Translations under genes and position numbers: made by a program | Part shown: in pieces, positions 1-64,000 of the stretch | How the letters are laid out: each line of letters begins with the position of its first letter | Numbering within the stretch: the first letter of the stretch is position 1 | Virus record (IMG/VR): IMGVR_UViG_3300013372_003978 | Location: 23,688-87,687 of that record | From: a virus | Direction: 5' to 3' (one strand) | DNA length: 64,000 bases | The notes under the pieces: model-generated | Database searches by the model: none | What the model saw: only the letters and a program-made list of their open reading frames with translations | Told to the model about the DNA's origin: nothing

Positions 1-3000
1 TCAGTATTTTCTAATAATTCAATTTCTTCATAAGTATTTGTAATTGTTTCTCCACTCATAAAGTTTAATTCTGTTAGATATTCCAAATATAATTCATATC
101 TATTATCTATGTTATTTATGTTAGTTAATTGATAGTATTTATCCCTTTCGATTGCTTCAAGTTTATATTTGAAAATATCGTCATAACTGCATAACATTTC
201 ACCCCATTTTCTGGAAAGTAAATAAACACCACCATCATTATCAACATCAACATCGGCAATTACAAATACATCTATAGGTAATGTTGATTTAGTTACAATA
301 TCTCTTAAGTCTTGAAGTTCTAAATGTTTAAATATATCATCTAATACCTCTTTTTCATGTTTAATACCTTCTATCTTGGCAATACGCATACGTTCAACAT
401 AATCAATTTGAAGAACATCCCATTCTTCTTGTGTCATATTATTAGGTAATTTATTAACTTTAATCCAGAATTTAATTTCCTTATCTTCCATACGCATTAA
501 GTCTTCATAAGAATCTTGGTCACCTGGTTTATTTGAAATACCTGAAACTAATTCACATTCAGCTATGGTAAATACTGTTCTATCTTTAAGTTTTTCAGTT
601 ATTTTTTTAGTTGTTTTATCTTTTACCTTAACAATATCTAATATTACACTATTACGAACATCTAAATTAAAACAAACCAATAATGGTTTTATTTTTTTAT
701 TGAAAGCATCTAAATAACGAGCAACATTATATTCATCTGTATATAGTTCAGAGTTGATTTGCTCAATCCTTTCACCAGTACTAGTAAAAGCATCCATATT
801 AATATTATCTTCGCTCTCCATCGCTGTTATGGCTTTTTTAAGCATTTCTAATTCTTTAATCATTTCAAAATCATGCTCAATAACTTTTGGGTCAATTAAT
901 TTACAATTTAATTGAACTTCTCTTTTAACTGTTGGTATTGGAGAATCTGGATTATCAATAACCCATTTCTCAGTTTGTTTTTTAGTCATTTTATTCAAAT
1001 GAACAGTTTTCAAATCACCATGAGATTTAGATGTACCAGTGTTGATATAAAATAAAGTATCACCTAATGTCACGTCTAATCCAGCTTGCATTGCTAATTC
1101 CATGTGTGCTTGTTTAGGCATAGGATTACCAGCTTTATTTTTCATTGTAGCTTTCTTTTTATAATCAGCTATGTTTGATTTAATTTTAGCTTTAGATGCT
1201 ATCTTAACCAATGGAATTTGATAGTTATAAATCTTATCTACATACTCATAATAATAATTGATAAATGAATGACCATCACCATCCAACAACATACGAATCC
1301 CTTTACCTAAAAATTCTTCAATATAAACTGACATTTTTTTAGATTTAACAGAGTTACCAACTAACTTAATCTTACCACCAATATCATTAGCATAATTTTT
1401 TCTAGCAAAGTTAATCGTTGAACTACAAACATCATCTAAATCCAATCCCATACGACCTTCCATATAAATTTCATTAAATTCAGCCAAAGCAGCATCAATA
1501 CCTATTAACTCTTTACCAGCATCATCAATTGTTTTCCAATGACTACCTTTAGCTACATATTTAATTTCATTAATATTAGCTGGTGCTGCAAAGTTAAAAC
1601 CATCAGTGTCACCTACAAGAGCACGAAATCCGTGAGTTTCTGTAAAGTGTTTTACCATTAAACGTAAGTATTGACGACCACGACATGTAGTTTCTTCAGC
1701 AGAGTCAGTATCACCCCAATTAAAGATGTAAGGAGCACCATATGAACCAAACCATGAGTTAGCAAGAATCTTAAGTGGTAATTGTTTCTTATCATATAAA
1801 TTAGATAAAGCTTTATGGTCATGAACTAATTTTTTATATTCTTCTTTTTGTTCTGAAGTTAAATCTTTACCTTCTTTTAATAATGCATCATATTTCTTAG
1901 CTGTTTTCTTTTCAGTACCAGTTAAGAATTTAAATTTATCACGTGTATCTACCACATAAGTAAGGATACCTTCCATTACACCACTAATATCCAAGTCAGG
2001 AAAAATTTTATGTGTAATCTGAGTTTTAGGGTATAATGCAGCATAATCTAATTTATATACATCTCTAGCATAACCTAATTCTAATAGACGAGAAAGTCCA
2101 CCAGTAAAGTCTCTTTTAGTTTGTGTTTCTGGAATTGCTAATCCATTCTCATAAGACCATGCAGCCATAATAAGTTTCCACTGACCAGCGGTACCCATTG
2201 TTGATGAACGTTGAAATGATGTTGGAAGCATTTTTGCAATAAGGAAACTGGCTTGGTTAAAAATATTATCAATTTGTTCAGTTTCCCACAAGTCATCACA
2301 TAAATAACGTTGTACGATATAATCACCTTTTTTAATAACATAACCTTCTTTTAAAGGAGTCTTATCAGTAATCATATACCAATCACCATTGGAATCATTA
2401 AATGCATATTGATTATCTTTATCTTTCCATGTAGTATTAATTTTATCACCAGGAACATAAACACGATTAGGTTTAGCTATATCTGAATATTGTGTAATGT
2501 ACTTCAAACCCCAAGATTTAATCTCTGAGTTAATTGCCATTGCTCTACGAACAGCATGTGAAATATCCATAATATTATAACCATACATATTTGTTTGTAA
2601 GTAATGTTCTGTTTCACCACCAAACTTAACTGTAGCTGGTTTACGTTTTATTTTAGAAATTCTATTCAATGTGACAGCTAAATCTGTTATTGGAATAGAT
2701 AAACGCTCTGCACGCTCAAATAAGAATGGCCAGTCAAAGTTTTCTGAATTATAACCAGTAATAATATCTGGTTGGATAAAATCAATTATTTTGAAGAATT
2801 TAGTGATTGTTGCTCTTTCTTCATTTCTTTTCTCTTGAAGAGTTTCACCTTTTACTTCTAATACGTGTTCCATTTTTCTGTTATCTCTAACACCAATTTG
2901 GAATATACTATCTTTACTAGCAAAAAGGCCAGTAGTTTCCAAGTCAAATTGAAATCTATGCACATCATCATAATCGTCCATACCTTTAAACAAACGCTTA

Positions 3001-3455
3001 CCACTTTGGATAAGAAATTGTTCATCAGCTCTAAACATTACGAAATTTTTAGAAAAATCTTTATGAAATACATCAACACCACCATTTTTAAAAAAGTTAA
3101 TTAAATCATTATATGATTTGTTGCAGGTTGCCATGTATTTGTATCCACGTTCAAGTCTTTCGGGAGAAAAGCCTTCAGAATTACTAGTTCTTAATTCACT
3201 GATTTTAACACCATAACTACGACCAGCTTCTATTCTTTTTACACGATTACCACCATAAAGAATACTAGTAATATCGTGTTTAAACCATAAGAAAGGTTTA
3301 AAAGGGTGTGGTTCTAATCTTTTACCAGTTACTGGGTCATTGATTACTAGTGTGACAGTAGGTTCACTATATCCAGCTTCAATGGCTACAATATATTCTT
3401 GTGGGTCAGAACCTTGCAAGAAATTCTCAATTACTTCATTACTTATTTTGCTCAT
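1..3455 (-). CDS. Family B DNA polymerase (T4 gp43-like), 3' end cut by window start
   Basis: Manual translation from ATG at 3455 (MSKISNEVIENFLQG...) stays in frame in the segments read and is still open at position 1 (>1150 aa). It contains Exo I FDLETTG, Exo II ITGYNSENFDWPF, motif A DYAALYP, motif B KILANSWFG and motif C VGDTDG. It is missing from the ORF track because there is no stop codon in the window. Confidence 0.95.
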   Translation of the reverse strand, partial: MSKISNEVIENFLQGSDPQEYIVAIEAGYSEPTVTLVINDPVTGKRLEPHPFKPFLWFKHDITSILYGGNRVKRIEAGRSYGVKISELRTSNSEGFSPERLERGYKYMATCNKSYNDLINFFKNGGVDVFHKDFSKNFVMFRADEQFLIQSGKRLFKGMDDYDDVHRFQFDLETTGLFASKDSIFQIGVRDNRKMEHVLEVKGETLQEKRNEERATITKFFKIIDFIQPDIITGYNSENFDWPFLFERAERLSIPITDLAVTLNRISKIKRKPATVKFGGETEHYLQTNMYGYNIMDISHAVRRAMAINSEIKSWGLKYITQYSDIAKPNRVYVPGDKINTTWKDKDNQYAFNDSNGDWYMITDKTPLKEGYVIKKGDYIVQRYLCDDLWETEQIDNIFNQASFLIAKMLPTSFQRSSTMGTAGQWKLIMAAWSYENGLAIPETQTKRDFTGGLSRLLELGYARDVYKLDYAALYPKTQITHKIFPDLDISGVMEGILTYVVDTRDKFKFLTGTEKKTAKKYDALLKEGKDLTSEQKEEYKKLVHDHKALSNLYDKKQLPLKILANSWFGSYGAPYIFNWGDTDSAEETTCRGRQYLRLMVKHFTETHGFRALVGDTDGFNFAAPANINEIKYVAKGSHWKTIDDAGKELIGIDAALAEFNEIYMEGRMGLDLDDVCSSTINFARKNYANDIGGKIKLVGNSVKSKKMSVYIEEFLGKGIRMLLDGDGHSFINYYYEYVDKIYNYQIPLVKIASKAKIKSNIADYKKKATMKNKAGNPMPKQAHMELAMQAGLDVTLGDTLFYINTGTSKSHGDLKTVHLNKMTKKQTEKWVIDNPDSPIPTVKREVQLNCKLIDPKVIEHDFEMIKELEMLKKAITAMESEDNINMDAFTSTGERIEQINSELYTDEYNVARYLDAFNKKIKPLLVCFNLDVRNSVILDIVKVKDKTTKKITEKLKDRTVFTIAECELVSGISNKPGDQDSYEDLMRMEDKEIKFWIKVNKLPNNMTQEEWDVLQIDYVERMRIAKIEGIKHEKEVLDDIFKHLELQDLRDIVTKSTLPIDVFVIADVDVDNDGGVYLLSRKWGEMLCSYDDIFKYKLEAIERDKYYQLTNINNIDNRYELYLEYLTELNFMSGETITNTYEEIELLENT

Positions 3456-3470
3456 GTTATAAATTTTTTA

Positions 3471-3502
3471 CAAATCTACAAAACAAAATTTAATTAAACA
3501 AA
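3471..3502 (-). promoter_or_regulatory. Bacteroidota-type housekeeping promoter P1 of DNA polymerase
   Basis: Minus strand reads TTTG-N20-TAGATTTG, 15 nt upstream of the ATG; matches the -33 TTTG / -7 TAnnTTTG consensus. Confidence 0.75.
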
Positions 3503-3524
3503 TGATTTAGGGTAATTATTTTTT

Positions 3525-3572
3525 AACTTGGTGATGCACAAAGTTACCGATTTATTTTGAGTTCACCAAGTT
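3525..3572 (-). promoter_or_regulatory. Second promoter P2 (TTG-N20-TAACTTTG) bracketed by a 10-bp inverted repeat
   Basis: aacttggtga (3525-3534) and tcaccaagtt (3563-3572) are a perfect inverted repeat; caaagtta at 3539-3546 is TAACTTTG on the minus strand. Confidence 0.55.
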
Positions 3573-3579
3573 TTTGTGG

Positions 3580-3954
3580 TTATTTTTTTATTCCGCTATC
3601 TAAAACGTTAACATATAAGTCTTCTCTGATAGGTACAATAAGGGTTCCACTACCGTCATTAAAAGTAATTTCAAATTTAGCGACATATCTACCAGCAACG
3701 CTAGTTTGTTTTTGAGTAAATTGATATGTTAAATAATATTCATCACCAACACAATCACTTGCAGGTAATACTTGTTGATATTGTGCTGTTGCTTTACCTA
3801 TTTTAATAACACCTGTTACAATATCGGTCATGGTAAATGTTAAAGTTGAATCTTCTACTTTGTCATAAAAGCGTTGAAAATCATTTCTTCCATCTTTAAT
3901 AAGCTCCAATTTCAAAATTGGAAGTGTTGAGTTTTTTACTATGTGAAATTCCAT
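3580..3954 (-). CDS. Small Ig-like structural protein (BppU N-terminal-like)
   Basis: 124 aa, beta-rich, LTYQFT...AGRYVAKFEITF pattern; last gene of the tail-fibre operon. Confidence 0.5.
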   Translation of the reverse strand: MEFHIVKNSTLPILKLELIKDGRNDFQRFYDKVEDSTLTFTMTDIVTGVIKIGKATAQYQQVLPASDCVGDEYYLTYQFTQKQTSVAGRYVAKFEITFNDGSGTLIVPIREDLYVNVLDSGIKK

Positions 3955-3965
3955 ATATTAATTTA

Positions 3966-6950
3966 TTAACCTAATGTAATTGTTTTTGTAATCCCATTAA
4001 TTCTTATTTTTAATCCAGTATCTGTATTTGATTCTAACCAAATATCACCATCATTTGGTGCACTTGGTGCTGGACCAACCTCAAGTTTCATAATAGCACT
4101 TGCAGTTGTTGATGCAGCAATATGTAAATTTGCTGTTGGATTAACTACATTTATACCAATTCTACCATTTGTTTGTGCTGACATAATTGGATTACCTAAT
4201 ATTGTTCCATATGTATTTTTTCCAAATAAAACACCGCCAATATTTAGACTATTTGTTGTTCCAGATGGTAATGTTATATTTGTACCAATAATAATATTAT
4301 TTGAACCTAAATTATTAGTACCAAATGTTTTACCAGCACAATAACCAAAGAAATTTGAATAAGATGCATTTGATGCTAGATAACCAGCATTAGTACCAAT
4401 AAAATTTGAATCATTTGCGTATGTTGCATAAGGACCAGCACCCTGACCCATAAAATTTGAACGACTAGCACCTGGTGCACTTTGACCAGCATATGAACCT
4501 ATGAAATTTGAATTTGTTGCACCTGTTGCACTATAACCAGCCCAATAACCAAAGAAATTTGAACGAATAGCATTTATCGCACCATTACCAGCATTACCAC
4601 CAAAGAAATTTGAATTATCAGCATTAGTTGCACCATAACCAGCACTACCACCAACAAAAAATGAACTATTAGCATAAGTTGCATTTTGACCAGCCAGAGA
4701 ACCTAAGAAATTTGAATAACTAGCGTTTGTTGCACTTTCACCAGCTTGATAACCAACAAAAAATGAACCTCTGGCATTTGTCGCATTTCTACCAGCCCAC
4801 ATACCAATGAAATTTGCCTCATAAGCGGCACTTGCATATTGACCAGTTTCGTAACCAATGAAATTTGCACGATAAGCATTAGTTGCACCATAACCAGCAT
4901 TATAACCCAAGAAATTTGATTGACCAGCAGATGTTGCACCATAACCAGCATTCCAACCTAAGAAATTTGATTGACCAGCACTTGATGCACCATAACCAGC
5001 TTGATATCCAAAGAAATTTGAATTAGAAGAGAATTTTGCACCATAACCAGCATTCCAACCAAAGAAATTTGAATAACTAGCAATTGTTGCACCAGAACCA
5101 GCTTGAACACCAAAGAAATTTGAATTACTTGCACCTGTTGCTAAATAACCAGTTCCAGATAATCCAGTTGAAAATAGACTACTAGTATTTACAATTGTTA
5201 TTGGTGATGTTGAACCGTTACTTCCAGTAGATGCTGATATAGTAACTACATTACCACTTGCATCAACACCAATAGGTTGACCTGCACTTGTTGTAGCTGA
5301 ACTAGTAAGTCTTTCTAACCTTAATCCTGATGTATCTGGTGCTTCACTATATATATGAAGTGTATTTGTTGGATTAACAACATTAATACCAATCTTACCT
5401 GTTGTCTGTGCTACGATGCTTGGGTCACCTCCTGTCGTACCATAAGTACCCGTTCCAAATAAAACACCACCTAAATTAATTGAATTTGTTGTACCTGAAG
5501 GTAAACTAATATTTGTTCCAATAATTATATTATTTGAACCTAGGCTACCTAATATTTCGCCATCACCAACACTATAACCAATAAGTGTTGAATAACTAGC
5601 ACCTGTTGCTAGATAACCAACATTATAACCCATAAAATTTGAATATGGTGCATTTGATGCACCATTACCAGCACCAACACCAAAGAAATTTGAAAAACTT
5701 GCATTTTTTGCATTATAACCAGCACTATAACCAAAAAAGTTAGAAAAACCAGCACCTGATGCTTGAAAACCAGCAGAATCACCAAAGAAATTTGAACGAT
5801 AAGCGTTTCTTGCACTTTGACCAGCTCTATTACCCATAAAATTTGATTGATTTGCATTATATGCACCATTACCAGCACCCCAACCTAAAAAATTTGAATA
5901 ACTAGCACCTGTTGCGGCATCACCAGCATAATATCCAATAAAATTTGAATATGGTGCATTAGTTGCTTGATAACCAGCCCTAGCACCAATGAAATTTGAA
6001 TTACTAGCACCTGATGCTTCATAACCAGCATTCAATCCTAAGAAATTTGAATAATAAGCGTTTGTTGCACTACCACCAGCACCACCACCTAGGAAATTTG
6101 ATTGATTAGCACCTGATGCTTGGTAACCAGCACCTTGACCAATGAAATTTGATTGATATGCATTTGTTGCTTGAGAACCAGCTTCTCCACCAAAGAAATT
6201 TGAATAAAAAGCACCTGTTGCGAGCAAACCAGCTCCATTACCTAAGAAATTTGATTGAGAAGCACCTATTGCACCATTACCAGCATTCAATCCTAAGAAA
6301 TTTGAATTATTAGCACCACTTGCTTGATAACCAGCATTTTGACCAAAGAAATTTGATTGATATGCATTAGTTGCACCATAACCAGCTTGCTCACCAAAGA
6401 AATTTGAATTATAACTATTTGTTGCGTTTCTACCAGCACTAGGGCCAAAGAAATTTGAACCACTGGCATTTAGAGCATTTTCACCAGCTTGTGTGCTAAA
6501 GAAATTTGATTGGCTAGCGTTTGTTGCACCATTACCAGCTGTATTACCAAAGAAGTTTGAATTAGTAGCACTTGATGCTTGCCTACCAGCTTGATTACCT
6601 AAGAAATTTGAACCACTGGCATTAGGTGCATTATAACCAGCTTGAAGACCAACAACAAACATATCATTAGATAAAGCCTCAGCACCATCACCAATTGCTA
6701 TAGAACTAGTCCCTGATGCGATAGGTAATATTGTAGGTGGTGTGTCATTTTCAGCATACCATGCAGGGCCATCATAAAAACCAGTTACATTAAACGTAGC
6801 CCCTGTATTGTTTGTAAAAGTAGTTGTACCAGCAGTATATGTAGCACCAGTAACAAAAGTATTTTCATAATACCTTTGTGATATTTTTAAATTACTATCT
6901 AATGATGGATACCCACCAGCTTTATCTTTATTTAACTTACTTTCAAACAT
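3966..6950 (-). CDS. Tail fibre/adhesin with two arrays of 14-aa SNF(F/L/I)GxxAGxxAxxA repeats
   Basis: 994 aa, Gly/Ala/Asn/Ser-rich beta-roll repeats like trimeric adhesin heads; each array is followed by a module ending in IGINVVNPT. Confidence 0.8.
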   Translation of the reverse strand: MFESKLNKDKAGGYPSLDSNLKISQRYYENTFVTGATYTAGTTTFTNNTGATFNVTGFYDGPAWYAENDTPPTILPIASGTSSIAIGDGAEALSNDMFVVGLQAGYNAPNASGSNFLGNQAGRQASSATNSNFFGNTAGNGATNASQSNFFSTQAGENALNASGSNFFGPSAGRNATNSYNSNFFGEQAGYGATNAYQSNFFGQNAGYQASGANNSNFLGLNAGNGAIGASQSNFLGNGAGLLATGAFYSNFFGGEAGSQATNAYQSNFIGQGAGYQASGANQSNFLGGGAGGSATNAYYSNFLGLNAGYEASGASNSNFIGARAGYQATNAPYSNFIGYYAGDAATGASYSNFLGWGAGNGAYNANQSNFMGNRAGQSARNAYRSNFFGDSAGFQASGAGFSNFFGYSAGYNAKNASFSNFFGVGAGNGASNAPYSNFMGYNVGYLATGASYSTLIGYSVGDGEILGSLGSNNIIIGTNISLPSGTTNSINLGGVLFGTGTYGTTGGDPSIVAQTTGKIGINVVNPTNTLHIYSEAPDTSGLRLERLTSSATTSAGQPIGVDASGNVVTISASTGSNGSTSPITIVNTSSLFSTGLSGTGYLATGASNSNFFGVQAGSGATIASYSNFFGWNAGYGAKFSSNSNFFGYQAGYGASSAGQSNFLGWNAGYGATSAGQSNFLGYNAGYGATNAYRANFIGYETGQYASAAYEANFIGMWAGRNATNARGSFFVGYQAGESATNASYSNFLGSLAGQNATYANSSFFVGGSAGYGATNADNSNFFGGNAGNGAINAIRSNFFGYWAGYSATGATNSNFIGSYAGQSAPGASRSNFMGQGAGPYATYANDSNFIGTNAGYLASNASYSNFFGYCAGKTFGTNNLGSNNIIIGTNITLPSGTTNSLNIGGVLFGKNTYGTILGNPIMSAQTNGRIGINVVNPTANLHIAASTTASAIMKLEVGPAPSAPNDGDIWLESNTDTGLKIRINGITKTITLG
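4330..6660 (-). repeat. 42-bp-period coding tandem repeats (two arrays, ~4330-5140 and ~5560-6660)
   Basis: aagaaatttga and accagc recur every ~42 nt. Confidence 0.9.
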
Positions 6951-6952
6951 AT

Positions 6953-7195
6953 TTATTTATTTTTTAATAAAGCTATTAACTCATTTTCTTCTTCTTTAGA
7001 TATTGGTTTACTTTTTTGTAAGTTAACAATTTCTTTTAATTGTTCTGGGAAAAAAACACCATTTAATGCTTCTTTAGCAGTTTCACATTCTCTGTATGTC
7101 ATTTCAAATGCTTCTTTTATATCATCAACCCAAGTTTCAGTTTCTACTGATTTAAGATATTTGTTGTCTGTTGTTCTTTTTATATATTTTACCAT
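6953..7195 (-). CDS. Hypothetical protein (possible fibre assembly chaperone)
   Basis: 80-aa ORF tightly packed between fibre genes. Confidence 0.5.
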   Translation of the reverse strand: MVKYIKRTTDNKYLKSVETETWVDDIKEAFEMTYRECETAKEALNGVFFPEQLKEIVNLQKSKPISKEEENELIALLKNK

Positions 7196-7212
7196 TGTTT
7201 TTTCTTTTAAAT

Positions 7213-8190
7213 TTAATCGTTAAAAACTTCAAATGTTAATGTGTTATTAGGTGCAAATTGATTTTTTATATTGGTTGGCATTGTCAATATTATACCATTT
7301 TCAATGCTTCCATTTACTGAATACGTACCTAAAAAATTAGTACCTATATCACTATTCAATTTTGCAACCAATTCTATCATTGTACTAACTTCAGTATATG
7401 TTTCATTGTAGAATGTCTGAATTAAATCACCACCAACATATAAACTTACTGATGCATTCCCATAAGGAAGACCTGAAACATTTAATCCGTATACTAGTAT
7501 TGGTGTTGTGTCAAAATCTCTTTTGATACTAATTTCAACTGGTGTGTAGTATAGTCCATTATCAGCCAAATCACCACCAGATAACACATCAATAAAAACA
7601 GCACTATCTTTAGTATCAAAACTACTAATACCAGGGATTGGAATTGGAAAATTAAAAGGGTCACCACCACCATCAAAGGGGTATTTAATTTGAGAACTTA
7701 TTTTTGTTCTACTTCTTGGAAATTGATTAATAATAGGTCCTAATGAAGAATTAACACCAATATAATATCCAAACCCACCAAAAGGTGCTTGTTGCCAATA
7801 AATATCAAACCCTAAGTCATTTTCTAGCACATCGACAATCAATTCACCCAAAGAGGATAATTCAGAAGCGTTATCCCAAATTGTAGGTGTTTCCCCTGTT
7901 GCGACAAACACACACCCAGTTTCATTAATAACCCCACTTTGCACGTTAGCAATGTTACTAAAGTCATCACCACTCTGAAATGTTGTTATTGCATAGGTTT
8001 CACCTATAATTAAACCATAATTAAAATAACTCAAACTAGTTCCAGTAATAGAACCTGTTTGTGTTAATAATGCACTATATTTTGCAAAATTATTTGTTGA
8101 TGTACCTGTAACAACCAAACTACCTTGAATTGTTAAATTACCATTTATTGTTTGTCCTGATACGTTGTTTACTATGTATTTTGTTCCCAT
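7213..8190 (-). CDS. Putative virion structural/fibre-associated protein
   Basis: 325 aa; N-terminal INGNLTIQGSLVVTG fibre-type beta repeat; Gly/Ser/Thr-rich. Confidence 0.55.
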   Translation of the reverse strand: MGTKYIVNNVSGQTINGNLTIQGSLVVTGTSTNNFAKYSALLTQTGSITGTSLSYFNYGLIIGETYAITTFQSGDDFSNIANVQSGVINETGCVFVATGETPTIWDNASELSSLGELIVDVLENDLGFDIYWQQAPFGGFGYYIGVNSSLGPIINQFPRSRTKISSQIKYPFDGGGDPFNFPIPIPGISSFDTKDSAVFIDVLSGGDLADNGLYYTPVEISIKRDFDTTPILVYGLNVSGLPYGNASVSLYVGGDLIQTFYNETYTEVSTMIELVAKLNSDIGTNFLGTYSVNGSIENGIILTMPTNIKNQFAPNNTLTFEVFND

Positions 8191-8192
8191 AT

Positions 8193-8822
8193 TTATTTTT
8201 GAAAATGTCTTTCAATTCTTTTACTTAATCTAACCCTAGGGTCTGTTATTTTTCTATTAACCTCTTCATATGTCAACACAAAACCAAAACTTAAAAAAAT
8301 TCTTCTAGAATTAAATTCGTTGGTCCAATGTTTGTACAATGAAGCTTCAAAACAATATAAATCGGTTTCTTCTATGTTAACCACTTCGTCACCGACATAA
8401 AAATCATAATCCTCAGATAAAATGCTTATATTGCATTTATAATTAACATAACCATCAATCGATGCATCATAATGTGGATTTATCTTTCCACCTTTGTTCA
8501 TATCAACCGCTTGGAGAAAAACATTTTCTTTTGGTATATTTAACTCATTTGAGATTCTATCTATAATTACATGGATAAAATCTGGCAACGGTTCGTTTGA
8601 TACATCAGATATTGACTGAAACTTAGTTATATAATTTGTCAACTCTGTATTTGATATATTGAAAATACATGATTTACCTTTTAGTGTTTTGGATAACTCT
8701 GATAAATGATAATTGCTATCATCACCAGTATGGTTAACAGAATCTATCCATTTAACTATTTGGTTTGCCTCATCTTTTGTGATGAAGTTTTTTTTAATTT
8801 TATATGTTTTCGAATCTACCAT
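8193..8822 (-). CDS. 2OG-Fe(II) oxygenase superfamily protein
   Basis: HxD (INPHYDAS), distal His (YKHW) and Arg (SRRIFLSFGF). The start is probably the ATG at 8822 (MVDSK) rather than 8882. Confidence 0.75.
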   Translation of the reverse strand: MVDSKTYKIKKNFITKDEANQIVKWIDSVNHTGDDSNYHLSELSKTLKGKSCIFNISNTELTNYITKFQSISDVSNEPLPDFIHVIIDRISNELNIPKENVFLQAVDMNKGGKINPHYDASIDGYVNYKCNISILSEDYDFYVGDEVVNIEETDLYCFEASLYKHWTNEFNSRRIFLSFGFVLTYEEVNRKITDPRVRLSKRIERHFQK

Positions 8823-9069
8823 ATTTCCCAACCTTTTTAAGGTTATGTTTTTCCAAAAATTCTTTTGGACCCATAGCTTCAATAATTGTTAATTCTGCTG
8901 AATCCATAAGTTGTTTTGCTTTTTCATCAGTAACCGACATAACACATAATTTATGTGTTGCTGGCAACTCTCCAGTTGGTGATAAATCTATTTTTAAAAT
9001 ATTATCATTTTTCATTTTTTCTCTTGCTTGAAGAACTTTACCTTCTTCACATAATATACAGATTCTCAT
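8800..9069 (-). CDS. Hypothetical protein
   Basis: 89-aa ORF with an A-rich leader, in the operon. Confidence 0.6.
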   Translation of the reverse strand: MRICILCEEGKVLQAREKMKNDNILKIDLSPTGELPATHKLCVMSVTDEKAKQLMDSAELTIIEAMGPKEFLEKHNLKKVGKYGRFENI

Positions 9070-9079
9070 ATTTTTGTTA

Positions 9080-12046
9080 TTATTGATTAATATTTGTTAT
9101 TGTTAATATATCGTTTTCATCATAGAAAGATAATCTTTTATCACCACCTTGTCTTTCAAAAATTTGACATGTGTATTGTTCATATACTGATGGGTTAAGT
9201 CCAACACCAGTTACTAATATTACAATATTATCATCAGGGATAGCACCACCAATAGAAGTACCTAATATTGTTATTGTATCACCAGTTACGTATAGTTTAC
9301 CAGCATCGTTTATAGTAACTCCAGTTACAGTACCACCTGAAACATCAATATTGAAAGTTCCATTAATACCTAAAGCGTTAGTTGTACCACCAATATCTGT
9401 ATATAGGTTATCAGTTGCACCAGTTCCAATTGAAGTGTATGTAAATCCTGTTATGTTTCCGTAGTTTGGTGTAAAATCAGTAGTATTAATATTTGTGTTA
9501 ACAACATTCCATTGGAAGTAATCACCTATTGTGTTGTTATAGAAATTATCAGGTATAGAATTATTATAAAAGTATTCACCTACTGTGTTTTCAGAAAAAT
9601 TATTTCCTATTTTGTTACCTTGTGAATCACCATACCCAACACCAAAACCATCACCAGTAATATTATTATTAAACGAGCTCCCAATTTCATTATTCTGAAA
9701 ATCATTAGCTATAGTGTTAGAATTAATATTTACTCCAAAAGTGTTATTGTAAAAGTTTAACCCTATATTATTGTTATAAAACTCACCCATCCATCTATTA
9801 TTACCAACATCACCTAAAAAGTCATTTGATAATGTATAACTGCCAATTTCATTGGTATAAACACTACCTGAAAATTGATTATCAACAACATAAGACTTAA
9901 CATTATTCAACGAAAAATAGTTAAATATTAAATTACCTTTAAAATCGTTACCTATTATATTATCTTCAAAATCACTACCGTTGTTATTTTCTATGTAGAT
10001 TGAATTCCATTCTGTCCCATAAGGTGACACATCTTCGTCCCAACTATTCTCTTCGGCAGTATTATAAATACCACCATTATTACCTCTTCTAATTTCAAGA
10101 CTACCTTCAACAATAACATCTATTTCTGAACCATAGTTTGTTTTTGTAAAATAAACGGTTGCTTCAGAAGTTGGATAAACTTTTGTTCTTTCGTATGAAA
10201 AACCACCACCATTATTGTTTTGTGTCCATTGAGTAAATATAACTTTATGATATTCATCATTAACTGTATCGTGCATTATAAGCTCTTTCCCTAGAATAAT
10301 GTTTGAATAGTTATTATCTAACGAATTATTAAAAGTGTCATAGGTTCTACCAGTTAAATTTTCAATATTGGTATTATCCCAATTAAAATAATCAGTGTTA
10401 CCTAAAGTATTGTTTTCAAAAAAGTTACCTATTTGGTTGTTTTTAAAATTATATGAAATATTATTATTATCTTCAAAATATTCACCAATTTGGTTATCTT
10501 GGAAATAATCACCAATCACATCATTGTGGTTAAAACCATTACCAATATGGTTACCGTAAAAATTATGACCTATGTTTTGGTTGTTGTTAAATCCATTACC
10601 TATAACGTTTTTATAAAAATCACCATTAAGTATGTTATTATTAAATTGGTTACCAATTTGGTTATTTTGAAAATCTTGTTTAATAATATTTTCATAAAAA
10701 TCATTTCCAATTCTATTTCTATAGAATTCAAAATTATCTAAATTACCAAAATCACCTATGGAATTATTATTAAAATCATTACCAATATTGTTATCATAAA
10801 AACCAGAATATATTGTATTATTATAAAAATCATTACCAATTTTATTATTACCAAAATCAGTACTGTTTTCAGTTAATAATCTATTGCTATGAAAATTGTT
10901 TCCAATTTGGTTATTATCCAAATTAAGATTTATAAGGTTTCCATAAAAATAATGACCAATAATACACGTATCAATATCATTTGTTGATACATTTTCGTAA
11001 CAATAATCACCCCATGTGTTGTTTTGATTATCAGTACCAAAAGTGTTATTGTAACAATAATCACCAAATTTATTGCTTTCATACTCACCTTCTAAAAACA
11101 CATTATTGGCTAATATAAAAGGTCCTGCTATATTTAGATAATTATTTGCAAAATTTCCTACATAATTGTTTTTAGCATAGTTTTCCCCTATTGCATGACC
11201 AAATGTTGTATACTCAATAAAATCATTTGTTTTAACATTTGTTCTTTTATAACTGAAATAGTACTCACCACCATCGTTATTTTCACTAACAGCTAAATAA
11301 AATGCCGAACCAAGCCCAGTTGAACCTATTGTGTCACCAGAAACTGTCATAATTGTGTTACCAGATATACTAACTATTTCATAATAATTAGGAAAAGCGT
11401 TAGGTATGTAAATAACATTACCAACGGTTAACGCTGTAAAAGATGTATTTACACCATTAACAATACCGTCATTTCCTAATTCTACAGTACCATTTAAACG
11501 TAGACCTTCTCTATGTGTATACAAACGATATCTTTTAAATAAAATTGTTCTATGGTCGTAATCTGTTCTATTATTGAATTCATCAATTCTTTCTGTTATC
11601 CTACCATAAGCTACTGAATTAGTAACTTCAGTCGCACTAAAAGTCCAATCATACTGAATCTTATCGTTAGGATACAATGGTTGATAAGCATTTATAGAAA
11701 TTGTCGATATGCTAGTGGCAAAAACTATAATAGGTTCAACATTCCCTTGCTTAGTATTACCAGTAGTTATTGGATTATTTTCGATATCAAAATCTGGTTG
11801 GTCATAACATGTTTTAAAATCAGTTATCATATAAAAACTACCAGTACTTAAACCGCTAGTACTTATAGTACTCACTAAACCTGTGTATGTTAAATTTGTT
11901 ATGTCACCACCACCACCATGGATTTGACCGTTTTCATCTTTTGCTTTGATGTTAAAATCACTTAAATCAATAAATAGATTTGACCCACCAGCTACTGGTG
12001 TTGGGACTTGTGATGCGTTTTGACCTTGAAATTGAATATATTGCAT
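9080..12046 (-). CDS. Tail fibre/spike-like protein with Asn-rich NxIGNxF beta-helix repeats
   Basis: 988 aa with many NQIGNxFxxN repeats; C-terminal FNIDVSGGTVTGVTINDAGKLYVTGDTITI motif typical of phage structural proteins. Confidence 0.7.
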   Translation of the reverse strand: MQYIQFQGQNASQVPTPVAGGSNLFIDLSDFNIKAKDENGQIHGGGGDITNLTYTGLVSTISTSGLSTGSFYMITDFKTCYDQPDFDIENNPITTGNTKQGNVEPIIVFATSISTISINAYQPLYPNDKIQYDWTFSATEVTNSVAYGRITERIDEFNNRTDYDHRTILFKRYRLYTHREGLRLNGTVELGNDGIVNGVNTSFTALTVGNVIYIPNAFPNYYEIVSISGNTIMTVSGDTIGSTGLGSAFYLAVSENNDGGEYYFSYKRTNVKTNDFIEYTTFGHAIGENYAKNNYVGNFANNYLNIAGPFILANNVFLEGEYESNKFGDYCYNNTFGTDNQNNTWGDYCYENVSTNDIDTCIIGHYFYGNLINLNLDNNQIGNNFHSNRLLTENSTDFGNNKIGNDFYNNTIYSGFYDNNIGNDFNNNSIGDFGNLDNFEFYRNRIGNDFYENIIKQDFQNNQIGNQFNNNILNGDFYKNVIGNGFNNNQNIGHNFYGNHIGNGFNHNDVIGDYFQDNQIGEYFEDNNNISYNFKNNQIGNFFENNTLGNTDYFNWDNTNIENLTGRTYDTFNNSLDNNYSNIILGKELIMHDTVNDEYHKVIFTQWTQNNNGGGFSYERTKVYPTSEATVYFTKTNYGSEIDVIVEGSLEIRRGNNGGIYNTAEENSWDEDVSPYGTEWNSIYIENNNGSDFEDNIIGNDFKGNLIFNYFSLNNVKSYVVDNQFSGSVYTNEIGSYTLSNDFLGDVGNNRWMGEFYNNNIGLNFYNNTFGVNINSNTIANDFQNNEIGSSFNNNITGDGFGVGYGDSQGNKIGNNFSENTVGEYFYNNSIPDNFYNNTIGDYFQWNVVNTNINTTDFTPNYGNITGFTYTSIGTGATDNLYTDIGGTTNALGINGTFNIDVSGGTVTGVTINDAGKLYVTGDTITILGTSIGGAIPDDNIVILVTGVGLNPSVYEQYTCQIFERQGGDKRLSFYDENDILTITNINQ

Positions 12047-12050
12047 AGTT

Positions 12051-12674
12051 TTAAATTATAATACCTGTACCTGTTATTGTTGAGTTTCCATTAAATATTA
12101 CTGCACCAGCAACATTAATTAAACCATCATTTGTTATGTTGCTATCTTTTAGTAATAAATTACCACCGATAAATATTTGTGAAAATTTGTTAAATGTTAA
12201 ATCACCTATTGTTATAGGTGTACCTGTTTGTAATACTAAATCAGTATCTACTAAAACATAATCACCTGAAATTAAAATAGTTTCATCACTTTTTAAAATC
12301 TTATTTTGATTTTCTTCCCAATGTTTTACGTTAGTTGTAAAACCACTAACTTCAATTGAATTACCGTATGAATTAATAAGAGTAGCAATACCAGTATTGT
12401 TATTGTATGTACCACCAGTTAATCCTGGGTTAGTTGTATAACCACTAATTTCGATTGAATTACCATCTGAATTATTAAGTGTGGTAATACCAGTATTGTT
12501 ATCGTATGTACCACCAGTTAATGATGGGTTAGTAGTATCAATATATGGGGTAATAAAATCAGTTAAACCACTTAACGTCATTTGTTTTGTTTCTCCACTA
12601 TTTACAATAGGAAATACATCACTTAGTGATGGATTATTATTGTATTCAAATGCGGTTATCTTTTTATTAGACAT
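12051..12674 (-). CDS. Fibre-associated structural protein with internal 32-aa duplication
   Basis: N-terminal KKITAF...DVFPIV...ETKQMTL fibre-type motif; LTGGTYxNNTGIxTLxNSxGNSIExSGxTTN occurs twice. Confidence 0.65.
   Translation of the reverse strand: MSNKKITAFEYNNNPSLSDVFPIVNSGETKQMTLSGLTDFITPYIDTTNPSLTGGTYDNNTGITTLNNSDGNSIEISGYTTNPGLTGGTYNNNTGIATLINSYGNSIEVSGFTTNVKHWEENQNKILKSDETILISGDYVLVDTDLVLQTGTPITIGDLTFNKFSQIFIGGNLLLKDSNITNDGLINVAGAVIFNGNSTITGTGIII
12340..12536. repeat. 96-bp tandem duplication (2 diverged copies) within CDS
   Basis: aataccagtattgttat and tatgtaccaccagttaat each occur twice, 96 nt apart. Confidence 0.85.
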
Positions 12675-12690
12675 GGTTAGATTTGTTTAT

Positions 12691-12698
12691 AATAAATA
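12691..12698 (-). promoter_or_regulatory. Putative late promoter TATTTATT
   Basis: Sense-strand AAATAACATATTTATT 16 nt before the ATG at 12674; the same motif recurs upstream of many structural genes. Confidence 0.6.
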
Positions 12699-12745
12699 TG
12701 TTATTTAATAATAAAATTACTTTAAATATGATTAATTTTAAAATA

Positions 12746-14611
12746 TTACCAATTTATTCCGTAACCATCTTGTTGTAATATAAAATATGTGTTTTCTTGT
12801 AGTATTAAATTATCATCTATAAACCCATATTTATTAGCTTCAGCCGCATAAGCATTTTGAATTTGACATAAAGACATATCACAAATATTAAATTTAAATT
12901 GTGATATACCACCGATAAAACTACCAGCAAAATTTGTTTCGATTGGTAATCCTCTATCTGATAAATCCAAACCTCCAAATGTTTGACTTTCTATCAACCC
13001 TTGACTACCACCACCTAAACTAAAATTAAATGGAACACCAACTTGTTTAGCTTTATATTCATCAAGTCTTTTACCAATAAACTCTGGGAAATTATATACA
13101 GTAAATTTTAACATACCATTAATATAAAACTTAAGTTTGCCGTTTCTAGGTTTTGCTAATTTTAAATCACATTCTGATTTATTATCTGCAACATATTTAA
13201 TCACTATATTATACCAATATCTAGGGTCAATTAAATTAGGTATTGAATAAGCTTCATGAACTGTAGCCCCAGTTATGTATTTTCTATCAGCACCATTCGT
13301 TATACACGTACCTGTAACTGTTAATAATCTATATCCAATACTACCATCGGGTTTAATTCTAAAACCTAATGCGTTATCAATTATATCAATATTATAATCA
13401 ATACTAGTTTCAGGTGTATTGCGGCCACTAAATGAATAAACGGTTTCATTACCTAAATTATCACCAACACTACCACAAAATGTGGTATTACCACTTGAGG
13501 CTCTACCATAAATTAAAAATGGATTTTGTTCATTGGTTAATTTTTTTCTAACATTAGCAACTGGAATACCACCACCATTATAAGTATATACTGTTTGAGC
13601 ACCTAATCCATCAAGACTATTACCACAACCATTATATACATTATAAACATTTGGTGTTGAACCACTAGTATATATAAGATTAGAATTAATACCACTTAAA
13701 GGACTTGGTGAAGCATCATATGCTCTACCATATATTAAGAATTCATTCGTGATTAAATCAATATCAGTTCTTGGTGGGTCTAACGAAATACCAAGACCAT
13801 AATCACCAGCAATGATAATTTCATCTTCTTTTGGTATTGTACACCATTCACTTACAGTTTCACCACTAGTACAACCACTTGTGTTACAATCAATGGTACA
13901 ACCAGTATCAGAACCTTCCCATTTATTCCAAAATTTATTTTCAGCACGAGTACCCATATAAAAGAAAAAACCACTATTATTTGGGTGCGTATCATTAAGT
14001 ATTGTATCACCTGCTGTTGCAAATTGTTTTGTAGTTAACCAAAATTCAGCTACCCACGCATGATTAACTCTAGTTGGTAAAATTTGATAATTTGAACCAT
14101 CAATTTTATAATATCCTTGATAAAAACCACCATAAAGGCTAAGAAAATTTTGAATTAAAGGTGTTGTTATGTCTAGAATAATTTCATGTGGGTATACATA
14201 ATTACCTGTTGTACCTGTTACCATGTGCATATAAAATCTATTATCATTAGCTGGTATAGTCAATGTAGAACCTGTCAATGCCGACAATAAATCTAAATTT
14301 AATTTATCGTCAGGGTCTTTATCAAAAGTTATTAAACCATTGTCAATACCTGTTAAACCAATAGTGTCAAAAGTATAACCAGTATTTACCGAACCATTCC
14401 AAGTTACAAGGCTATAAATATTATTTGACTCATTATTATTATATATGTTTGAATTATTAAAATCGTACCATACAACAAAACAATCACCTGAAGATAATGG
14501 CCCACAATAAGGTGCAGGACCTTCATCGTTAGCTAAATAAAAATCCCAATAATCACTGTTTGATAATTTTAGGTTTAGTTTATTAAAGTTAAAATTTTTA
14601 ATATTTCCCAT
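12746..14611 (-). CDS. Structural protein with LamG/ConA-like C-terminal region
   Basis: 621 aa; WYNIVIKY...LKFYINGMLK...FIGGISQFKF pattern; internal repeat FLIYGRA...LGxxTVY; C-terminal LILQENTYFILQQDG. Confidence 0.55.
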   Translation of the reverse strand: MGNIKNFNFNKLNLKLSNSDYWDFYLANDEGPAPYCGPLSSGDCFVVWYDFNNSNIYNNNESNNIYSLVTWNGSVNTGYTFDTIGLTGIDNGLITFDKDPDDKLNLDLLSALTGSTLTIPANDNRFYMHMVTGTTGNYVYPHEIILDITTPLIQNFLSLYGGFYQGYYKIDGSNYQILPTRVNHAWVAEFWLTTKQFATAGDTILNDTHPNNSGFFFYMGTRAENKFWNKWEGSDTGCTIDCNTSGCTSGETVSEWCTIPKEDEIIIAGDYGLGISLDPPRTDIDLITNEFLIYGRAYDASPSPLSGINSNLIYTSGSTPNVYNVYNGCGNSLDGLGAQTVYTYNGGGIPVANVRKKLTNEQNPFLIYGRASSGNTTFCGSVGDNLGNETVYSFSGRNTPETSIDYNIDIIDNALGFRIKPDGSIGYRLLTVTGTCITNGADRKYITGATVHEAYSIPNLIDPRYWYNIVIKYVADNKSECDLKLAKPRNGKLKFYINGMLKFTVYNFPEFIGKRLDEYKAKQVGVPFNFSLGGGSQGLIESQTFGGLDLSDRGLPIETNFAGSFIGGISQFKFNICDMSLCQIQNAYAAEANKYGFIDDNLILQENTYFILQQDGYGINW

Positions 14612-14613
14612 AG

Positions 14614-17364
14614 TTAAAAGCTTTCTAAATTAGTACGTTTCCATCCTGTACTACTTTTAATATATAAATAGTCATCATCTCTAGTAACGTTACCTAAATT
14701 TCCATTGATATCTGTTGAACCGCTTGGAGTGTAATTAGGCATTGTAATTTTATTTGGTATAAAATCATTATTTGTTGTCCAATTTCCATTCTCATCAGTA
14801 ATTAACTCCGCACCTAAATCAAGACCCATTGCGTGTAATACAGTAATACCACCACCCAAAGCAGTTGTTATATTTCCATTATGATTTAAATCAATATTGT
14901 TATCTTCAGCTAATATTGTTTGTGTTTGTAAATTTCCAACTAAAGTTGTACCACTAGTTAATTCTTTTATTGCTTCTACTAATAAAGCAACAGTGTTTTC
15001 ATAATGAACACCCATATATTTTTCTGGTGAATTATTATTAACAAACGTTAATTCAGGGACAATACTTTCAACTTCTTGAGCAATAAACCCAATTCTAGTA
15101 GGACCATCTCCATCAATCCAATCATAACTTACACCTCTAAGTTGTTTAACTTTATCTAAAGCATTTGTTAGCGTTTCAATATTATGTTTTAATCTAATAT
15201 CAGAAGTATTTGTTGTTAAAACACCACTAGAAGTATAATATAAAGCACCAGCTGATGTTGCAGCACCAATTGTTCTAATCCTTGCGTTTCCAGATACATC
15301 CAATGATTCTGTAGGTGTAACCACATTAATACCAATTTTACCTGTTGTTTGTGCAGATATACTTGGATTACCTACTATTGTTGAATATGTATTTATTCCA
15401 AATAATACTCCACCTATATTCATTGAATCTGTTGTTCCAGCAGATAACGATATATTTGTTCCTATTATTATATTATTTGAACCAAGGCTACCTAATACAG
15501 TAGCATTACCAACATTATATCCAAATAAATTTGAATTACTTGCATTTGTTGCTTGATAACCAGCATAATATCCAAATAAATTTGACCTACTTGCACCTGT
15601 TGCTTGATAACCAGCTCTAAGACCCAAGAAATTTGAATTAAATGCGTCTGTTGCATAAGCACCAGCATTACCACCAAAGAAATTTGAATATTGTGCGTTT
15701 TTCCCATCTTGACCAGCACCAGAACCTATGAAATTTGAATTAGAACTACCTGTTGCGTTCCAACCAGCATAAGAACCCAAAAAATTTGAATTAAAAGCGT
15801 TATTCGCTCCATTACCAGCCCAATAACCCATGAAATTTGAAGCACTAGCATTTATTGCATCTTGACCAGCATTTTGACCTAAGAAATTTGAACCTTGGGC
15901 ATCCGTTGCACCGTAACCAGCATTTTGACCTAAAAAATTTGAACGTTGGGCATTTGTTGCTTGATAACCAGCACTATTTCCAAAGAAATTTGAGTTGTTT
16001 GAACCAGATGCTTGATAACCAGCATTAACCCCAAATAAATTTGAATATGTTAATCCAGTCGCATCTTGACCACTCCCAATTAATCCAGTTGAAAATAAAC
16101 TATTTGTATTTATAATAGTTATAGGTGAACTAGAACCTATTATTACCCTTCCACTTGAATCGAAACCTAAATTGTTTATGCTAGTTCCACTTACAAGTGT
16201 TTTAATATTTAATTGGTCAACGTATGTTGTGTCTGCAACCAAACCAGTTATATTTGCACCTAAAACAATTGTATTACTACCACCAGCAACTGAATAATAA
16301 CCATGAACAAATGAAGTAGTTCCAGATGCTGTACTATTATTACCACCAGCATGTGAACTAGTATTCATAGCTCTTGTACTTAAACCTTCAGCATGAGAAT
16401 AATCACCACCTGCTATTGTTTCAAATCCTTCAGCATGCGATGTACTACCACTTGCAATACTATAACCTTCAGCATGACTAATACCACCACTTGCAATTGA
16501 ATCAGCACCTTCAGCGTGACTATATAAACCACTAGATATTGTTTGATAACCTTCAGCATGTGAAAAACCACCAGAAGCTAATGTACGAATACCTTCAGCA
16601 TGGTCACCATTTGTTGTTGCTGATGTAGCATTACCTTCAGCATGTGAATAATCACCAATTGCGTAAGTACCAGAACCCTCAGCCACAGAAAAACTACCAC
16701 TAGCAACACTAGTACCTCCATTTAATGTTGCCGAATTAGGTCCAGTACTAAATACCCAAACAGGTGTTCCGCTCCAACCACCTTTACCTTCAGAATCAAC
16801 ACATACCCATGAATTTCCAATTATTGGATTATTTGTAATTATAAGGTCTTGTGTTCTAGTTATACCAGAAACATCATTCCATATTGTTCTACCAGTAAAA
16901 TCTAGAGTTGAAGCTGATAAAAAATCAAGTATTTCAGTTTGAACATTCCCAACATAATTTCCACCACCTAAATCAATAAAGCTAAGAGGTGTTATATCAA
17001 AAGAAACCCCACTATATGCTGACGCAACAATATTACCATCAACTGTTATATAAGATGATGGTACAAAAGCTAAAGCATTTTGTGTAATTCCAGAATTTGA
17101 TGGTGTAATAGCTGATAAACTATTAATTGCAATATTCATATCTGGATTATACCACGAATAAACAGTTGTTGCTGAATTACCTGAAAATGTACTTAATACT
17201 GTTGATGAACTATATGTAATACCTGTAGTCACTAAATTAGGACCTGTTGGTAATGAGCTAAATGGCACACCAAATGAGGTACCACCAGATAAAACAGTAA
17301 ATGTTTCTATGCGTTGTTTAACTTGTCTGTTACTTGAAAAGTCTAATTTTGTTCTAAATGCCAT
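14614..17364 (-). CDS. Trimeric tail fibre: YadA-like HAEG repeats, SNFxG repeats and peptidase S74 intramolecular chaperone
   Basis: SHAEG repeats; 14-aa repeats; TSDIRLKHNI...LRGVSYDW...GFIAQEVE chaperone signature. Confidence 0.85.
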   Translation of the reverse strand: MAFRTKLDFSSNRQVKQRIETFTVLSGGTSFGVPFSSLPTGPNLVTTGITYSSSTVLSTFSGNSATTVYSWYNPDMNIAINSLSAITPSNSGITQNALAFVPSSYITVDGNIVASAYSGVSFDITPLSFIDLGGGNYVGNVQTEILDFLSASTLDFTGRTIWNDVSGITRTQDLIITNNPIIGNSWVCVDSEGKGGWSGTPVWVFSTGPNSATLNGGTSVASGSFSVAEGSGTYAIGDYSHAEGNATSATTNGDHAEGIRTLASGGFSHAEGYQTISSGLYSHAEGADSIASGGISHAEGYSIASGSTSHAEGFETIAGGDYSHAEGLSTRAMNTSSHAGGNNSTASGTTSFVHGYYSVAGGSNTIVLGANITGLVADTTYVDQLNIKTLVSGTSINNLGFDSSGRVIIGSSSPITIINTNSLFSTGLIGSGQDATGLTYSNLFGVNAGYQASGSNNSNFFGNSAGYQATNAQRSNFLGQNAGYGATDAQGSNFLGQNAGQDAINASASNFMGYWAGNGANNAFNSNFLGSYAGWNATGSSNSNFIGSGAGQDGKNAQYSNFFGGNAGAYATDAFNSNFLGLRAGYQATGASRSNLFGYYAGYQATNASNSNLFGYNVGNATVLGSLGSNNIIIGTNISLSAGTTDSMNIGGVLFGINTYSTIVGNPSISAQTTGKIGINVVTPTESLDVSGNARIRTIGAATSAGALYYTSSGVLTTNTSDIRLKHNIETLTNALDKVKQLRGVSYDWIDGDGPTRIGFIAQEVESIVPELTFVNNNSPEKYMGVHYENTVALLVEAIKELTSGTTLVGNLQTQTILAEDNNIDLNHNGNITTALGGGITVLHAMGLDLGAELITDENGNWTTNNDFIPNKITMPNYTPSGSTDINGNLGNVTRDDDYLYIKSSTGWKRTNLESF

Positions 17365-17380
17365 AATTTAATAGTTTTAT

Positions 17381-17412
17381 TATAAATATTCTAACTTTCC
17401 ATTATATTTATA
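17381..17412. promoter_or_regulatory. Divergent pair of putative late promoters
   Basis: tataaata at 17381-17388 and tatttata at 17405-17412; both divergent genes are preceded on their sense strand by ATATTTATAATAAAA. Confidence 0.65.
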
Positions 17413-17426
17413 ATAAAAGATAATTT

Positions 17427-17906
17427 ATGGCAACATTTAAAAAGAAAGATTTAAACGAACTAGTTGGTGGTGACATTAACTCTAGTGGTGGAGATAAAAA
17501 TGCCGTTAGTAATAGTGAAATAGAAACAGGTCCTGTTGATAATCAATGGGGTGATGATTCTTATTATGAAAAAGGTCAATCAACCACTACTGATAAGGTA
17601 TTTGCTCGTTATAGACAAAATATCCCATGGTTTGCAGTGTATAGTTTTGGTGGTTCTCGTTCTGGTCGTGGTATAACGGCTGAAGGGGCTAAAACAATCA
17701 TTACTAAAAAAACAATGGAAGAAAGAATTGAAGACTTGGTTAAAAAAACTAAAACATCTGATGTAACTGACAAAAATTACAACCCTAAAGTTGCTAAATT
17801 AGTTGATACTATCAATGATAATGATTTGACTGAAAAACAAATGGAAGAATTAATTGCTGCTATTCAAGCAAAAAAAGCTAATCAAAATAAAACAAAAAAC
17901 ATTTAA
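17427..17906 (+). CDS. Hypothetical protein, probable head/virion protein
   Basis: 159 aa; late-type promoter upstream; KKDLNE near the N-terminus. Confidence 0.6.
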   Translation: MATFKKKDLNELVGGDINSSGGDKNAVSNSEIETGPVDNQWGDDSYYEKGQSTTTDKVFARYRQNIPWFAVYSFGGSRSGRGITAEGAKTIITKKTMEERIEDLVKKTKTSDVTDKNYNPKVAKLVDTINDNDLTEKQMEELIAAIQAKKANQNKTKNI

Positions 17907-17908
17907 TT

Positions 17909-18388
17909 ATGAATTCACAAATAAAAGATAAAAATTTGACGGATTCTGGTGATAATACTAAATCTCATCAGGCATATGCTCAAGAATTATCTAGACTTAA
18001 AGGTCCAAAACAACTTTGTGATAATACAGATAATTCTGGTGCTGGATGTTTAGCAACGCAAAAAAGATACAATGAAATTGAACATTTGGTCGGACATGCA
18101 CGTGATGTGAATTATAATAAGAAAAAAATAGGTATGGACACTGGGGCTGAAAATCAATTTCAAAAACCCAAAGACCCCACTGAAGTAGGTTTAGCTAAAG
18201 TAACAAAAAGTGCTGACCATTCTGGTTCTAGTGTTAAAGATAAAATAATGGGCACTCGTCAAATTAATAAAACAAAAGAAAGACAAGATAAAATAATTAA
18301 AAATCCTAAGTCTTTATCTGAAGAAATTTCATCAATGAGATATTTAATAGAATACATGGATAACAATAACAAAAAACAAATATTATAA
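17909..18388 (+). CDS. Hypothetical protein, probable internal head protein
   Basis: 159 aa, hydrophilic; C-terminal SLSEEISSMRYLIEY. Confidence 0.55.
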   Translation: MNSQIKDKNLTDSGDNTKSHQAYAQELSRLKGPKQLCDNTDNSGAGCLATQKRYNEIEHLVGHARDVNYNKKKIGMDTGAENQFQKPKDPTEVGLAKVTKSADHSGSSVKDKIMGTRQINKTKERQDKIIKNPKSLSEEISSMRYLIEYMDNNNKKQIL

Positions 18389-18391
18389 ATT

Positions 18392-18769
18392 ATGCCAACA
18401 AATTACAACGGTGGTCAGTCACCATTAGAAGCTGCAGCAATTGCACAAAGAGATTTTCTTATCCCAAAAAATACTTACAATAACTATGCAAACGCTAATG
18501 AATATGGTTCAAAACATACTAGAGCTTTATCAGATACTAACACACCAATATACGGTAAAGGTTCTGGTCAATTCTTAGACATATACAATTATGGTGGTGT
18601 TGGTGGTGACTGGGATATTCATGGTAACCAAGCTAATTCAATTGGTTCAGGTAGAAATCCAGAACTTATACTTAATGCTAGTACTTGGGGTTACGGCCCA
18701 TCTCAAGTAGCTGGTAGTGATTATACAGCCCCTAATACATCATTGAATAAAGGTCAAGTAATTATCTAA
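18392..18769 (+). CDS. Hypothetical virion protein
   Basis: 125 aa, Gly/Asn/Tyr-rich; many C-ending codons suggest high expression. Confidence 0.6.
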   Translation: MPTNYNGGQSPLEAAAIAQRDFLIPKNTYNNYANANEYGSKHTRALSDTNTPIYGKGSGQFLDIYNYGGVGGDWDIHGNQANSIGSGRNPELILNASTWGYGPSQVAGSDYTAPNTSLNKGQVII

Positions 18770-18779
18770 AAAATAATAA

Positions 18780-19541
18780 ATGAAACTTTACAATCTATTT
18801 GAACAAGTTATATTAGAAGAAATCATTAGAACGGTACCATTAAACGAAGCTGTATCATCTAGTGAAATTGATAGCGTAATAAAAGGTGACCCTAATGTTA
18901 AAGGTAAATTTTATTATGTTAGTTTTGATTATGAAGATAAAGATGGTACAACTAGTAATAGATGGGTTAAAATTCATCAACAAAACTTATCAACAGCTGG
19001 AAATCAATTAATTGATGCTAAACAAATAAGTAAAAATAATCAAACAACTGAAACAGTAGTTGATAAAGAAGGGAATCAAATAACACAATCTGTTGAAGGT
19101 TGGAGGAAATTTAGATTAGATAAAATGAATAATTTTGTTGTATCTAAAGTTCCATTTCAACAACCAGAACCTGGGTTTAATCCAATTGGTAATAATTCTA
19201 AAACAGTTGCATATACTGATACTGATGATATTGTCGATTTTAGTTTTGGTTATAAAGACCCTAAATATGCTGAAAAAGTTGCAGCCGCAACAAAAGCTAA
19301 AAATGATGAATTTATAAAAAATAGAGAAGGAGAGAAATTAAAAAGACAACAGAATAAACCAATTAAATTAACGCCAGTACCTGTTCCAACACCTAAACAA
19401 ATTGTTAGGCCAACAAAACAAATACCAGTTGCAAAACCAATAGTTAAAACAGCAACTAGTGGAATAATAAATAAACCAGAAATTGAACCTGAAGAAATAG
19501 GTTCAGAAGAGGAAGAAGAAGAAAATTTAAATGTAAGATAA
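18780..19541 (+). CDS. WYL-like domain protein with Pro/Lys-rich and acidic tail
   Basis: VSFDYEDKDGTTSNRWV...GWRKFRLDKM resembles the WYL pattern (Y...R.v.P...R.FRLDRI). Confidence 0.55.
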   Translation: MKLYNLFEQVILEEIIRTVPLNEAVSSSEIDSVIKGDPNVKGKFYYVSFDYEDKDGTTSNRWVKIHQQNLSTAGNQLIDAKQISKNNQTTETVVDKEGNQITQSVEGWRKFRLDKMNNFVVSKVPFQQPEPGFNPIGNNSKTVAYTDTDDIVDFSFGYKDPKYAEKVAAATKAKNDEFIKNREGEKLKRQQNKPIKLTPVPVPTPKQIVRPTKQIPVAKPIVKTATSGIINKPEIEPEEIGSEEEEEENLNVR

Positions 19542-19542
19542 T

Positions 19543-20139
19543 ATGAATCCAGCACCAGTAGTAATGACCCCTCAAATGATAGCTCTTTTGGCTAAGTCAA
19601 AACAGGTAATGAATAAATCTTTAGCTGATAAACCAATAGTTTCAAAACATGCACAAGCGGTTACCGAATCCTATGATTATGACTCTACACCAATATATGC
19701 TGAAAGTGATGAAAGAGAACCAAATTACAATGAATACGCACCAACACCTGTTGCTGCAGCACCATTACAAAATTTCTCCAAAGAACATATAATGGCTTCT
19801 AAATTACCAGCTAATATCAAAGAAGCTATGATTAAAAATCCAATAGCTAGACCAGAAATGACTGGGCTTAGCCAAGAAGCAATTGAAGCTATTAATCCAA
19901 CTGCTCGTAAAGCTACACCACAACCTAGACAAATGGTTAGCGAAAATAGAGCAACAAAACCTGTGGATTCTGATTTAATAACTATTAGTAGAAGTGAACT
20001 AAAAGAAATTATGAATGAAACATTAGTAAGTTTTCTAAAAACAAATTATGAAAAAAGTCTTACTGAAGCTGCAATTACAAAAACAATTAATTTACTAATT
20101 AAAGAAGGTAAAATAGGTGTAAAAAAGAAAACACTTTAA
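19543..20139 (+). CDS. Hypothetical protein
   Basis: 198-aa ORF followed by a terminator. Confidence 0.7.
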   Translation: MNPAPVVMTPQMIALLAKSKQVMNKSLADKPIVSKHAQAVTESYDYDSTPIYAESDEREPNYNEYAPTPVAAAPLQNFSKEHIMASKLPANIKEAMIKNPIARPEMTGLSQEAIEAINPTARKATPQPRQMVSENRATKPVDSDLITISRSELKEIMNETLVSFLKTNYEKSLTEAAITKTINLLIKEGKIGVKKKTL

Positions 20140-20145
20140 TTTAAT

Positions 20146-20174
20146 AAAAAAAAGGCCCATATGGGTCTTTTTTT
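20146..20174 (+). terminator. Rho-independent terminator
   Basis: aaaaaaaaggcccat-atgggtctttttttt hairpin with a U-tract. Confidence 0.85.
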
Positions 20175-20175
20175 A

Positions 20176-20205
20176 TTTACAAATGTTTTTTGTTTAATAT
20201 ATTTG
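20176..20205 (+). promoter_or_regulatory. Bacteroidota-type promoter (TATATTTG)
   Basis: TATATTTG at 20198-20205 with TTTAC upstream; 18 nt before the ATG at 20224. Confidence 0.6.
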
Positions 20206-20223
20206 ATTATAAATGTTTAAAAT

Positions 20224-21459
20224 ATGAAAAACAAAAAAATTAAAATCTTAGTTGTACCATCAGACCGTACAGGTGTTAGTTACTTCCGTTCAACAAACCC
20301 ACACATCGCATTAGAAAATAATTACCCTGATGAATTTCACATTGACGTGGATTATGAGCCAGATTTGAATAATGATGAATGGTTAAAACAATATGACATT
20401 ATCCACTACCATAGAAGTCTTGGTGGTTTTGAACAAATGGCAATTTTAAATGAAAAACTTAAAAATTTAGGTATTGTTTCATTTATGGATTTAGATGATT
20501 ATTGGGCAGTTGGTGAACATCATCCAGCTTATCATTTAGTAAAAAATCATGAACTAGATAAAAAAATATTAGAAAATATTAAGAGTGCTGAAAATGTTAT
20601 TACAACAACAAAAATATTTGCAAATGAAATTGCTAAATATAATAAAAATGTGTTTATTTTAGCTAATGCTGTTGACCCTACTGAAAAACAATTTACACCA
20701 AAATTAGAAGCTTCAGATAGACTTAGAATTGGTTGGTTAGGTGGTAGTAGTCACTTGAAAGATTTAGAAATTCTTAATGGTGTTGTAGGTCGTTTAAGAA
20801 CTGATAAATTATTAGATAAAGTTCAATTTGTTTTATGTGGTTTTGATACAAGAGGGACACATACTGTTATTGATTCTGTTACTAGAGAACAAACTACTAG
20901 ACCAATTACACCAAAAGAAAGTGTTTGGTTCCAATATGAAAAAATATTCACTGATAACTATCAAACAGTAAGCCCTGAATATAAAGATTACTTAATGAAA
21001 TTTACACAAGATGAATATAATGACCTCGCTAATGAACCATATCGTAGAGTTTGGACAAAGCCAATTTCAACCTACGCTTCAAATTATAATTTGTTTGATG
21101 TGTCATTGGCCCCAATTGAAGAACATATCTTTAATAAAGTTAAGAGTCAATTAAAAGTAATTGAAGCTGGTTTTCATCACAAAGCTATTATCGCACAAGA
21201 TTTTGGTCCATATCAAATTGACCTTAAAAATGCAATTCAATTTGGTGGTGGTTTTGATATGTCAGCAAATAGTATATTGATTGATAGTGTTAAGAACCAT
21301 AAAGATTGGTATAGTGCAATTAAAAAAGTAATTCAAAATCCTGATTTAGTTACAGCATTACAAGAAAATCTATATAATACGGTTAAAGATACCTATTCAA
21401 TGGATAAAGTAACTGAAGAAAGACGAGAACTATATTTATCATTATTAAATAAAAAATAA
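20224..21459 (+). CDS. Glycosyltransferase, GT-B fold (GT4-like)
   Basis: MDLDDYW, RIGWLGGSSH, DVSLAP...FNKVKSQLKVIEAG. Confidence 0.8.
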   Translation: MKNKKIKILVVPSDRTGVSYFRSTNPHIALENNYPDEFHIDVDYEPDLNNDEWLKQYDIIHYHRSLGGFEQMAILNEKLKNLGIVSFMDLDDYWAVGEHHPAYHLVKNHELDKKILENIKSAENVITTTKIFANEIAKYNKNVFILANAVDPTEKQFTPKLEASDRLRIGWLGGSSHLKDLEILNGVVGRLRTDKLLDKVQFVLCGFDTRGTHTVIDSVTREQTTRPITPKESVWFQYEKIFTDNYQTVSPEYKDYLMKFTQDEYNDLANEPYRRVWTKPISTYASNYNLFDVSLAPIEEHIFNKVKSQLKVIEAGFHHKAIIAQDFGPYQIDLKNAIQFGGGFDMSANSILIDSVKNHKDWYSAIKKVIQNPDLVTALQENLYNTVKDTYSMDKVTEERRELYLSLLNKK

Positions 21460-21476
21460 AATTTATGGTTAAATTG

Positions 21477-21507
21477 TTGTTTAATTAAATATAAATTCAT
21501 ATATTTG
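21477..21507 (+). promoter_or_regulatory. Bacteroidota-type promoter TTG-N20-TATATTTG
   Basis: TTG at 21477-21479 and TATATTTG at 21500-21507. Confidence 0.7.
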
Positions 21508-21540
21508 CTGAAATAACAATTTAATTATAATTTATATAAA

Positions 21541-22104
21541 ATGTCTTTAGAAAAAGAAAAAATCTTAGCAAATGCAAAAAAATATTTTGACACTGCTAAA
21601 AAAATTGGTTTTACTAATCAAGAATTCACAGATTTCTTAGGTCAAAACTTTATTGCTGCACCTGCATCAACAATGGAAAGTTTACATAATGCTTTTGAAG
21701 GTGGTTTAATTGACCATTTATTAAGAGTTGCATCGTATGCTGTTAAATTTAACAATGCTTTACCAGAATCAGAACAAGTAAATCAAAATTCTTTATTGAA
21801 AGTTTGTTTACTTCATCAAGTAGGTAAAGCAAATCTTTACAAACCATGTACATCAGAATGGCATCGTAAGAATCAAGGTAAGATGTATGAATTTAATGAA
21901 GATTTGGTATCTATGCGTGTAACTGAGCGTAGTGTTTATTATGCGTTATCTCATGGTGTCAGTTTTACTGAAGAAGAATACTCTGCAATTCTTATGTTTG
22001 ATAAAACAGATGATAAAATGGCTGAATATCATAATTCAACGTTAGGTGACCTATTAAAAATGGCTAATTTATTCGCAATAAAACACGAAAAAAATAATAA
22101 GTAA
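21541..22104 (+). CDS. HD-domain protein (HD replaced by HQ)
   Basis: APAS...HNAFEGGLIDHLLRV...CLLHQVGK, YhaM-like HD pattern. Confidence 0.7.
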   Translation: MSLEKEKILANAKKYFDTAKKIGFTNQEFTDFLGQNFIAAPASTMESLHNAFEGGLIDHLLRVASYAVKFNNALPESEQVNQNSLLKVCLLHQVGKANLYKPCTSEWHRKNQGKMYEFNEDLVSMRVTERSVYYALSHGVSFTEEEYSAILMFDKTDDKMAEYHNSTLGDLLKMANLFAIKHEKNNK

Positions 22105-22682
22105 TGGGTTATGATATTAATGAGATGAGAAGAAAACTATTAGACGCTTTTGATTCTAATAGTAATTATACCTTAGAAAATTTTAATAAAGAATTTGATG
22201 GTAATATGTCAATGTCTAATAATGACGATTTTAAAATTTCTTTATCTTTTAAAAACGAATCAACAAATCCTGACCCAGAATATGCAACAGTTGGGTCATC
22301 TGGTTTTGATTTGAGAGCTAATCTAGAAACATCAATTTCATTACCACGTGGACAAACTGCAATAATACCTACTGGATTATTTTTTGAAATTCCAGATAAT
22401 TTTGAAATTCAAGTTAGACCTCGTAGCGGATTAGCAGCTAAAAATGGTGTTACTGTGTTAAACACACCTGGAACTATAGATGCTGATTATCGTGGTGAAA
22501 TTAAAATTATACTAATAAATTTAGGTAATGATACTTTTGAAATTAATCATGGTGATAGAATTGCTCAAGGTATAATGGCAGCAGTTACAGCTAAAAATTA
22601 TGTAAATCTAATTAAAGTTAATAATATTTCAGAAAATACTGAACGAGGTACTGGTGGATTCGGTAGTACTGGGACTAAATAA
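22104..22682 (+). CDS. dut: Trimeric dUTPase
   Basis: SGFDL, RPRSGLA, GTIDADYRGE, GDRIAQ and RGTGGFGSTG motifs. Confidence 0.97.
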   Translation: MGYDINEMRRKLLDAFDSNSNYTLENFNKEFDGNMSMSNNDDFKISLSFKNESTNPDPEYATVGSSGFDLRANLETSISLPRGQTAIIPTGLFFEIPDNFEIQVRPRSGLAAKNGVTVLNTPGTIDADYRGEIKIILINLGNDTFEINHGDRIAQGIMAAVTAKNYVNLIKVNNISENTERGTGGFGSTGTK

Positions 22683-22689
22683 AATAAAA

Positions 22690-23685
22690 ATGAAAACAAA
22701 AAACAAATTTGATTTTAACGATGTTTTAATACAACCTGCTAAAGTATCGTCTATTAGTAGTAGAAAAGATATAAACCCATTTTACGATGGGTTTTTACCA
22801 TTAATAACAGCACCTATGGATACCGTTGTTAATGAAAAAAATAATCCATTGTTTACATTATTAAACATAAGAACATGTTTACCTAGAGGTGAAGAAAATC
22901 AATATGGTTTCACATCATACTCTTTAGTTGAAATAGAAACTAATTTTCTTATGTTAGACCCTAAAGGTATGTATCTAATTGATATTGCAAATGGTCATAT
23001 GGAAAAATTGGTAATTGTAATAAAAAGAATTAAAAGAAAATACCCAAAACTTATATTAATGGTTGGTAATATTGCTAATCCTCAAACTTATATTGTTTTA
23101 TCTAAGGCAGGTGCTGATTATGTTAGAATTGGTATTGGCAATGGTGGTGGTTGTAGTACAACGGTTCATACTGGTGTAGGTTACCCAATGGGTTCTCTTG
23201 TATCTGAATGTTATTTTGAATCGTGTAAACTTAAAAAACCAGCTAAGATTGTTGCTGATGGTGGTATGCAAAATTATGGTGATATAATTAAAGCTTTAGC
23301 ATTAGGTGCTGATTATGTTATGGTAGGTAGTCTTTTTAATAAAGCAATTGAATCCTGTGGTGATAATTACCTTTGGAAAAAAGTAAAAGTATGTCAAGGA
23401 ATTGCTGAATGGGCATATAAAAATAAAATACCTGTCTATAAAAAATTTAGAGGTATGAGTACTAAAGAAGTTCAAAAAAAATGGGGTAAAGAAGAACTAA
23501 CAACTTCAGAAGGTGTTGTTAGATTCAGACGAGTAGAATACACACTTCAACAATGGGTTGAAAATTTTGAATCTTATTTACGTTCAGCAATGAGTTATTC
23601 AAATGCTAAAACTCTAGAAGAATTTATCGGAATTGCCGATACAATACAAATAACAAATAACGCTTATAAAAGATTTAATAAATAA
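22690..23685 (+). CDS. GMP reductase / IMPDH family protein (GuaC-like)
   Basis: APMDTV, IDIANGH, GIGNGGGCST, ADGG, FRGMST, SEG; no CBS domains. The ATG at 22690 is preferred over 22654. Confidence 0.85.
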   Translation: MKTKNKFDFNDVLIQPAKVSSISSRKDINPFYDGFLPLITAPMDTVVNEKNNPLFTLLNIRTCLPRGEENQYGFTSYSLVEIETNFLMLDPKGMYLIDIANGHMEKLVIVIKRIKRKYPKLILMVGNIANPQTYIVLSKAGADYVRIGIGNGGGCSTTVHTGVGYPMGSLVSECYFESCKLKKPAKIVADGGMQNYGDIIKALALGADYVMVGSLFNKAIESCGDNYLWKKVKVCQGIAEWAYKNKIPVYKKFRGMSTKEVQKKWGKEELTTSEGVVRFRRVEYTLQQWVENFESYLRSAMSYSNAKTLEEFIGIADTIQITNNAYKRFNK

Positions 23686-25334
23686 TGTTAACAGTAATAT
23701 ATTGCACAAGAGAAACTAAACCAGAACATAAAGAACACTTAATTAAGTCATCTGGTCTTCATAAACACATCGAGGTTATCGAAATAATCAATAATGGTGA
23801 ATCACTAACCAAAGCGTATAATCGTGGCTTAAAACAAGCAGAATACAAACATGTAGTTTTTTGTCATGATGATATTACAATTGAAACAAAACAATGGGGT
23901 GTTAAATTGCTTAAACAATTTGAGAAAAATCCTGAATACGCTATCATTGGTGTTGCTGGTAGTAAAAATATGCCAGTATCTGGTCAATGGTGGGAAAAAC
24001 GTAATAAAATGTATGGTCGTGTTCAACATACACATGAAGGTAAAACATGGTTATCAGCTTATAGTGATGATTTAGGTCAAGAACTAGAAGAAGTTATTAA
24101 TGTTGATGGTGTTTTCTTTGCTGCCGATATAACTAAATTGGAAAAGAATTTTAATGAAAGTGTTGAAGGATTCCATTTCTATGATGTTACGTTTTGTTTT
24201 GAAAACTATTTAGCTGGGGCTAAGGTAGGTGTTACAACTGCTGTTAGAGTTAATCACCAATCAATTGGTATGACCAATGAGCAATGGGAAAGTAATAGAG
24301 AGATTTTTGCCGAAACATTTAAAGATAATTTACCAGTAGATATTAAAAGAGTATTACGTAAGGGTGAAAAATTAAAAGTTCTTATTGGTTGTTTAAGTTT
24401 TACTGATTATACTGGTTCAGAACTTTATACTTTTGAATTAGCAAAACAATTAATTAAAGAAGGTTGTGATGTTAGCATTTCTTCTACTATTGGTATGCCA
24501 TTGAGTGGTTTGGCTAACAAATTAGGTATTAAATTGTTTTCTTTACAAGAACCACCTGGTTATAAATTAGGTGATGGTAAATGGTTATTAAAAACACAAC
24601 AAGGTGATATTCCTAGCGTAGCAAATACTTTATATAAAGTAAGTGATGTACAGTTTGATGTTATTCATTTAAACCATAAACCAGTTACTGAACATATATT
24701 ACGTTTATATCCAGAAACACCAGTAATTTGTTCAATACATTCAGAAGTTATTTCTTTGGAAGAACCTGTAGTTTCTGACCAAATTAAGAAATATATCGCA
24801 ATTAGACCTGAAATTAAAGAATATATTGTTGATAGATTTAATATTGATGCTGAAAAGGTTGATGTTATATTCAATCCAATAGATACTGATAAATTTAAAG
24901 AAATTAATTCAACAGAAAAAAGAAATAAAAAACGTATATTATTTGTTGGAACTATTGATTATTTAAGAAAAGCAATGATTCAAGATTTAATCAATACAAC
25001 AAAAGAGAATGACCAAGAGTTATGGATAGTTGGTAAAAAGAATGATACATATTTAGATGAAATTATTCAAAATGAATCACATGTTAGTTATTTTGAACCA
25101 ACACTTAATATTGAAAAATTCATTCACCAATGTGATGAAACAGCTGGTATTCTTTTAGGTAGAACAACTGTTGAAGGTTGGTTATGTGGTAAAAATGGTT
25201 GGATTTACGATGTGGATTCAAGCGGTAATATCAAATCAAAAGCTTTACACGAAATTCCTAGTGATATTGATAAATTCAAAAGTGGTAATGTTGTTAAACA
25301 AATAATAGAAGAATATAAACAAATTCTAGAATAA
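23685..25334 (+). CDS. Bifunctional glycosyltransferase (GT-A N-terminal + GT-B C-terminal)
   Basis: AYNRGL...FCHDD...DGVFFA...FHFYDV (GT2-like); TGSELYTFELAKQL...NPID (GT4-like). Confidence 0.8.
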   Translation: MLTVIYCTRETKPEHKEHLIKSSGLHKHIEVIEIINNGESLTKAYNRGLKQAEYKHVVFCHDDITIETKQWGVKLLKQFEKNPEYAIIGVAGSKNMPVSGQWWEKRNKMYGRVQHTHEGKTWLSAYSDDLGQELEEVINVDGVFFAADITKLEKNFNESVEGFHFYDVTFCFENYLAGAKVGVTTAVRVNHQSIGMTNEQWESNREIFAETFKDNLPVDIKRVLRKGEKLKVLIGCLSFTDYTGSELYTFELAKQLIKEGCDVSISSTIGMPLSGLANKLGIKLFSLQEPPGYKLGDGKWLLKTQQGDIPSVANTLYKVSDVQFDVIHLNHKPVTEHILRLYPETPVICSIHSEVISLEEPVVSDQIKKYIAIRPEIKEYIVDRFNIDAEKVDVIFNPIDTDKFKEINSTEKRNKKRILFVGTIDYLRKAMIQDLINTTKENDQELWIVGKKNDTYLDEIIQNESHVSYFEPTLNIEKFIHQCDETAGILLGRTTVEGWLCGKNGWIYDVDSSGNIKSKALHEIPSDIDKFKSGNVVKQIIEEYKQILE

Positions 25335-26287
25335 TGAAAAAAATTAAAGATTGGTTACTTAAAAAAAGTGGGTCAGTTATGTTGTCGTTAACCAACGTTG
25401 AAAAGAACGCTTTGGGTCAATCAGGTGAATTTATGTCCAGTGATATTCAACATACACAAAAATATACCCAAGGTCAAGTAGCCGATTCTTTAATAAATGG
25501 GGAAATTACTAATGAGGTAATGGACTTAAGATGGAGAATGTATAAAATTTTACAAGAAACTGATAGTTTAACAACTCAAATTATTGGTTATGAACCAGAT
25601 GGTACCCCAATCACTAAAACTAGTAAAAAAGATGTTAAAAAAAGTCTTAAAAAAGTAAAAGTTGATTCATTTGATGATTATAAATTAGAATTTGTTGTTA
25701 CTAACGATGAGATTATCACATCTGGCAATGATATGATGAATAATCAATATATTGAAATGTTAGATAAACCAACAATAAATTTAGATGATGAAGGAAATAT
25801 TGTTAGTGCAACACATGGTGAGATTAGTGGTGACGAATACTATTTTACTAATAAAACTGAAAAATCAATAGTAATTAATAGTGAATTTACTCGTAGATTC
25901 TTTTTGGAAAATTTTACTAAAAAATTAAATATTAGACATATATCTGATAATGAAAAATTACTTGAATTTTATGTTAGTATTTATCCAGATGTTAATAATA
26001 GAACTAGCAGGCTTTTCCTAAGTGAATTAAATAAAATTATCAATGAAGGTAAAAAATCAGACATTACAAATATTGATGAAGTAGAATTTATAACTTATAA
26101 AGCTATTGGTGTTGACGATTTTTTAGAATATAAATATAAAATAACATCTTTTGATAAAATAATAGCTTTTAATGGTTCTTACGTAATTAAATTCTTATCT
26201 AAGGTAGTAATTAATGGTAAAAACATAACTAGTAAATATATTCAAAATGAATTAGAAGAAAAATATAAAAACAAAGAAAAAAAATGA
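25334..26287 (+). CDS. Hypothetical protein
   Basis: 317 aa; translationally coupled at both ends. Confidence 0.7.
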   Translation: MKKIKDWLLKKSGSVMLSLTNVEKNALGQSGEFMSSDIQHTQKYTQGQVADSLINGEITNEVMDLRWRMYKILQETDSLTTQIIGYEPDGTPITKTSKKDVKKSLKKVKVDSFDDYKLEFVVTNDEIITSGNDMMNNQYIEMLDKPTINLDDEGNIVSATHGEISGDEYYFTNKTEKSIVINSEFTRRFFLENFTKKLNIRHISDNEKLLEFYVSIYPDVNNRTSRLFLSELNKIINEGKKSDITNIDEVEFITYKAIGVDDFLEYKYKITSFDKIIAFNGSYVIKFLSKVVINGKNITSKYIQNELEEKYKNKEKK

Positions 26288-26943
26288 GATTATTAATAAA
26301 ATTCCCAACCAGAAACAGACCTAACAAATTTTTAAAAGTTTTGGATGGTTATGTTAAAAATTTAGATGATAAGACAACTAAAATAATTGTTTCGTGTGAT
26401 TTAGATGATATTACAATGACCGAAGAACATATAAAAGATGTTATTGAACAATACGATAACGTAACTTTGGTCTATGGTGAAAATAAAAATAAAATTGAAG
26501 CGATAAACGCAGATTTAGAAAATGTAGAATTTGATATTGTATTATTAGCTTCTGATGATATGATTCCTATAGTTAAAGGGTTTGACACTATTATCAAAAA
26601 TAAAATGTTGGAAAACTATCCAGACACTGATGGAATTTTATGGTTTAATGACGGATATCAAGGTAACAAACTTAATACATTATGTATTTTGGGTAAAAAA
26701 TACTATGATAGATTTGGTTATATCTATAATCCAGAGTATGTTTCAGTTTGGTCAGATAATGAATTTATGGATGTAGGGAATATATTGGAGAAGCAAATAT
26801 ATTTTGATGAAGTAATTATTCAACATCAACACCCAGATTGGGGTTTTGGTGTTAGAGATTTTACACATACTGTTAATTCTATTAATGAAGCAAAAGATAG
26901 AGAAACATATAACAGAAGAAAGGAAAATAATTTTTATCTATGA
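26284..26943 (+). CDS. GT-A fold glycosyltransferase (GT2-like)
   Basis: IKFPTRNR, LLASDDMIP, WSDNEF, IQHQH. Confidence 0.75.
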   Translation: MRLLIKFPTRNRPNKFLKVLDGYVKNLDDKTTKIIVSCDLDDITMTEEHIKDVIEQYDNVTLVYGENKNKIEAINADLENVEFDIVLLASDDMIPIVKGFDTIIKNKMLENYPDTDGILWFNDGYQGNKLNTLCILGKKYYDRFGYIYNPEYVSVWSDNEFMDVGNILEKQIYFDEVIIQHQHPDWGFGVRDFTHTVNSINEAKDRETYNRRKENNFYL

Positions 26944-27770
26944 AAACTGCCTTTAATACAATGTTTAAGAATGAAGAAGCAATACTTCCAGAAATCTTAA
27001 AGATATGGAAAACATACCCAATCGATTTGTTCATATTTTACGATGATAATTCAACAGATAATTCAGTTGAAATTATTAAAAAATATTTACCCAGTGAAAA
27101 AACCATAATAGTAAATGATAAACTACCAGCGTTTAATGAATCATATCAAAGACAAAAAATGATTGATGTGGCATTAGAAAATAATGTTGATATTGTATTT
27201 GCAATTGATTGTGATGAATTATTAACATCTAGTATAGTTAATAATTTTGATGAGTTTTTAAAAAAATATGAAACTACGGATATGTGGTTATTTTGGTATA
27301 ATTGTGTTAACGATACTCTTGTGCAATATAGAAATGACCCACAATACACTAATAACTATAGAAGTTTTATTTTACCTTTAAAACACACTGGTAGATTAAA
27401 TGTTAATGATTATAAATACCATACACCTAGAACACCACATGTAAATTTACCAAGAAGAGAATTTACTAGAGATTATGGTGTTATTCATTTACAAGCCGTC
27501 AATACACGTTTTTATGTTATAAAACAATTATGGTATAAACATTATGAATTTGTCACATACGGTCATAGTGTTGATTTTATAAATAGTCGATATGATTCTG
27601 TTGTTAATAATTTAAATTTTAGTGAAAGACATATGACAAATAAATTAATTGGCGGTATTGATTTTGATATTTCGGTATTTAATAATACAGCAAAGGAAAA
27701 GGAATACTTAAAATTCATTCATGACAATTATAATGAAGAATTAATAACATTTGGTAAAGAATATTTATAA
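26940..27770 (+). CDS. GT-A fold glycosyltransferase (GT2-like)
   Basis: FKNEE, YDDNSTDNS, AIDCDELL. Confidence 0.8.
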   Translation: MKTAFNTMFKNEEAILPEILKIWKTYPIDLFIFYDDNSTDNSVEIIKKYLPSEKTIIVNDKLPAFNESYQRQKMIDVALENNVDIVFAIDCDELLTSSIVNNFDEFLKKYETTDMWLFWYNCVNDTLVQYRNDPQYTNNYRSFILPLKHTGRLNVNDYKYHTPRTPHVNLPRREFTRDYGVIHLQAVNTRFYVIKQLWYKHYEFVTYGHSVDFINSRYDSVVNNLNFSERHMTNKLIGGIDFDISVFNNTAKEKEYLKFIHDNYNEELITFGKEYL

Positions 27771-28513
27771 TGGAAAATTTTACAATTGCAATAACAACAT
27801 TTGCTAAAAGATATAATTACATTGTTAATTTAATACCACAAATTAGAAATTACAGTGATAATAAAATCCTATTGATTATCAACGGTGAAAAGGATGGTGA
27901 TTTTGATGAAGAATATAGAAAAAACATTCTAGAACTATGTGCTAAGTACAATAATGTATATCCAATTATGTTTGTTGAAACTAGAGGTTTATGTAAAATG
28001 TGGAACACTGGTTTAATTATGTCAGATAAAGAAGATGTTTTAATACTTAATGATGATATTGAAATCCTTTCTGGTGATATTGTTAAGTATGTATCTTCAC
28101 ATATTAAATCGCCAGAATATAAAGGATTAACTAAAATTAACGGTTCTTTTTCTCATTTTGTGACTAATAAAGTTATCATGGATAAACTTGGTTATTTTGA
28201 TGAACGATTATTAGGTTTTGGTGAAGAAGATGGTGATATTTCTTATAGATTTATTAAAGCAGGTATTAATATAAATAACATTTATATTAATGGTATCATT
28301 AATATAGTTTCTAATATAAGACATGAACACATAACAGCTGGTATTGGTAAATACTCTAATTTTAATCGTCAATTTATTTATGGTGAAAAATATTCAGTGG
28401 ATATGTCTAGCCCTTATAAAGGTATGTTTGATACACCAATGAATCAAAACTTAGAAGACATCAATCAATACCCACATGAAAATTTTTTTAGAGAAAATAA
28501 AGATAAATTGTAA
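27770..28513 (+). CDS. GT-A fold glycosyltransferase (GT2/GT7-like)
   Basis: WNTGL, LILNDDIEI, GYFDERLLGFGEEDGD. Confidence 0.8.
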   Translation: MENFTIAITTFAKRYNYIVNLIPQIRNYSDNKILLIINGEKDGDFDEEYRKNILELCAKYNNVYPIMFVETRGLCKMWNTGLIMSDKEDVLILNDDIEILSGDIVKYVSSHIKSPEYKGLTKINGSFSHFVTNKVIMDKLGYFDERLLGFGEEDGDISYRFIKAGININNIYINGIINIVSNIRHEHITAGIGKYSNFNRQFIYGEKYSVDMSSPYKGMFDTPMNQNLEDINQYPHENFFRENKDKL

Positions 28514-29724
28514 TGGAGATAAAGCAAATCACTGAAATTAATAAAACAGATATCTCAAAACTATTTGAAAAAGATTCTAATGGTCGAGAAATTAACATTT
28601 ATGAATTAAGGGATTCAATGGTTACTGGTGAATCCTTATATTATCCAAATACGTTATTATATAATGGGTCTTTATATAACCCAATAAACGAAACAACTAT
28701 GTCATTAAAAAATGTTGAGGTTGATGATAATTTTAATTTTACATTAAAAAAACCAATTAAAACCGAAGAAAAGTCGGTTTTTTTCTTTATATATAATATG
28801 GATAATTATTTTCATTTTGTTTATGATTCGTTGCCATATTTAATAACCTTTAACAAAATAAAAGAAACTAACCCAGAAACTAAGTTACTAATGAATTACC
28901 CTGCTGGCAAAAATCGATTCTATAAATTTGTTTTAGAATTTTTAGATATATTGGGTATTAGAGAAGATGATATCATTATTGCTGATGAAAATACAAATTA
29001 TAAGAAGGTTTATATTTCAACATCTTACACACATGATTTTGATTCAAATTTACCACCTAGAAATGAAATATATGATTTTTACCAAGAAATAATTGATAAA
29101 GTAAAAATAGATGATACTGATTTACCTAAAAAGATTTACATTTCTAGAAGAAGTTGGTTACATGGTGATATGAGCAATATTGGTACTAACTATACTACTA
29201 GACGTAAATTAGTTAATGAAGATGAATTAGTTAAATTTTTGATGAGCAAAGGATACCAAGAAATTTTTACCGAAACCTTTACAACTGAACAAAAAATAGC
29301 TATATTTAAAAATGCTGAAAGTGTGGTTGGTGCTATTGGTGGTGGAATTTGTAATGTTTTGTTTTCTAAACCAGAATGTAAATTAACTGCATTAATTTCA
29401 CCATATTTTTTAGATGTTAATGAACGTTTTAAATATTCATTAAACAAAGTTAATTTAACGTTATTTGACGATGTTAAAAACACTGAAACTACGGTATTTA
29501 AAAAATATATGAGAGTTAAATGTAATGATATTATTGGGGAAATAATAGACATACAAAATGATGACATAACAATAACTTACAGTGATGTTAAATTAGCTGG
29601 TTGGAATAGTGAAAATGAATATAAAACAATAACGAAAAAAACTTATGAGTGTGTTAGATTAGATGAAGGGTTAAATTCATCGTGGAAAATAAACTTAGAT
29701 AAACTTAAAGAATTTTATGATTAA
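28513..29724 (+). CDS. GT61 (DUF563) family glycosyltransferase
   Basis: NYFHFVYDSLP, KIYISRR, RKLVNEDEL, IFKNAESVVGAIGGGICNVLF. Confidence 0.8.
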   Translation: MEIKQITEINKTDISKLFEKDSNGREINIYELRDSMVTGESLYYPNTLLYNGSLYNPINETTMSLKNVEVDDNFNFTLKKPIKTEEKSVFFFIYNMDNYFHFVYDSLPYLITFNKIKETNPETKLLMNYPAGKNRFYKFVLEFLDILGIREDDIIIADENTNYKKVYISTSYTHDFDSNLPPRNEIYDFYQEIIDKVKIDDTDLPKKIYISRRSWLHGDMSNIGTNYTTRRKLVNEDELVKFLMSKGYQEIFTETFTTEQKIAIFKNAESVVGAIGGGICNVLFSKPECKLTALISPYFLDVNERFKYSLNKVNLTLFDDVKNTETTVFKKYMRVKCNDIIGEIIDIQNDDITITYSDVKLAGWNSENEYKTITKKTYECVRLDEGLNSSWKINLDKLKEFYD

Positions 29725-30523
29725 TTATGTTGTTTATGGAAATACAGATTATTTGGATGTTTTAGAAATTCAAACTGATTACATATATGGTCGTGGTAAT
29801 ATTACATTATTTTTAAATAATAATGATTTAGAAATACAAAACCTAACATCAAAATATGATAGGATAATATATTACAATAATGATGATACATACGCTAAAA
29901 GATTATTATCCTGTATTCAACAAATAAAAGATGATTATTTTTTATTTTTACACGATATTGATGTTTTATTAAATGTTGATGATAAAATGATTAATAAATT
30001 TTATGATTTTTTAAGGGTTAATAATTTTGATAGAATTGATTTAAAACATTCTGATAATAAAATATCAAACCTAATTATTGAATATAATCCAGATAATAAA
30101 CCTAGTGAATGGGAACCTAAATTATCTGAAGAATTAACAGATGGCCTTTATCTAATAAAACAAGATAATCCAAATGATTACATTTATAATGTTAACCCAT
30201 CAATATGGAAAAAAGATTCATTTATTAAATTGCTAAGTAATTTTACACATAAAAATTATAGAACAATAGAAGAAATGGATGTGCAATTATTTTCAAAACA
30301 ATTTAAGGTTTTTAAATTAACTGCTAATACTAAAAAATTATGTGGATATTTTAATTGTGTTGACGGATTTCAATTTTTACATATTAGTCACAGTGGTAAA
30401 TTATTACCATTGAATAAAAATTTTGTGACAACATATGGTCAATCATACGTAGATATAAGTGATGAATACATTAAAATAGTAGATAAATACAACCTAACGA
30501 AATCAAATAAGTGGATAATATAA
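29717..30523 (+). CDS. Putative glycosyltransferase (paralog of 31441-32253)
   Basis: FLHDIDVL and YIYNVNPSIWK. Confidence 0.55.
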   Translation: MINYVVYGNTDYLDVLEIQTDYIYGRGNITLFLNNNDLEIQNLTSKYDRIIYYNNDDTYAKRLLSCIQQIKDDYFLFLHDIDVLLNVDDKMINKFYDFLRVNNFDRIDLKHSDNKISNLIIEYNPDNKPSEWEPKLSEELTDGLYLIKQDNPNDYIYNVNPSIWKKDSFIKLLSNFTHKNYRTIEEMDVQLFSKQFKVFKLTANTKKLCGYFNCVDGFQFLHISHSGKLLPLNKNFVTTYGQSYVDISDEYIKIVDKYNLTKSNKWII

Positions 30524-30524
30524 A

Positions 30525-31439
30525 ATGAGCTTAGAACAAATAAAAGAATGTAAATATATCTCTAGTGTGGGGTTATTAAAAACAATAGACGAATTAAATC
30601 TGATTACTTATGATAAAACACCATCAAATATTGTGCACGATTATTCAAAACTACAAAATGGTTATGATGGTGTTTGCATTTATATAAAATTTTCTAACGT
30701 AAGAGAATTTATGTATCATGTATTACCAAGAATAAATTATAAATTTATATTAGTAACTGGTGATGGTGATGAAACTATGCCAAATGATATGTTTGATATG
30801 ATAACATTTAATAATATAATAAATAATGAAAATATATTACATTGGTATTCGGTTAATTGTATTGAAACCATTCACCCTAAATTTTCTTTAATACCTATTG
30901 GTGTTAATTTTCATTCATTAACTTATGGTGAATTTTGTGGTTGGCATAATACATCTCAAACACCATTGGAACAAGAAAATATAATAGAAGAAATTAGAAA
31001 TAATAATTTACCATTTCATTTAAGAATTCCTAAATGTTATTCTAATTTTCATTTTGTAACTTATCAAGAATTTGGAAATCCTAGAAAAGAAGCTATGGAA
31101 AAAATACCACAAGATTTGGTATTTTATGAACCTACTTTAATACCTAGATTCAATACATGGGATAATCAAGCCAAATATGCCTTTGTATTATCACCAATGG
31201 GTCATGGAATGGATTGTCATAGAACATGGGAAGCGTTAATGTTGGGTTGTATTGTTATTGTTAAAAAATCAATAATTGATAGTTTATATGAAGAGTTACC
31301 TGTTTTGATTGTTGATGAATGGGAAGATATTACACAAGAACTTTTAAATGAAACCATGGAAAAATTTAAAGATATGGAGTTTGATTATGACAGAATAACA
31401 TTAAAATATTGGGTAAATAAAATTAAATCTTTAAAATAA
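30525..31439 (+). CDS. Exostosin-like (GT47-related) glycosyltransferase
   Basis: FVLSPMGHGMDCHRTWEALMLGCIVIV. Confidence 0.75.
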   Translation: MSLEQIKECKYISSVGLLKTIDELNLITYDKTPSNIVHDYSKLQNGYDGVCIYIKFSNVREFMYHVLPRINYKFILVTGDGDETMPNDMFDMITFNNIINNENILHWYSVNCIETIHPKFSLIPIGVNFHSLTYGEFCGWHNTSQTPLEQENIIEEIRNNNLPFHLRIPKCYSNFHFVTYQEFGNPRKEAMEKIPQDLVFYEPTLIPRFNTWDNQAKYAFVLSPMGHGMDCHRTWEALMLGCIVIVKKSIIDSLYEELPVLIVDEWEDITQELLNETMEKFKDMEFDYDRITLKYWVNKIKSLK

Positions 31440-31440
31440 T

Positions 31441-32253
31441 ATGATACAATACGAAGTTCACAAACATGTTAACCATGATACTTTAAGTGATGGTCTTGTA
31501 AATTATGTAATTTATAGTCATTCTAGTTTTTTGGATGTGTTAAATATTCAACTAGATTATATAATTGGTAAGGGTCATTTAACATTGTTTATAGATGAAA
31601 ATAACCATGACTTAACTCATATTTATAAAAAATTTGATAGGGTTGTTTTTTATAATGGTAATCTTACTTATGGTAATAAACTTTTAAGTTGTTTAAATCA
31701 AATTGATTATGATTATTTTGTTTTCATACACGATAATGATATTCTTTACAATGTAGATAATCAAAAAATGTTAGAGTTTATAGATTTTTTAAGAGTTAAT
31801 GACTACGATAGAGTTGATTTCCAATTAGCTTATGATTTTAATAGAGAACTTAGCCATACAATTGAAGATGATGGCTTATATCTAATTAAATCATCTAATA
31901 TAGACACAACAGCAAACGGATACATCTACAACGTTAACCCATCAATTTGGAAATTAGAAACATTAAAAAAAATAATGCAAACATATAGTCATAGAGATTA
32001 TAGAACAATAGAACATCCAGAAGTACAAGAATTTTGTTTACAATTTAATATTTTTAAACTGTATTCTAAAAAACAATACAATTGTGGATATTTCATTTGT
32101 TTGGAACCTTTTAAATATCTACACATAACACATAGCCAACATTATCTTAATCTAGCTAGTTTATCAAAAGAATCGTATAAAGATATTGAAGAAGTGTACG
32201 AAATAATAATCAACAAATATAAGTTAAGAAATTCTAACAAATGGATAAATTAA
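31441..32253 (+). CDS. Putative glycosyltransferase (paralog of 29717-30523)
   Basis: FIHDNDIL and YIYNVNPSIWK. Confidence 0.55.
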   Translation: MIQYEVHKHVNHDTLSDGLVNYVIYSHSSFLDVLNIQLDYIIGKGHLTLFIDENNHDLTHIYKKFDRVVFYNGNLTYGNKLLSCLNQIDYDYFVFIHDNDILYNVDNQKMLEFIDFLRVNDYDRVDFQLAYDFNRELSHTIEDDGLYLIKSSNIDTTANGYIYNVNPSIWKLETLKKIMQTYSHRDYRTIEHPEVQEFCLQFNIFKLYSKKQYNCGYFICLEPFKYLHITHSQHYLNLASLSKESYKDIEEVYEIIINKYKLRNSNKWIN

Positions 32254-33032
32254 AAGATAAAAATAAACCAATTTTTATAATAGCCCATAAATTTTATAGA
32301 GGTTATGAATCTTACATCGAATACTATATAAGTAATATAAATAAATATTATGAAGATGCTTTAATAATTGTTGTGGATAATAATTCAACATATGTTGAAG
32401 ATATTTTTAGCACTTTGAGAAAATTTAATAACGTTATTTTATTAAAGAATGATATCGATTGTAAATTTGAAATTGGTGCTTATAAACTTGGTTTAAAATT
32501 TATTATTGATAATGATTTTATAAGTGATTATAGTTATGTTGTTTTAACTCAAGATACATTTATACTTAAAAATAAACTAGATTTTAACTTATTAAATGAA
32601 CAAAATATAACAGCAGCCCCAATTAATTCATTCACAATGGATGATATATTCAAAGATATTAGAGATGAAATTTTAATTAAACTGGGATTGTTTAATAATT
32701 TAGATAAAATTACATTTTGTTGGTGTAATAGTTTTATTATAGCTACTAATAAGGCTCAACAACTATTTAATTATTTTAAAGACATTATAATTACCACAAG
32801 AGATGAAAGTGGTGCCTCTGAAAGGTATTTAGCTAGAATTTTATGGGAATTAAATGATTATAAAAATAACGACATTGATGGTGATATGACAGCTTTAAAA
32901 TATAGTTGGAATGGAAAAATTAACCCTTCACCAAAATATGATTGTCATAATGTAAATGTTTATGATGAAAATATAACAACATATTTTGTAAAAAAAACAC
33001 AACAAAAAACTGAAAAAACTTGTGATAGATGA
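32241..33032 (+). CDS. Putative GT-A glycosyltransferase
   Basis: IVVDNNS, FEIGAY, LTQDTF, ERYL. Confidence 0.55.
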   Translation: MDKLKDKNKPIFIIAHKFYRGYESYIEYYISNINKYYEDALIIVVDNNSTYVEDIFSTLRKFNNVILLKNDIDCKFEIGAYKLGLKFIIDNDFISDYSYVVLTQDTFILKNKLDFNLLNEQNITAAPINSFTMDDIFKDIRDEILIKLGLFNNLDKITFCWCNSFIIATNKAQQLFNYFKDIIITTRDESGASERYLARILWELNDYKNNDIDGDMTALKYSWNGKINPSPKYDCHNVNVYDENITTYFVKKTQQKTEKTCDR

Positions 33033-33913
33033 TAATAGATAAAATTAAAAATAGTTATATAATCTACACGAATAATCAAGTAGTACATACCAGAGAATAT
33101 TATAATTATTGTGTTTCTTTATTAAAAAAATGGTTAAATGACATAGATGATGATTTAAACATTATTTTTGGTGATTATAATTTTGATTTTGATAATCCTA
33201 ACAAAATAATTAAGGTAGATATTCAATGTGAACATACATTGGTTAAAAATGGTGGTCGTTCAGTTACTAATAAAATATATGGTAACGTTAAAAGTGATGA
33301 TGGTTATTATCTGGTTAGAATTGATAAATTTAATTATCTTAATTCTTTAGATATGGTAATAGAATATAGCTTACCAAATATTGAAAATATTAAAACTAGT
33401 GGTAAATTTAACGATTATTTAAATAAAGTTTTTTATGTTGCCCCTATGTTATATAAATCAAAATTTGATGGTGTTAAAACTGATATAATCACCTTATTTG
33501 ACCATAATAATAATCATAGAAGGTCTAACATATTAAATAAGTTAAAAGAATATGGGGTAAATAATAAAATAGTGACTAATTGTTTTTCACATGAATGTTT
33601 ATTAAATACTTACGATAAAACTAAAATAATGGTTAATGTTCACCAAACTGACCATCACCACACTTTTGAAGAATTAAGAGTTTTACCTGCACTATTAAAT
33701 GGTGTTATTATTATAAGTGAAGATGTTCCACTTAAAGAAGCAATACCATATAACGAATATATCATATGGTGTAACTATGAAGACATTCCTAGTAAAACCT
33801 TAGAAGTTATGAATAATTATACTTATTATTTTGATAAATTATTTACTAATGGTAATATTGATGTTATCTTAGATAAAATTAATATTAATAATTTAGAAGC
33901 GTTTAAAAGATAA
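33029..33913 (+). CDS. Putative GT-B glycosyltransferase
   Basis: KIMVNVH...FEELRVLPALLNGVIIISE, C-terminal GT-B signature. Confidence 0.6.
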   Translation: MIIDKIKNSYIIYTNNQVVHTREYYNYCVSLLKKWLNDIDDDLNIIFGDYNFDFDNPNKIIKVDIQCEHTLVKNGGRSVTNKIYGNVKSDDGYYLVRIDKFNYLNSLDMVIEYSLPNIENIKTSGKFNDYLNKVFYVAPMLYKSKFDGVKTDIITLFDHNNNHRRSNILNKLKEYGVNNKIVTNCFSHECLLNTYDKTKIMVNVHQTDHHHTFEELRVLPALLNGVIIISEDVPLKEAIPYNEYIIWCNYEDIPSKTLEVMNNYTYYFDKLFTNGNIDVILDKININNLEAFKR

Positions 33914-33916
33914 AAT

Positions 33917-35371
33917 ATGAGGGTTGCATTACTAATAGCTGGATATTTAAGAAGTTATGAAACAAATATTAAATACATTCATGATGAAATCATTAATAAA
34001 TTTAATGATGTTGATATATATTTGCACATAACTAAAGATGAAAATACTGAAGATAAATACTTTAATCAAATTCAAGAAACAGATATTAAAAAAATAATCG
34101 ACACATTAAATCCAACAACAACAATAATAGAAAACAATATTGTTTATAACCCTGATAAAAGAATTAATAATGTTATGAATCATTGGGGTAAATTATATAA
34201 ATTAAACCAACTTAAATCAATTAAAGAAAATGAAACATCTAATTATGATTTGGTTATTAGATATCGATTAGATTTAAATATACTTTCTAAAAACGTTTTT
34301 AATTTTGATTTAGAAAAGGGTGTTATTTATCTACCTAAAGATGCTAAGATTGATAAAGTTAAATTAACTAACCCAAACGATAAATATTTATGTGATGCGT
34401 TTGCTTTTGGTGATTCTGAATCAATGGATAAGTATTTTAATATCTATAGTTATTATGGTAATCATATGTTACCAGTTTCAGAAACTGCTTTATATGATTA
34501 CTTAACAAAAAACAAAATAAACCATAAATTAATTAATATAAATTATAATTTTGTTTTATCTAAATGCAATGTTTTTGCTATCTGTGGTGATTCTGGTTCT
34601 GGAAAATCCACACTAAGTAATTTATTGAAAAATGGTTATAGTGATTCATTTATGTTAGAATGTGATAGATACCATAAATGGGAAAGACATAATGAAAATT
34701 GGGATGGAATGACTCATTTAAATCCAGAAGCTAACTACATAACAAAAATGGAAGAAGATATCTTCAATTTAAAACTTGGAAATGATATTTATCAGGTTGA
34801 TTATGACCATCATAGCGGTAAATTTACTGAAAAACAATTAATCAATCCATCAGATAATTTAATTGTTTGTGGTTTACATAGTTTATATGGTGATAATAAC
34901 TTATATGATGTTAAAATATTTATGGATACTGATGATTCTCTTAAGAAAAAATGGAAAATTAAACGTGATGTAATTGAACGTGGTTATACTGTAGATAAAG
35001 TATTAAATAGTATAGAAAAAAGACAAAACGATTTTCAAGAATATATCACACCACAAAAAGATAATGCTGATTTAATAATTAAATTTTTTACTAGAGATAT
35101 TATTGATTTTAATGATTTTGAAAGAGAAGAAAAATTAAGTTTGGAGGTTTCAATTAACAATAAATGTAAAAATCTGAACTATATTTTAAGAACTTTTAAC
35201 GATTTAAATATTGATTATACTATTATCAATGATGATAAATTTACCAAAATAATCTTTGATGAATATGTTGAATTAAACGTGGTAGATAGAAAAATTTTTA
35301 ACAACAGTAAAACGAACACATTTTACGATTATATTTTATATTTTATTTTTTCCCTTAACTTTACTAATTAA
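33917..35371 (+). CDS. Fusion: glycan-locus transferase-like N-domain + phosphoribulokinase/uridine kinase family C-domain
   Basis: N-domain: RVALLIAGYLRS, YDLVIRYRLDL, DAFAFG. C-domain: P-loop GDSGSGKST, DRYH, NPEAN, YDHHSG, GLH, RDVIERG. Confidence 0.75.
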   Translation: MRVALLIAGYLRSYETNIKYIHDEIINKFNDVDIYLHITKDENTEDKYFNQIQETDIKKIIDTLNPTTTIIENNIVYNPDKRINNVMNHWGKLYKLNQLKSIKENETSNYDLVIRYRLDLNILSKNVFNFDLEKGVIYLPKDAKIDKVKLTNPNDKYLCDAFAFGDSESMDKYFNIYSYYGNHMLPVSETALYDYLTKNKINHKLININYNFVLSKCNVFAICGDSGSGKSTLSNLLKNGYSDSFMLECDRYHKWERHNENWDGMTHLNPEANYITKMEEDIFNLKLGNDIYQVDYDHHSGKFTEKQLINPSDNLIVCGLHSLYGDNNLYDVKIFMDTDDSLKKKWKIKRDVIERGYTVDKVLNSIEKRQNDFQEYITPQKDNADLIIKFFTRDIIDFNDFEREEKLSLEVSINNKCKNLNYILRTFNDLNIDYTIINDDKFTKIIFDEYVELNVVDRKIFNNSKTNTFYDYILYFIFSLNFTN

Positions 35372-35390
35372 TTTTATTTTCGTATATTTG
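35360..35390 (+). promoter_or_regulatory. Bacteroidota-type promoter, probably leaderless transcript
   Basis: TTTA-N19-TATATTTG (35383-35390); the ATG follows after 3 nt. Confidence 0.55.
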
Positions 35391-35393
35391 CAT

Positions 35394-36521
35394 ATGGAAA
35401 ATAAAATTAGAAAAAATTGTATCTTTTGTGAAAATGAACTAAGAAAAGATTTTTTTAGTAATGATTTAAACAACTATGTTGCTCACTACTCAGTAAATCA
35501 AGACGCTAATAATGATGATATGCAAAACATACCTTTTAATGTTTGTGTATGTGATTATTGTAAAACTCCACAATTAAAATATTTAGGCGATTTAAATGAA
35601 ATTTATAAACTTAACCATGCTGATAGTACTGGTAAGATTATGAATAGTTTACACCGTGAAAACTTATCATTAATTTTAAAATATAAAGATTCAATAACTA
35701 ACATTATTGAAATAGGAAGTTCTAAAGGTATCTTAGCTGACGAAGTAATTAAAAACATTGATTTAACTTATTATATAATAGAACCTAGTTATTTTGGTGA
35801 CATTAATGATAAGAAAATTATAATCCCAGACTTTTATGAAAATGTGGATGATTCAGTAATAAATGCTAATACTATGGTTATATCACATGTGTTTGAACAT
35901 TTTTACCAACCAATGGAGATTCTAAATAAAATAAGTAATAATAAAAAGATTGAAAATTTCTTTTTAGTTTTTCCTGATTTAGAATACTACATAAATAATG
36001 ATGTTTTACATGTCTTAAATACCGAACATACATTTTATGTCGATAATCAATTTTTAATTAATTTATTAAAACATGTTGGTTTTGATTTGATAGAGCAAAG
36101 AAACCATGAAAACCATTCAGTATTGTTCTATTTTAAAAGAAATGACTCTGAAATTAATAACAATAAAATCGATTTTAAAAATACCAATTATGATTTGGAT
36201 ATATACTATTCAAAAATAAAAAATACTGTTGATAAATTCAACACTGTTATGTACAAAAATAAAGATAAAGAAATCTATCTTTGGCCAGCATCTATCCATT
36301 CATTATATTTATTAAATTTTGGTCTAAAAATAGAAGGTGTGACTGGATTTTTAGATAATAGTAAACTTAAAATTGGTAAGAAAATGTATGGAACCAATTT
36401 AACTGTTTTTGATTTTAAAGATAAAGTTACTGAAAAAGATGACAATGTTATTATCCTAGTAAGTGGTGGGGTGTTCAATCGTGAAGTTCAACATCAATTA
36501 ACAATAAATAAAAGTATTTAA
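35394..36521 (+). CDS. SAM-dependent NDP-sugar C-methyltransferase-like protein
   Basis: N-terminal Zn motifs CIFC/CDYC, IIEIGSSKG, SHVFEH, EHTFY, DNSKLKIGK; ATG at 35394. Confidence 0.75.
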   Translation: MENKIRKNCIFCENELRKDFFSNDLNNYVAHYSVNQDANNDDMQNIPFNVCVCDYCKTPQLKYLGDLNEIYKLNHADSTGKIMNSLHRENLSLILKYKDSITNIIEIGSSKGILADEVIKNIDLTYYIIEPSYFGDINDKKIIIPDFYENVDDSVINANTMVISHVFEHFYQPMEILNKISNNKKIENFFLVFPDLEYYINNDVLHVLNTEHTFYVDNQFLINLLKHVGFDLIEQRNHENHSVLFYFKRNDSEINNNKIDFKNTNYDLDIYYSKIKNTVDKFNTVMYKNKDKEIYLWPASIHSLYLLNFGLKIEGVTGFLDNSKLKIGKKMYGTNLTVFDFKDKVTEKDDNVIILVSGGVFNREVQHQLTINKSI

Positions 36522-36522
36522 T

Positions 36523-37200
36523 ATGAATATGGTTAAAATAACTAATAATTTAATATCCCTATCTAAAGCCATATCAAAGTACTGTGTTGGTATGGAAGGT
36601 AATATATCTGGCAAAATAGATGGAAATTCTTTTTTAATAAAAGCCAGTGGTCAAAATTTATCAAATTTAAAAGAGGATGGTCTAGTAGAATTCTCAATGG
36701 ATGGTATTCAATTAAATAACCCAGATAAAAAAGGTAGCATGGAATTAACTTTCCATACTTTTTTATTAGGGTTTGAAGATATTAATTACATATCACATAC
36801 ACACCCAACAAACACTTTAAAAATTTTATGTACCAATTACGCAAATGATTTTGCTAATAAGCGATTATTTCCAGACCAAGTAGTTTTTAATGGTGTTAAA
36901 GCATGTTTAGTTCCTTATGCTAAACCTGGTGAAAAATTAACTGAATTAATTAAACAACACATTAATTGGTTCATTGAAGAAGAAAAATATTTTCCAAAAT
37001 TAATTTTATTAAAAAACCATGGTATTATTGCGTGTGGTAATTCTATTAATGAATGTATCATTGCTACTGATATTTGTGAAAAAGCTGCAAAAATTTTTAT
37101 TGGGGGTATTGGATTAGGTGATATACATTTTTTAAGTGATAAAGAAATAAATGATTTAATTATTGATGATAATGAAAAATATAGAAAAAATTTATTATGA
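36523..37200 (+). CDS. Class II aldolase/adducin family (FucA/AraD-like)
   Basis: EGNIS, IKASG, SMELTFH, HTHP, LKNHG. Confidence 0.85.
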   Translation: MNMVKITNNLISLSKAISKYCVGMEGNISGKIDGNSFLIKASGQNLSNLKEDGLVEFSMDGIQLNNPDKKGSMELTFHTFLLGFEDINYISHTHPTNTLKILCTNYANDFANKRLFPDQVVFNGVKACLVPYAKPGEKLTELIKQHINWFIEEEKYFPKLILLKNHGIIACGNSINECIIATDICEKAAKIFIGGIGLGDIHFLSDKEINDLIIDDNEKYRKNLL

Positions 37201-37943
37201 AAACAGAAGGAATAAGTTTAGGGTGGAATTGTTCTGCCGCTCAGGATGGTCTTAAATTAGGTTTAAGGAATACAAAAAGTAATGGGTATAAAACATGTCC
37301 GTTTGATATGATGATAACCAATTATGTGGGTATGTGTAAATGTATTGAAGATGATTTTAAATACTTTTGCGACCCAAATTATTTAGAACTAAGAAAAGCC
37401 CCTAAAATGTCTCCACATATCCCAAATCAAAAAGATGATGAAATGTGGGTTTTTAATTCTTATTATAATTTTTATTTTAATCATGAATCACCATATCATG
37501 GTAATCTTTATTTAAATGAGCAATGGAGTGGACCAAACCATTTTGTCAATAACAATTTTGAAAAATTCGTTGAAAGGTATGAAAGACGAATTAATAATTT
37601 TAGGGGGTATATGACTGGTTTAGAACTAGTTAATTTTATCGTATGGCGTTATAACGCAATACCTTATGAATTAGTGGATATTATTAAAGAAAAATACCCT
37701 AATTTAAATTTTAAAGTTAATACTATTATAGATTTTGGTAGACATACTGTTGATTGTTTAATAACTAACACACCAGAAGCTTCAAAAGAATATGAAATGG
37801 ATTATCTTAGATATATGAACATAACTGAAAATGAATACCCAGAAGAATTTTCCAGGTATAGAAATGAATTAATAACTAAGGATATTAAAAATGATGAACA
37901 TATCATTTTAATTTATCCAACTAAAATCTCTAGTTTAAACTAA
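37197..37943 (+). CDS. DUF1796-like (putative papain-like) protein
   Basis: ISLGWNC...PFD...FNHE...ERYERRINNF. Confidence 0.55.
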   Translation: MKTEGISLGWNCSAAQDGLKLGLRNTKSNGYKTCPFDMMITNYVGMCKCIEDDFKYFCDPNYLELRKAPKMSPHIPNQKDDEMWVFNSYYNFYFNHESPYHGNLYLNEQWSGPNHFVNNNFEKFVERYERRINNFRGYMTGLELVNFIVWRYNAIPYELVDIIKEKYPNLNFKVNTIIDFGRHTVDCLITNTPEASKEYEMDYLRYMNITENEYPEEFSRYRNELITKDIKNDEHIILIYPTKISSLN

Positions 37944-38242
37944 TGAAAACAAGAATAATTTACGTAGACATTGATGAAACTATTTGTGAAACACCAGAAC
38001 CTAGAAACTATTTTAATGCTGAACCGATAAAAGAAAATATCGCTAAAATTAATGAGTTGTATGATGAAGGTAACACAATAGTTTATTGGACTGCTCGTGG
38101 TAGTAGAACACAAATTAATTGGTATGATTTAACTAAACAACAATTGATTGAATGGGGTGCGAAACACCATGAATTAAATGTAAGTAAACCATACTATGAT
38201 TTGTTTATTGATGACAAAACACTTAGAATTGAAGAAATATGA
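37943..38242 (+). CDS. Small HAD phosphatase (BcbF/EcbF capsule-biosynthesis type)
   Basis: VDIDETIC, WTARG, KP..DLFIDDK; 99 aa, capless. Confidence 0.75.
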   Translation: MKTRIIYVDIDETICETPEPRNYFNAEPIKENIAKINELYDEGNTIVYWTARGSRTQINWYDLTKQQLIEWGAKHHELNVSKPYYDLFIDDKTLRIEEI

Positions 38243-39162
38243 AAAATAAAAAAATAATACTTATCCCACCAAATTTAGCATATGGTGATTGCTTATCCGT
38301 TATAGGATTAGTTTATTATTTGCTAGAATATTATGAATCAGTTTATTTTTATTTGGGTGAAACTGATACTTTATTAAATTATTATTCTGATTATTTTTCT
38401 AATGACCCATTATATAATCAAAGGATTTTTATTGTTGTAAAACCAGAAATTTTAATTAATAATGGTGAATATGGTGAATATCATATATGTAATACTTTAA
38501 CTGGTGATTGGTTATCGGCAAAAACTAATTATGCTGAACTTCCAAATATCAATAAAGAGTTTTACTTCAATGATTTAAATCCAATTTATAATAAATTAAA
38601 AATTCCTAACGAACATTTATGTTTACCTAATAAACATTTACCTTCTTTAGAGTTGGAAATTAATCATTTATTTTATTATGAATTGATTGGTTTAAACAAT
38701 AACGTTAGAATGGATTACTTCAATTATGAAAGAAATTTACAAAAAGAACGGATGTTTAAAAATCAAATACTTGCAAATTATGGTTTAGAACCTAATAGCA
38801 AATATAATATAATAAACGACCCTACAGGACAATTTAATGAAATCATACCTTACATTAAAAATGGGTTTAAAACAATTAACATTAACTTTTTAGCACCTAG
38901 TATTGGTAATTTATTAACTTTGTTGGAAGAAGCTGAAAGCATACATTTTATTGAAGGATGTAACGTTAACTTTTTTTATCATTGTCAATATAAGAATATT
39001 TTTAAATATGATAAAAAAATATATTTTCATACTTGGGTTCGCAATAGACATTGGTTATATCCAAATATGAATTTAGATTACGCATGGAAAATGATGGATA
39101 CACCAAAATTACTAAATTGGGAATTTATCTTTGATAAAAATGAAACACAAAATATAATTTAA
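38239..39162 (+). CDS. Hypothetical protein, possibly glycosyltransferase
   Basis: N-terminal LAYGDCLS motif; lies within the glycan locus. Confidence 0.45.
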   Translation: MKNKKIILIPPNLAYGDCLSVIGLVYYLLEYYESVYFYLGETDTLLNYYSDYFSNDPLYNQRIFIVVKPEILINNGEYGEYHICNTLTGDWLSAKTNYAELPNINKEFYFNDLNPIYNKLKIPNEHLCLPNKHLPSLELEINHLFYYELIGLNNNVRMDYFNYERNLQKERMFKNQILANYGLEPNSKYNIINDPTGQFNEIIPYIKNGFKTININFLAPSIGNLLTLLEEAESIHFIEGCNVNFFYHCQYKNIFKYDKKIYFHTWVRNRHWLYPNMNLDYAWKMMDTPKLLNWEFIFDKNETQNII

Positions 39163-39165
39163 AAT

Positions 39166-39657
39166 ATGAAATTAATATCCCATAGAGGAAATATAATCGG
39201 ACCAAATTTAAAAAGAGAAAACTCACCATCATATATTGACACTGCAATATGTGCTGGTTATGATGTTGAAGTGGATATAAATTTTACAAATGGTAAATTT
39301 TATCTAGGTCATGATACACCTGATTATGAAATAACTGAAATTTGGATGACTAAAAGAAAATATAACATATGGTTTCACTGTAAAAATTTAGAAGCTGCAT
39401 CAGAGCTTATCAAATTACAAAAAAAATATGATATAGAGTTTAAGTTTTTTTGTCATTCATCTGATTCTTTTATTTTAACTAGTAATGATTATATTTGGGT
39501 TCATGATTTATCCTTAGATTTAAATAACAAATGTATTATTCCATTATTAAGTGATACTGATGTTTTAAAATATAACGGTAAATTAGTTTATGGTGTGTGT
39601 ACTGATTATATTAGTTTAGCAGCATTTAATTTAAAACAAAAAGGATTATACAAATAA
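39166..39657 (+). CDS. Glycerophosphodiester phosphodiesterase-like protein (short)
   Basis: ISHRGN, EN, DVEVD, LGHD, HCKN, GVCTD. Confidence 0.75.
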   Translation: MKLISHRGNIIGPNLKRENSPSYIDTAICAGYDVEVDINFTNGKFYLGHDTPDYEITEIWMTKRKYNIWFHCKNLEAASELIKLQKKYDIEFKFFCHSSDSFILTSNDYIWVHDLSLDLNNKCIIPLLSDTDVLKYNGKLVYGVCTDYISLAAFNLKQKGLYK

Positions 39658-39662
39658 AAAAA

Positions 39663-41246
39663 ATGAATAAAAATATACAATTAATTATACCTATGTCTGG
39701 TGTTGGTAAACGTTTTATCGATGCTGGTTACGCTGATACTAAATCACTTATTATTGTCGATGGAAAACCAATAATTCAACACGTAGTTGAAATGTTTAAT
39801 AGCCCTGATGATGTTATTTTCATTTGTAATGAAATACATTTAAGAGATACTAATATGAGAGAAATATTAGAATCAATATCGCCAAATTGTAAGATATTTT
39901 CTGTATCTAATGAGAATAGAAAAGGACCTGTTGATGCTGTTTATCAAATAGCTGAATATATCGATGACAATAGAGAAGTTATCGTTAGTTATTGTGATTA
40001 TGGTACTTATTGGAATTACGACAAATTTTTAAAGGAAACTAGAGAAGCAAATTCTGATGGTGCTATTGCATGTTACACTGGATTTCATCCACACATGTTA
40101 GGTTCTGATAATTATGCATTTGTTAAAATGGAAGATGATAAAGCAGTAGCGATTCAAGAAAAAAAACCTTTCACTGATAATAAAATGGCTGAATTAGCTT
40201 CTAATGGTACTTATTATTTTAAAACTGGACGTATAGTAAAAGATAAGTTTAAAGAATTAATAGATTTAAACCATTCATTAAATAATGAATTTTATGTTAG
40301 TTTAGTTTATAATTTATTAATTAAAGATGGTTTATTAGTTACAACCTTTTTAATTGAAAACATGTTACAATGGGGAACACCTTATGATTTAGAAAACTAT
40401 AAAGGTTGGTCTGAGTATTTTTCTAATATGAAAATCACACAACCAAAAATTAAAAACCCAAAAGGTACGACTCTTGTTTTACCAATGGCTGGTAGAGGAA
40501 GTCGTTTTGAAGATGAAGGGTATCCATTACCAAAACCATTATTAGAAGTTGATAAACTGCCAATGATATTACAAGCAGTTAATTGCTTACCAGAATCAGA
40601 CAATAATGTTTTTATGTGTTTAGAAGACCACATTAAAAATTTTAATATTGACAAAAAATTAAGTGAGTATTACCCTAACACTAAAATTGTTTTAATAGAT
40701 AAAACAACCGAAGGTCAAGCTTGTACATGTGAAATAGGTATTAATAAAACAAACATTGATTTAGAATCACCAATATTAATTTCTGCGTGTGATAATGGAG
40801 TTTATTACGATTCACAAAAATATTTAGATATGGTTAATGATGAATCTATAGATATTATTGTGTGGACATTTAGAAATAATCAAGCTAGTAAAACAAGCCC
40901 TAATTCGTATGCGTGGTTAGATGTTGATAGTGAAGGATTTGTTAAACATGTTTCATGTAAGAAATTTATTTATGATGACCCTTTGAAAACACATGCTATT
41001 ATTGGTACTATGTTTTTTAGAAAGAATAAATATTTCATGGATGGTTTAAAAATGAACTATGAAGAAAATATAAGAACCAATGGTGAATTTTATGTTGATG
41101 ATGTATTAAATCAAAATATAAAAAACGGATTAAAAGTAAAAGTTTTTGAAGTTAAAAATTATATTTGTTGGGGGACACCCAATGATTACAAAACATATCA
41201 ATATTGGTATAATTATTTTAATAAAATAACTAATCGCATTGACTAA
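39663..41246 (+). CDS. Tandem two-domain sugar nucleotidyltransferase-like protein (BcbE-like)
   Basis: IPMSGVGKRF...WGTPYD followed by LPMAGRGSRF...PKPL...NGEFYV...WGTPND. Confidence 0.8.
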   Translation: MNKNIQLIIPMSGVGKRFIDAGYADTKSLIIVDGKPIIQHVVEMFNSPDDVIFICNEIHLRDTNMREILESISPNCKIFSVSNENRKGPVDAVYQIAEYIDDNREVIVSYCDYGTYWNYDKFLKETREANSDGAIACYTGFHPHMLGSDNYAFVKMEDDKAVAIQEKKPFTDNKMAELASNGTYYFKTGRIVKDKFKELIDLNHSLNNEFYVSLVYNLLIKDGLLVTTFLIENMLQWGTPYDLENYKGWSEYFSNMKITQPKIKNPKGTTLVLPMAGRGSRFEDEGYPLPKPLLEVDKLPMILQAVNCLPESDNNVFMCLEDHIKNFNIDKKLSEYYPNTKIVLIDKTTEGQACTCEIGINKTNIDLESPILISACDNGVYYDSQKYLDMVNDESIDIIVWTFRNNQASKTSPNSYAWLDVDSEGFVKHVSCKKFIYDDPLKTHAIIGTMFFRKNKYFMDGLKMNYEENIRTNGEFYVDDVLNQNIKNGLKVKVFEVKNYICWGTPNDYKTYQYWYNYFNKITNRID

Positions 41247-41259
41247 CCCAAAAAAATAA

Positions 41260-42252
41260 ATGAAAAAGAAATTAGCCTTAATACTAGGAGCCAATGGTCA
41301 GGATGCGTCTTATTTGGCTGAATTATTAATAGATAAAGATTATGAGGTTCATGGTACTATAAGAAGAAATTCAGTACCAGAATCTCAAACAACCAGAATC
41401 CAATCACTTCGAGATAATAATCAAATAACCCTACATTATATGGACCTTACGGACCCTATTAGTGTAGAATCAATTATTAATAATTTAAAACCTAATGAAA
41501 TATATCATTTAGCTGCTCAAAGTCACGTACAAATTAGTTTTGAATTACCAAAATACACACTAGATGTTAATGGTGGTGGCACACTTGCTGTTTTAGAAGC
41601 AGTAAGAAAATTCTCACCTAAATCTAAAATATATCATGCGGCAACGTCTGAAATGTTTGGTAATTCTATCGATGATGACGGTTATCAACGTGAAACAACA
41701 CGCTTAGCACCAGTAAGCCCATATGGTTGCAGTAAATTATATGCTCATAGTCTTTGTAATAATTATAGAAATGCGTATGGTATGTTTATAACTTCTGGGA
41801 TTTTATTTAATCATGAAAGCCCTAGGAGAGGAATTAACTTCGTAACCAACAAAGTAGTACTTGAAGCTGTAAAGATTAAACTAGGGCTCTCTAATGAGCT
41901 TGTATTGGGTAACCTAGATGCTGTTAGAGATTGGGGTCATGCAAAAGACTATGTTGAGGGGATGTGGAGAATGTTACAACAAGAAGAACCTGATGATTAT
42001 GTATTGGCTACGGGAGTATCAAAAAGTGTTAGAGATTTAGTAGAATATGTATTTGGTAAATTAGATTTAGATTCAACCAAATATGTTAAAAGCAATGAAA
42101 AATTTCAACGTGCTGAAGAATTACATTTCCTTAAAGGAGATACGTCTAAAGCTAAAGAAAAATTAGGGTGGAAGCCCATATATACTTTTGAAACAATGTT
42201 AGATGAAATGATTCACCATTGGTTTGAAATACTTAGACCAAAAAATTCATAG
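41260..42252 (+). CDS. gmd: GDP-mannose 4,6-dehydratase
   Basis: GANGQDASYL, LAAQSHVQISF, SPYGCSK, LFNHESPRRG, RDWGHAKDY. Confidence 0.97.
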   Translation: MKKKLALILGANGQDASYLAELLIDKDYEVHGTIRRNSVPESQTTRIQSLRDNNQITLHYMDLTDPISVESIINNLKPNEIYHLAAQSHVQISFELPKYTLDVNGGGTLAVLEAVRKFSPKSKIYHAATSEMFGNSIDDDGYQRETTRLAPVSPYGCSKLYAHSLCNNYRNAYGMFITSGILFNHESPRRGINFVTNKVVLEAVKIKLGLSNELVLGNLDAVRDWGHAKDYVEGMWRMLQQEEPDDYVLATGVSKSVRDLVEYVFGKLDLDSTKYVKSNEKFQRAEELHFLKGDTSKAKEKLGWKPIYTFETMLDEMIHHWFEILRPKNS

Positions 42253-42254
42253 AT

Positions 42255-43190
42255 ATGGGTAGATTATTAGTAACAGGTGCCAATGGATTAGTTGGTTCCC
42301 AATTTAAGGGTGATTTAGTGCCAATAACCTCAAAAATGGTTGACCTTAGAGATAAAAAAAGCACTGAAGACATTATTAATTTTTATACCGATAAAGAAAA
42401 ACAAGGAATGTTTGCTATTGATAAAATTATTCACTGTGCTGGTAAAGTAGGTGGTGTTGGTGGAAATATGAATTATAAAGGAGATTTTTTTTATGATAAT
42501 ATTATGATAAATACTAATGTTATTGAAGCAGCTAGAAAATCTGGTGTGGAAAAATTAGTTGTATTCTTATCAACATGTATTTTTCCTAATGATGTTGAAT
42601 ATCCATTAACTGAATCTAAAATACATTTAGGTTCACCACATCCTTCTAATGATGCTTATGCTTATGCTAAAAGAATGGCAGACGTTCAAATAAGAGCTTA
42701 TAGAGAACAATATGGTTTAAAATACACGTCAGTTATTCCAACTAATATTTATGGTCCTAATGATAACTTTGATATTAAAAATGGTCATGTTATACCTTCA
42801 TTAATACATAAATGTTATTTAGCTAGAGAAAACAAAACTGATTTATATATTTGGGGTTCTGGAACACCTTTAAGAGAGTTTATTTTTTCTAAAGATGTTG
42901 CAGAATTAGTTACATGGGTAATAAATAATTATGATGATTTTGAACCATTAATACTATCAACTTCTGAGGAAATATCAATTAAAGATGTTGTTAATGTTAT
43001 CACTGAAAATATGAATTTTAAAGGTAATGTTATTTTTGATAAAACTAAACCAGATGGTCAATTTAGAAAACCTAGCGATAATTCTAAATTAAAATCCTTT
43101 TTACCAAATTTTAATTTTACTCCTTTTGAAGATGGGATTAAAGAAACTATTGAATGGTTTGAAAAGAAATATCCTAATATTAAACAATAA
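42255..43190 (+). CDS. fcl: GDP-L-fucose synthase family epimerase/reductase
   Basis: AGKVGG, STCIFP, YAYAKR, PTNIYGPNDNF, HVIP, WGSGTPLREF. Confidence 0.92.
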   Translation: MGRLLVTGANGLVGSQFKGDLVPITSKMVDLRDKKSTEDIINFYTDKEKQGMFAIDKIIHCAGKVGGVGGNMNYKGDFFYDNIMINTNVIEAARKSGVEKLVVFLSTCIFPNDVEYPLTESKIHLGSPHPSNDAYAYAKRMADVQIRAYREQYGLKYTSVIPTNIYGPNDNFDIKNGHVIPSLIHKCYLARENKTDLYIWGSGTPLREFIFSKDVAELVTWVINNYDDFEPLILSTSEEISIKDVVNVITENMNFKGNVIFDKTKPDGQFRKPSDNSKLKSFLPNFNFTPFEDGIKETIEWFEKKYPNIKQ

Positions 43191-43194
43191 CATA

Positions 43195-43202
43195 TATTTA
43201 TT
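43195..43202 (+). promoter_or_regulatory. Putative late promoter TATTTATT
   Basis: AATAACATATATTTATT, 12 nt before the phoH ATG. Confidence 0.5.
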
Positions 43203-43214
43203 AATAAATAATTT

Positions 43215-44069
43215 ATGACAAAAAAAGCGGCAATAACAAAAGTCCCAGCTACAAAACCCACAACTAGAATAAAAAAAACTGATGTGGTAGCTAACCAAGA
43301 AGTAAAAAAAAATGTTGACTTACTATCTCAAATAAAAATAGATTTAAAACATAAAAATGAAATTCAGAAAAAATTAACATTGGCTATCAAAAATGGTGAT
43401 GTTACAATTTGTACAGGACCAGCAGGAACTGGTAAAACACTTTTAAGTGTTGCTGAAGCTCTAATTCTTTTAAAAGCATTTCCAGATAAATACCAAGAAA
43501 TAAAACTGGTCAAATCAATAGTTCAACTTAAAGACGAAGACTTAGGCACGCTTCCTGGTGATGAGAAGGATAAACTTAAATTTATAATGATGTCATTTTT
43601 TGACGCATTTTATAAATTAATTGGAGAAGAATTAACCAACAAATTACTTGAAGCTGGGTATATTAAAATGGAAGTATTTGGTAGTATTCGTGGAAGGTCA
43701 ATCGCTAATTGTATTATTTTATTCGATGAATTTCAAAACGTTACCGATAATAATGGAAAAACATTACTTACTCGTTTCTCAGAAAATACCAAAGTTATTG
43801 CATTAGGTGATAGTAATCAAGTCGACCTTAAAAATCCAGAAACAAGTTGTTTATCAGAACTAGTTCGTATGGCAAAATTAATACCCGAAGAAGGTGTTAA
43901 TGTTATTGAATTTACAGAAGCTGAAGTTGTTAGACATAGACTTACCAAGTATTTTATTCAAATATTTGAACATAAAGATTACAAGAAAAAAACTGATTCT
44001 AAAAGTGTTACAACTAAAAAACAAAAAGAAAAATCTTTTTTTCAAAAATTTTTAAATTTATTTAAATAA
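43215..44069 (+). CDS. phoH: PhoH family ATPase
   Basis: GPAGTGKT, LGTLPG, IRGRS, DEFQN, LTR, GDSNQVD, VVRH. Confidence 0.93.
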   Translation: MTKKAAITKVPATKPTTRIKKTDVVANQEVKKNVDLLSQIKIDLKHKNEIQKKLTLAIKNGDVTICTGPAGTGKTLLSVAEALILLKAFPDKYQEIKLVKSIVQLKDEDLGTLPGDEKDKLKFIMMSFFDAFYKLIGEELTNKLLEAGYIKMEVFGSIRGRSIANCIILFDEFQNVTDNNGKTLLTRFSENTKVIALGDSNQVDLKNPETSCLSELVRMAKLIPEEGVNVIEFTEAEVVRHRLTKYFIQIFEHKDYKKKTDSKSVTTKKQKEKSFFQKFLNLFK

Positions 44070-44119
44070 TTTATTAGTTTTTTCTTTACTTATCTTCATA
44101 TAATCATTAAATTGGTAAC

Positions 44120-44722
44120 ATGAAGATAGGAATTACCCTTAATGAGGTTTTAAGAGATTTTATTGGCCAACTAGCTTACACTTATGATAAGTATGTTGGT
44201 GAAAATGATGTGACTGAAGAAGATATCACTAATTTTAATTTAATCGAATTTTTTAAATTTGATGACATCAACAAATTTAATACGTTTCTTTATTTGGAAG
44301 CACCTCTAGAAATTTTTGGTCATGCTGACCAGATGTCAGACGGTTTAATGAATCGTTTTAATACTTTTTTAATGGATATAAAAGACGATGGAGAACATGA
44401 AATTGAAATCGTTAGTCGTGAAATTGATAAAAGTATTCCATCAACTTATTTCTTTTTATCAAAAACCAGTTGTAGAATTGATAAAATAAGATTTGTACAG
44501 GATTATGCTAGTAAATGGGATGGTCTAGATTTATTAATTACCGCTAATCCACAAGCTTTAGAAGCTAAACCTTCAGGTAAAATTAGTGTTAAGGTTAATA
44601 CAACATATAACAAAAATATTAGTGCAGATTTTGAAATTGATTCAATATTAGATTTTATTAAAAACGAAGACCTTAGAAGTAAAATTCTAAATACCAAAAT
44701 AACAACTTACGAAGAAATTTAA
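44120..44722 (+). CDS. 5'(3')-deoxyribonucleotidase-like HAD-fold protein, degenerate
   Basis: MKIGITLNEVLRD resembles IxIDxDxVLxD but lacks the catalytic aspartates; C-terminal YN motif. Confidence 0.5.
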   Translation: MKIGITLNEVLRDFIGQLAYTYDKYVGENDVTEEDITNFNLIEFFKFDDINKFNTFLYLEAPLEIFGHADQMSDGLMNRFNTFLMDIKDDGEHEIEIVSREIDKSIPSTYFFLSKTSCRIDKIRFVQDYASKWDGLDLLITANPQALEAKPSGKISVKVNTTYNKNISADFEIDSILDFIKNEDLRSKILNTKITTYEEI

Positions 44723-44725
44723 AAT

Positions 44726-45079
44726 ATGATAGAATTTGGTGGTATAATGTATTATATAGATATTGATGCATTAGAAAAAGTAATCAGTCCACCCTTGGAA
44801 CCAACAAAATTAGTTGAAACACATACTAAAACTTATTTAGATGAAAAGGGTAAAATTATTAGTGTTGAAGTTAACGAATCATCTACAGAAAGAGTTAGAG
44901 AAGTTAATGCCGCTAAATACGATTTAATGAGGACTATGATTGAAGTAGTATTAGATGGTACAGAAGATGACATTGATGATACAATGGGTGCTGAGAGAGG
45001 CTTAGAAAAAGCTTCATTATCATTTAAAATAGCATTTAATACTCTATACGAGTACGAAATAATAAAAGAAAAAGAATAA
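44726..45079 (+). CDS. Hypothetical protein
   Basis: 117-aa ORF in the operon. Confidence 0.7.
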   Translation: MIEFGGIMYYIDIDALEKVISPPLEPTKLVETHTKTYLDEKGKIISVEVNESSTERVREVNAAKYDLMRTMIEVVLDGTEDDIDDTMGAERGLEKASLSFKIAFNTLYEYEIIKEKE

Positions 45080-45101
45080 CAATTAAAAACTTCAAAAAAA
45101 A

Positions 45102-46238
45102 ATGGAAGAACAAAAAAAACAAATCGAAAGTACATTGCAAAATTTAAATGATAAAACATTTAGTTTATACTTTTTTACTTTAGACACCAAAGGTAACCCT
45201 ACTGCTGGTATTGCAAACATTTACGAACACGTAAAACTACTTAATGAATTAGGTTATAATGCATCTATTCTACACGAAAAAAATGATTATAAACTTAGAG
45301 CTGATGAAGAAGGTCAAGGTGTTGCTGAATGGTTAGGTGAAGAGTATGCTCAATTACCACACGTTTCAATCGAAGGGCAACAATTAAATGTTGGACCTGC
45401 TGATTTTATTATTATCCCAGAAATCTTTTCTAATATTATGGACCAAGTTAAAGCTTTTCCATGTAGAAAAGTGGTTATGTCACAAAGCTATGATTATTTA
45501 TTAGAATTATTACCAATCGGTAAAAGATGGAACGTAGATTATGGTTTTAATGACGTAATTACTACTAGTGTTAAACAAGCACAATATTTATCAACTCTTT
45601 TCCCAGGAATAAATTTACATTTAGTTCCAGTATCAATTCCTACATACTTTAAACCTAGTGAAAAACCTAAAATTCCAGTTGTTGCTTTGCACACTAGAAA
45701 TCAATCAGATGCTTCTAAAATTGCTAAAGCATTTTATTTACAATTTCCAATGTACAAATGGATTACTTTTAAAGAATTAAGAGGGTTACCTAGACAAGAA
45801 TTTGCTGAAGAATTAGGAAAATGTGCTTTAGCGGTATGGGTTGATGATACAGCAGGTTTTGGTACGTTCCCATTAGAAGCTTTTGAATCAAATACTACCG
45901 TAATCGGTAAAATACCTAATATGGTTCCAGAATGGATGGAAACTACTGATGAAGAAGGTAATAACGTTATTAAAAATAATGGTGTTTGGACCAATACAAC
46001 ATTAAATATTCCAGAATTAATTGCAACATATTTGAAAGTATGGTTGGAAGATGCTATACCATCTGAATTAACTGAAGCAATTGACTCTAGTAAAGGTCAA
46101 TATACTTCTGAAAAACAATTAACTGCAATTACTGAAGTATACGGTGGTTTAATTTCAAATAGAATTTCTGAACTAAATAACATGCTAAATTCTATAAAAG
46201 AACAAGAACCAGCTGAAGTTGAAACAACTAACAATTAA
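45102..46238 (+). CDS. GT-B fold glycosyltransferase-like protein
   Basis: AGIANIYEHVKLLNELG, IIIPE, GFGTFPLEA. Confidence 0.7.
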   Translation: MEEQKKQIESTLQNLNDKTFSLYFFTLDTKGNPTAGIANIYEHVKLLNELGYNASILHEKNDYKLRADEEGQGVAEWLGEEYAQLPHVSIEGQQLNVGPADFIIIPEIFSNIMDQVKAFPCRKVVMSQSYDYLLELLPIGKRWNVDYGFNDVITTSVKQAQYLSTLFPGINLHLVPVSIPTYFKPSEKPKIPVVALHTRNQSDASKIAKAFYLQFPMYKWITFKELRGLPRQEFAEELGKCALAVWVDDTAGFGTFPLEAFESNTTVIGKIPNMVPEWMETTDEEGNNVIKNNGVWTNTTLNIPELIATYLKVWLEDAIPSELTEAIDSSKGQYTSEKQLTAITEVYGGLISNRISELNNMLNSIKEQEPAEVETTNN

Positions 46239-46253
46239 TTAATATAAAAAAAT

Positions 46254-47054
46254 ATGGAAACTAAAACAGAAATAAGCGTGATTCTTCCAGTTCATGAATT
46301 GAACGAAGAAACTAAAATATTATTTTCTAATGCCGTTGAAAGCGTTAGAATTCAAAGCATTAGACCTGATGAATTAGTCATTGTCGTACCTAAAGATAGC
46401 GATGTTGCTACTTTTGTAAAAGGATTTGATTTCGGTGATTACTCTAAATCAATTACTATTGCTGAAAATGACGGTGATACAGATTTTGCTTCTCAAGTAA
46501 ATTATGGTGTAGGTGTTGCTAAATCTGAATGGTTTAGTATCTTAGAATTTGATGATGAATATGCTACCATTTGGTTTAAAAATGTTGTAAAATATAGACA
46601 AGCACATCCTAATGTTGATATTTTCTTACCTATCATCGTTGATGTTGATGGTGAAAATAAATTTATTGGATTAACAAATGAAGCTGTATGGGCTAATAGT
46701 TTTTCAGATGAATTAGGTATTTTAGATAACAACGCATTATTAACTTATCAAAATTTTAATACTGATGGTATGGTAATGAGAAAATCAGTATATGAAGAAA
46801 ATGGTGGATTTAAACCTAGTATTAAATTAACCTTCTTATATGAATTTTTACTACGTATGACATTTAAAGATGTTAGAGTTATGGTTTTACCTAGATTTGG
46901 TTACAAACACATAAATCAAAGAGCTGGTGCGTTATTTACAAACTATAAAGAAACTCTAGACCCTATAGAGGCTAGATGGTGGTTAGCAACAGCAAAAAAA
47001 GAGTACTATTTCCCTAAAGATAGAAAAATAACGTATGAAGTTCAAAATGGATAA
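46254..47054 (+). CDS. GT2 family glycosyltransferase
   Basis: ISVILPV, VNYGV, ILEFDDEY, GGFK. Confidence 0.8.
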   Translation: METKTEISVILPVHELNEETKILFSNAVESVRIQSIRPDELVIVVPKDSDVATFVKGFDFGDYSKSITIAENDGDTDFASQVNYGVGVAKSEWFSILEFDDEYATIWFKNVVKYRQAHPNVDIFLPIIVDVDGENKFIGLTNEAVWANSFSDELGILDNNALLTYQNFNTDGMVMRKSVYEENGGFKPSIKLTFLYEFLLRMTFKDVRVMVLPRFGYKHINQRAGALFTNYKETLDPIEARWWLATAKKEYYFPKDRKITYEVQNG

Positions 47055-47777
47055 ATGGTTAATAAACGAGGACGTAAAAGGAAAAACGATATGTACTTTG
47101 GTCCAGATGAAGAAGAAGCCGTTATCAAATTTCTGGAATCAGAAGATGAAGCAGAAAGAAATTTAATCTTTAACGAGTGGCTTAAAGCACCACTAGATAA
47201 AATGATTGAATCAATAATCAGAAGATATAAATTATATAGAAAGGGTGAAACGTTTGAAGACCTTCATACGGACACCCTTTCGTTTCTGATGACAAAAGTA
47301 CATAAATTTGAAACAGGTCGTAAAGCTTATTCTTATTTTGGCACCATATGTAAACATTATATATTAGGTCTTTTAATTAAAGATGAAAAATATATGAAAC
47401 AGAATTCTTCATATGAAGATATGTCTGAAGATATTGAGGAACGTAACGATTTAGTATACTATATCGAGGACGATGATTTTTCAATGGATAAATTCATTAA
47501 AAAAGTCTCTGATGGAATTAAAGATGAATTAGATGATACTAAACACCCACCCAAAAAGAAATTAAACGAAAATGAAAAAAAAGTAGGTTATGCTCTGGTT
47601 GAAATATTAGAAAATTGGGAAACCGCTTTTGAATCAATGGATGGAGGTTCAAAATACAATAAGAATTCAGTACTTGAAACTATGCGAAATTATACCAACC
47701 TATCAACAAAAGACATTAGACTATCTATGAAACGATTTAAAGATATGTACGAGTTGTTAAAACAAAGAGGTCTTTAG
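47055..47777 (+). CDS. Phage sigma factor, T4 gp55-like (late transcription)
   Basis: Sigma region 2-like FEDLHTDTLSFLMTKVHKFE..RKAYSYFGTICKHY, comparable to gp55-family AYFTQI. Confidence 0.7.
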   Translation: MVNKRGRKRKNDMYFGPDEEEAVIKFLESEDEAERNLIFNEWLKAPLDKMIESIIRRYKLYRKGETFEDLHTDTLSFLMTKVHKFETGRKAYSYFGTICKHYILGLLIKDEKYMKQNSSYEDMSEDIEERNDLVYYIEDDDFSMDKFIKKVSDGIKDELDDTKHPPKKKLNENEKKVGYALVEILENWETAFESMDGGSKYNKNSVLETMRNYTNLSTKDIRLSMKRFKDMYELLKQRGL

Positions 47778-47805
47778 AAAAATAGTATAAAAACAGATTT
47801 TCAGG

Positions 47806-47813
47806 TATTTATA
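47806..47813 (+). promoter_or_regulatory. Putative late promoter TATTTATA
   Basis: Intergenic, 29 nt before the ATG at 47843. Confidence 0.6.
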
Positions 47814-47842
47814 GTAAATAACATTTAATTAAAACTATTACC

Positions 47843-48229
47843 ATGCCAAGAAAAACTAAACAAGACGTAAAAGTAAATAATAATGAATCGTTAGAAGGTC
47901 TTATGCAAGAAACCTATAATGATGCATGTCTACAAATAACTGATAGTCAAAAAACTATCAATGAATTATCTTCTAGTGCTGTACCAGTCGATGTTGATGA
48001 TTATACCAAAATTGCAAAAGAAAAAGGAAATCTTTTAAAAATTAAAGATTCGGCTATTAGAATAAAATTAGAAATAGCTAAATTGCAAAGTGATATAATT
48101 AAAAATAGAGGTGATGTCGATTCGGCTGTTTCTGAAAGAAGCAACGGTTCCGCAAGTCTTAGTGATTTTAAATCAATTAGAGAAATGCTTAAAAACGACA
48201 AAAATAATTTAGAACATATAGAAGATTAA
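47843..48229 (+). CDS. Hypothetical helical protein
   Basis: 128 aa, coiled-coil character. Confidence 0.65.
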   Translation: MPRKTKQDVKVNNNESLEGLMQETYNDACLQITDSQKTINELSSSAVPVDVDDYTKIAKEKGNLLKIKDSAIRIKLEIAKLQSDIIKNRGDVDSAVSERSNGSASLSDFKSIREMLKNDKNNLEHIED

Positions 48230-48230
48230 T

Positions 48231-49739
48231 ATGTCAACACTAGACAAAAAAAATAAAATAACTGCAAAGATTGCCTCTACCAAAGTAATGATAGCAGATA
48301 AATCTGATAAGTTCAATAAAAAGAAAACAGAGGCCTTAGAATCTTTTAACAATGCGAAAGGTAAAGTAGTTGCGTTTTTAACCGACTTGCTTACCATTCT
48401 TGTTGGTTTTAAATTGCTAATAGATACTATTGTAGATACTTTTACATATTATCTAAGCAAGATAGAAAAAGAAATTAAAAAAGGTCTTAAAATCGAATTA
48501 AAGAGTATTGTAAGTTGTGGTATCAATCCCAGCTTACCAGATTTTTTGATGTCAACAGGTACTGGTATAATTATTGAAGTTAATAAAATTGATTTTTTTG
48601 ATGTTTTTAAAGTTGACCCAAATTCTAAATCTGGTAAACTATTATACAAAGATATAGTTAACCCAGCATATAATAGTAGTGATTTTAATACATTTTTATA
48701 TGGCGTTATTCAAGACGATAACGTCTTACACTATTGGAAAAATACCTCAAATTTACCATTAATAAGTGTTATGTTTAATTCTCAAGGTACTAGCACTAGA
48801 CCAAACAATAGTTTAACTATTAAAGCTGCACCTAGTTATGATACTAAAAAACTTACTGATTTAAACAACGATTTTTTAGATACTATCACGTTATTTAATA
48901 CACAAGGAATAATTAATCGTATTTTAGATTCTATTTACGGTTCAATTTCTTTTAGTATAAACAAAAGTAAAAAACAATTAATTAATGAGGCTAAAATAAA
49001 TACGGTAATTGAAAAAATGATGGATGCTGATGCTAATGATATTATTAGTGATGAGTATTTCACTTTTACTAATGATGAAACATTTGAGAATGAAGAACGT
49101 GCTACATTAAGACAACAAGGAGTGCATGTATTACAATTATCTACACCAACAAATGCATCAATTCCAATGTCAATGTTAACTGATATGAATGACCAATTAG
49201 ATATACCTAATTTAACGGCAATTCAACAAAAAGCAATTATTTCTGAGAATTTAAGTAAAATGGCTGACCAAACTACTATCAATAATTTACCTAATTTCCC
49301 ACCAATTCCAAAAATACCTAACATACCAAAGATGCCAGTATTGCCATCAATTCCCGATAATGTTTCGATAAAATTAAGTTTTACTACCGAAATATTTAAA
49401 AATTTTACTAAAACAATTATTAGTAGTGTGTTATCACCTAAAGTAATTATGATTTTTTTAATAAATCTTAAAATAGTGTATGGGGAAAAAGCAGTGTATG
49501 AAGATGGTGTTGATTTCATCAAAAAAAATAAAAATATATTCAAAGCATTAATAAAAGGTATAACAACAATAATTATAAAGATTCTTTTAGGTTTAGCTTT
49601 AAAAGAAATTTCTAAAATAGTAGCTAAAGCCATAGTTAAAAAAAGAATTGAAAAAATGAAACATAGGAAAGACCAAATGTTATCATTGGTTGGTGTTGGA
49701 ATGCAAACTTTAAATAATCTAGCAAACACAATAGTATAA
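48231..49739 (+). CDS. Hypothetical protein (probable tail/baseplate component)
   Basis: 502 aa in an operon with the spike gene; short Pro-rich PxIP repeats; amphipathic helices. Confidence 0.6.
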   Translation: MSTLDKKNKITAKIASTKVMIADKSDKFNKKKTEALESFNNAKGKVVAFLTDLLTILVGFKLLIDTIVDTFTYYLSKIEKEIKKGLKIELKSIVSCGINPSLPDFLMSTGTGIIIEVNKIDFFDVFKVDPNSKSGKLLYKDIVNPAYNSSDFNTFLYGVIQDDNVLHYWKNTSNLPLISVMFNSQGTSTRPNNSLTIKAAPSYDTKKLTDLNNDFLDTITLFNTQGIINRILDSIYGSISFSINKSKKQLINEAKINTVIEKMMDADANDIISDEYFTFTNDETFENEERATLRQQGVHVLQLSTPTNASIPMSMLTDMNDQLDIPNLTAIQQKAIISENLSKMADQTTINNLPNFPPIPKIPNIPKMPVLPSIPDNVSIKLSFTTEIFKNFTKTIISSVLSPKVIMIFLINLKIVYGEKAVYEDGVDFIKKNKNIFKALIKGITTIIIKILLGLALKEISKIVAKAIVKKRIEKMKHRKDQMLSLVGVGMQTLNNLANTIV

Positions 49740-50179
49740 TGAGTACAGATGTAAATAAAAAAGATGAAAATGAGGACACAGGATTTTTGGATTCTATTGA
49801 TGGTGTATTAGATACGTTATTAGCCGCCTTTTCAGTTCCAGAAGAACCAGTTGCCCCATTACCACCACCCCTTATATTGGTAGGTGCTAAATTAAGACCA
49901 GGTGTTTCAACAACATCGGTTGTTTCAAGTGTTATTGCTAGACAAACGGAAGCTGGTTTACCTGTCGGTGATGTTTTTGCGGATGGTCCCAATACCAATG
50001 AATTAATGATTAAAATAATTGTTGAAGAAGTAATGAATACGTTATTAAATGAATGTGTTGTTAACGTAGTAATTGACCCAGGGATTCCAGTAATGGTGGT
50101 TGGTGCAAATGGTGGTGGTCCAATGATTTCAATGGGTTACACAACCTTATATGGTAGTGGTAATGGTATAATAAGATAA
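49739..50179 (+). CDS. Hypothetical baseplate-region protein
   Basis: 146 aa; coupled via TAATG. Confidence 0.6.
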   Translation: MSTDVNKKDENEDTGFLDSIDGVLDTLLAAFSVPEEPVAPLPPPLILVGAKLRPGVSTTSVVSSVIARQTEAGLPVGDVFADGPNTNELMIKIIVEEVMNTLLNECVVNVVIDPGIPVMVVGANGGGPMISMGYTTLYGSGNGIIR

Positions 50180-50194
50180 TAAAATTAAAAAAAT

Positions 50195-50371
50195 ATGAGT
50201 AAATTAGATGATATGAGTAACAATGAAATACTTTTTCTTGTTAAACAACTTGAAGCTGACCATGAAGCTATTAAGCTTAAAATGATTAAAGATTATGATA
50301 AAATGGTAGAAATAGAAAAAGAATTTGATGACGCAAATAAATTATTACTTAAAAGACTTAAAGGAGAATAA
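50195..50371 (+). CDS. Small coiled-coil protein (58 aa, below ORF-track cutoff)
   Basis: MSKLDDMSNNEILFLVKQLEADHEAIKLKM...; A-rich leader; its stop overlaps the next ATG (TAATG). Confidence 0.7.
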   Translation: MSKLDDMSNNEILFLVKQLEADHEAIKLKMIKDYDKMVEIEKEFDDANKLLLKRLKGE

Positions 50372-51387
50372 TGATAGGAAATAACAATTCAACAGTTGGT
50401 ACTGGTAGAGCAAGTAGTTATGATACTAAAGATTCATATAAACATCTAGTTATAGGTGAAGTTAAGATTGTGGATGACCCTCAAGGTCTTGGTAGAATTA
50501 AAGTTAGAATAAAAGGTGTTATTGGTTTGGGTGGTGATGATAGCAAAGCAGATGTTGATTTACCATGGGCTTTTCCACTTATGCCAAAAATGTTTAATAT
50601 TCAACCAAAAGTGGGTGAAAGTGTTTATATCTTTAATTTTGGTAAAGATAAACAACATGTGGATAGAGTATATATAGGACCCATAATTTCCCAATCTCAA
50701 AAATTAAATTTTGATTCTCACTATGGAAGTGCACTAGCTGGTTTTAGTTTTGGAACACAAGCAGCAAATGTTAATATTACTAATGTACCAGATTTAAATG
50801 GTGTTTTTCCTGAACCTAGCGATGTTTCAATAGAAGGAAGATATAATACGGATATTATACAAAAATATAATGAAATAGTTATTAGAGCTGGTAAATTTGA
50901 AGCATCAACACAAACATTTGAAAACCCTTATACTTTTAAATTTAACAAAACAACACAAGCTTTTATACAAATTAAAAATGATGTTAAACTTAAAAATGAT
51001 ATGCAATTTTTAAATTTTGATAATTTATCTTCTGAAAAAGGTACTGTTACCAACATAGTATCAAACAAAATAAATCTTATAACTCATAGTGGTGGTTATC
51101 CTAGATTTAATGTAACTAATCAAACAGATTTAATTTCTGAAGATGAATTACTTAAAATACTATCTTCAGAAATTGAAGGTGGTGCTCATAGACTTCCTTT
51201 TGGTGATGTGTTATTAGAATATTTAAAATTACTTAAAAATGCATTATTATTTCACGTACATAGAGGTAACGGCCTTACGGGTACAGATTTAGCTACTTCT
51301 GGAAATGTTCAAGCAATGGCAGAATTCAAATCAAAAGCTGAAGATTTAGAGAAAAAAATGTTGAGCAATAATGTTAGAATTAATTAA
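50371..51387 (+). CDS. Baseplate central spike/hub (gp5/gpV OB-fold)
   Basis: DDPQGLGRIKVRI...LPWAFP...PKVGESV; C-terminal HVH metal-binding motif. Confidence 0.75.
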   Translation: MIGNNNSTVGTGRASSYDTKDSYKHLVIGEVKIVDDPQGLGRIKVRIKGVIGLGGDDSKADVDLPWAFPLMPKMFNIQPKVGESVYIFNFGKDKQHVDRVYIGPIISQSQKLNFDSHYGSALAGFSFGTQAANVNITNVPDLNGVFPEPSDVSIEGRYNTDIIQKYNEIVIRAGKFEASTQTFENPYTFKFNKTTQAFIQIKNDVKLKNDMQFLNFDNLSSEKGTVTNIVSNKINLITHSGGYPRFNVTNQTDLISEDELLKILSSEIEGGAHRLPFGDVLLEYLKLLKNALLFHVHRGNGLTGTDLATSGNVQAMAEFKSKAEDLEKKMLSNNVRIN

Positions 51388-51397
51388 TTTTCTTAGA

Positions 51398-51405
51398 TAT
51401 TTATA
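51398..51405 (+). promoter_or_regulatory. Putative late promoter TATTTATA
   Basis: 14 nt before the ATG at 51420. Confidence 0.6.
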
Positions 51406-51419
51406 TATAAAAGAAAACA

Positions 51420-52811
51420 ATGGTAATTAGAACATATTTTGATAAGAACAATACAATCGTTAGCAGTCAAAGCGTAAATACTGGGTTAAACCCAGTAACT
51501 GAATTATTTTATGGTGGTGCCGCTGGTATGGAAAAATTTAGTAGATTCTTATTTCATTTTGATGAAACTAGACTTAAAGACTTATATACAGGTGGAACAT
51601 ACACTGACATAACTAAATTAAAACATACTCTTAGACTTACCAATACAGCTTCATTTGATACTAATTTATTAAATAAAAGTATGGCAGCTAAAAAAAGAGC
51701 TTCCTCTTTTGATTTAATAACATTTAAAATTAATCAAAATTGGGATAACGGTGTTGGTTATGATTATGAAATACCAATACTAATAGGTGGCGATGATGCC
51801 TATGCTAACACAGCTTCCAATTGGGTCAACGCTCAAACAGGTATTAGTTGGGCTAATGGTACTGGTGTTTATTCAGCTTCACCAGCTAGTATTACAGTAG
51901 CAACACAACATTTTGATAAAGGTAATGAAAATATTGAAATGGATATTACTGATTATGTTAATAGTGTTCTTACTGGTAACACTAATTATGGTTTAGGTAT
52001 TGCTTTTAGTAGAGGTTACGAACAAATGACCAATGGTACCCTTCAATATGTTGGTTTCTTTACAAACAACACACAAACATTCTACGAACCATTTATTGAA
52101 ACAATATACGATAATCATATTACTGATGATAGAAATTATTTTGTTTTAGATAAACCAAACAAATTATACCTATACGTAAATGTAAATGGAAACCCTGTTA
52201 ACTTAGATACTAAACCTAGTGTTGATGTTAATGATGGTTACGCTACTTATACACCTTCACAAGTTAATCACGTTAGCAAAGGTGTATATTCAATTGATTT
52301 AATCGTTAACTCAGCTGATGGTACACCAGATACTATTTGGGAAGATAAATGGACAGGTATTGTTCTTAATGGTGTTTCTAGACCTGATATAACACTTGAT
52401 TTTGTATTAAAAGACTCTATGAACTACTACAACCTAGGAAGTGATGATATGTTACCTAAAAAAGTTGCTGTAACTATTGGTGGTTTGCAAAATAAAGAAA
52501 AAATTAAACGTGGAGATATTCGTAAGGTTATTGTATCTGCTAGAATCCCTTTTACCATAGAACAAACACAATATATAGATAATCTTAAATATAGACTTTA
52601 TGTATCAGAAGGTTCAGCTGAATTAACTGTAATTGATTTTCAACCAGTTGAAATGGCCAATAATTATTACTATTTCTTATTGGATACAGCTAGTCTTATC
52701 CCAACAACATATTATATTGACGTATTGGCTACATCTAATTCAGAAGTTACAACACTTAAAAATGTTGTTCAGTTTGATATAGTAAATCAAGTCGATTTAA
52801 GAAAAAGATAG
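51420..52811 (+). CDS. Virion structural protein (beta-rich, baseplate region)
   Basis: 463 aa; SRFLFHFD, WDNGVG, MDITDYV, NYGLGI pattern reminiscent of DNRLRE-like domains. Confidence 0.55.
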   Translation: MVIRTYFDKNNTIVSSQSVNTGLNPVTELFYGGAAGMEKFSRFLFHFDETRLKDLYTGGTYTDITKLKHTLRLTNTASFDTNLLNKSMAAKKRASSFDLITFKINQNWDNGVGYDYEIPILIGGDDAYANTASNWVNAQTGISWANGTGVYSASPASITVATQHFDKGNENIEMDITDYVNSVLTGNTNYGLGIAFSRGYEQMTNGTLQYVGFFTNNTQTFYEPFIETIYDNHITDDRNYFVLDKPNKLYLYVNVNGNPVNLDTKPSVDVNDGYATYTPSQVNHVSKGVYSIDLIVNSADGTPDTIWEDKWTGIVLNGVSRPDITLDFVLKDSMNYYNLGSDDMLPKKVAVTIGGLQNKEKIKRGDIRKVIVSARIPFTIEQTQYIDNLKYRLYVSEGSAELTVIDFQPVEMANNYYYFLLDTASLIPTTYYIDVLATSNSEVTTLKNVVQFDIVNQVDLRKR

Positions 52812-52819
52812 TAGAACAC

Positions 52820-52851
52820 TTGACAAAAAAATATTTTGTTGTATATTTATC
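52820..52851 (+). promoter_or_regulatory. Promoter TTGACA...TATATTTAT (hybrid host/late type)
   Basis: TTG at 52820, N19, TATATTTA at 52842-52849. Confidence 0.6.
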
Positions 52852-52957
52852 ATTAACGTTAACTCACGTATTGGTTTCGAGTCATTTTGACTTTAGAGTT
52901 GTTTAGGCAACAAAGAAATTAGTACAATAATAACAAAAATTAAAAAGTTAAAAAAAC

Positions 52958-53911
52958 ATGAAACAATCAATCTGTGAACCTACTAAAAAGGTTCCAACAG
53001 CAAACCTTGCTGTAAACAAAAGTAGAATAAAACTCTACAACAAACAAGGCGAAATGCCGACTTATTATCTTCAAAACGGAACAGAGTTCCAAATTGAATT
53101 ATTTAACCCTACAAGAGACGTTGTATTAGCTAAAATCACACTTAACGGTAATCCTATCTCACAAGGCGGTCTTGTTTTAAATCCTGGCCAAAGAGTGTTC
53201 TTAGAACGTTATTTAGATATAGCAAAAAAATTTCTATTCGATACTTATGAAGTAGCCAAAACATCTGAAGCTCAAGAAGCAATAGAAAAGAATGGTGATT
53301 TTAAAGTTGAGTTCTTTAGAGAAAGAACCCCTTATCATAATCCATTTATATTAAATACAAATACCAATCATAGAACCATTTATGGTGGACCAAATACTAT
53401 AAATCTAAATGGAATTCTTATAGGGAATTCAACTGGTGGTTATGTTGGTCAAACTACAACAAATATCACCGATACATTTACTACTAATTCTGCTAATTCA
53501 ACAAATACATTAGGATTAACTGGTATGATTACCAACACAAGTACTTTAACTAGTGGTACCAACGCTTTCTTTAATCAAACAGCAAGTAATACTGGTAGTG
53601 TTAGTATGGATAGTCTTTATGATACTGATGTAACATATTCACAAAGAACTGTACCAATGAAAAAAAGTAAAAAATCTTTATTGGTTGAAACTGGTAGAGT
53701 GGAAAAAGGTTCATCATCTGACCAAAAAATAAAAACGATAGATAAAGATTTTGAATATTTTTCATTTCATACTATCGAATGTAAAATGCTTCCAATATCT
53801 CAAAAGATAAACACAGCCGAAGATATAAATGTAAAAGTATATTGTACAAACTGTGGTGCCAAATTAGGTAAAGGACACAAATTCTGCAGCTCATGCGGAA
53901 CTAAAGCTTAA
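52958..53911 (+). CDS. Hypothetical protein with C-terminal zinc ribbon
   Basis: 317 aa; Thr/Asn-rich linker; CTNCG...FCSSCG. Confidence 0.75.
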   Translation: MKQSICEPTKKVPTANLAVNKSRIKLYNKQGEMPTYYLQNGTEFQIELFNPTRDVVLAKITLNGNPISQGGLVLNPGQRVFLERYLDIAKKFLFDTYEVAKTSEAQEAIEKNGDFKVEFFRERTPYHNPFILNTNTNHRTIYGGPNTINLNGILIGNSTGGYVGQTTTNITDTFTTNSANSTNTLGLTGMITNTSTLTSGTNAFFNQTASNTGSVSMDSLYDTDVTYSQRTVPMKKSKKSLLVETGRVEKGSSSDQKIKTIDKDFEYFSFHTIECKMLPISQKINTAEDINVKVYCTNCGAKLGKGHKFCSSCGTKA

Positions 53912-53938
53912 AAAATAAACTATAAGAGTTAACGTTAT

Positions 53939-53968
53939 AAAAAACCTAGAGAAAATCTAGGTTTTTTT
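53939..53968. terminator. Bidirectional intrinsic terminator
   Basis: aaaaaacctaga-gaaaa-tctaggttttttt between convergent genes. Confidence 0.9.
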
Positions 53969-53971
53969 ATT

Positions 53972-54424
53972 TTATAATGAGAACCAATTAGGTAATCCAG
54001 ACCATTTTGTTTTTAAAGCTGTTTTACCATTTTCAAACCAGTCTGGAAATTTTGTATAATATCCACCTATTTTTTTATATTCTGATGGTATTTGTGCTTC
54101 AGGTGTTATTTTTAATGGTTCAGTAATTCTTGGAAATTGGTTAGCGGTAAAATCAATACCATAACCATCAAGGATACTAAATATGTGTGAGTCACCTTCT
54201 CCAGATACACCAGGAAATTTTTTAATATCCAAAGGTGGTGCTAAAAGAAAAACATAAGGTTCAATTTTTTTATTTTGTTTTAACCAATTAACAAATTTAT
54301 AAGTTGAATTTTTACAATCATCACTTGCATTATATGATTGAGAATTCATAAATTCTTTTGCTAAATTTATTATTCCATTATAATCTAATCCTTCTCTTAA
54401 TAGTTTTTTAATTATTTGATTCAT
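53972..54424 (-). CDS. Putative Cys-His-Asp (transglutaminase/papain-like) protein, possibly head-packaged
   Basis: DDCKNS...SHIF...IDFTANQF; N-terminal IKKLLREG. Confidence 0.45.
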   Translation of the reverse strand: MNQIIKKLLREGLDYNGIINLAKEFMNSQSYNASDDCKNSTYKFVNWLKQNKKIEPYVFLLAPPLDIKKFPGVSGEGDSHIFSILDGYGIDFTANQFPRITEPLKITPEAQIPSEYKKIGGYYTKFPDWFENGKTALKTKWSGLPNWFSL

Positions 54425-54425
54425 T

Positions 54426-55070
54426 TTATTTTATATTTAAATTCATTTTATTAGTTTTAAAAATATTATTTAAATCTTTAAGTGATATACTTGTTATTAA
54501 TCCATTTATATTAGAACCAATCCAACATTGTATCTTTACGTCTAGAAATAACACTTTAAAATATGAACTTGGAATTGGTATTCTAGACTTTGCTAAAAAT
54601 ACTTTCTTATTTGGGTCATATATGACTCCTGTGACAATAACCGCATCTTTCTTAGCTTCCCCTATCATATCTTCAATACTGCGTTCTAATTGAGCCCATA
54701 CACCTCTATTAAAACCTGCCAATTGTGGTGCTTGGTTAAACATGCTAAATGAATCATGATTAAGTTTATTATCGTAAGATGTAATATGTGATGGTGTTAA
54801 ATGACCTAAATCATATCCAGTATGTATAAATTTATCTTTTATGTATTTTCCTTTATAAATATCTTGAAACCAATTATTATCTCTTTCTTTATCTAATTTT
54901 AAATAATTAGCATATGTGATTACATGTTTAGATACGTATGTACATGTATCTTTGGTTAAATATAAAGTTATATCACCATGTGGAATAATTAATTTGTTAT
55001 CTGTAATAACTGTCTGTGCATAGTTGTTTATTTCAATAAACAACATTAATAATAAAAACATTTTCTTCAT
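54426..55070 (-). CDS. DNA/RNA non-specific endonuclease with signal peptide
   Basis: GYDLGHLTP, NQAPQ...FNRGVWAQLE, IPSSYFKV; the start at 55070 gives MKKMFLLLMLFIEINNYA-Q. Confidence 0.85.
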   Translation of the reverse strand: MKKMFLLLMLFIEINNYAQTVITDNKLIIPHGDITLYLTKDTCTYVSKHVITYANYLKLDKERDNNWFQDIYKGKYIKDKFIHTGYDLGHLTPSHITSYDNKLNHDSFSMFNQAPQLAGFNRGVWAQLERSIEDMIGEAKKDAVIVTGVIYDPNKKVFLAKSRIPIPSSYFKVLFLDVKIQCWIGSNINGLITSISLKDLNNIFKTNKMNLNIK

Positions 55071-55073
55071 ACC

Positions 55074-55081
55074 TATAAATA
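55074..55081 (-). promoter_or_regulatory. Putative late promoter TATTTATA, near-leaderless
   Basis: GATATTTATAGGT-ATG on the minus strand, just after the capsid terminator. Confidence 0.5.
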
Positions 55082-55090
55082 TCCTACAAA

Positions 55091-55126
55091 ACAAAAAAGA
55101 CCACCGTAATGGTAGTCTTTTTTTGT
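55091..55126 (-). terminator. Intrinsic terminator after major capsid gene
   Basis: acaaaaaagaccacc-gtaat-ggtagtctttttttgt. Confidence 0.85.
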
Positions 55127-55143
55127 TTATATAAGAAATTTGA

Positions 55144-56985
55144 TTATCTTAATTCGTTGATGTTGAATGTTGGAACACCATCAACTCTTACATGGCCGTA
55201 AAAACGATTATTGACTACCTTTTTAGCATATCTAGTCATAATACCTTTAACTGGAGCAAAGTTGAACGGATTGTACATCGTTGGAGTTAATTGTAATGGT
55301 ACGTATGGAGCATAGATGTAACCAGTGTCAAGCAATGATTTTCCTTTGTGTCCGATGATTACTGAGTAAGCTGGAGCATAAGGGTCACGGTACACTTGGT
55401 AACGACCACTTAATGAACCAATTCTTTCAATACCCATGTTGTAAGAATCTTGTTCTGGGTTAGCATCACTTACGTGGAAGTATTCTAAATCATCAAAGAT
55501 AGCAGAGATTTCAGAAGAAACTACGATAAAGTTAGCACCACCTCTAAGAGTAGATTTGTGGATTTGAGCAGAAACTTGGTTTAATCTAGTGATTAAAGTT
55601 TGGTTCCATTCTTTTTGAGTGTATGGGTTAGCAGACGTTGCAGCTTTTCTCCATCCATTATAATCCCATCTCAATTGCCAAGCAGCAGCTTTACGGATAT
55701 CTCTTAAGATTTCACGGTCAATTTCAGCAGCAACTTGTTCTGATAACATTGCAGTTAATTCAGCTTCAGCATCGATGTTGTGGAATGCACTAACGTCTTG
55801 AGCAAGCTCTGGAGACCAAGTAGCACGTAATTTTCTTTCTTCTACAGAAACAACAACTTCATCCAATTTGAAAGATACTTCTCCCATTTCAGTTTCAAGC
55901 TCTAATGATTTGTAGTTAGCCCATGCAGCTGTGAAAGTAAATGCAGAAGCAGTAGTTGCAGATGCACCTTTGTAACCATCATAAGTAGCTGTACCTGTTT
56001 GAGATACTGGAGCAGATAAATCTAATCCTAAGTAGCAAACACCAGTACCATCAGTTAATGAATTTGAACCAGATACGATACCTTTTCCGTATTGTTGAGT
56101 AACAAGTCTGAAAGGAACTTCTTTTCCAGCAGCAACAATAACTCCACCATCACTATTTAAAATAGCATTAGAAGAAATTACGTGTAATGATGCTAAGAAT
56201 GATTCAGTATCCATTTGGTTACCATCAGCACCTGTCATAACTTCTCTACCATTAGTAGTTAAACCAGCAGAGAATCCTGAGATACCAATTACGATTTGTC
56301 TTACAGTACCATCAGTAGCAGTAGCTAAAGTAGAAGCAGGAGCAACAACAGAATAATTACCATCAGTACCTAATGCATATTTAGCACATACATTATCAGC
56401 CATAATAGTCATTGTACCTTTTGAGTTATCAAATAAACCATCATTGTAGAATGCATCGTACAAGTTTTTAGCTTGCATTTGAGTTAATGGAGTAGAAGCT
56501 TTAGTTACAGCAACAGGTAAAGCAGCAGCAGTAGCATCACCATTGTGTAAACCATTTAATCCTGTGTGAGCAGAATAAGTAGTTCCGTAAACACCATCAC
56601 CACCATTAGCAGCATAGTTATTCCCAGCAACACCAGCAGCATCAACACGAGAAGATGTTTGTGGAACGAAGAAGAATAATTTACCGATTGGCATGTTCAT
56701 AGCTTGTACAGACACGATGTCGTTAGCAAGCAATTTAGAGAATACTCTACGTACAATTGGGAAAACAACAGTTTCGAAAGAACCTGAGTTTGTAGCAGTT
56801 GTAGATTCGCTTAATAATGTAGACGCTTGGTTTTCATATAACTGAGCGATGTTTTCTTTAACGTGTCCTTTAAGACCTTCAAGAAAACCTAATGAATCCC
56901 ATTTTGATTGGGTTTCTAAACGGATAGCTTTCATATGGTTAAGACCAATATTTCCAACTTGTCCAGATGTTAATAAATGTGACAT
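55144..56985 (-). CDS. Major capsid protein (T4 gp23 family)
   Basis: VRRVF...VSVQAMNMP.G..F, RKLRATWSPELAQD...HNIDAEAEL...EIDREI, YAPYVPL, GIMTRYA; strong codon bias. Confidence 0.97.
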   Translation of the reverse strand: MSHLLTSGQVGNIGLNHMKAIRLETQSKWDSLGFLEGLKGHVKENIAQLYENQASTLLSESTTATNSGSFETVVFPIVRRVFSKLLANDIVSVQAMNMPIGKLFFFVPQTSSRVDAAGVAGNNYAANGGDGVYGTTYSAHTGLNGLHNGDATAAALPVAVTKASTPLTQMQAKNLYDAFYNDGLFDNSKGTMTIMADNVCAKYALGTDGNYSVVAPASTLATATDGTVRQIVIGISGFSAGLTTNGREVMTGADGNQMDTESFLASLHVISSNAILNSDGGVIVAAGKEVPFRLVTQQYGKGIVSGSNSLTDGTGVCYLGLDLSAPVSQTGTATYDGYKGASATTASAFTFTAAWANYKSLELETEMGEVSFKLDEVVVSVEERKLRATWSPELAQDVSAFHNIDAEAELTAMLSEQVAAEIDREILRDIRKAAAWQLRWDYNGWRKAATSANPYTQKEWNQTLITRLNQVSAQIHKSTLRGGANFIVVSSEISAIFDDLEYFHVSDANPEQDSYNMGIERIGSLSGRYQVYRDPYAPAYSVIIGHKGKSLLDTGYIYAPYVPLQLTPTMYNPFNFAPVKGIMTRYAKKVVNNRFYGHVRVDGVPTFNINELR

Positions 56986-57034
56986 AATTTATTGTTTTTT
57001 TTGTTTTATTGTTATGGTTATTGTATTAATTTTA

Positions 57035-58318
57035 TTATCCAACTCTTTTCATCAAATCAATGATTCTTTTAGTTGAAGGGTCAACATATGCAGTACTTTC
57101 ATTTAATTGTTTTGAACTACCTGTTGTAACCTCTTTGATTAGTTTACTTTCTACTGATTCACTAATTGGTTTTCTAGATTCCAATCCATTGATAATAGAT
57201 TTGTAAAGATTTTTAGATTCTTTAAGGTTTGAAACTTCTTCATCAAATCTTTTGATAATAGTTTGTTTCTCCGCTTTAGTTGTAGAATGTTCCATCAAAA
57301 TTCTTGTTACGTAAGTAAGATTTGAATTAAACACTACAGTTTCTACTAATTTAGTTCTAAATTCTTTTAAAGCTTTTCTGAATTCTTCATTCTCAACTTT
57401 AAGTTTTTTAGCTTCAGTTAATAGGTTATTATATTTAGTTGTTGTTTCAGAAACTAATTTTCTAGCAGCTTGAGCTTCTTCGATGGTTTCTTTAGAACTA
57501 GGAATATGTGCAGCACCGTGCATTTTTTGTCCTTGTCTTCCAGCATAACCTCTTGTATGACCTAAGTTTTCTTCTAGTTCTTCTTCAGTATCCTCTTCTT
57601 CGTCTTCTTCCTCTTCAGGAGTTTCTTCTTCAGATTCTTCTTCTTCTTCACCAGCTTCAAATTCAGGAGCTTCTTCAGATTCTTCTTCGTCTGATTCTTC
57701 GTCACCCATTTCGATTTCGTAATCTACATCATCGGATTCTTCATCACCCATTTCTTCTTCATCACCTAAACCATCAAGGTCTAAATCATCAGAAGGCATT
57801 TCTTCACTTGCAGGAGAACCACCGTTCATTTTAACAACGTATTCTCCAGGCTCAGAAACATTCAAATGAATTTCATCACCAACGATTTCAATTTCGTCTT
57901 CACCGCTTAGTTTTTTGTAAATTGCTATAACTTCATCATCAGATGATGCAGTCATGTCCATATCGTCTCCACCTAACGCATCAGCGTCCATACCCATTTC
58001 TGGTTCCATTTCTGGACCCACTTCTTCAGAGCCTTCAATGTCTTCTAAGTCATCAGATGCATCGATACCTTCTTCGTCACCACCATCTAATCCTAGTTCA
58101 TCACTAGCACCCATATCAGTGTCTAAGCCTGTATCTGTATCTAAATCTTCTTCTTCATACTCTTCTTCTTTAACATCCATAAGAGATTCTTTCACCACAC
58201 TATCAATTTCTTCTTTAGCTACGCTACGAAGTATTTCTTTTGTATTGGCGTTTAGAGCTTCTTGGATTTTATTAATATCCAATAATGCTTCTTCAAGTAT
58301 TGATTTTTTTTCAGCCAT
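57035..58318 (-). CDS. Prohead scaffolding/core protein (gp22-like)
   Basis: Very acidic centre, coiled-coil C-terminus; lies between protease and capsid genes. Confidence 0.8.
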   Translation of the reverse strand: MAEKKSILEEALLDINKIQEALNANTKEILRSVAKEEIDSVVKESLMDVKEEEYEEEDLDTDTGLDTDMGASDELGLDGGDEEGIDASDDLEDIEGSEEVGPEMEPEMGMDADALGGDDMDMTASSDDEVIAIYKKLSGEDEIEIVGDEIHLNVSEPGEYVVKMNGGSPASEEMPSDDLDLDGLGDEEEMGDEESDDVDYEIEMGDEESDEEESEEAPEFEAGEEEEESEEETPEEEEDEEEDTEEELEENLGHTRGYAGRQGQKMHGAAHIPSSKETIEEAQAARKLVSETTTKYNNLLTEAKKLKVENEEFRKALKEFRTKLVETVVFNSNLTYVTRILMEHSTTKAEKQTIIKRFDEEVSNLKESKNLYKSIINGLESRKPISESVESKLIKEVTTGSSKQLNESTAYVDPSTKRIIDLMKRVG

Positions 58319-58368
58319 TTCTTTGTTTATTTTTTTTATAATTGTCGAGATATGTTACCTCATTTGTT

Positions 58369-58376
58369 AATAAATA
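58369..58376 (-). promoter_or_regulatory. Putative late promoter TATTTATT
   Basis: AAAATAACACATATTTATT upstream of the scaffold-capsid operon. Confidence 0.6.
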
Positions 58377-58428
58377 TGTGTTATTTTACCAAAAACCATT
58401 TTTAACTTAAAAAAAGTTAAAAAAAATA

Positions 58429-59145
58429 TTAATCTATTAAAAATTTATCTAAGTTATTTAATAAATTTTCTTTCATCAAAGGTTTTTTAACCTCAGTATT
58501 TTCAACGTATGGTCTCATTTCTTCAATATTTCTACCAATCCAAGCATCTGGTGTTGATGGTGCGGTTACAACATCCCAACAAATAATTTCAAAATCTTCC
58601 TGAACTATTTGTTCACCATTTTTACCTTCTTTAAGTGAACCAACACCTCTAGAAGAAACACCAATCTTAATTCTATTTCTTAATAAGTTTGCAACCTCAT
58701 CACCTTTGGTTGATACAATACCGTAGTTAATAAACCCAGGAGTCATTAATATTTCCATCTTACCCATAAGTGTTTGGTTTTCCCACCATGTTTCAGTAAT
58801 GTTGTGTGATATTCTATCTCCAGCAATAACGCTTGATTCTGGGTGGTCTAATTCACCTACAGCTCTACGCTCACGGATTGCTTGTTGATAAAGTTTATCT
58901 TGACTTTTAAGTATTTGTTCTGGATAGATTCTACCATTACGGTTAAGGATACCGTATTTTTGTAATACCACATAAACTATAAGTGGTTCAACGATAGCAA
59001 CTCTATTACCGCTATCTAATTTTTTTATTTCGTTAATAAAAGGTTGGTTTCTAGGTTCATCAGGTGAAATAAATCCAGCATCATGCTCGATTAGAATCCC
59101 TGTCCCAGTTTGTCCTCTTTTTAATAATTTTATATCTTTATCCAT
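58429..59145 (-). CDS. Prohead protease (T4 gp21 family)
   Basis: NRNGRIYP, GELDHP, ISH, GVSSRGVGS, DVVTAPS. Confidence 0.95.
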   Translation of the reverse strand: MDKDIKLLKRGQTGTGILIEHDAGFISPDEPRNQPFINEIKKLDSGNRVAIVEPLIVYVVLQKYGILNRNGRIYPEQILKSQDKLYQQAIRERRAVGELDHPESSVIAGDRISHNITETWWENQTLMGKMEILMTPGFINYGIVSTKGDEVANLLRNRIKIGVSSRGVGSLKEGKNGEQIVQEDFEIICWDVVTAPSTPDAWIGRNIEEMRPYVENTEVKKPLMKENLLNNLDKFLID

Positions 59146-59160
59146 AGTATTGTTTATAGA

Positions 59161-59168
59161 TATAAATA
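59161..59168 (-). promoter_or_regulatory. Putative late promoter TATTTATA
   Basis: 15 nt before the protease ATG. Confidence 0.6.
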
Positions 59169-59180
59169 TGTAAATAAAAT

Positions 59181-59212
59181 AAAAAAACCCCTAATCATTA
59201 GATTAAGGGTTT
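59181..59212 (-). terminator. Intrinsic terminator
   Basis: aaaaaaacccctaatc-atta-gattaagggttt. Confidence 0.75.
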
Positions 59213-59216
59213 AGAA

Positions 59217-59660
59217 TTATATTTTTTTCTTGTGAAATTTAAAGGTTTTGTTATTATCAAAACAGGAATTAATTATTTTTTCTGTAACAAAATTTAATTT
59301 ATCTTTCATGTTTTCAGAATTAACGGGTATTTCAGAATTTAAAAAAAGTGTGATTTCACAATTGGTAAAGCTTCTTTTGCCATATCTTATTCCAGATTCT
59401 CTAATATCCAAATCTACAATAGTATTATTTTTTTTAATTTCTATTTCTGTTTTTGTATCAAAAATATTAAATAAAGTTTGTCTAACTTTTTTATTAATAT
59501 CTTTAATAACTCTACTATAAGATATTAATTCTTTATTTTGTGGTTCAGCCCATGCTGAGATGTTAATATAAACTGCTTTCGAATGCTTATTATCAACGCT
59601 GCCATAAACTATACTATAGTTTTTAAAGTTACTTACTTTTACTTCTTTTCCGTTTTTCAT
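59217..59660 (-). CDS. Hypothetical protein (own host-type promoter and terminator)
   Basis: 147 aa, basic, alpha/beta. Confidence 0.7.
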   Translation of the reverse strand: MKNGKEVKVSNFKNYSIVYGSVDNKHSKAVYINISAWAEPQNKELISYSRVIKDINKKVRQTLFNIFDTKTEIEIKKNNTIVDLDIRESGIRYGKRSFTNCEITLFLNSEIPVNSENMKDKLNFVTEKIINSCFDNNKTFKFHKKKI

Positions 59661-59689
59661 ATTTGTATAAATTTTTTATTTATTATATA

Positions 59690-59728
59690 CAAATATACGA
59701 AAAATTTACCAGGAAGTCAAGCCTGGTA
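59690..59728 (-). promoter_or_regulatory. Bacteroidota-type promoter TTG-N20-TATATTTG overlapped by a hairpin
   Basis: caaatata at 59690-59697; caa at 59718-59720; inverted repeat taccagg/cctggta at 59707-59728. Confidence 0.65.
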
Positions 59729-60070
59729 TTAATGAGCTATTTTAGACCAAATACTAACAACAATAGCAATTACAATTTGAACAAAAGTTATTATGGCAAT
59801 ACCAGCAGCTAACATAGTTTTTTGTTTATATATTTCGTCTTTAGCTTCTTTCATTTGAGTAGGTGACCAAACATCATTAACCTTCTCAATCCATGCACTA
59901 TTACTACCAACATTTTTTTCGATAGTTTTTACTTCACCTAATTTAAGATTAATTTCGTTAAAACGGTTATCAAAATCTGTACGCATTTTTTCGTGGTTAT
60001 CGTTAAGACGTTCTAATTCTTTAAGAACTAGTTTACCATATTCACCCCAGCTATCTTTTTCTCCCCCCAT
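59729..60070 (-). CDS. Coiled-coil protein with C-terminal transmembrane helix (holin/XhlA-like candidate)
   Basis: LAAGIAIITFVQIVIAIVVSIW hydrophobic segment. Confidence 0.55.
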   Translation of the reverse strand: MGGEKDSWGEYGKLVLKELERLNDNHEKMRTDFDNRFNEINLKLGEVKTIEKNVGSNSAWIEKVNDVWSPTQMKEAKDEIYKQKTMLAAGIAIITFVQIVIAIVVSIWSKIAH

Positions 60071-60071
60071 T

Positions 60072-60293
60072 TTATTTTAGTTTTTGTAATAGATTTGTTA
60101 TGTTATTGCACATATTTTCATAACACTTAATTTTTTCTTTAGGTGTTTTATTTTGCATTATTTCAGTTGTACTAGTTTCAACCACTTTTTTAACTTCAAC
60201 AATAATATCTTTGTAATTATCAGCATTAGTTTCGCTTAATTTAGCTGATAATCTCCTTAATTCTAAAATGTTTTCACTAGGAGTAGTATCCAT
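60072..60293 (-). CDS. Hypothetical protein
   Basis: 73-aa ORF in the operon. Confidence 0.6.
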   Translation of the reverse strand: MDTTPSENILELRRLSAKLSETNADNYKDIIVEVKKVVETSTTEIMQNKTPKEKIKCYENMCNNITNLLQKLK

Positions 60294-60307
60294 AATCTTT
60301 TTTTTTA

Positions 60308-61078
60308 TTAGTCGTTATTTTTAAGACTACTTTTTAACTCTACTAATTTTGATATGTTTTTGAAAAAGTTTTCATTAACTTCAATAGTGTCATTCAATAG
60401 TTTTTCCTTAACTTGTAATAATTTGTCTTTTGCGTTTAAATCAGCTTCTTTTAGGTTTTCATTGATTAAATCAATACACTCTTTAAGTGTTTTTTTGTAA
60501 ACCTCTTGCTTTTGGTCGTCAGTAGACTCTATTAAAACTTTAAGTATTTCTTTTTCATTTTCATCGAGAGTAGAATATCTCTCATTGTATTTTTCAACCA
60601 TAATAGTTGATAACATACTATTTGGTAATTCAATTGCTTCTTTAACAAGTTTTAATTTGTTATTCTTCATATGAATAATAATTTTAGAAGTTGCTTCAAC
60701 AATAGCATCAATGTTTTTAGATGTTTTCTTTAAGAATATTAATTCACTTAAATTTTCGTGTAATTCTTGTTTCTCATATGATTCATCTTCTATAGATATA
60801 GATTTTGCTAATTTCATATTAGCTTCTAATAAGTCTTTTTTTGAAAATTTATTTAAAAGAGCGATGTTTTCTTGTAGAAATAAATTAGCTTTAAATTCAT
60901 TCTCTTCAATTTTATTTTCTATATTGTTATACACCAAAAACTGAGTTTTAAGTGCTTCATTTTCTCTAATAGTTTTAATATATGTTTTGAAAATATTTTT
61001 ATTAGATTCTTTATCTCCAACAAAACTTTCAACTAATACTCCATTAAATGCGTTTTTTATTTTTCCGAAATTTTGCAT
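60308..61078 (-). CDS. Hypothetical head-assembly protein
   Basis: 256 aa, helical, many LxE motifs; between portal and protease. Confidence 0.6.
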   Translation of the reverse strand: MQNFGKIKNAFNGVLVESFVGDKESNKNIFKTYIKTIRENEALKTQFLVYNNIENKIEENEFKANLFLQENIALLNKFSKKDLLEANMKLAKSISIEDESYEKQELHENLSELIFLKKTSKNIDAIVEATSKIIIHMKNNKLKLVKEAIELPNSMLSTIMVEKYNERYSTLDENEKEILKVLIESTDDQKQEVYKKTLKECIDLINENLKEADLNAKDKLLQVKEKLLNDTIEVNENFFKNISKLVELKSSLKNND

Positions 61079-61093
61079 GTTTTTGCGTTTAAA

Positions 61094-61101
61094 TATAAAT
61101 A
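61094..61101 (-). promoter_or_regulatory. Putative late promoter TATTTATA
   Basis: AAATAACGATATTTATA, 15 nt before the ATG at 61078. Confidence 0.6.
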
Positions 61102-61125
61102 TCGTTATTTTCTACAAAAATTAAA

Positions 61126-63207
61126 TTATTCATCTAATATTTTATCAATACCTTTTATCATGTTAGATATGTCTTCATTTATTTTAACATTTTTATCATA
61201 AAGTTTTATTTTTTCATCGATTACTTCATGATTAGGCCTCATAGACTCAACTAATCTATTAAAATATATATCTTGATATTTTTTAGTTCTATGTTCTAAT
61301 TTTTTACCTAATATGTGTTTTTCTTCTTTTAATAAATTACCAACTTTATTAACTTTTTCAGCTACTGTTTCTGGTGCCCCTGCTTCTGGAGCCGCACCTG
61401 CCTCTGGTGTTGCTTCTGCACCTGCTTCTGGAGTAGCACCTGCCTCTGGTGCACCACCAGCTTCAGCCCCTCCAAAGTCTTCGCCAGGAACTTCTTCACC
61501 AGCTGTTTCATCACCAAAATCTAAATCTTCACCACCGACACTACCGCCACCGAAGCCACCGCCTCCGCCTCCTCCAGCAGGTGCTCCACCTTCTTCACTA
61601 CCACCAGCAGCACCGCCACCTTTAAGAGCAGCTTCAAAATCGCCATAAAGTCTATCAACATTATCAAACATACCAGTATGTTTAATTACATTTGCTGTAT
61701 TTGCTATTTCAGCAGCCGCAGCTTTCTCCATACGTTGTTCAAGTAAATCTTGTTTAATTTCATCATCAGACCAACCTAGGATTTCTCTGTGAGCTCTAGT
61801 CATAGACATTGTAGCAAATCCATTTCCTAAATCTTGTGTTGCTGCTTGGAATAAAGTAACTTTAAGTTGAGTTTGCTCTACTTTAAGCATTTCACCTTGC
61901 GTAGATGGATTATTAAGAGTAAGGGTAAAATTATCTAAATCGTCTTCAAATCCTAAGATATATAAATGAATAATAGCTATTTTATTAAGTTCTTGAATCA
62001 TTGATTGTTGGATTCTATTAATAGTTCTAGAAAAACGAATATCTTGGATTGCTAGGTTTTTACCATCACCTGATGTTTCTTCAAATCCTAAGAAAGGTTT
62101 AGGAACACGCAATGCTGTAAATAAGTTTCTTTGTAAGTATTCAATATCAGCAATTTGGTCTAAGTTACTAGCACCAGGTAACACATCAATTGGATTTGGA
62201 GCATCTTCAGTTCTAACTGGGATAAAGAAATCTTGGTCATTAGACATCATATTGTATCTAAGGTCAATTTGTCCAGTTTGTGGGTCAGTAATAGGCATAC
62301 GCTTAAATCTGTCCGCAATTTGATTTACGTATTGTTCAACATCGGCATCATCAATGTTACCGACAAAGATTTTATATACTCTACGCTCTGGAGCTCTAGT
62401 AACACGATATACAAGCATTGAATCTTCAGACAGAATAAGTTGTTTCCAAATACGTCTAGCTTTTTCCAATACTGAAGTACCATAAGGTAAACGTCTATCA
62501 TCACCTAAAAGTCTAAAGTGAGCAATTTGCCATGAATTAAATTCAATATCACGACCTCTCCAGAAAAATTTAACTTTATCACCAGCAGATTGTTCTTCGC
62601 TATGAGCTAATTCTCTACCTGATATCATATCAAATAATCCAGATTCTCTACGTTCCATTTCATAGTTAGGCATTTGTTTACCACCCATAATACCATGTTT
62701 CTCATCAATATTCATATAAACAAAATTATCACCGTATTTACATGTATTTCTAGTAAACATTGGTAATGCTGTATGCAAATCTAATCTATTAAAAAATAAG
62801 TCTTCTAGAATACTTTTAACACGTTTGCTATCAGAATAAATATTCATCATCTTACCCTTATCATTAAGGGTTGTCGATTCTTCCATCATTACATCTAAAG
62901 CAGCCGCAATAGTAGGATAAAATTCCATAGCTTCAAAATCTGAATAAGAACCAATACGAGTTGTTTCATAATTCATTGATTGTTGGAATAAACCACTCTC
63001 AACCTTTTTCCATACTTGTCCTAAATATTTGCTTTGTTGTGCTTGTAATTTAGCTTGTTCAAATTCAGCTTTATTATCGGTTTTTAGTAATTCACCTTTA
63101 CCAATATTATATTTTTGTGTTTGCTTAATTTGTGTTTTTGTTGCAGCATCTGGACCTAGGATTTGTCCTAGTCTTTGAAATACTGTTAAATTTTTATTTG
63201 TTGCCAT
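61126..63207 (-). CDS. Portal protein (T4 gp20 family)
   Basis: EDSMLVYRVTRAPERRVYKIFVGN, DFFIPVR, LPGASNL...DIEY...ALRVP; Gly/Glu/Ala-rich C-terminal linker. Confidence 0.95.
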   Translation of the reverse strand: MATNKNLTVFQRLGQILGPDAATKTQIKQTQKYNIGKGELLKTDNKAEFEQAKLQAQQSKYLGQVWKKVESGLFQQSMNYETTRIGSYSDFEAMEFYPTIAAALDVMMEESTTLNDKGKMMNIYSDSKRVKSILEDLFFNRLDLHTALPMFTRNTCKYGDNFVYMNIDEKHGIMGGKQMPNYEMERRESGLFDMISGRELAHSEEQSAGDKVKFFWRGRDIEFNSWQIAHFRLLGDDRRLPYGTSVLEKARRIWKQLILSEDSMLVYRVTRAPERRVYKIFVGNIDDADVEQYVNQIADRFKRMPITDPQTGQIDLRYNMMSNDQDFFIPVRTEDAPNPIDVLPGASNLDQIADIEYLQRNLFTALRVPKPFLGFEETSGDGKNLAIQDIRFSRTINRIQQSMIQELNKIAIIHLYILGFEDDLDNFTLTLNNPSTQGEMLKVEQTQLKVTLFQAATQDLGNGFATMSMTRAHREILGWSDDEIKQDLLEQRMEKAAAAEIANTANVIKHTGMFDNVDRLYGDFEAALKGGGAAGGSEEGGAPAGGGGGGGFGGGSVGGEDLDFGDETAGEEVPGEDFGGAEAGGAPEAGATPEAGAEATPEAGAAPEAGAPETVAEKVNKVGNLLKEEKHILGKKLEHRTKKYQDIYFNRLVESMRPNHEVIDEKIKLYDKNVKINEDISNMIKGIDKILDE

Positions 63208-63255
63208 ATTTTTTATTTTAATTATAATGTATTTATTTGAAAATTAAAGGGTTTT

Positions 63256-64000
63256 CTATCTAGAACCACTAAATAACCACATGTATTTACCTGTTGGGTC
63301 TTGCATGTTTTTAGAAACTACAGGGTTAAATTTAGGTGATTTATTTGCCACAACATGTCTATTTGCCACTGACACAAAACCATCACCAGGCATAGGTGTA
63401 GTTACAGGGTTATCCGTACCACCAGCAACCCAACTAGTTAACATAGCCTTGGTTTGTTTTTCAAGTCTTTCTAAATTTTTAAATGAATGTTCAATAACCC
63501 ACAAAGCCATACCAATAGCCATAAGTAAATCATCATGGTATCCTTCCATGTGGTCAGGACGACCATTTTTAAAGATAAATGTTTTCATTTCAGATACCAT
63601 TCTACTTGAACGTATTTTAATCCCGTTAGTTCTAATTTGATATTCAAGGTTTGAAATCATAGGTACACGGACACTAGTTGCATGAAAACCTGGTATTTTA
63701 TCTACTTTACCATGTGACGATAATTCTCTTTGTCTTGCAGAAAGAATTTTACCATTGGCATTATCGTAGTGAAGTCTTTTGTATTGGAATTCGAGTAATT
63801 TTAATACTGTTGATACACCCATACCACCAGTTACATCGACTACTGTATAAGCTTTATATAAATCACCATATTGTTCTACAATTTGAGCAAGTAAATCTGG
63901 TTGAATTTTACCTTGATATTCCATAACCTGTTCCATTGTCGTAACGTCAACTACAACGATTGTAGAAGCATCTTCACCATCACCCCTAGATACATCAACA
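63256..64000 (-). CDS. Terminase large subunit, C-terminal nuclease domain (5' part outside window)
   Basis: The frame extends to the window end with VDVSRGDGEDAS; also GYHDDLLMA; directly upstream of the portal gene. Confidence 0.92.
   Translation of the reverse strand, partial: VDVSRGDGEDASTIVVVDVTTMEQVMEYQGKIQPDLLAQIVEQYGDLYKAYTVVDVTGGMGVSTVLKLLEFQYKRLHYDNANGKILSARQRELSSHGKVDKIPGFHATSVRVPMISNLEYQIRTNGIKIRSSRMVSEMKTFIFKNGRPDHMEGYHDDLLMAIGMALWVIEHSFKNLERLEKQTKAMLTSWVAGGTDNPVTTPMPGDGFVSVANRHVVANKSPKFNPVVSKNMQDPTGKYMWLFSGSR

What the first reader, a model, noticed from the sequence alone, without database searches (positions are those of the whole stretch)
3966..17364. Recurrent (S/T)-G-x-(T/S) motif across unrelated structural proteins: candidate glycosylation sequon
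Seen: 12051-12674 has SGET, SGLT, TGGT (twice), TGIT, SGYT and SGFT in 207 aa. 12746-14611 has TGYT, TGST, TGTT, TGCT, SGCT, SGET, SGST, SGNT and TGAT. 14614-17364 has SGGT, TGIT, SGNS, SGIT (twice), SGVS, TGRT, SGST and SGTT. 9080-12046 has TGNT, SGNT, SGDT, TGRT, TGFT, TGAT, SGGT, TGVT and TGDT. 7213-8190 has SGQT, TGTS and TGET, and 51420-52811 has TGGT, TGIS and TGNT. An S-A-x-T variant (SAIT, SAST, SATT, SALT) also recurs. The motif looks rare in the enzymes of the window. It differs from the Bacteroidota host O-glycosylation sequon D-(S/T)-(A/I/L/V/M/T). Inference: it is the acceptor signal for the neighbouring phage transferases.
Basis: partly seen in the sequence, partly recalled or inferred. 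Interest (0 to 1): 0.85.

Follow-up and report, generated by a model that had tools for sequence, protein, structure and literature searches.

The report
Candidate sugar-attachment motif on phage fibres
The tail-fibre proteins of this giant phage carry far too many copies of a four-residue motif (Ser/Thr-Gly-x-Thr), and the motif is absent from related phages that lack one particular sugar-transferring enzyme, so it is a good but unproven candidate for the site where the phage attaches sugars to its own particle.

Summary
[ST]-G-x-[ST], more exactly [ST]-G-x-T, is 4 to 12 times over-represented in the fibre-block proteins at 9080-17364. The excess survives local shuffles.

It is not a general fibre property. 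29 fibre-like proteins of 8 unrelated phages give O/E 1.45. A phi92-like phage and jumbo phage XacN1 give about 1.0 in their S/T-rich long proteins.

The fold does not need it. The family of the 12746-14611 protein averages O/E 10.7 over 150 representatives, but 21 of the 150 have no copy.

The motif-free members form one clade. None of its 10 contigs tested holds a homologue of window gene 20224-21459, a divergent GT-B glycosyltransferase; three of the 10 are complete genomes. Motif-bearing genomes do hold it. A distant 735-kb megaphage holds it too, and unrelated proteins there are enriched.

In the motif-free clade, conserved sites keep the Gly but lose the first Ser/Thr.

Best reading, about 0.5: an O-glycosylation acceptor motif. 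The large sugar cassette at 26284-43190 is not tied to the motif.

Limits: only one loss event, no structure mapping, no mass spectrometry. The scan's earlier notes cover this same genome only.

The parts
12746..14611 (-). 621-aa virion protein with no Pfam, PHROG or PDB relative. It has 9 [ST]-G-x-T sites and is the reference member of the family used for the comparative tests.
   Evidence: 9 observed v 0.74 expected. 25 of 25 full-length IMG/VR homologues are enriched. 150 representatives give 876 v 82.2, with 21 at zero. No family or PDB match.
12051..12674 (-). 207-aa fibre-block protein with 7 sites. Several of them lie in an internal duplication of about 34 aa.
   Evidence: 7 v 1.16, z 5.6. 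The duplication is visible.
9080..12046 (-). 988-aa fibre-block protein with 10 [ST]G.[ST] sites, 9 of them [ST]G.T. They cluster near the N-terminus and in the C-terminal 125 aa.
   Evidence: 10 v 2.25. Local shuffles still give z 4.3-4.5.
14614..17364 (-). 916-aa tail fibre with an S74 intramolecular-chaperone domain. It has 15 [ST]G.[ST] sites, 10 of them [ST]G.T.
   Evidence: Peptidase_S74 at E 1.2e-18 and tail-fibre PHROGs. 15 v 6.3. [ST]G.T 10 v 2.9.
3966..6950 (-). 994-aa Gly/Ser-rich repeat fibre, only weakly enriched. Most of its hits sit at one position of its long repeat.
   Evidence: 12 v 6.35, p 0.02. [ST]G.T 6 v 2.55. The repeat is shared with other fibres.
7213..8190 (-). 325-aa fibre-block protein with a marginal excess.
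   Evidence: 4 v 1.28, p 0.04.
51420..52811 (+). 463-aa protein near the capsid genes with a marginal excess. Its orthologue is enriched in G001 and has no copy in the motif-free genome.
   Evidence: 3 v 0.81. Orthologues: G001 4/0.72, G011 1/0.21, G007 0/0.20.
20224..21459 (+). 411-aa divergent GT-B (GT4-like) glycosyltransferase. Its presence across genomes tracks the motif, which makes it the candidate modifying enzyme.
   Evidence: Of 20 family members scanned at E<=1, 18 match PF13439 (best 1.7e-6, below Pfam's cut-off) and 8 match PF13692 or PF00534. PDB 5i45 at E 0.012. Nearest Atlas clusters are virus-only glycosyltransferases. Phyletic pattern.
26284..43190 (+). Variable sugar-synthesis and transferase cassette (GT2s, GT61, kinase, methyltransferase, aldolase, nucleotidyltransferase, GDP-mannose dehydratase, epimerase). 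It is not tied to the motif.
   Evidence: Pfam assignments. No homologue of any of its genes in G001, G011 or G007, although G001 and G011 are enriched.
55144..56985 (-). Gp23-type major capsid protein, carrying no [ST]G.T. It serves as the internal negative among virion proteins.
   Evidence: PF07068 match over the cut-off. One SGFS and no [ST]G.T.

Best explanation
[ST]-G-x-T is the acceptor motif of a phage-encoded protein O-glycosylation system.

Proposed mechanism (inferred throughout): the divergent GT-B transferase encoded at 20224-21459 puts a sugar on the hydroxyl of the first residue, where Ser and Thr are interchangeable. It does so in exposed beta-turns of tail-fibre, tail-sheath-insertion and a few other virion proteins, in the host cytoplasm. 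The Gly supplies the turn. The Thr three residues later is a recognition or positioning residue. Other transferases, including the variable cassette, may extend the sugar.

Shown: the statistical excess; its restriction to a phage lineage; that the fold does not need it; its co-variation with the transferase gene.

Inferred: that the motif is modified at all; that this enzyme does it; which residue is the acceptor; what the sugar is.
For: 1. Specific excess. Pooled over 8 fibre proteins of the record, X-G-x-T gives S 47/10.8 and T 64/12.2, but D 2/4.4, N 10/12.0 and A 6/8.1. At the last place T is 111/23.1, S 30/21.2, V 6/10.2. At the second place G is 111/23.1, A 41/13.6 and the other residues about 1, except P at 12/5.1.

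2. Not a general fibre trait.
- 29 fibre-like proteins of 8 unrelated phages: 67/46.2. There the last place prefers I, L and V.
- phi92-like PD06: 31/22.2 overall, 7/7.0 in S/T-rich long proteins.
- XacN1: 70/69.0 and 32/34.2.

3. Not needed by the fold. Of 150 family representatives, 21 have no copy yet keep the family's conserved anchors.

4. Genome-level contrast.
- G007, motif-free clade, complete with terminal repeats: 55/46.2, no protein enriched.
- G011: 153/63.8. G001: 150/65.1. G000: 121/34.6.
- Over 65 orthologue pairs: G001 34/13.0, G011 28/10.1, G007 11/11.3.

5. Co-variation with the transferase.
- A homologue lies in the flank of 0 of 22 loci whose homologue has 0-1 sites, and of 36 of 58 loci with 2 or more.
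- Absent from 10 of 10 contigs of the motif-free clade, 3 of them 100% complete. A profile search with positive controls in the same call confirmed this for the three complete ones.
- Present elsewhere in 7 of 10 motif-bearing contigs whose flank lacked it. The 3 misses are 30-41% complete.
- Of 62 window proteins, it is the only one with a full-length match in G001 and G011 and none in G007; 57035-58318 shows the same pattern, but its matches cover only about a third of the protein.

6. Site-level pattern.
- Window residue 132 is [ST]G[NS]T in 97% of clade A and 91% of clade B, with TGNT 13 and SGNT 13 in B. In clade Z it is NGNN, YGNN or DGNN.
- Two other sites conserved in clade B read TGYT (94%) and TGFT/TGYT (69%). 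In Z they become GGYT/NGYT/DGYT and DGYT/DGFT.
- So the Gly, and often the last Thr, stay while the first hydroxyl residue goes.

7. Prediction met. The 735-kb megaphage LR756501 has a homologue of the transferase (35% identity over 97%) and no member of the 12746 family. Its proteins have no BLAST match to the window's fibres apart from one 57-aa hit. They are enriched at 17/1.22, 25/3.73, 12/0.93, 15/1.86, 7/0.42 and 8/0.71.
Against: - The motif-free sequences form one clade. The contrast is therefore one evolutionary event, not many, and anything else lost on that branch would correlate equally well.
- Genome-wide, 9 of 369 G001 genes share the same phyletic pattern. The other eight are thioredoxin, a CCA/polyA polymerase, HNH, RmlD, DUF4326, an RNA ligase, an S24 peptidase and a phosphoesterase.
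- Of the roughly 24 window genes with homologues in G001 and G011, four look like transferases. That the single exception is one of them has odds of about 1 in 6 by chance.
- The transferase sits beside dUTPase and a GMP-reductase-like gene. It could act on DNA instead.
- About a third of the hits in the record lie in a recurring short module and in internal repeats, which inflates the counts.
- Non-virion proteins are not depleted in the motif: G001 61/46.9. A cytoplasmic enzyme reading only four residues would also hit them and the host's proteins, so extra context would be needed.
- Hydrophobic residues flank the motif on both sides, as in an ordinary beta-hairpin.
- There is no structure mapping and no chemical evidence.
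Confidence: 0.5

Rival explanations
1. The motif is purely structural. It is a lineage-specific way of building beta-turns or hairpins in fibre and decoration domains, spread by duplication and module exchange among fibre genes, with no modification. The motif-free clade simply uses another turn chemistry (Asp, Asn or Gly at the first place).
For: - Hydrophobic residues sit at -1 (V 26, I 10, L 10, A 10, F 8 of 115) and at +4 (Y 18, I 16, F 16, V 10).
- G and N interchange at the second place, as in SGDT against ANDx.
- Partial forms such as SGAI and DGAV occur.
- Short modules recur and there are internal repeats.
- Control fibres show a weak [ST]-G-x-hydrophobic tendency.
Against: - Asp and Asn, the usual equivalents of Ser/Thr in such turns, are not enriched at the first place: D 2/4.4, N 10/12.0.
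- The same fold does without the motif in 21 of 150 family representatives.
- The excess also appears in proteins with no detectable homology to one another, and in a distant megaphage.
- Segments with no BLAST match to another fibre are the more enriched: 95/17.2 against 18/6.4 for the shared repeats.
Confidence: 0.25
2. The motif is read by some other lineage-specific factor, or carries another modification. Examples: a fibre-assembly chaperone, a kinase or another Ser/Thr-modifying enzyme. The glycosyltransferase at 20224-21459 then modifies DNA or another glycan, and tracks the motif by shared ancestry alone.
For: - The gene lies next to nucleotide-metabolism genes: dUTPase and a GMP-reductase-like gene.
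- Only one loss event supports the link.
- Eight other genes share its phyletic pattern.
- Phage GT-B enzymes that glycosylate DNA are well known. This is recalled, and is also stated in passages of PMC12619734.
Against: - None of the other eight co-varying genes encodes an enzyme expected to act on Ser/Thr hydroxyls of proteins.
- No kinase was seen among the window's proteins in Pfam.
- The free interchange of Ser and Thr at the first place fits an acceptor hydroxyl.
Confidence: 0.15
3. The motif is a composition or counting artefact. S/T/G-rich low-complexity stretches and repeats inflate the counts.
For: - 3966-6950 and parts of 14614-17364 are Gly/Ser-rich repeats.
- One top-scoring megaphage protein is a collagen-like G-P-T repeat, 58/9.55.
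Against: - The excess survives shuffles within 12-residue blocks.
- [ST]G and G.[ST] alone are not enriched.
- S/T-rich fibres of control phages are not enriched. HTVC008M proteins with 26-30% S+T give O/E 0.9-1.7.
- 12746-14611 has ordinary composition (14% S+T) and 9 sites against 0.74 expected.
Confidence: 0.03

Closest known systems
Virion O-glycosylation of mycobacteriophages by phage-encoded glycosyltransferases (Freeman et al. 2023). I know it only from the citing passage in PMC12619734; the paper itself is not held.
   Same: A tailed phage would use its own transferases to put glycans on its own structural proteins inside the host cell.
   Different: According to that passage, the glycans there sit at the C-termini of the capsid and tail-tube subunits. 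Here the capsid protein has no site. The candidate sites are internal four-residue turns in fibres and in the tail-sheath insertion. No modification has been shown here.
Chlorovirus PBCV-1 capsid glycosylation by virus-encoded enzymes, and glycoproteins reported in jumbo phage XacN1 (passages of PMC5852040). The XacN1 evidence is in a supplementary figure I could not see.
   Same: A large virus carries its own sugar machinery and decorates its virion proteins without the host's secretory pathway.
   Different: XacN1 has no homologue of 20224-21459 and no [ST]-G-x-T excess: 70/69.0. If it glycosylates its virion, it uses another signal.
Bacteroidota general O-glycosylation sequon D-(S/T)-(A/I/L/V/M/T).
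   Same: A short Ser/Thr-containing sequon in the likely host phylum.
   Different: That system acts outside the cytoplasm. Its sequon is not enriched in the window's fibres: 12 observed, 11.8 expected.
Transferases that read a short motif in a folded beta-structure or a Ser/Thr-Gly site: protein O-fucosyltransferases, EOGT, proteoglycan xylosyltransferase (Ser-Gly), EarP. All recalled; none tested here.
   Same: An acceptor hydroxyl followed by Gly or another small residue in an exposed turn, read by a soluble transferase. This is how the proposed mechanism would work.
   Different: There is no sequence relationship to any of them. 20224-21459 is a virus-only, divergent GT4-like family. The resemblance is functional analogy only.

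Membership tests
Protein O-glycosylation sequon (acceptor motif of a protein glycosyltransferase) | A short motif with a hydroxyl residue is over-represented in the target proteins beyond composition. | tested here: met
   O/E 4-12 in four window proteins, robust to local shuffles. 111/23.1 pooled over 8 fibre proteins.
Protein O-glycosylation sequon (acceptor motif of a protein glycosyltransferase) | The motif is present only where the cognate transferase is present. | tested here: inconclusive
   There was no exception among the genomes examined. But the absences are one clade, so one loss event, and 8 other genes share the pattern.
Protein O-glycosylation sequon (acceptor motif of a protein glycosyltransferase) | The sites are surface-exposed. 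| not testable with these tools
The only hint is indirect: Asp/Asn/Gly-Gly at the same positions in the motif-free clade, as expected for turns.
Protein O-glycosylation sequon (acceptor motif of a protein glycosyltransferase) | A glycan is chemically detected on the motif residue. | not testable with these tools
   This needs mass spectrometry of virions or of co-expressed protein.
Bacteroidota general O-glycosylation sequon D-(S/T)-(A/I/L/V/M/T) | That sequon is enriched in the candidate glycoproteins. | tested here: not met
   12 observed, 11.8 expected in the six fibre-block proteins at 3966-17364.
Generic structural turn motif of phage fibres | A comparable excess in fibres of unrelated phages. 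| tested here: not met
   67/46.2 over 29 proteins of 8 phages, none with P<0.01. PD06 7/7.0. XacN1 32/34.2.
Generic structural turn motif of phage fibres | The fold requires it, so all homologues keep it. | tested here: not met
   21 of 150 family representatives have no copy. Conserved sites in the motif-free clade read NGNN, GGYT or DGYT.
GT-B fold, GT4-like glycosyltransferase (for 20224-21459) | Matches to the N-terminal (PF13439) and C-terminal (PF00534/PF13692) domain models. | tested here: inconclusive
   Scanned at E<=1: 18 of 20 family members match PF13439 (best 1.7e-6) and 8 of 20 match each C-terminal model. The window's own protein scores 19.2 bits against a cut-off of 28.5. PDB 5i45 at E 0.012. 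Catalytic residues were not examined.
Mycobacteriophage-type virion glycosylation | Glycans on C-terminal extensions of the capsid and tail-tube subunits. | tested here: not met
   The capsid protein 55144-56985 has no [ST]G.T. The sites here are internal and lie in fibres and the sheath insertion. The tail tube was not identified.

The most novel reading that the evidence does not exclude
[ST]-G-x-T is the sequon of a virus-only family of GT-B protein O-glycosyltransferases. Through it, a broad group of jumbo and mega phages, including the 735-kb LR756501, coat their fibres, sheath decorations and other exposed virion proteins with sugars made in the host cytoplasm. When one clade lost the enzyme, the sequons decayed at the acceptor residue while the turns stayed. 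This would be a defined, sequence-readable virion glycosylation code in uncultured giant phages.
Probability: 0.45. Interest if true: 0.9.

Novelty: new variant of a known kind. Interest (0 to 1): 0.78.

Why it matters
Glycosylation of phage particles is known from very few cases, and no sequence signal for it has been defined.

If this motif is a sequon, three things follow:
- Glycosylated virion proteins, and the sites on them, could be read straight from metagenomic sequence across a large group of giant phages.
- A specific enzyme (20224-21459) and small substrates (for example the 207-aa protein at 12051-12674) could be tested by co-expression in E. coli, without the uncultured phage.
- It would give a natural example of sequons decaying after loss of the enzyme.

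Sugar coats on fibres would bear on host recognition, resistance to proteases and shielding of the particle.

I found no description of this motif in the held literature. The four searches were made, read as listings, plus passages of two papers.

Tried and rejected
- Composition artefact: rejected by local shuffles and by the lack of any excess of [ST]G or G.[ST] alone.
- General fibre property: rejected by the control fibres and three control genomes.
- Avoidance of the motif in non-virion proteins: my first look suggested depletion ('rest' 19/39.6). That set had been picked after removing the 30 best-scoring proteins, so it was biased. With a fixed set the figures are G001 61/46.9 and G000 6/10.4. 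I make no claim of depletion.
- Masking shared sequence with a loose BLAST (no composition correction) masked nearly everything and was uninformative. The strict version is.
- Link to the large sugar cassette 26284-43190, to the GT2_5+GT4 fusion 23685-25334, or to the transferase-like genes 45102 and 46254: not supported. The cassette and the fusion are absent from the enriched genome G011, and the cassette from G001 as well. 45102 and 46254 are present in the motif-free G007.
- Host sequon D[ST][AILVMT]: not enriched.
- Looking for relatives without transferases among the 28 close IMG/VR relatives: all that had enough flank were syntenic and carried the gene, so there was no contrast.
- PDB relatives of the 12746 family and of 9080-12046: none.
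- No DNA or protein match of the fibre block in the isolated-phage collection.
- A second, independent family contrast in the megaphage lineage: only one relative was found, so I dropped it.
- Single motif-free proteins as queries for loci found nothing. An alignment of 16 of the 21 worked.
- 'Moraphages' (PMC12619734; passages) are large aquatic Bacteroidota phages with four core transferase families and genomes of 200-307 kb. I did not test whether this clade belongs to them.


Full report
**What the window is.** The window is the last 64 kb of an 87.7-kb IMG/VR virus record that CheckV rates 26% complete. Its GC content is about 0.29. Close relatives are 360-370 kb, so it is a fragment of a jumbo phage. 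The capsid protein is of the T4 Gp23 type.

The minus-strand block 3966-17364 holds fibre-like proteins. Only 14614-17364 has a known domain, the S74 intramolecular chaperone of tail fibres. The plus strand from 20224 onward holds nucleotide-metabolism genes and many sugar and transferase genes.

**The observation.** Against 2000 whole-protein shuffles, [ST]G.[ST] gives:
- 12051-12674: 7 v 1.16.
- 12746-14611: 9 v 1.39.
- 9080-12046: 10 v 2.25.
- 14614-17364: 15 v 6.3.
- 3966-6950, 7213-8190 and 51420-52811: only marginal.

Shuffling within blocks of 12-40 residues leaves the excess. The two halves of the motif are not enriched on their own. The last residue is Thr, not Ser.

Pooled over 8 fibre proteins of the whole record:
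- First place: Ser 47/10.8 and Thr 64/12.2, but not Asp (2/4.4) or Asn (10/12.0).
- Second place: Gly 111/23.1, then Ala 41/13.6.
- Last place: Thr 111/23.1 against Ser 30/21.2 and Val 6/10.2.

Across the whole record the excess is confined to the fibre block. Upstream of the window a 2471-aa fibre has 40/8.4, a 1203-aa protein 19/4.0 and a 490-aa protein 11/2.3. The remaining proteins fit their composition and are not depleted.

**How independent the proteins are.** The repeat-rich fibres share long homologous stretches. A short module carrying two to four copies of the motif recurs about ten times in five proteins. I estimate by eye that about a third of the 115 hits come from such modules.

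Segments with no strict BLAST match to another fibre are nevertheless the more enriched: 95/17.2 against 18/6.4. 12746-14611 has no paralogue at all.

**Is it what fibres always look like?** No.
- 29 fibre-like proteins from T4, Margaery, Vibrio phage 6E35-1b, Spc35, Cassandra, pEa_SNUABM_44, HTVC008M and S-CAM7 give 67/46.2. None reaches P<0.01, and after [ST]-G-x they prefer Ile, Leu or Val rather than Thr. Some of these were chosen by annotation and some as large neighbours of the S74 protein.
- phi92-like phage PD06 gives 31/22.2 overall and 7/7.0 in its S/T-rich long proteins.
- XacN1 gives 70/69.0 and 32/34.2.

**The family of 12746-14611.**
- 25 of 25 full-length IMG/VR homologues are enriched, with 4-16 sites against about 1 expected.
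- Five sites are nearly invariant and many others come and go.
- A profile search of 1.84 billion representatives found 720 relatives.
- The best 150 carry 876 sites against 82.2 expected, but 21 of them carry none.
- Those 21 keep the family's conserved anchors. At the motif positions they have Asn, Asp or Lys, then Gly, then other residues.

So the fold does not need the motif.

**The contrast.** An alignment of 16 of the 21 motif-free proteins pulled 80 loci out of IMG/VR.
- 22 loci have a homologue with 0-1 sites. None has a homologue of window gene 20224-21459 in its 10-kb flanks.
- Of the 58 loci with two or more sites, 36 have one.
- Large S/T-rich neighbours follow the same split: 29/34.3 against 653/175.1.

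Whole-contig searches:
- The gene is absent from 10 of 10 contigs of the motif-free clade, three of them 100% complete. A profile search confirmed this for the three complete genomes, with G001 and G011 as positives in the same call.
- It is present elsewhere in 7 of 10 motif-bearing contigs whose flanks lacked it. The three misses are 30-41% complete.

Genome-wide [ST]G.T counts:
- G007 (complete, motif-free clade): 55/46.2, with no enriched protein.
- G011: 153/63.8.
- G001: 150/65.1.

Over 65 orthologue pairs the totals are 34/13.0 in G001, 28/10.1 in G011 and 11/11.3 in G007. The differences lie in the 12746 family, the tail sheath and the orthologue of 51420-52811. In G001 all 8 sheath sites lie outside the conserved sheath core.

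**Which gene.**
- Of 62 window proteins, 20224-21459 is the only one with a full-length match in G001 and G011 and none in G007; 57035-58318 shows the same pattern on partial matches covering about a third of the protein.
- The cassette 26284-43190 is absent from all three.
- The GT2_5+GT4 fusion is absent from G011.
- The transferase-like genes 45102 and 46254 are present in all three, G007 included.
- Of 369 G001 genes, 9 are present in G011 and the megaphage and absent from G007. The other eight are thioredoxin, a CCA/polyA polymerase, HNH, RmlD, DUF4326, an RNA ligase, an S24 peptidase and a phosphoesterase.
- 20224-21459 is a divergent GT-B enzyme: 18 of 20 members match PF13439 and 8 match PF13692 or PF00534, scanned at E<=1. 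PDB 5i45 matches at E 0.012. The nearest Atlas clusters are all viral glycosyltransferases.

**Site-level pattern.** The site at window residue 132 is [ST]G[NS]T in 97% of the window's clade and 91% of the second motif-bearing clade, with Ser and Thr equally common at the first place. In the motif-free clade it reads NGNN, YGNN or DGNN.

Two further sites conserved in the second clade (TGYT, TGFT) become GGYT/NGYT/DGYT and DGYT/DGFT. The turn stays and the first hydroxyl residue goes. This is my reason for proposing the first residue as the acceptor.

**A prediction that held.** The isolated-phage collection holds a full-length homologue of the transferase (35% identity) in the 735-kb uncultured megaphage LR756501. 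That phage has no member of the 12746 family.

Its large proteins share no BLAST similarity with the window's fibres beyond one 57-aa hit. They are enriched at 17/1.22, 25/3.73, 12/0.93, 15/1.86, 7/0.42, 8/0.71 and 10/1.39. One further top scorer is a collagen-like G-P-T repeat and should be set aside.

**Limits.**
- The motif-free sequences form one well-supported clade nested among motif-bearing ones on a FastTree with midpoint root. The core contrast is therefore a single loss, and relatedness alone could link it to any gene lost on the same branch.
- The transferase sits next to nucleotide-metabolism genes and could serve DNA modification.
- A four-residue signal in the cytoplasm would need extra context, since ordinary proteins carry it at chance frequency.
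I could not test site exposure, and context came only from IMG/VR.
- Nothing shows a sugar on any residue.

**Verdict.** The motif behaves like a lineage-specific functional overlay centred on a Ser/Thr hydroxyl, and it tracks one phage glycosyltransferase. It does not track the big neighbouring cassette.

My odds:
- About 0.5 that it is an O-glycosylation acceptor motif.
- About 0.25 that it is purely structural.
- About 0.15 that another factor or modification reads it.

In the held literature I found no description of it (searches, read as listings; passages of PMC12619734 and PMC5852040).

Noticed in passing
window 26284-43190: The whole inner sugar cassette has no homologue in the close relative G001 (61-88% identical in the flanking genes), nor in G011 or G007. 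The cassette holds GT2s, GT61, a PRK-like kinase, a methyltransferase, an aldolase, a nucleotidyltransferase, GDP-mannose dehydratase and an epimerase. It looks like a swappable insert between conserved genes.
   Followed up: partly
window 17381-17412 and 20146-20222: The divergent intergenic region between the fibre block and the plus-strand genes carries TATAAATA on the plus strand at 17381. Its reverse complement lies near 17405, like two back-to-back T4-type late promoters. Upstream of 20224 there is a hairpin plus T-run like a terminator, then TATAAAT about 15 nt before the ATG.
   Followed up: partly
L195:11944-15495 (LR756501 391944-395495, minus strand): A 1183-aa collagen-like protein with long G-P-T/G-P-Q triplet runs sits in the 735-kb megaphage. 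It gives 58 [ST]G.T hits for a trivial reason. One 57-aa stretch of it matches the 1203-aa protein upstream of the window.
   Followed up: no
G001 272893-273747 (L044:12893-13744): An RmlD-type dTDP-4-dehydrorhamnose reductase shares the phyletic pattern of the candidate transferase: present in G011 and the megaphage, absent from the motif-free G007. The window instead carries a GDP-mannose dehydratase and epimerase pair. Both routes lead to 6-deoxyhexoses.
   Followed up: no
window 12746-14611, residues 233-257: A Cys-rich stretch with TGCT and SGCT units occurs only in the window's own clade of the family. It is replaced by long acidic, Tyr-rich insertions in other clades.
   Followed up: no
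G007 whole genome (L138-L154): The motif-free relative has only 4 long proteins with at least 16% Ser+Thr, against 12-16 in the motif-bearing genomes. Its GC content is also higher (0.39 against 0.30-0.34). Its fibres are less Ser/Thr-rich as a whole.
   Followed up: no
G001 144678-147512 (L038:4678-7509): The tail sheath is 944 aa. The PHROG sheath match covers only residues 646-942. The N-terminal two-thirds is an unassigned extension that holds all 8 motif sites.
   Followed up: partly

Follow-up and report, generated by a model that had tools for sequence, protein, structure and literature searches.

A conserved phage gene cassette that may activate a five-carbon sugar derived from ribulose 5-phosphate

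Why would a phage carry a phosphoribulokinase (PRK)-type enzyme among genes for glycan assembly? The locus that raises this question belongs to a large uncultured T4-like phage, whose record (IMG/VR IMGVR_UViG_3300013372_003978) spans 87.7 kb and is only ~26% complete; the window analyzed here is a 64,000-nucleotide stretch of that record (positions 23,688 to 87,687). Eight closely spaced genes, all on the plus strand, occupy positions 33917-41246 of the window, and a 27-kb glycosyltransferase cluster surrounds the cassette. An earlier note had proposed that these genes make an activated ketopentose or another unusual sugar donor, an interpretation that, as a whole, is partly supported by our analysis. 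In our reading, to which we assign a probability of about 0.6, the cassette makes a nucleotide-activated five-carbon sugar from ribulose 5-phosphate (Ru5P) for glycan building, with the pentose-phosphate pool as the starting point.

Composition and conservation of the cassette

ORF, profile, and structure searches located the PRK fusion, the class II aldolase-family enzyme, the capless HAD phosphatase, the GDPD-like protein, and the doubled nucleotidyltransferase (NTase) where the earlier note had placed them (Table 1). The extent it gave to the sub-pathway, 33917-41246, holds for five of the eight genes, which form the conserved cassette together with the GT61 gene; however, the latter lies outside these limits, and the methyltransferase-like, DUF1796, and 307-aa glycosyltransferase-like genes within them are accessories rather than core members.

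Table 1 Features of the cassette and its neighborhood, with positions in the window
Feature	Position	Strand	Pfam	Status
GT61-family glycosyltransferase	28513..29724	+	PF04577	core of viral cassette
Fusion protein, N-terminal domain (residues 1-215): DUF7796-type, GT-A fold, putative glycosyltransferase	33917..34561	+		
Fusion protein, PRK-type P-loop kinase domain (residues 219-484)	34571..35371	+	PF00485	
Methyltransferase-like protein (weak assignment)	35388..36521	+		accessory
Class II aldolase/epimerase-family enzyme, short phage-type form	36523..37200	+	PF00596	core
DUF1796 protein	37197..37943	+	PF08795	accessory
Capless (C0) HAD phosphatase, BcbF-like, 99 aa	37943..38242	+		core
307-aa protein, probably phage glycosyltransferase	38239..39162	+		accessory
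Short GDPD/PI-PLC-fold protein, 163 aa	39166..39657	+		core
Internally duplicated sugar-phosphate nucleotidyltransferase, 527 aa	39663..41246	+	PF00483	core, best cassette marker

Homologues of the cassette genes at 50-90% identity are present in 18/18 related viral loci, a conservation far beyond chance. The PRK, the double NTase, a HAD, and a GDPD-like gene occur together in each of the 49 viral loci that span 20 kb or more, a count that is biased because these loci were found via the double NTase. An aldolase-type gene is present in 46 of the 49; in three type-A loci, none was found within 21.5 kb. The reverse search via the PRK fusion recovered the NTase in 17 of 18 viral loci, the 18th of which ends early. 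The GT61 enzyme (PF04577, E = 8.6e-18, 65 bits against a cut-off of 27) has a homologue in 18/18 PRK-fusion viral loci and in 42/49 long NTase loci. The corresponding frequencies in PRK-fusion loci and in 80 viral loci are 0/18 and 4/80 for the methyltransferase-like protein, 5/18 and 11/80 for the DUF1796 protein (PF08795, E = 1.3e-10), and 5/18 and 21/80 for the 307-aa protein. The methyltransferase-like protein scored under the cut-offs of both Methyltransf_23 (23.2 bits) and Methyltransf_14 (20.1 bits), matched phrog_24523 (E = 1e-22), and gave no match in a PDB search. Pfam and NCBIfam searches with the 307-aa protein gave no match, and its nearest ESM Atlas cluster, named "Glycosyltransferase family protein" (0.98; structure TM 0.86), is a lead only.

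The set is also found in bacteria. Among 44 bacterial loci spanning 20 kb or more, we counted the PRK fusion in 41, HAD_2 in 37, the aldolase in 43, the NTase in 44, the GDPD-like gene in 42, and a GT2 enzyme in 43; about 40 of the 44 hold PRK, NTase, HAD, GDPD-like, and aldolase-type genes. The bacterial cassette adds GtrA, GT2, and a PRK-fused polytopic membrane domain with a weak GT87 match, and the cassette is present on two Escherichia coli plasmids as well. The recurrence of this gene set in many other loci, viral and bacterial, on which the earlier note had made its reading depend, is thereby established. Our literature search found no paper on this cassette, and the enzyme set is widespread yet unstudied.

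Two versions of the viral cassette exist and are never mixed, one with a mini-HAD, a mini-GDPD, and a short aldolase (42 of the 49 long loci) and one with a HAD_2 enzyme, a 196-aa GDPD-like protein, and a long aldolase (the other 7), a pattern that argues for one conserved set of reactions. In the cyanophages S-SM2 and Bellamy, GT61 (36-37% identity) adjoins a cassette that has no PRK and has PfkB or GHMP kinases nearby, so the entry substrate may differ between lineages. Gene fusions tie the steps together: the GDPD-like domain is joined to the double NTase as GDPD-NTase-NTase in 11 of 19 type-B viral loci and as NTase-NTase-GDPD in P0248, a GDPD-like/GT61 fusion occurs in P0266, and PRK is fused to the GT-A domain in this phage and to a membrane domain in bacteria.

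Domain assignments and conserved residues

The 484-aa fusion protein (33917-35371) combines the DUF7796 and PRK domains. Its residues 219-390 match the Pfam PRK family (E = 9e-33), and the kinase domain scores 181 bits with the PRK model NF005655 compared with 76 and 64 bits with udk models. Likewise, the E value is 2e-33 for the PRK structure 6hzk and 9e-8 for uridine kinase, in agreement with the earlier view that the kinase is PRK-like rather than uridine-kinase-like. The 6hzk alignment (119 bits) covers roughly 186 residues, chain residues 9-197 of 333, and the C-terminal third of classical PRK is missing. This truncation and a score under the NCBIfam cut-off (236 bits) count against the pathway proposed below. 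The Ru5P-site and catalytic residues described for Chlamydomonas PRK (Arg64, Tyr103, His105, Arg159, Asp160, and Arg164; bioRxiv 10.1101/422709) are kept in 10/10 phage and 59-60/60 bacterial homologues. Because the Ru5P-site residues of true PRKs are kept, the kinase probably makes ribulose 1,5-bisphosphate (RuBP), as a glycan precursor. The earlier note had inferred that the PRK-like domain does not serve carbon fixation, and our analysis supports this: a nucleotide-sugar role fits better, given that heterotrophs carry the cassette and that NTases and glycosyltransferases always accompany it, and no RuBisCO was found in the 87.7-kb, ~26%-complete record. The product of the kinase is probably still RuBP.

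The AF2 model of the GT-A domain (pLDDT 88, pTM 0.89) gave GT-A enzymes as its best Foldseek matches, including BoGT6a (4ayl, E = 7e-7), alpha-3GalT, B3GNT2, and PBCV-1 A64R (2p6w). Its homologues P0103 and P0108 match PF25072 (28.4 bits against a cut-off of 27), and relatives stand alone in S-SM2 (SSM2_209, 28% identity) and Bellamy (gp094).

The aldolase-family enzyme matches Aldolase_II (E = 4e-25, 89 bits), PDB 6vop (E = 1e-10), and, below threshold, the ribulose-1-phosphate aldolase model NF053831 (E = 1.5e-10). Asn27, Ser42, Gly43, Ser72, Glu74, His92, His94, and His166 are invariant across phage and bacterial forms, which also share a C-terminal E218..R221 tail; the metal and phosphate ligands are kept. 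The 99-aa HAD has no cap and carries invariant DxDxT, T, K, and DD motifs. It matches PDB 9iqw, a "capsule biosynthesis protein" (E = 1.3e-13), and the EcbF-BcbF model TIGR01689 (E = 1.2e-7, 31.7 bits, short of the 162-bit cut-off). PHROGs and cyanophage records mislabel this protein as "phosphoheptose isomerase." The best NCBIfam match of the bacterial cassette HAD is the RuBP 5-phosphatase model NF053830 (E = 1.6e-48, below the equivalog cut-off).

A Pfam search with the 163-aa protein gave no match. Its AF2 model (pLDDT 81) resembles the GDPDs 1v8e, 1zcc, and 2pz0 most closely (E = 5e-3 to 1e-2, TMq 0.38-0.45), with weak fold matches that include isomerase barrels of the HisA and HisF type. 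His6, Arg7, Glu18, Asn19, Glu35, Asp37, His49, and Asp50 are invariant, and the family comprises 2589 representative clusters at E ≤ 1e-3. The double NTase matches PF00483 (E = 2.7e-13) and PDB 4evw (E = 5e-9), and its halves are collinear and 30% identical (E = 1e-36), each keeping the nucleotide-binding signature P-M-(S/A)-G-x-G-x-R-F...K. GTDB species genomes contain 159 relatives of it, and IMG/VR contains 210. Gene set, conservation, domain folds, and residue conservation are observed.

Proposed pathway and its alternatives

We infer a route of five steps, including their chemistry, their order, the nucleotide, and the acceptor. The PRK domain would convert D-ribulose 5-phosphate to RuBP, and the small HAD would strip the 5-phosphate to leave ribulose 1-phosphate, which is able to cyclize. 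The aldolase-fold enzyme would then reshape this ketose 1-phosphate, most likely by epimerization at C3 or C4 via a metal-bound enediolate, and the duplicated NTase and the GDPD-fold enzyme would yield the nucleotide-activated donor. Finally, the PRK-fused GT-A domain and GT61 would move the sugar onto the phage-made glycan of the surrounding cluster. The phage HAD belongs to the BcbF rather than the RuBP-phosphatase type, and its role is drawn solely from the mutually exclusive replacement pattern. Two further points count against the pathway. The aldolase-fold enzyme could cleave rather than epimerize its substrate. Moreover, PRK phosphorylates the ketose at C1, a non-anomeric position, so an extra, unexplained step (phosphate migration or ketose-to-aldose isomerization) is needed before GT61/GT2-type transferases can act. 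As the product we favor, tentatively and at somewhat less than even odds, a xylulose- or ribulose-type ketopentofuranose.

It is unlikely, but the most plausible departure from this scheme, that ribulose 1-phosphate formed from Ru5P via RuBP is isomerized to an aldopentofuranose 1-phosphate, such as D-arabinofuranose 1-phosphate, and activated as NDP-Araf or similar, the isomerase being the GDPD-like TIM barrel or the aldolase-fold enzyme. The donors of GT61 and GT2 enzymes are NDP-sugars activated at the anomeric carbon, the position that an aldose 1-phosphate already offers without phosphate migration; the HisA/HisF-type barrels among the GDPD-like model's fold matches also agree with an isomerase. 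In addition, the bacterial GtrA, GT2, and membrane GT-C-like domain resemble polyprenyl-phosphate-sugar systems, of which decaprenyl-phospho-arabinose is an example. Arabinofuranose is described in chlorovirus N-glycans (PMC9614988). However, the set holds no recognized aldose-ketose isomerase family, and the invariant H-R..E-D..H-D motif of the GDPD-like protein is that of a phosphodiesterase, not an isomerase. It would also leave unexplained why two NTase domains are always kept, fused to a phosphodiesterase-fold domain. Less probable again is a pentulose- or pentitol-phosphate donor of the CDP-ribitol or CDP-xylulose type, transferred as a phosphodiester as in teichoic acids, with the GDPD-fold enzyme, present in 49/49 long viral loci, handling phosphodiesters. 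Ribulose 1-phosphate and an NTP would give the NDP-1-ketose directly with no other chemistry, and CDP-xylulose is an intermediate of CDP-arabinitol synthesis in Streptococcus pneumoniae 17F. Against such a donor, the core set lacks a reductase as well as any TagF, LicD, or fukutin-type phosphotransferase, its conserved transferases are GT61, GT-A, and GT2 glycosyltransferases, and the bacterial GtrA, GT2, and membrane domain suggest a glycosyl donor linked to polyprenyl phosphate.

Phage genomes are known to include metabolic genes, and PRK, HAD, and aldolase might form a catabolic or host-rewiring shunt, from Ru5P to DHAP and glycolaldehyde or in support of host carbon metabolism, with the nearby sugar genes unrelated. 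The same three enzyme types make up a haloarchaeal pathway (PMC9700705), and the sub-threshold matches of the bacterial HAD to NF053830 and of the phage aldolase to NF053831 point the same way. We regard this as improbable: in the 49 long viral loci, with their NTase-based bias, the three are never without the double NTase and GDPD-like gene, and the search that started from the PRK fusion still gave the NTase in all but one locus. The PRK is, moreover, fused to glycosyltransferase-type domains, the record has no RuBisCO, and no glycolaldehyde reductase or similar gene is present. Most improbable of all is that the kinase domain acts on uridine or cytidine and so replenishes the NTP pools on which the NTases draw. 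JGI and PGAP do name the protein "uridine kinase," and PRK and uridine kinase share a Pfam family; however, PRK models far outscore udk models, the PRK-specific Ru5P-site residues are kept, and cassette-bearing bacteria hold a separate housekeeping enzyme of the PRK/uridine-kinase family (~220-245 aa).

Comparison with known systems

Our preferred route, from Ru5P to a nucleotide-activated pentose, follows the logic of NDP-glycero-manno-heptose biosynthesis, which employs GmhA, the HldE/HddA kinase, the GmhB HAD phosphatase, and the HldE/HddC nucleotidyltransferase. In both, a kinase turns a sugar phosphate into a bisphosphate and a HAD removes the distal phosphate before the NTase and glycosyltransferase act. 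However, the cassette kinase is PRK-type rather than PfkB/GHMP, the proposed substrate is a ketopentose rather than a heptose, an aldolase-fold enzyme takes the place of the SIS isomerase, and there are an extra GDPD-fold enzyme and a duplicated NTase. Compared with plant/cyanobacterial-type PRK (PF00485; NF005655; PDB 6hzk, 6kev, 6gve, and 6h7g), the phage domain shares the P-loop, Ru5P-site, and catalytic residues. It differs in that the missing C-terminal third forms the dimer-interface sheet of classical PRK, the P-loop regulatory cysteine position is Ser, and the kinase is fused to a GT-A domain inside a glycan cluster, in a record with no RuBisCO.

In the haloarchaeal non-carboxylating pentose bisphosphate pathway, a HAD RuBP 5-phosphatase and a FucA-type ribulose-1-phosphate aldolase have been characterized (PMC9700705). 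As proposed for the cassette, a HAD acts on RuBP to give ribulose 1-phosphate that cyclizes, followed by a class II aldolase-fold enzyme. The haloarchaeal route is described as catabolic, leading from nucleosides via ribose-1,5-bisphosphate isomerase to DHAP and glycolaldehyde (PMC9700705), whereas in the cassette PRK would supply the RuBP, the phage HAD falls into another HAD subfamily, all matches are under equivalog cut-offs, and the set is joined to NTases and glycosyltransferases.

The earlier note linked BcbE/BcbF-type genes to capsule loci with ketofuranose branches, among them that of Pasteurella multocida type B, and PMC13552107 confirms that BcbE, BcbF, and BcbG are tied to a fructose side chain there. 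The phage HAD, minimal and capless, belongs to the broad BcbF subfamily, although its TIGR01689 score is far under the cut-off; the P. multocida sugar, however, is a ketohexose. A gammaproteobacterial polysaccharide locus (G050) brings together a BcbF-like HAD (83 bits), two NTase domains, a kinase, and a DUF7796 protein, domain types shared with the phage, but has no PRK, aldolase, or GDPD-like gene. Three-component periplasmic glycosylation of the Gtr type uses GtrA, GtrB, and a GT-C enzyme. The bacterial cassette, with its GtrA, GT2, and PRK-fused polytopic membrane domain, resembles this arrangement, whereas the phage cassette has none of these parts and relies on soluble GT61 and GT-A-type enzymes. 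Transfer in the phage system therefore presumably occurs in the cytoplasm, straight from the nucleotide sugar.

A glycan gene block in a T4-like phage record

The window belongs to an 87.7-kb source record with an estimated completeness of 26% (CheckV). Its genes include those for a T4-like major head protein, portal, prohead protease, a terminase piece, tail-fibre-like proteins, and DNA polymerase, and its G+C content ranges from 23 to 35%. Among GenBank phages, the capsid protein is closest to those of huge uncultured phages, Microcystis phage Mel-JY01, and Flavobacterium phages, with about 41 to 44% identity over the C-terminal 40% only. The glycan block of this phage holds at least 10 glycosyltransferase-like genes, among them GT4-like and several GT2-like members, a fusion of GT2 and GT4, and GT61, and ends close to PhoH and a sigma-factor-like gene. 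Taken as a whole, it has the appearance of a complete glycan factory of the phage. Because the block also carries GDP-mannose 4,6-dehydratase and GDP-L-fucose synthase-like genes, the phage would also make GDP-fucose or a 6-deoxyhexose.

Coordinates of features in the window
Feature	Coordinates	Strand	Remarks
Glycan block	20224-47054	+	About 27 kb of tightly packed genes, mostly glycosyltransferase-like and sugar-nucleotide
Start of glycan block	21541-23685		HD-domain protein (weak), dUTPase, IMPDH/GMP-reductase-family protein
GT61-family glycosyltransferase (PF04577)	28513-29724		65.3 bits vs cut-off 27
Five conserved ORFs	29717-33913		No Pfam family above curated cut-off, no NCBIfam match
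RXYLT1_C match among the five ORFs	30525-31439		Weak, sub-threshold
Two of the five ORFs	29717-30523 and 31441-32253		Appear to be paralogues; both match one single gene in compared loci L007 and L008
Eight ORFs from PRK fusion to double NTase	33917-41246		Ends overlapping or almost abutting
Methyltransferase-like gene (weak)	35388-36521		Between PRK fusion and aldolase; N-terminal CxxC pairs
GDP-mannose 4,6-dehydratase (E 1e-113) and GDP-L-fucose synthase-like gene	41260-43190		Directly after cassette
Major head protein	55144-56985	-	613 aa; T4-like capsid family match limited to about residues 315-600

Distribution of the cassette in viruses and bacteria

A search of IMG/VR with the PRK fusion, a 484-aa protein that carries a phosphoribulokinase (PRK) domain, returned 18 loci. 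Homologues of the GT61, aldolase, HAD, and GDPD-like genes were present in all 18, and the double nucleotidyltransferase (NTase) gene in 17, the remaining locus ending too early; the methyltransferase-like gene was found in none of the 18, and DUF1796 and the 307-aa gene in 5 each. Searching in the other direction, from a double-NTase alignment, gave 210 viral relatives, from which 80 loci were kept; 49 of these were at least 20 kb long, with 38 distinct NTase DNA sequences. Every one of the 49 encoded a PRK, 45 a DUF7796 domain, and 42 a GT61 enzyme. The mini-HAD and mini-GDPD-like proteins occurred together in the same 42 loci, their places in the other seven were taken by HAD_2 (230 aa) and a GDPD/PLC-like protein of 196 aa, and no locus had both versions or neither (0/49). 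The aldolase divided in parallel: 39 loci encoded the short form and the same seven a long form of 355 aa, with no aldolase seen in the remaining 3.

The methyltransferase-like insert, DUF1796, the extra glycosyltransferase, and the neighboring GDP-fucose genes are peculiarities of the window itself: homologues of the first were found in just 4 of the 80 viral loci (L119, L156, L157, and L168), and those of the GDP-fucose genes lie beside the cassette in just 21 to 24. Cyanophages S-SM2 and Bellamy have a cassette without PRK, consisting of the NTase pair, GT61, aldolase, HAD, GDPD-like, and stand-alone DUF7796 genes (22–65% identity), with PfkB or GHMP kinases close by. The cassette was also present on many contigs binned as giant viruses, with GVMAG names (L121, L004, L148, L150, L152, L157, L159, L163, L166, L168, L170, L171, L175, L176, and L179); in the single bin searched, that of one of five such loci, other contigs carry NCLDV capsid genes, but this is no proof that the cassette contig is giant-viral.

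When the NTase alignment was run against one-per-species bacterial and archaeal genomes, 159 relatives were obtained and 80 loci kept. The bacterial carriers include Flavobacteriaceae, Campylobacterota, Melainabacteria, Chlamydiae, Leptospira, Halobacillus, Jeotgalibacillus, and Fusibacter, among others. Candidate carriers available in culture are Halobacillus halophilus, Eudoraea adriatica DSM 19308, Zeaxanthinibacter enoshimensis DSM 18435, Jeotgalibacillus marinus DSM 1297, Hirschia baltica ATCC 49814, and Azospirillum brasilense. The 44 bacterial loci of at least 20 kb encode a protein of about 690 aa that joins a membrane domain to PRK (41 loci), HAD_2 (37), the long aldolase (43), a 232-aa GT2 (43), the 196-aa protein (42), and, at the threshold used, GtrA (23). 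The NTase is also found on plasmids of Azospirillum brasilense and Hirschia baltica, and the whole cassette is located on 33-kb plasmids in 2 of 5,426 complete Escherichia coli genomes; plasmid-bearing strains are S1-CAM-01-A and ES3. In locus L183 (E. coli plasmid NZ_CP145712.1, 6022-14984, from a human stool isolate), a complete bacterial-type cassette adjoins an IS26 remnant; a 100% identical cassette is present on the plasmid of a bullfrog isolate. The earlier note had treated these genes as one possible sub-pathway, and the set indeed recurs elsewhere, in viral loci searched from the PRK fusion and from the NTase and in bacteria.

Domains and conserved residues of the cassette enzymes

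The domains listed by the earlier note, namely the PRK fusion, the aldolase, the capless HAD, the GDPD-like protein, and the doubled NTase, were all found as described. In the PRK fusion, the PRK/uridine-kinase-family domain spans residues 219 to 390 (E 9e-33). It scores 181 bits with the PRK model NF005655 vs 76 and 64 bits with two uridine kinase models, and its PDB matches are cyanobacterial PRK 6hzk at E 2e-33 vs a uridine kinase at E 9e-8. The NF005655 score (181.4 bits) lies below the cut-off of 236 and covers profile positions 10 to 206 of 326, and the 6hzk alignment is limited to chain residues 9 to 197 of 333, so that the architecture of a full-length PRK with its C-terminal dimer-interface part is not reproduced. 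The Walker A P-loop (GxxGxGKS/T) is retained, with G224, K230, and S/T231 kept in 10/10 phage and 57/60 bacterial homologues. In a study of Chlamydomonas PRK (bioRxiv 10.1101/422709), Arg64, Tyr103, His105, Arg159, Asp160, and Arg164 are described as catalytic or as holding the phosphate of ribulose 5-phosphate (Ru5P). With positions transferred through the 6hzk alignment, these six residues are kept in 10/10 phage and 59–60/60 bacterial cassette kinases; Arg67 is variable and is also not strictly conserved among PRKs. Judged by sequence, the kinase domain is clearly of the PRK kind.

The N-terminal 215 residues of the fusion gave a confident predicted structure (pLDDT 88), for which the closest solved structures are the GT-A glycosyltransferases BoGT6a, alpha-1,3-galactosyltransferase, B3GNT2, and the PBCV-1 capsid glycosyltransferase; the model thus supports a GT-A fold. 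The window protein itself had no match to PF25072 (DUF7796) at E<=0.01, and its homologues P0103 and P0108 (about 53% identical) scored 28.4 bits vs a cut-off of 27.

The aldolase-type protein belongs to the class II aldolase/adducin superfamily (PF00596, 89.1 bits vs cut-off 22.2). Over 22 phage and bacterial sequences, N27, S42, G43, S72, E74, H92, H94, and H166 are invariant, which we take to correspond to the FucA metal ligands (His-x-His, a third His, and Glu) and the phosphate-binding Asn and Ser-Gly. None of the curated NCBIfam equivalogs tested (FucA, AraD, MtnB, OtnC, and ribulose-1-phosphate aldolase) was matched, all scores being far below the cut-offs; the best NCBIfam match was NF043034 (55.6 bits vs cut-off 250), and the phage enzyme matched ribulose-1-phosphate aldolase NF053831 weakly (40.9 bits vs cut-off 300). 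On sequence criteria, the aldolase-fold enzymes of the cassette form a separate subfamily with a private C-terminal E-K-Y-R tail common to phage and bacterial forms.

The HAD protein has 99 aa and four motifs without a cap, and D9-x-D11-x-T13, T50, K82, D86, and D91 of motifs I to IV are invariant in 12 sequences, one of them a bacterial BcbF-like protein. It scores 31.7 bits with the BcbF/EcbF subfamily TIGR01689, below the cut-off of 162, and is related to PDB 9iqw, a "capsule biosynthesis protein" (E 1.3e-13), for which the literature search found no relevant paper. The best curated match of the bacterial HAD is ribulose-1,5-bisphosphate 5-phosphatase (NF053830, E 1.6e-48, below cut-off). 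Three bacterial genomes that bear the cassette had no TIGR01689 match, and in the class of bacterial genome G001 it was detected in 1 of 401 sampled genomes (E<=1e-10).

For the 163-aa GDPD-like protein, neither the window protein nor two homologues matched PF03009 at E<=1, no PDB sequence match was obtained, and only the fold search was informative. Its predicted structure (pLDDT 81) is nearest to glycerophosphodiesterases (Foldseek E 5e-3 to 3e-2, TMq 0.36–0.45), and the protein is too short for the full eight-stranded barrel. An N-terminal His-Arg, Glu/Asp, His-Asp motif, presumably the catalytic metal site, is invariant. The 196-aa bacterial protein, assigned to the PI-PLC/GDPD family by its nearest Atlas clusters and by PGAP, shares the N-terminal H-R..E-D..H-D pattern of the phage protein. 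When profiles of the phage and bacterial families were compared, the match was modest (72% probability, 40 columns), and their equivalence is argued mainly by their mutually exclusive occurrence.

The 527-aa NTase (PF00483, 50.5 bits vs cut-off 21.2) consists of two collinear halves with 30% identity to each other, each of which has an invariant G-x-G-x-R...K nucleotide-binding signature (9 sequences). In 11 of the 19 viral loci with the bacterial-type version, a single open frame encodes the GDPD-like domain together with both NTase domains, and NTase-NTase-GDPD (P0248) and GDPD-GT61 (P0266) fusions also occur; such fusions would link late steps. The remaining two of the eight ORFs encode a DUF1796 protein and a probable glycosyltransferase (307 aa). 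No PDB relative was found for the methyltransferase-like protein. Xylulofuranose of chloroviruses occurs in methylated forms, according to a review (PMC9614988), and the methyltransferase-like gene of the window may or may not be tied to this modification.

A putative route to an activated five-carbon sugar

Three other roles for the kinase were considered. The earlier note had argued that the PRK-like domain is not a carbon-fixation gene, and we likewise reject that role since no RuBisCO large subunit was found in the record, about 26% complete as it is. A nucleoside kinase was rejected because the PRK scores are far above those for uridine kinase and the Ru5P-site residues are kept. A catabolic shunt was rejected as well, since PRK, HAD, and aldolase never occur without the double NTase and GDPD-like genes in the 49 long viral loci, all of which were found through the NTase.

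In the proposed pathway, which we consider the most likely, PRK would convert Ru5P to ribulose 1,5-bisphosphate and HAD would yield ribulose 1-phosphate, which the aldolase-fold enzyme, probably acting as an epimerase, would re-shape into another ketose 1-phosphate. The phosphatase of NF053830 and the aldolase of NF053831 were both defined in haloarchaea, where, according to one study (PMC9700705), a HAD turns ribulose 1,5-bisphosphate into cyclized ribulose 1-phosphate, on which a FucA-type enzyme acts. Nucleotide activation would require both NTase halves and the phosphodiesterase-fold enzyme. The sugar would then be transferred by the GT-A domain and GT61 in phages and by GT2 and GtrA in bacteria, where the PRK-fused membrane domain might act as a GT-C-type transferase, a weak GT87 match being the one pointer to this role.

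As product, we tentatively favor a ketopentofuranose, with a probability of roughly 0.4. Every recognizable enzyme of the set would act on ketose phosphates, which leads us to lean toward a ketose. The same lean comes from the absence of an isomerase family from the set, and isomerization of the ketose 1-phosphate to an aldofuranose 1-phosphate instead is, in our view, decidedly improbable. A ketose is further suggested by the recurrence of a BcbF-type HAD, DUF7796, and NTase domains in a polysaccharide locus of bacterial genome G050, and by xylulofuranose being a known, genetically unexplained sugar. Yersinia enterocolitica O:5,27 is one organism expected to have xylulofuranose in its glycans, and chlorovirus PBCV-1 one expected to lack it. 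The sugar is a constituent of chlorovirus N-glycans and of the O95 and O97 antigens of E. coli; a review lists it for chloroviruses MT325 and TN603, with the configuration undefined (PMC9614988). The G050 locus (L182, G050:C3:1255500-1275400, about 8263-15526) is of the gammaproteobacterial ABC-transporter type and encodes a 555-aa NTase/APH-type kinase fusion, a BcbF-like HAD, a second NTase (PDB 4evw-like), DUF7796, GT2, an ABC-2 permease, and an ATPase. Despite its two NTase domains, kinase, HAD, and DUF7796, it contains no PRK, aldolase, or GDPD-like gene, and a search for homologues of its DUF7796 protein gave 39 proteins, none named Bcb or Kfo. The Pasteurella multocida paper assigns BcbF to a gene trio for fructofuranose addition, a further reason for our lean toward a ketose, and does not assign domains to BcbE or BcbG (PMC13552107).

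The route to a ketopentofuranose has one gap, as PRK phosphorylates C1, which is not the anomeric carbon of a ketose. We know of no biosynthetic genes for xylulofuranose or ribulofuranose, and the cassette could be the missing route to either sugar in nucleotide-activated form if activation were shifted from C1 to C2 via a 1,2-cyclic phosphate, a specific version that we consider unlikely. In this scheme, the first NTase half would produce an NDP-1-ketose from the epimerized ribulose 1-phosphate; the GDPD-fold enzyme would use the neighboring anomeric hydroxyl to form the 1,2-cyclic phosphate and would open it to the 2-phosphate; and the second NTase half would give the true anomeric NDP-ketofuranose donor. 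Such a shift would account for the invariable presence, and the frequent fusion, of two transferase domains and a phosphodiesterase-fold domain.

Literature searches, covering papers outside subscription-only access, returned no description of the cassette. If the proposed route is correct, these would be the first candidate genes for the synthesis of activated five-carbon keto-sugars. In phages, in bins assigned to giant viruses, and in heterotrophic bacteria, a Calvin-cycle-type kinase is predicted to have a role other than carbon fixation, and PRK-family genes should therefore not serve as markers of carbon fixation in metagenomic data. Two automatic names, "uridine kinase," which PGAP gives to the PRK fusion of L183, and "phosphoheptose isomerase," are probably wrong. 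Since several cultured bacteria and a 33-kb plasmid of E. coli carry the cassette, the question is directly testable. With its 27-kb cluster, the phage is further evidence that large phages have glycan factories of their own, as giant viruses do. In its overall logic, the proposed cassette route would copy the NDP-heptose pathway.
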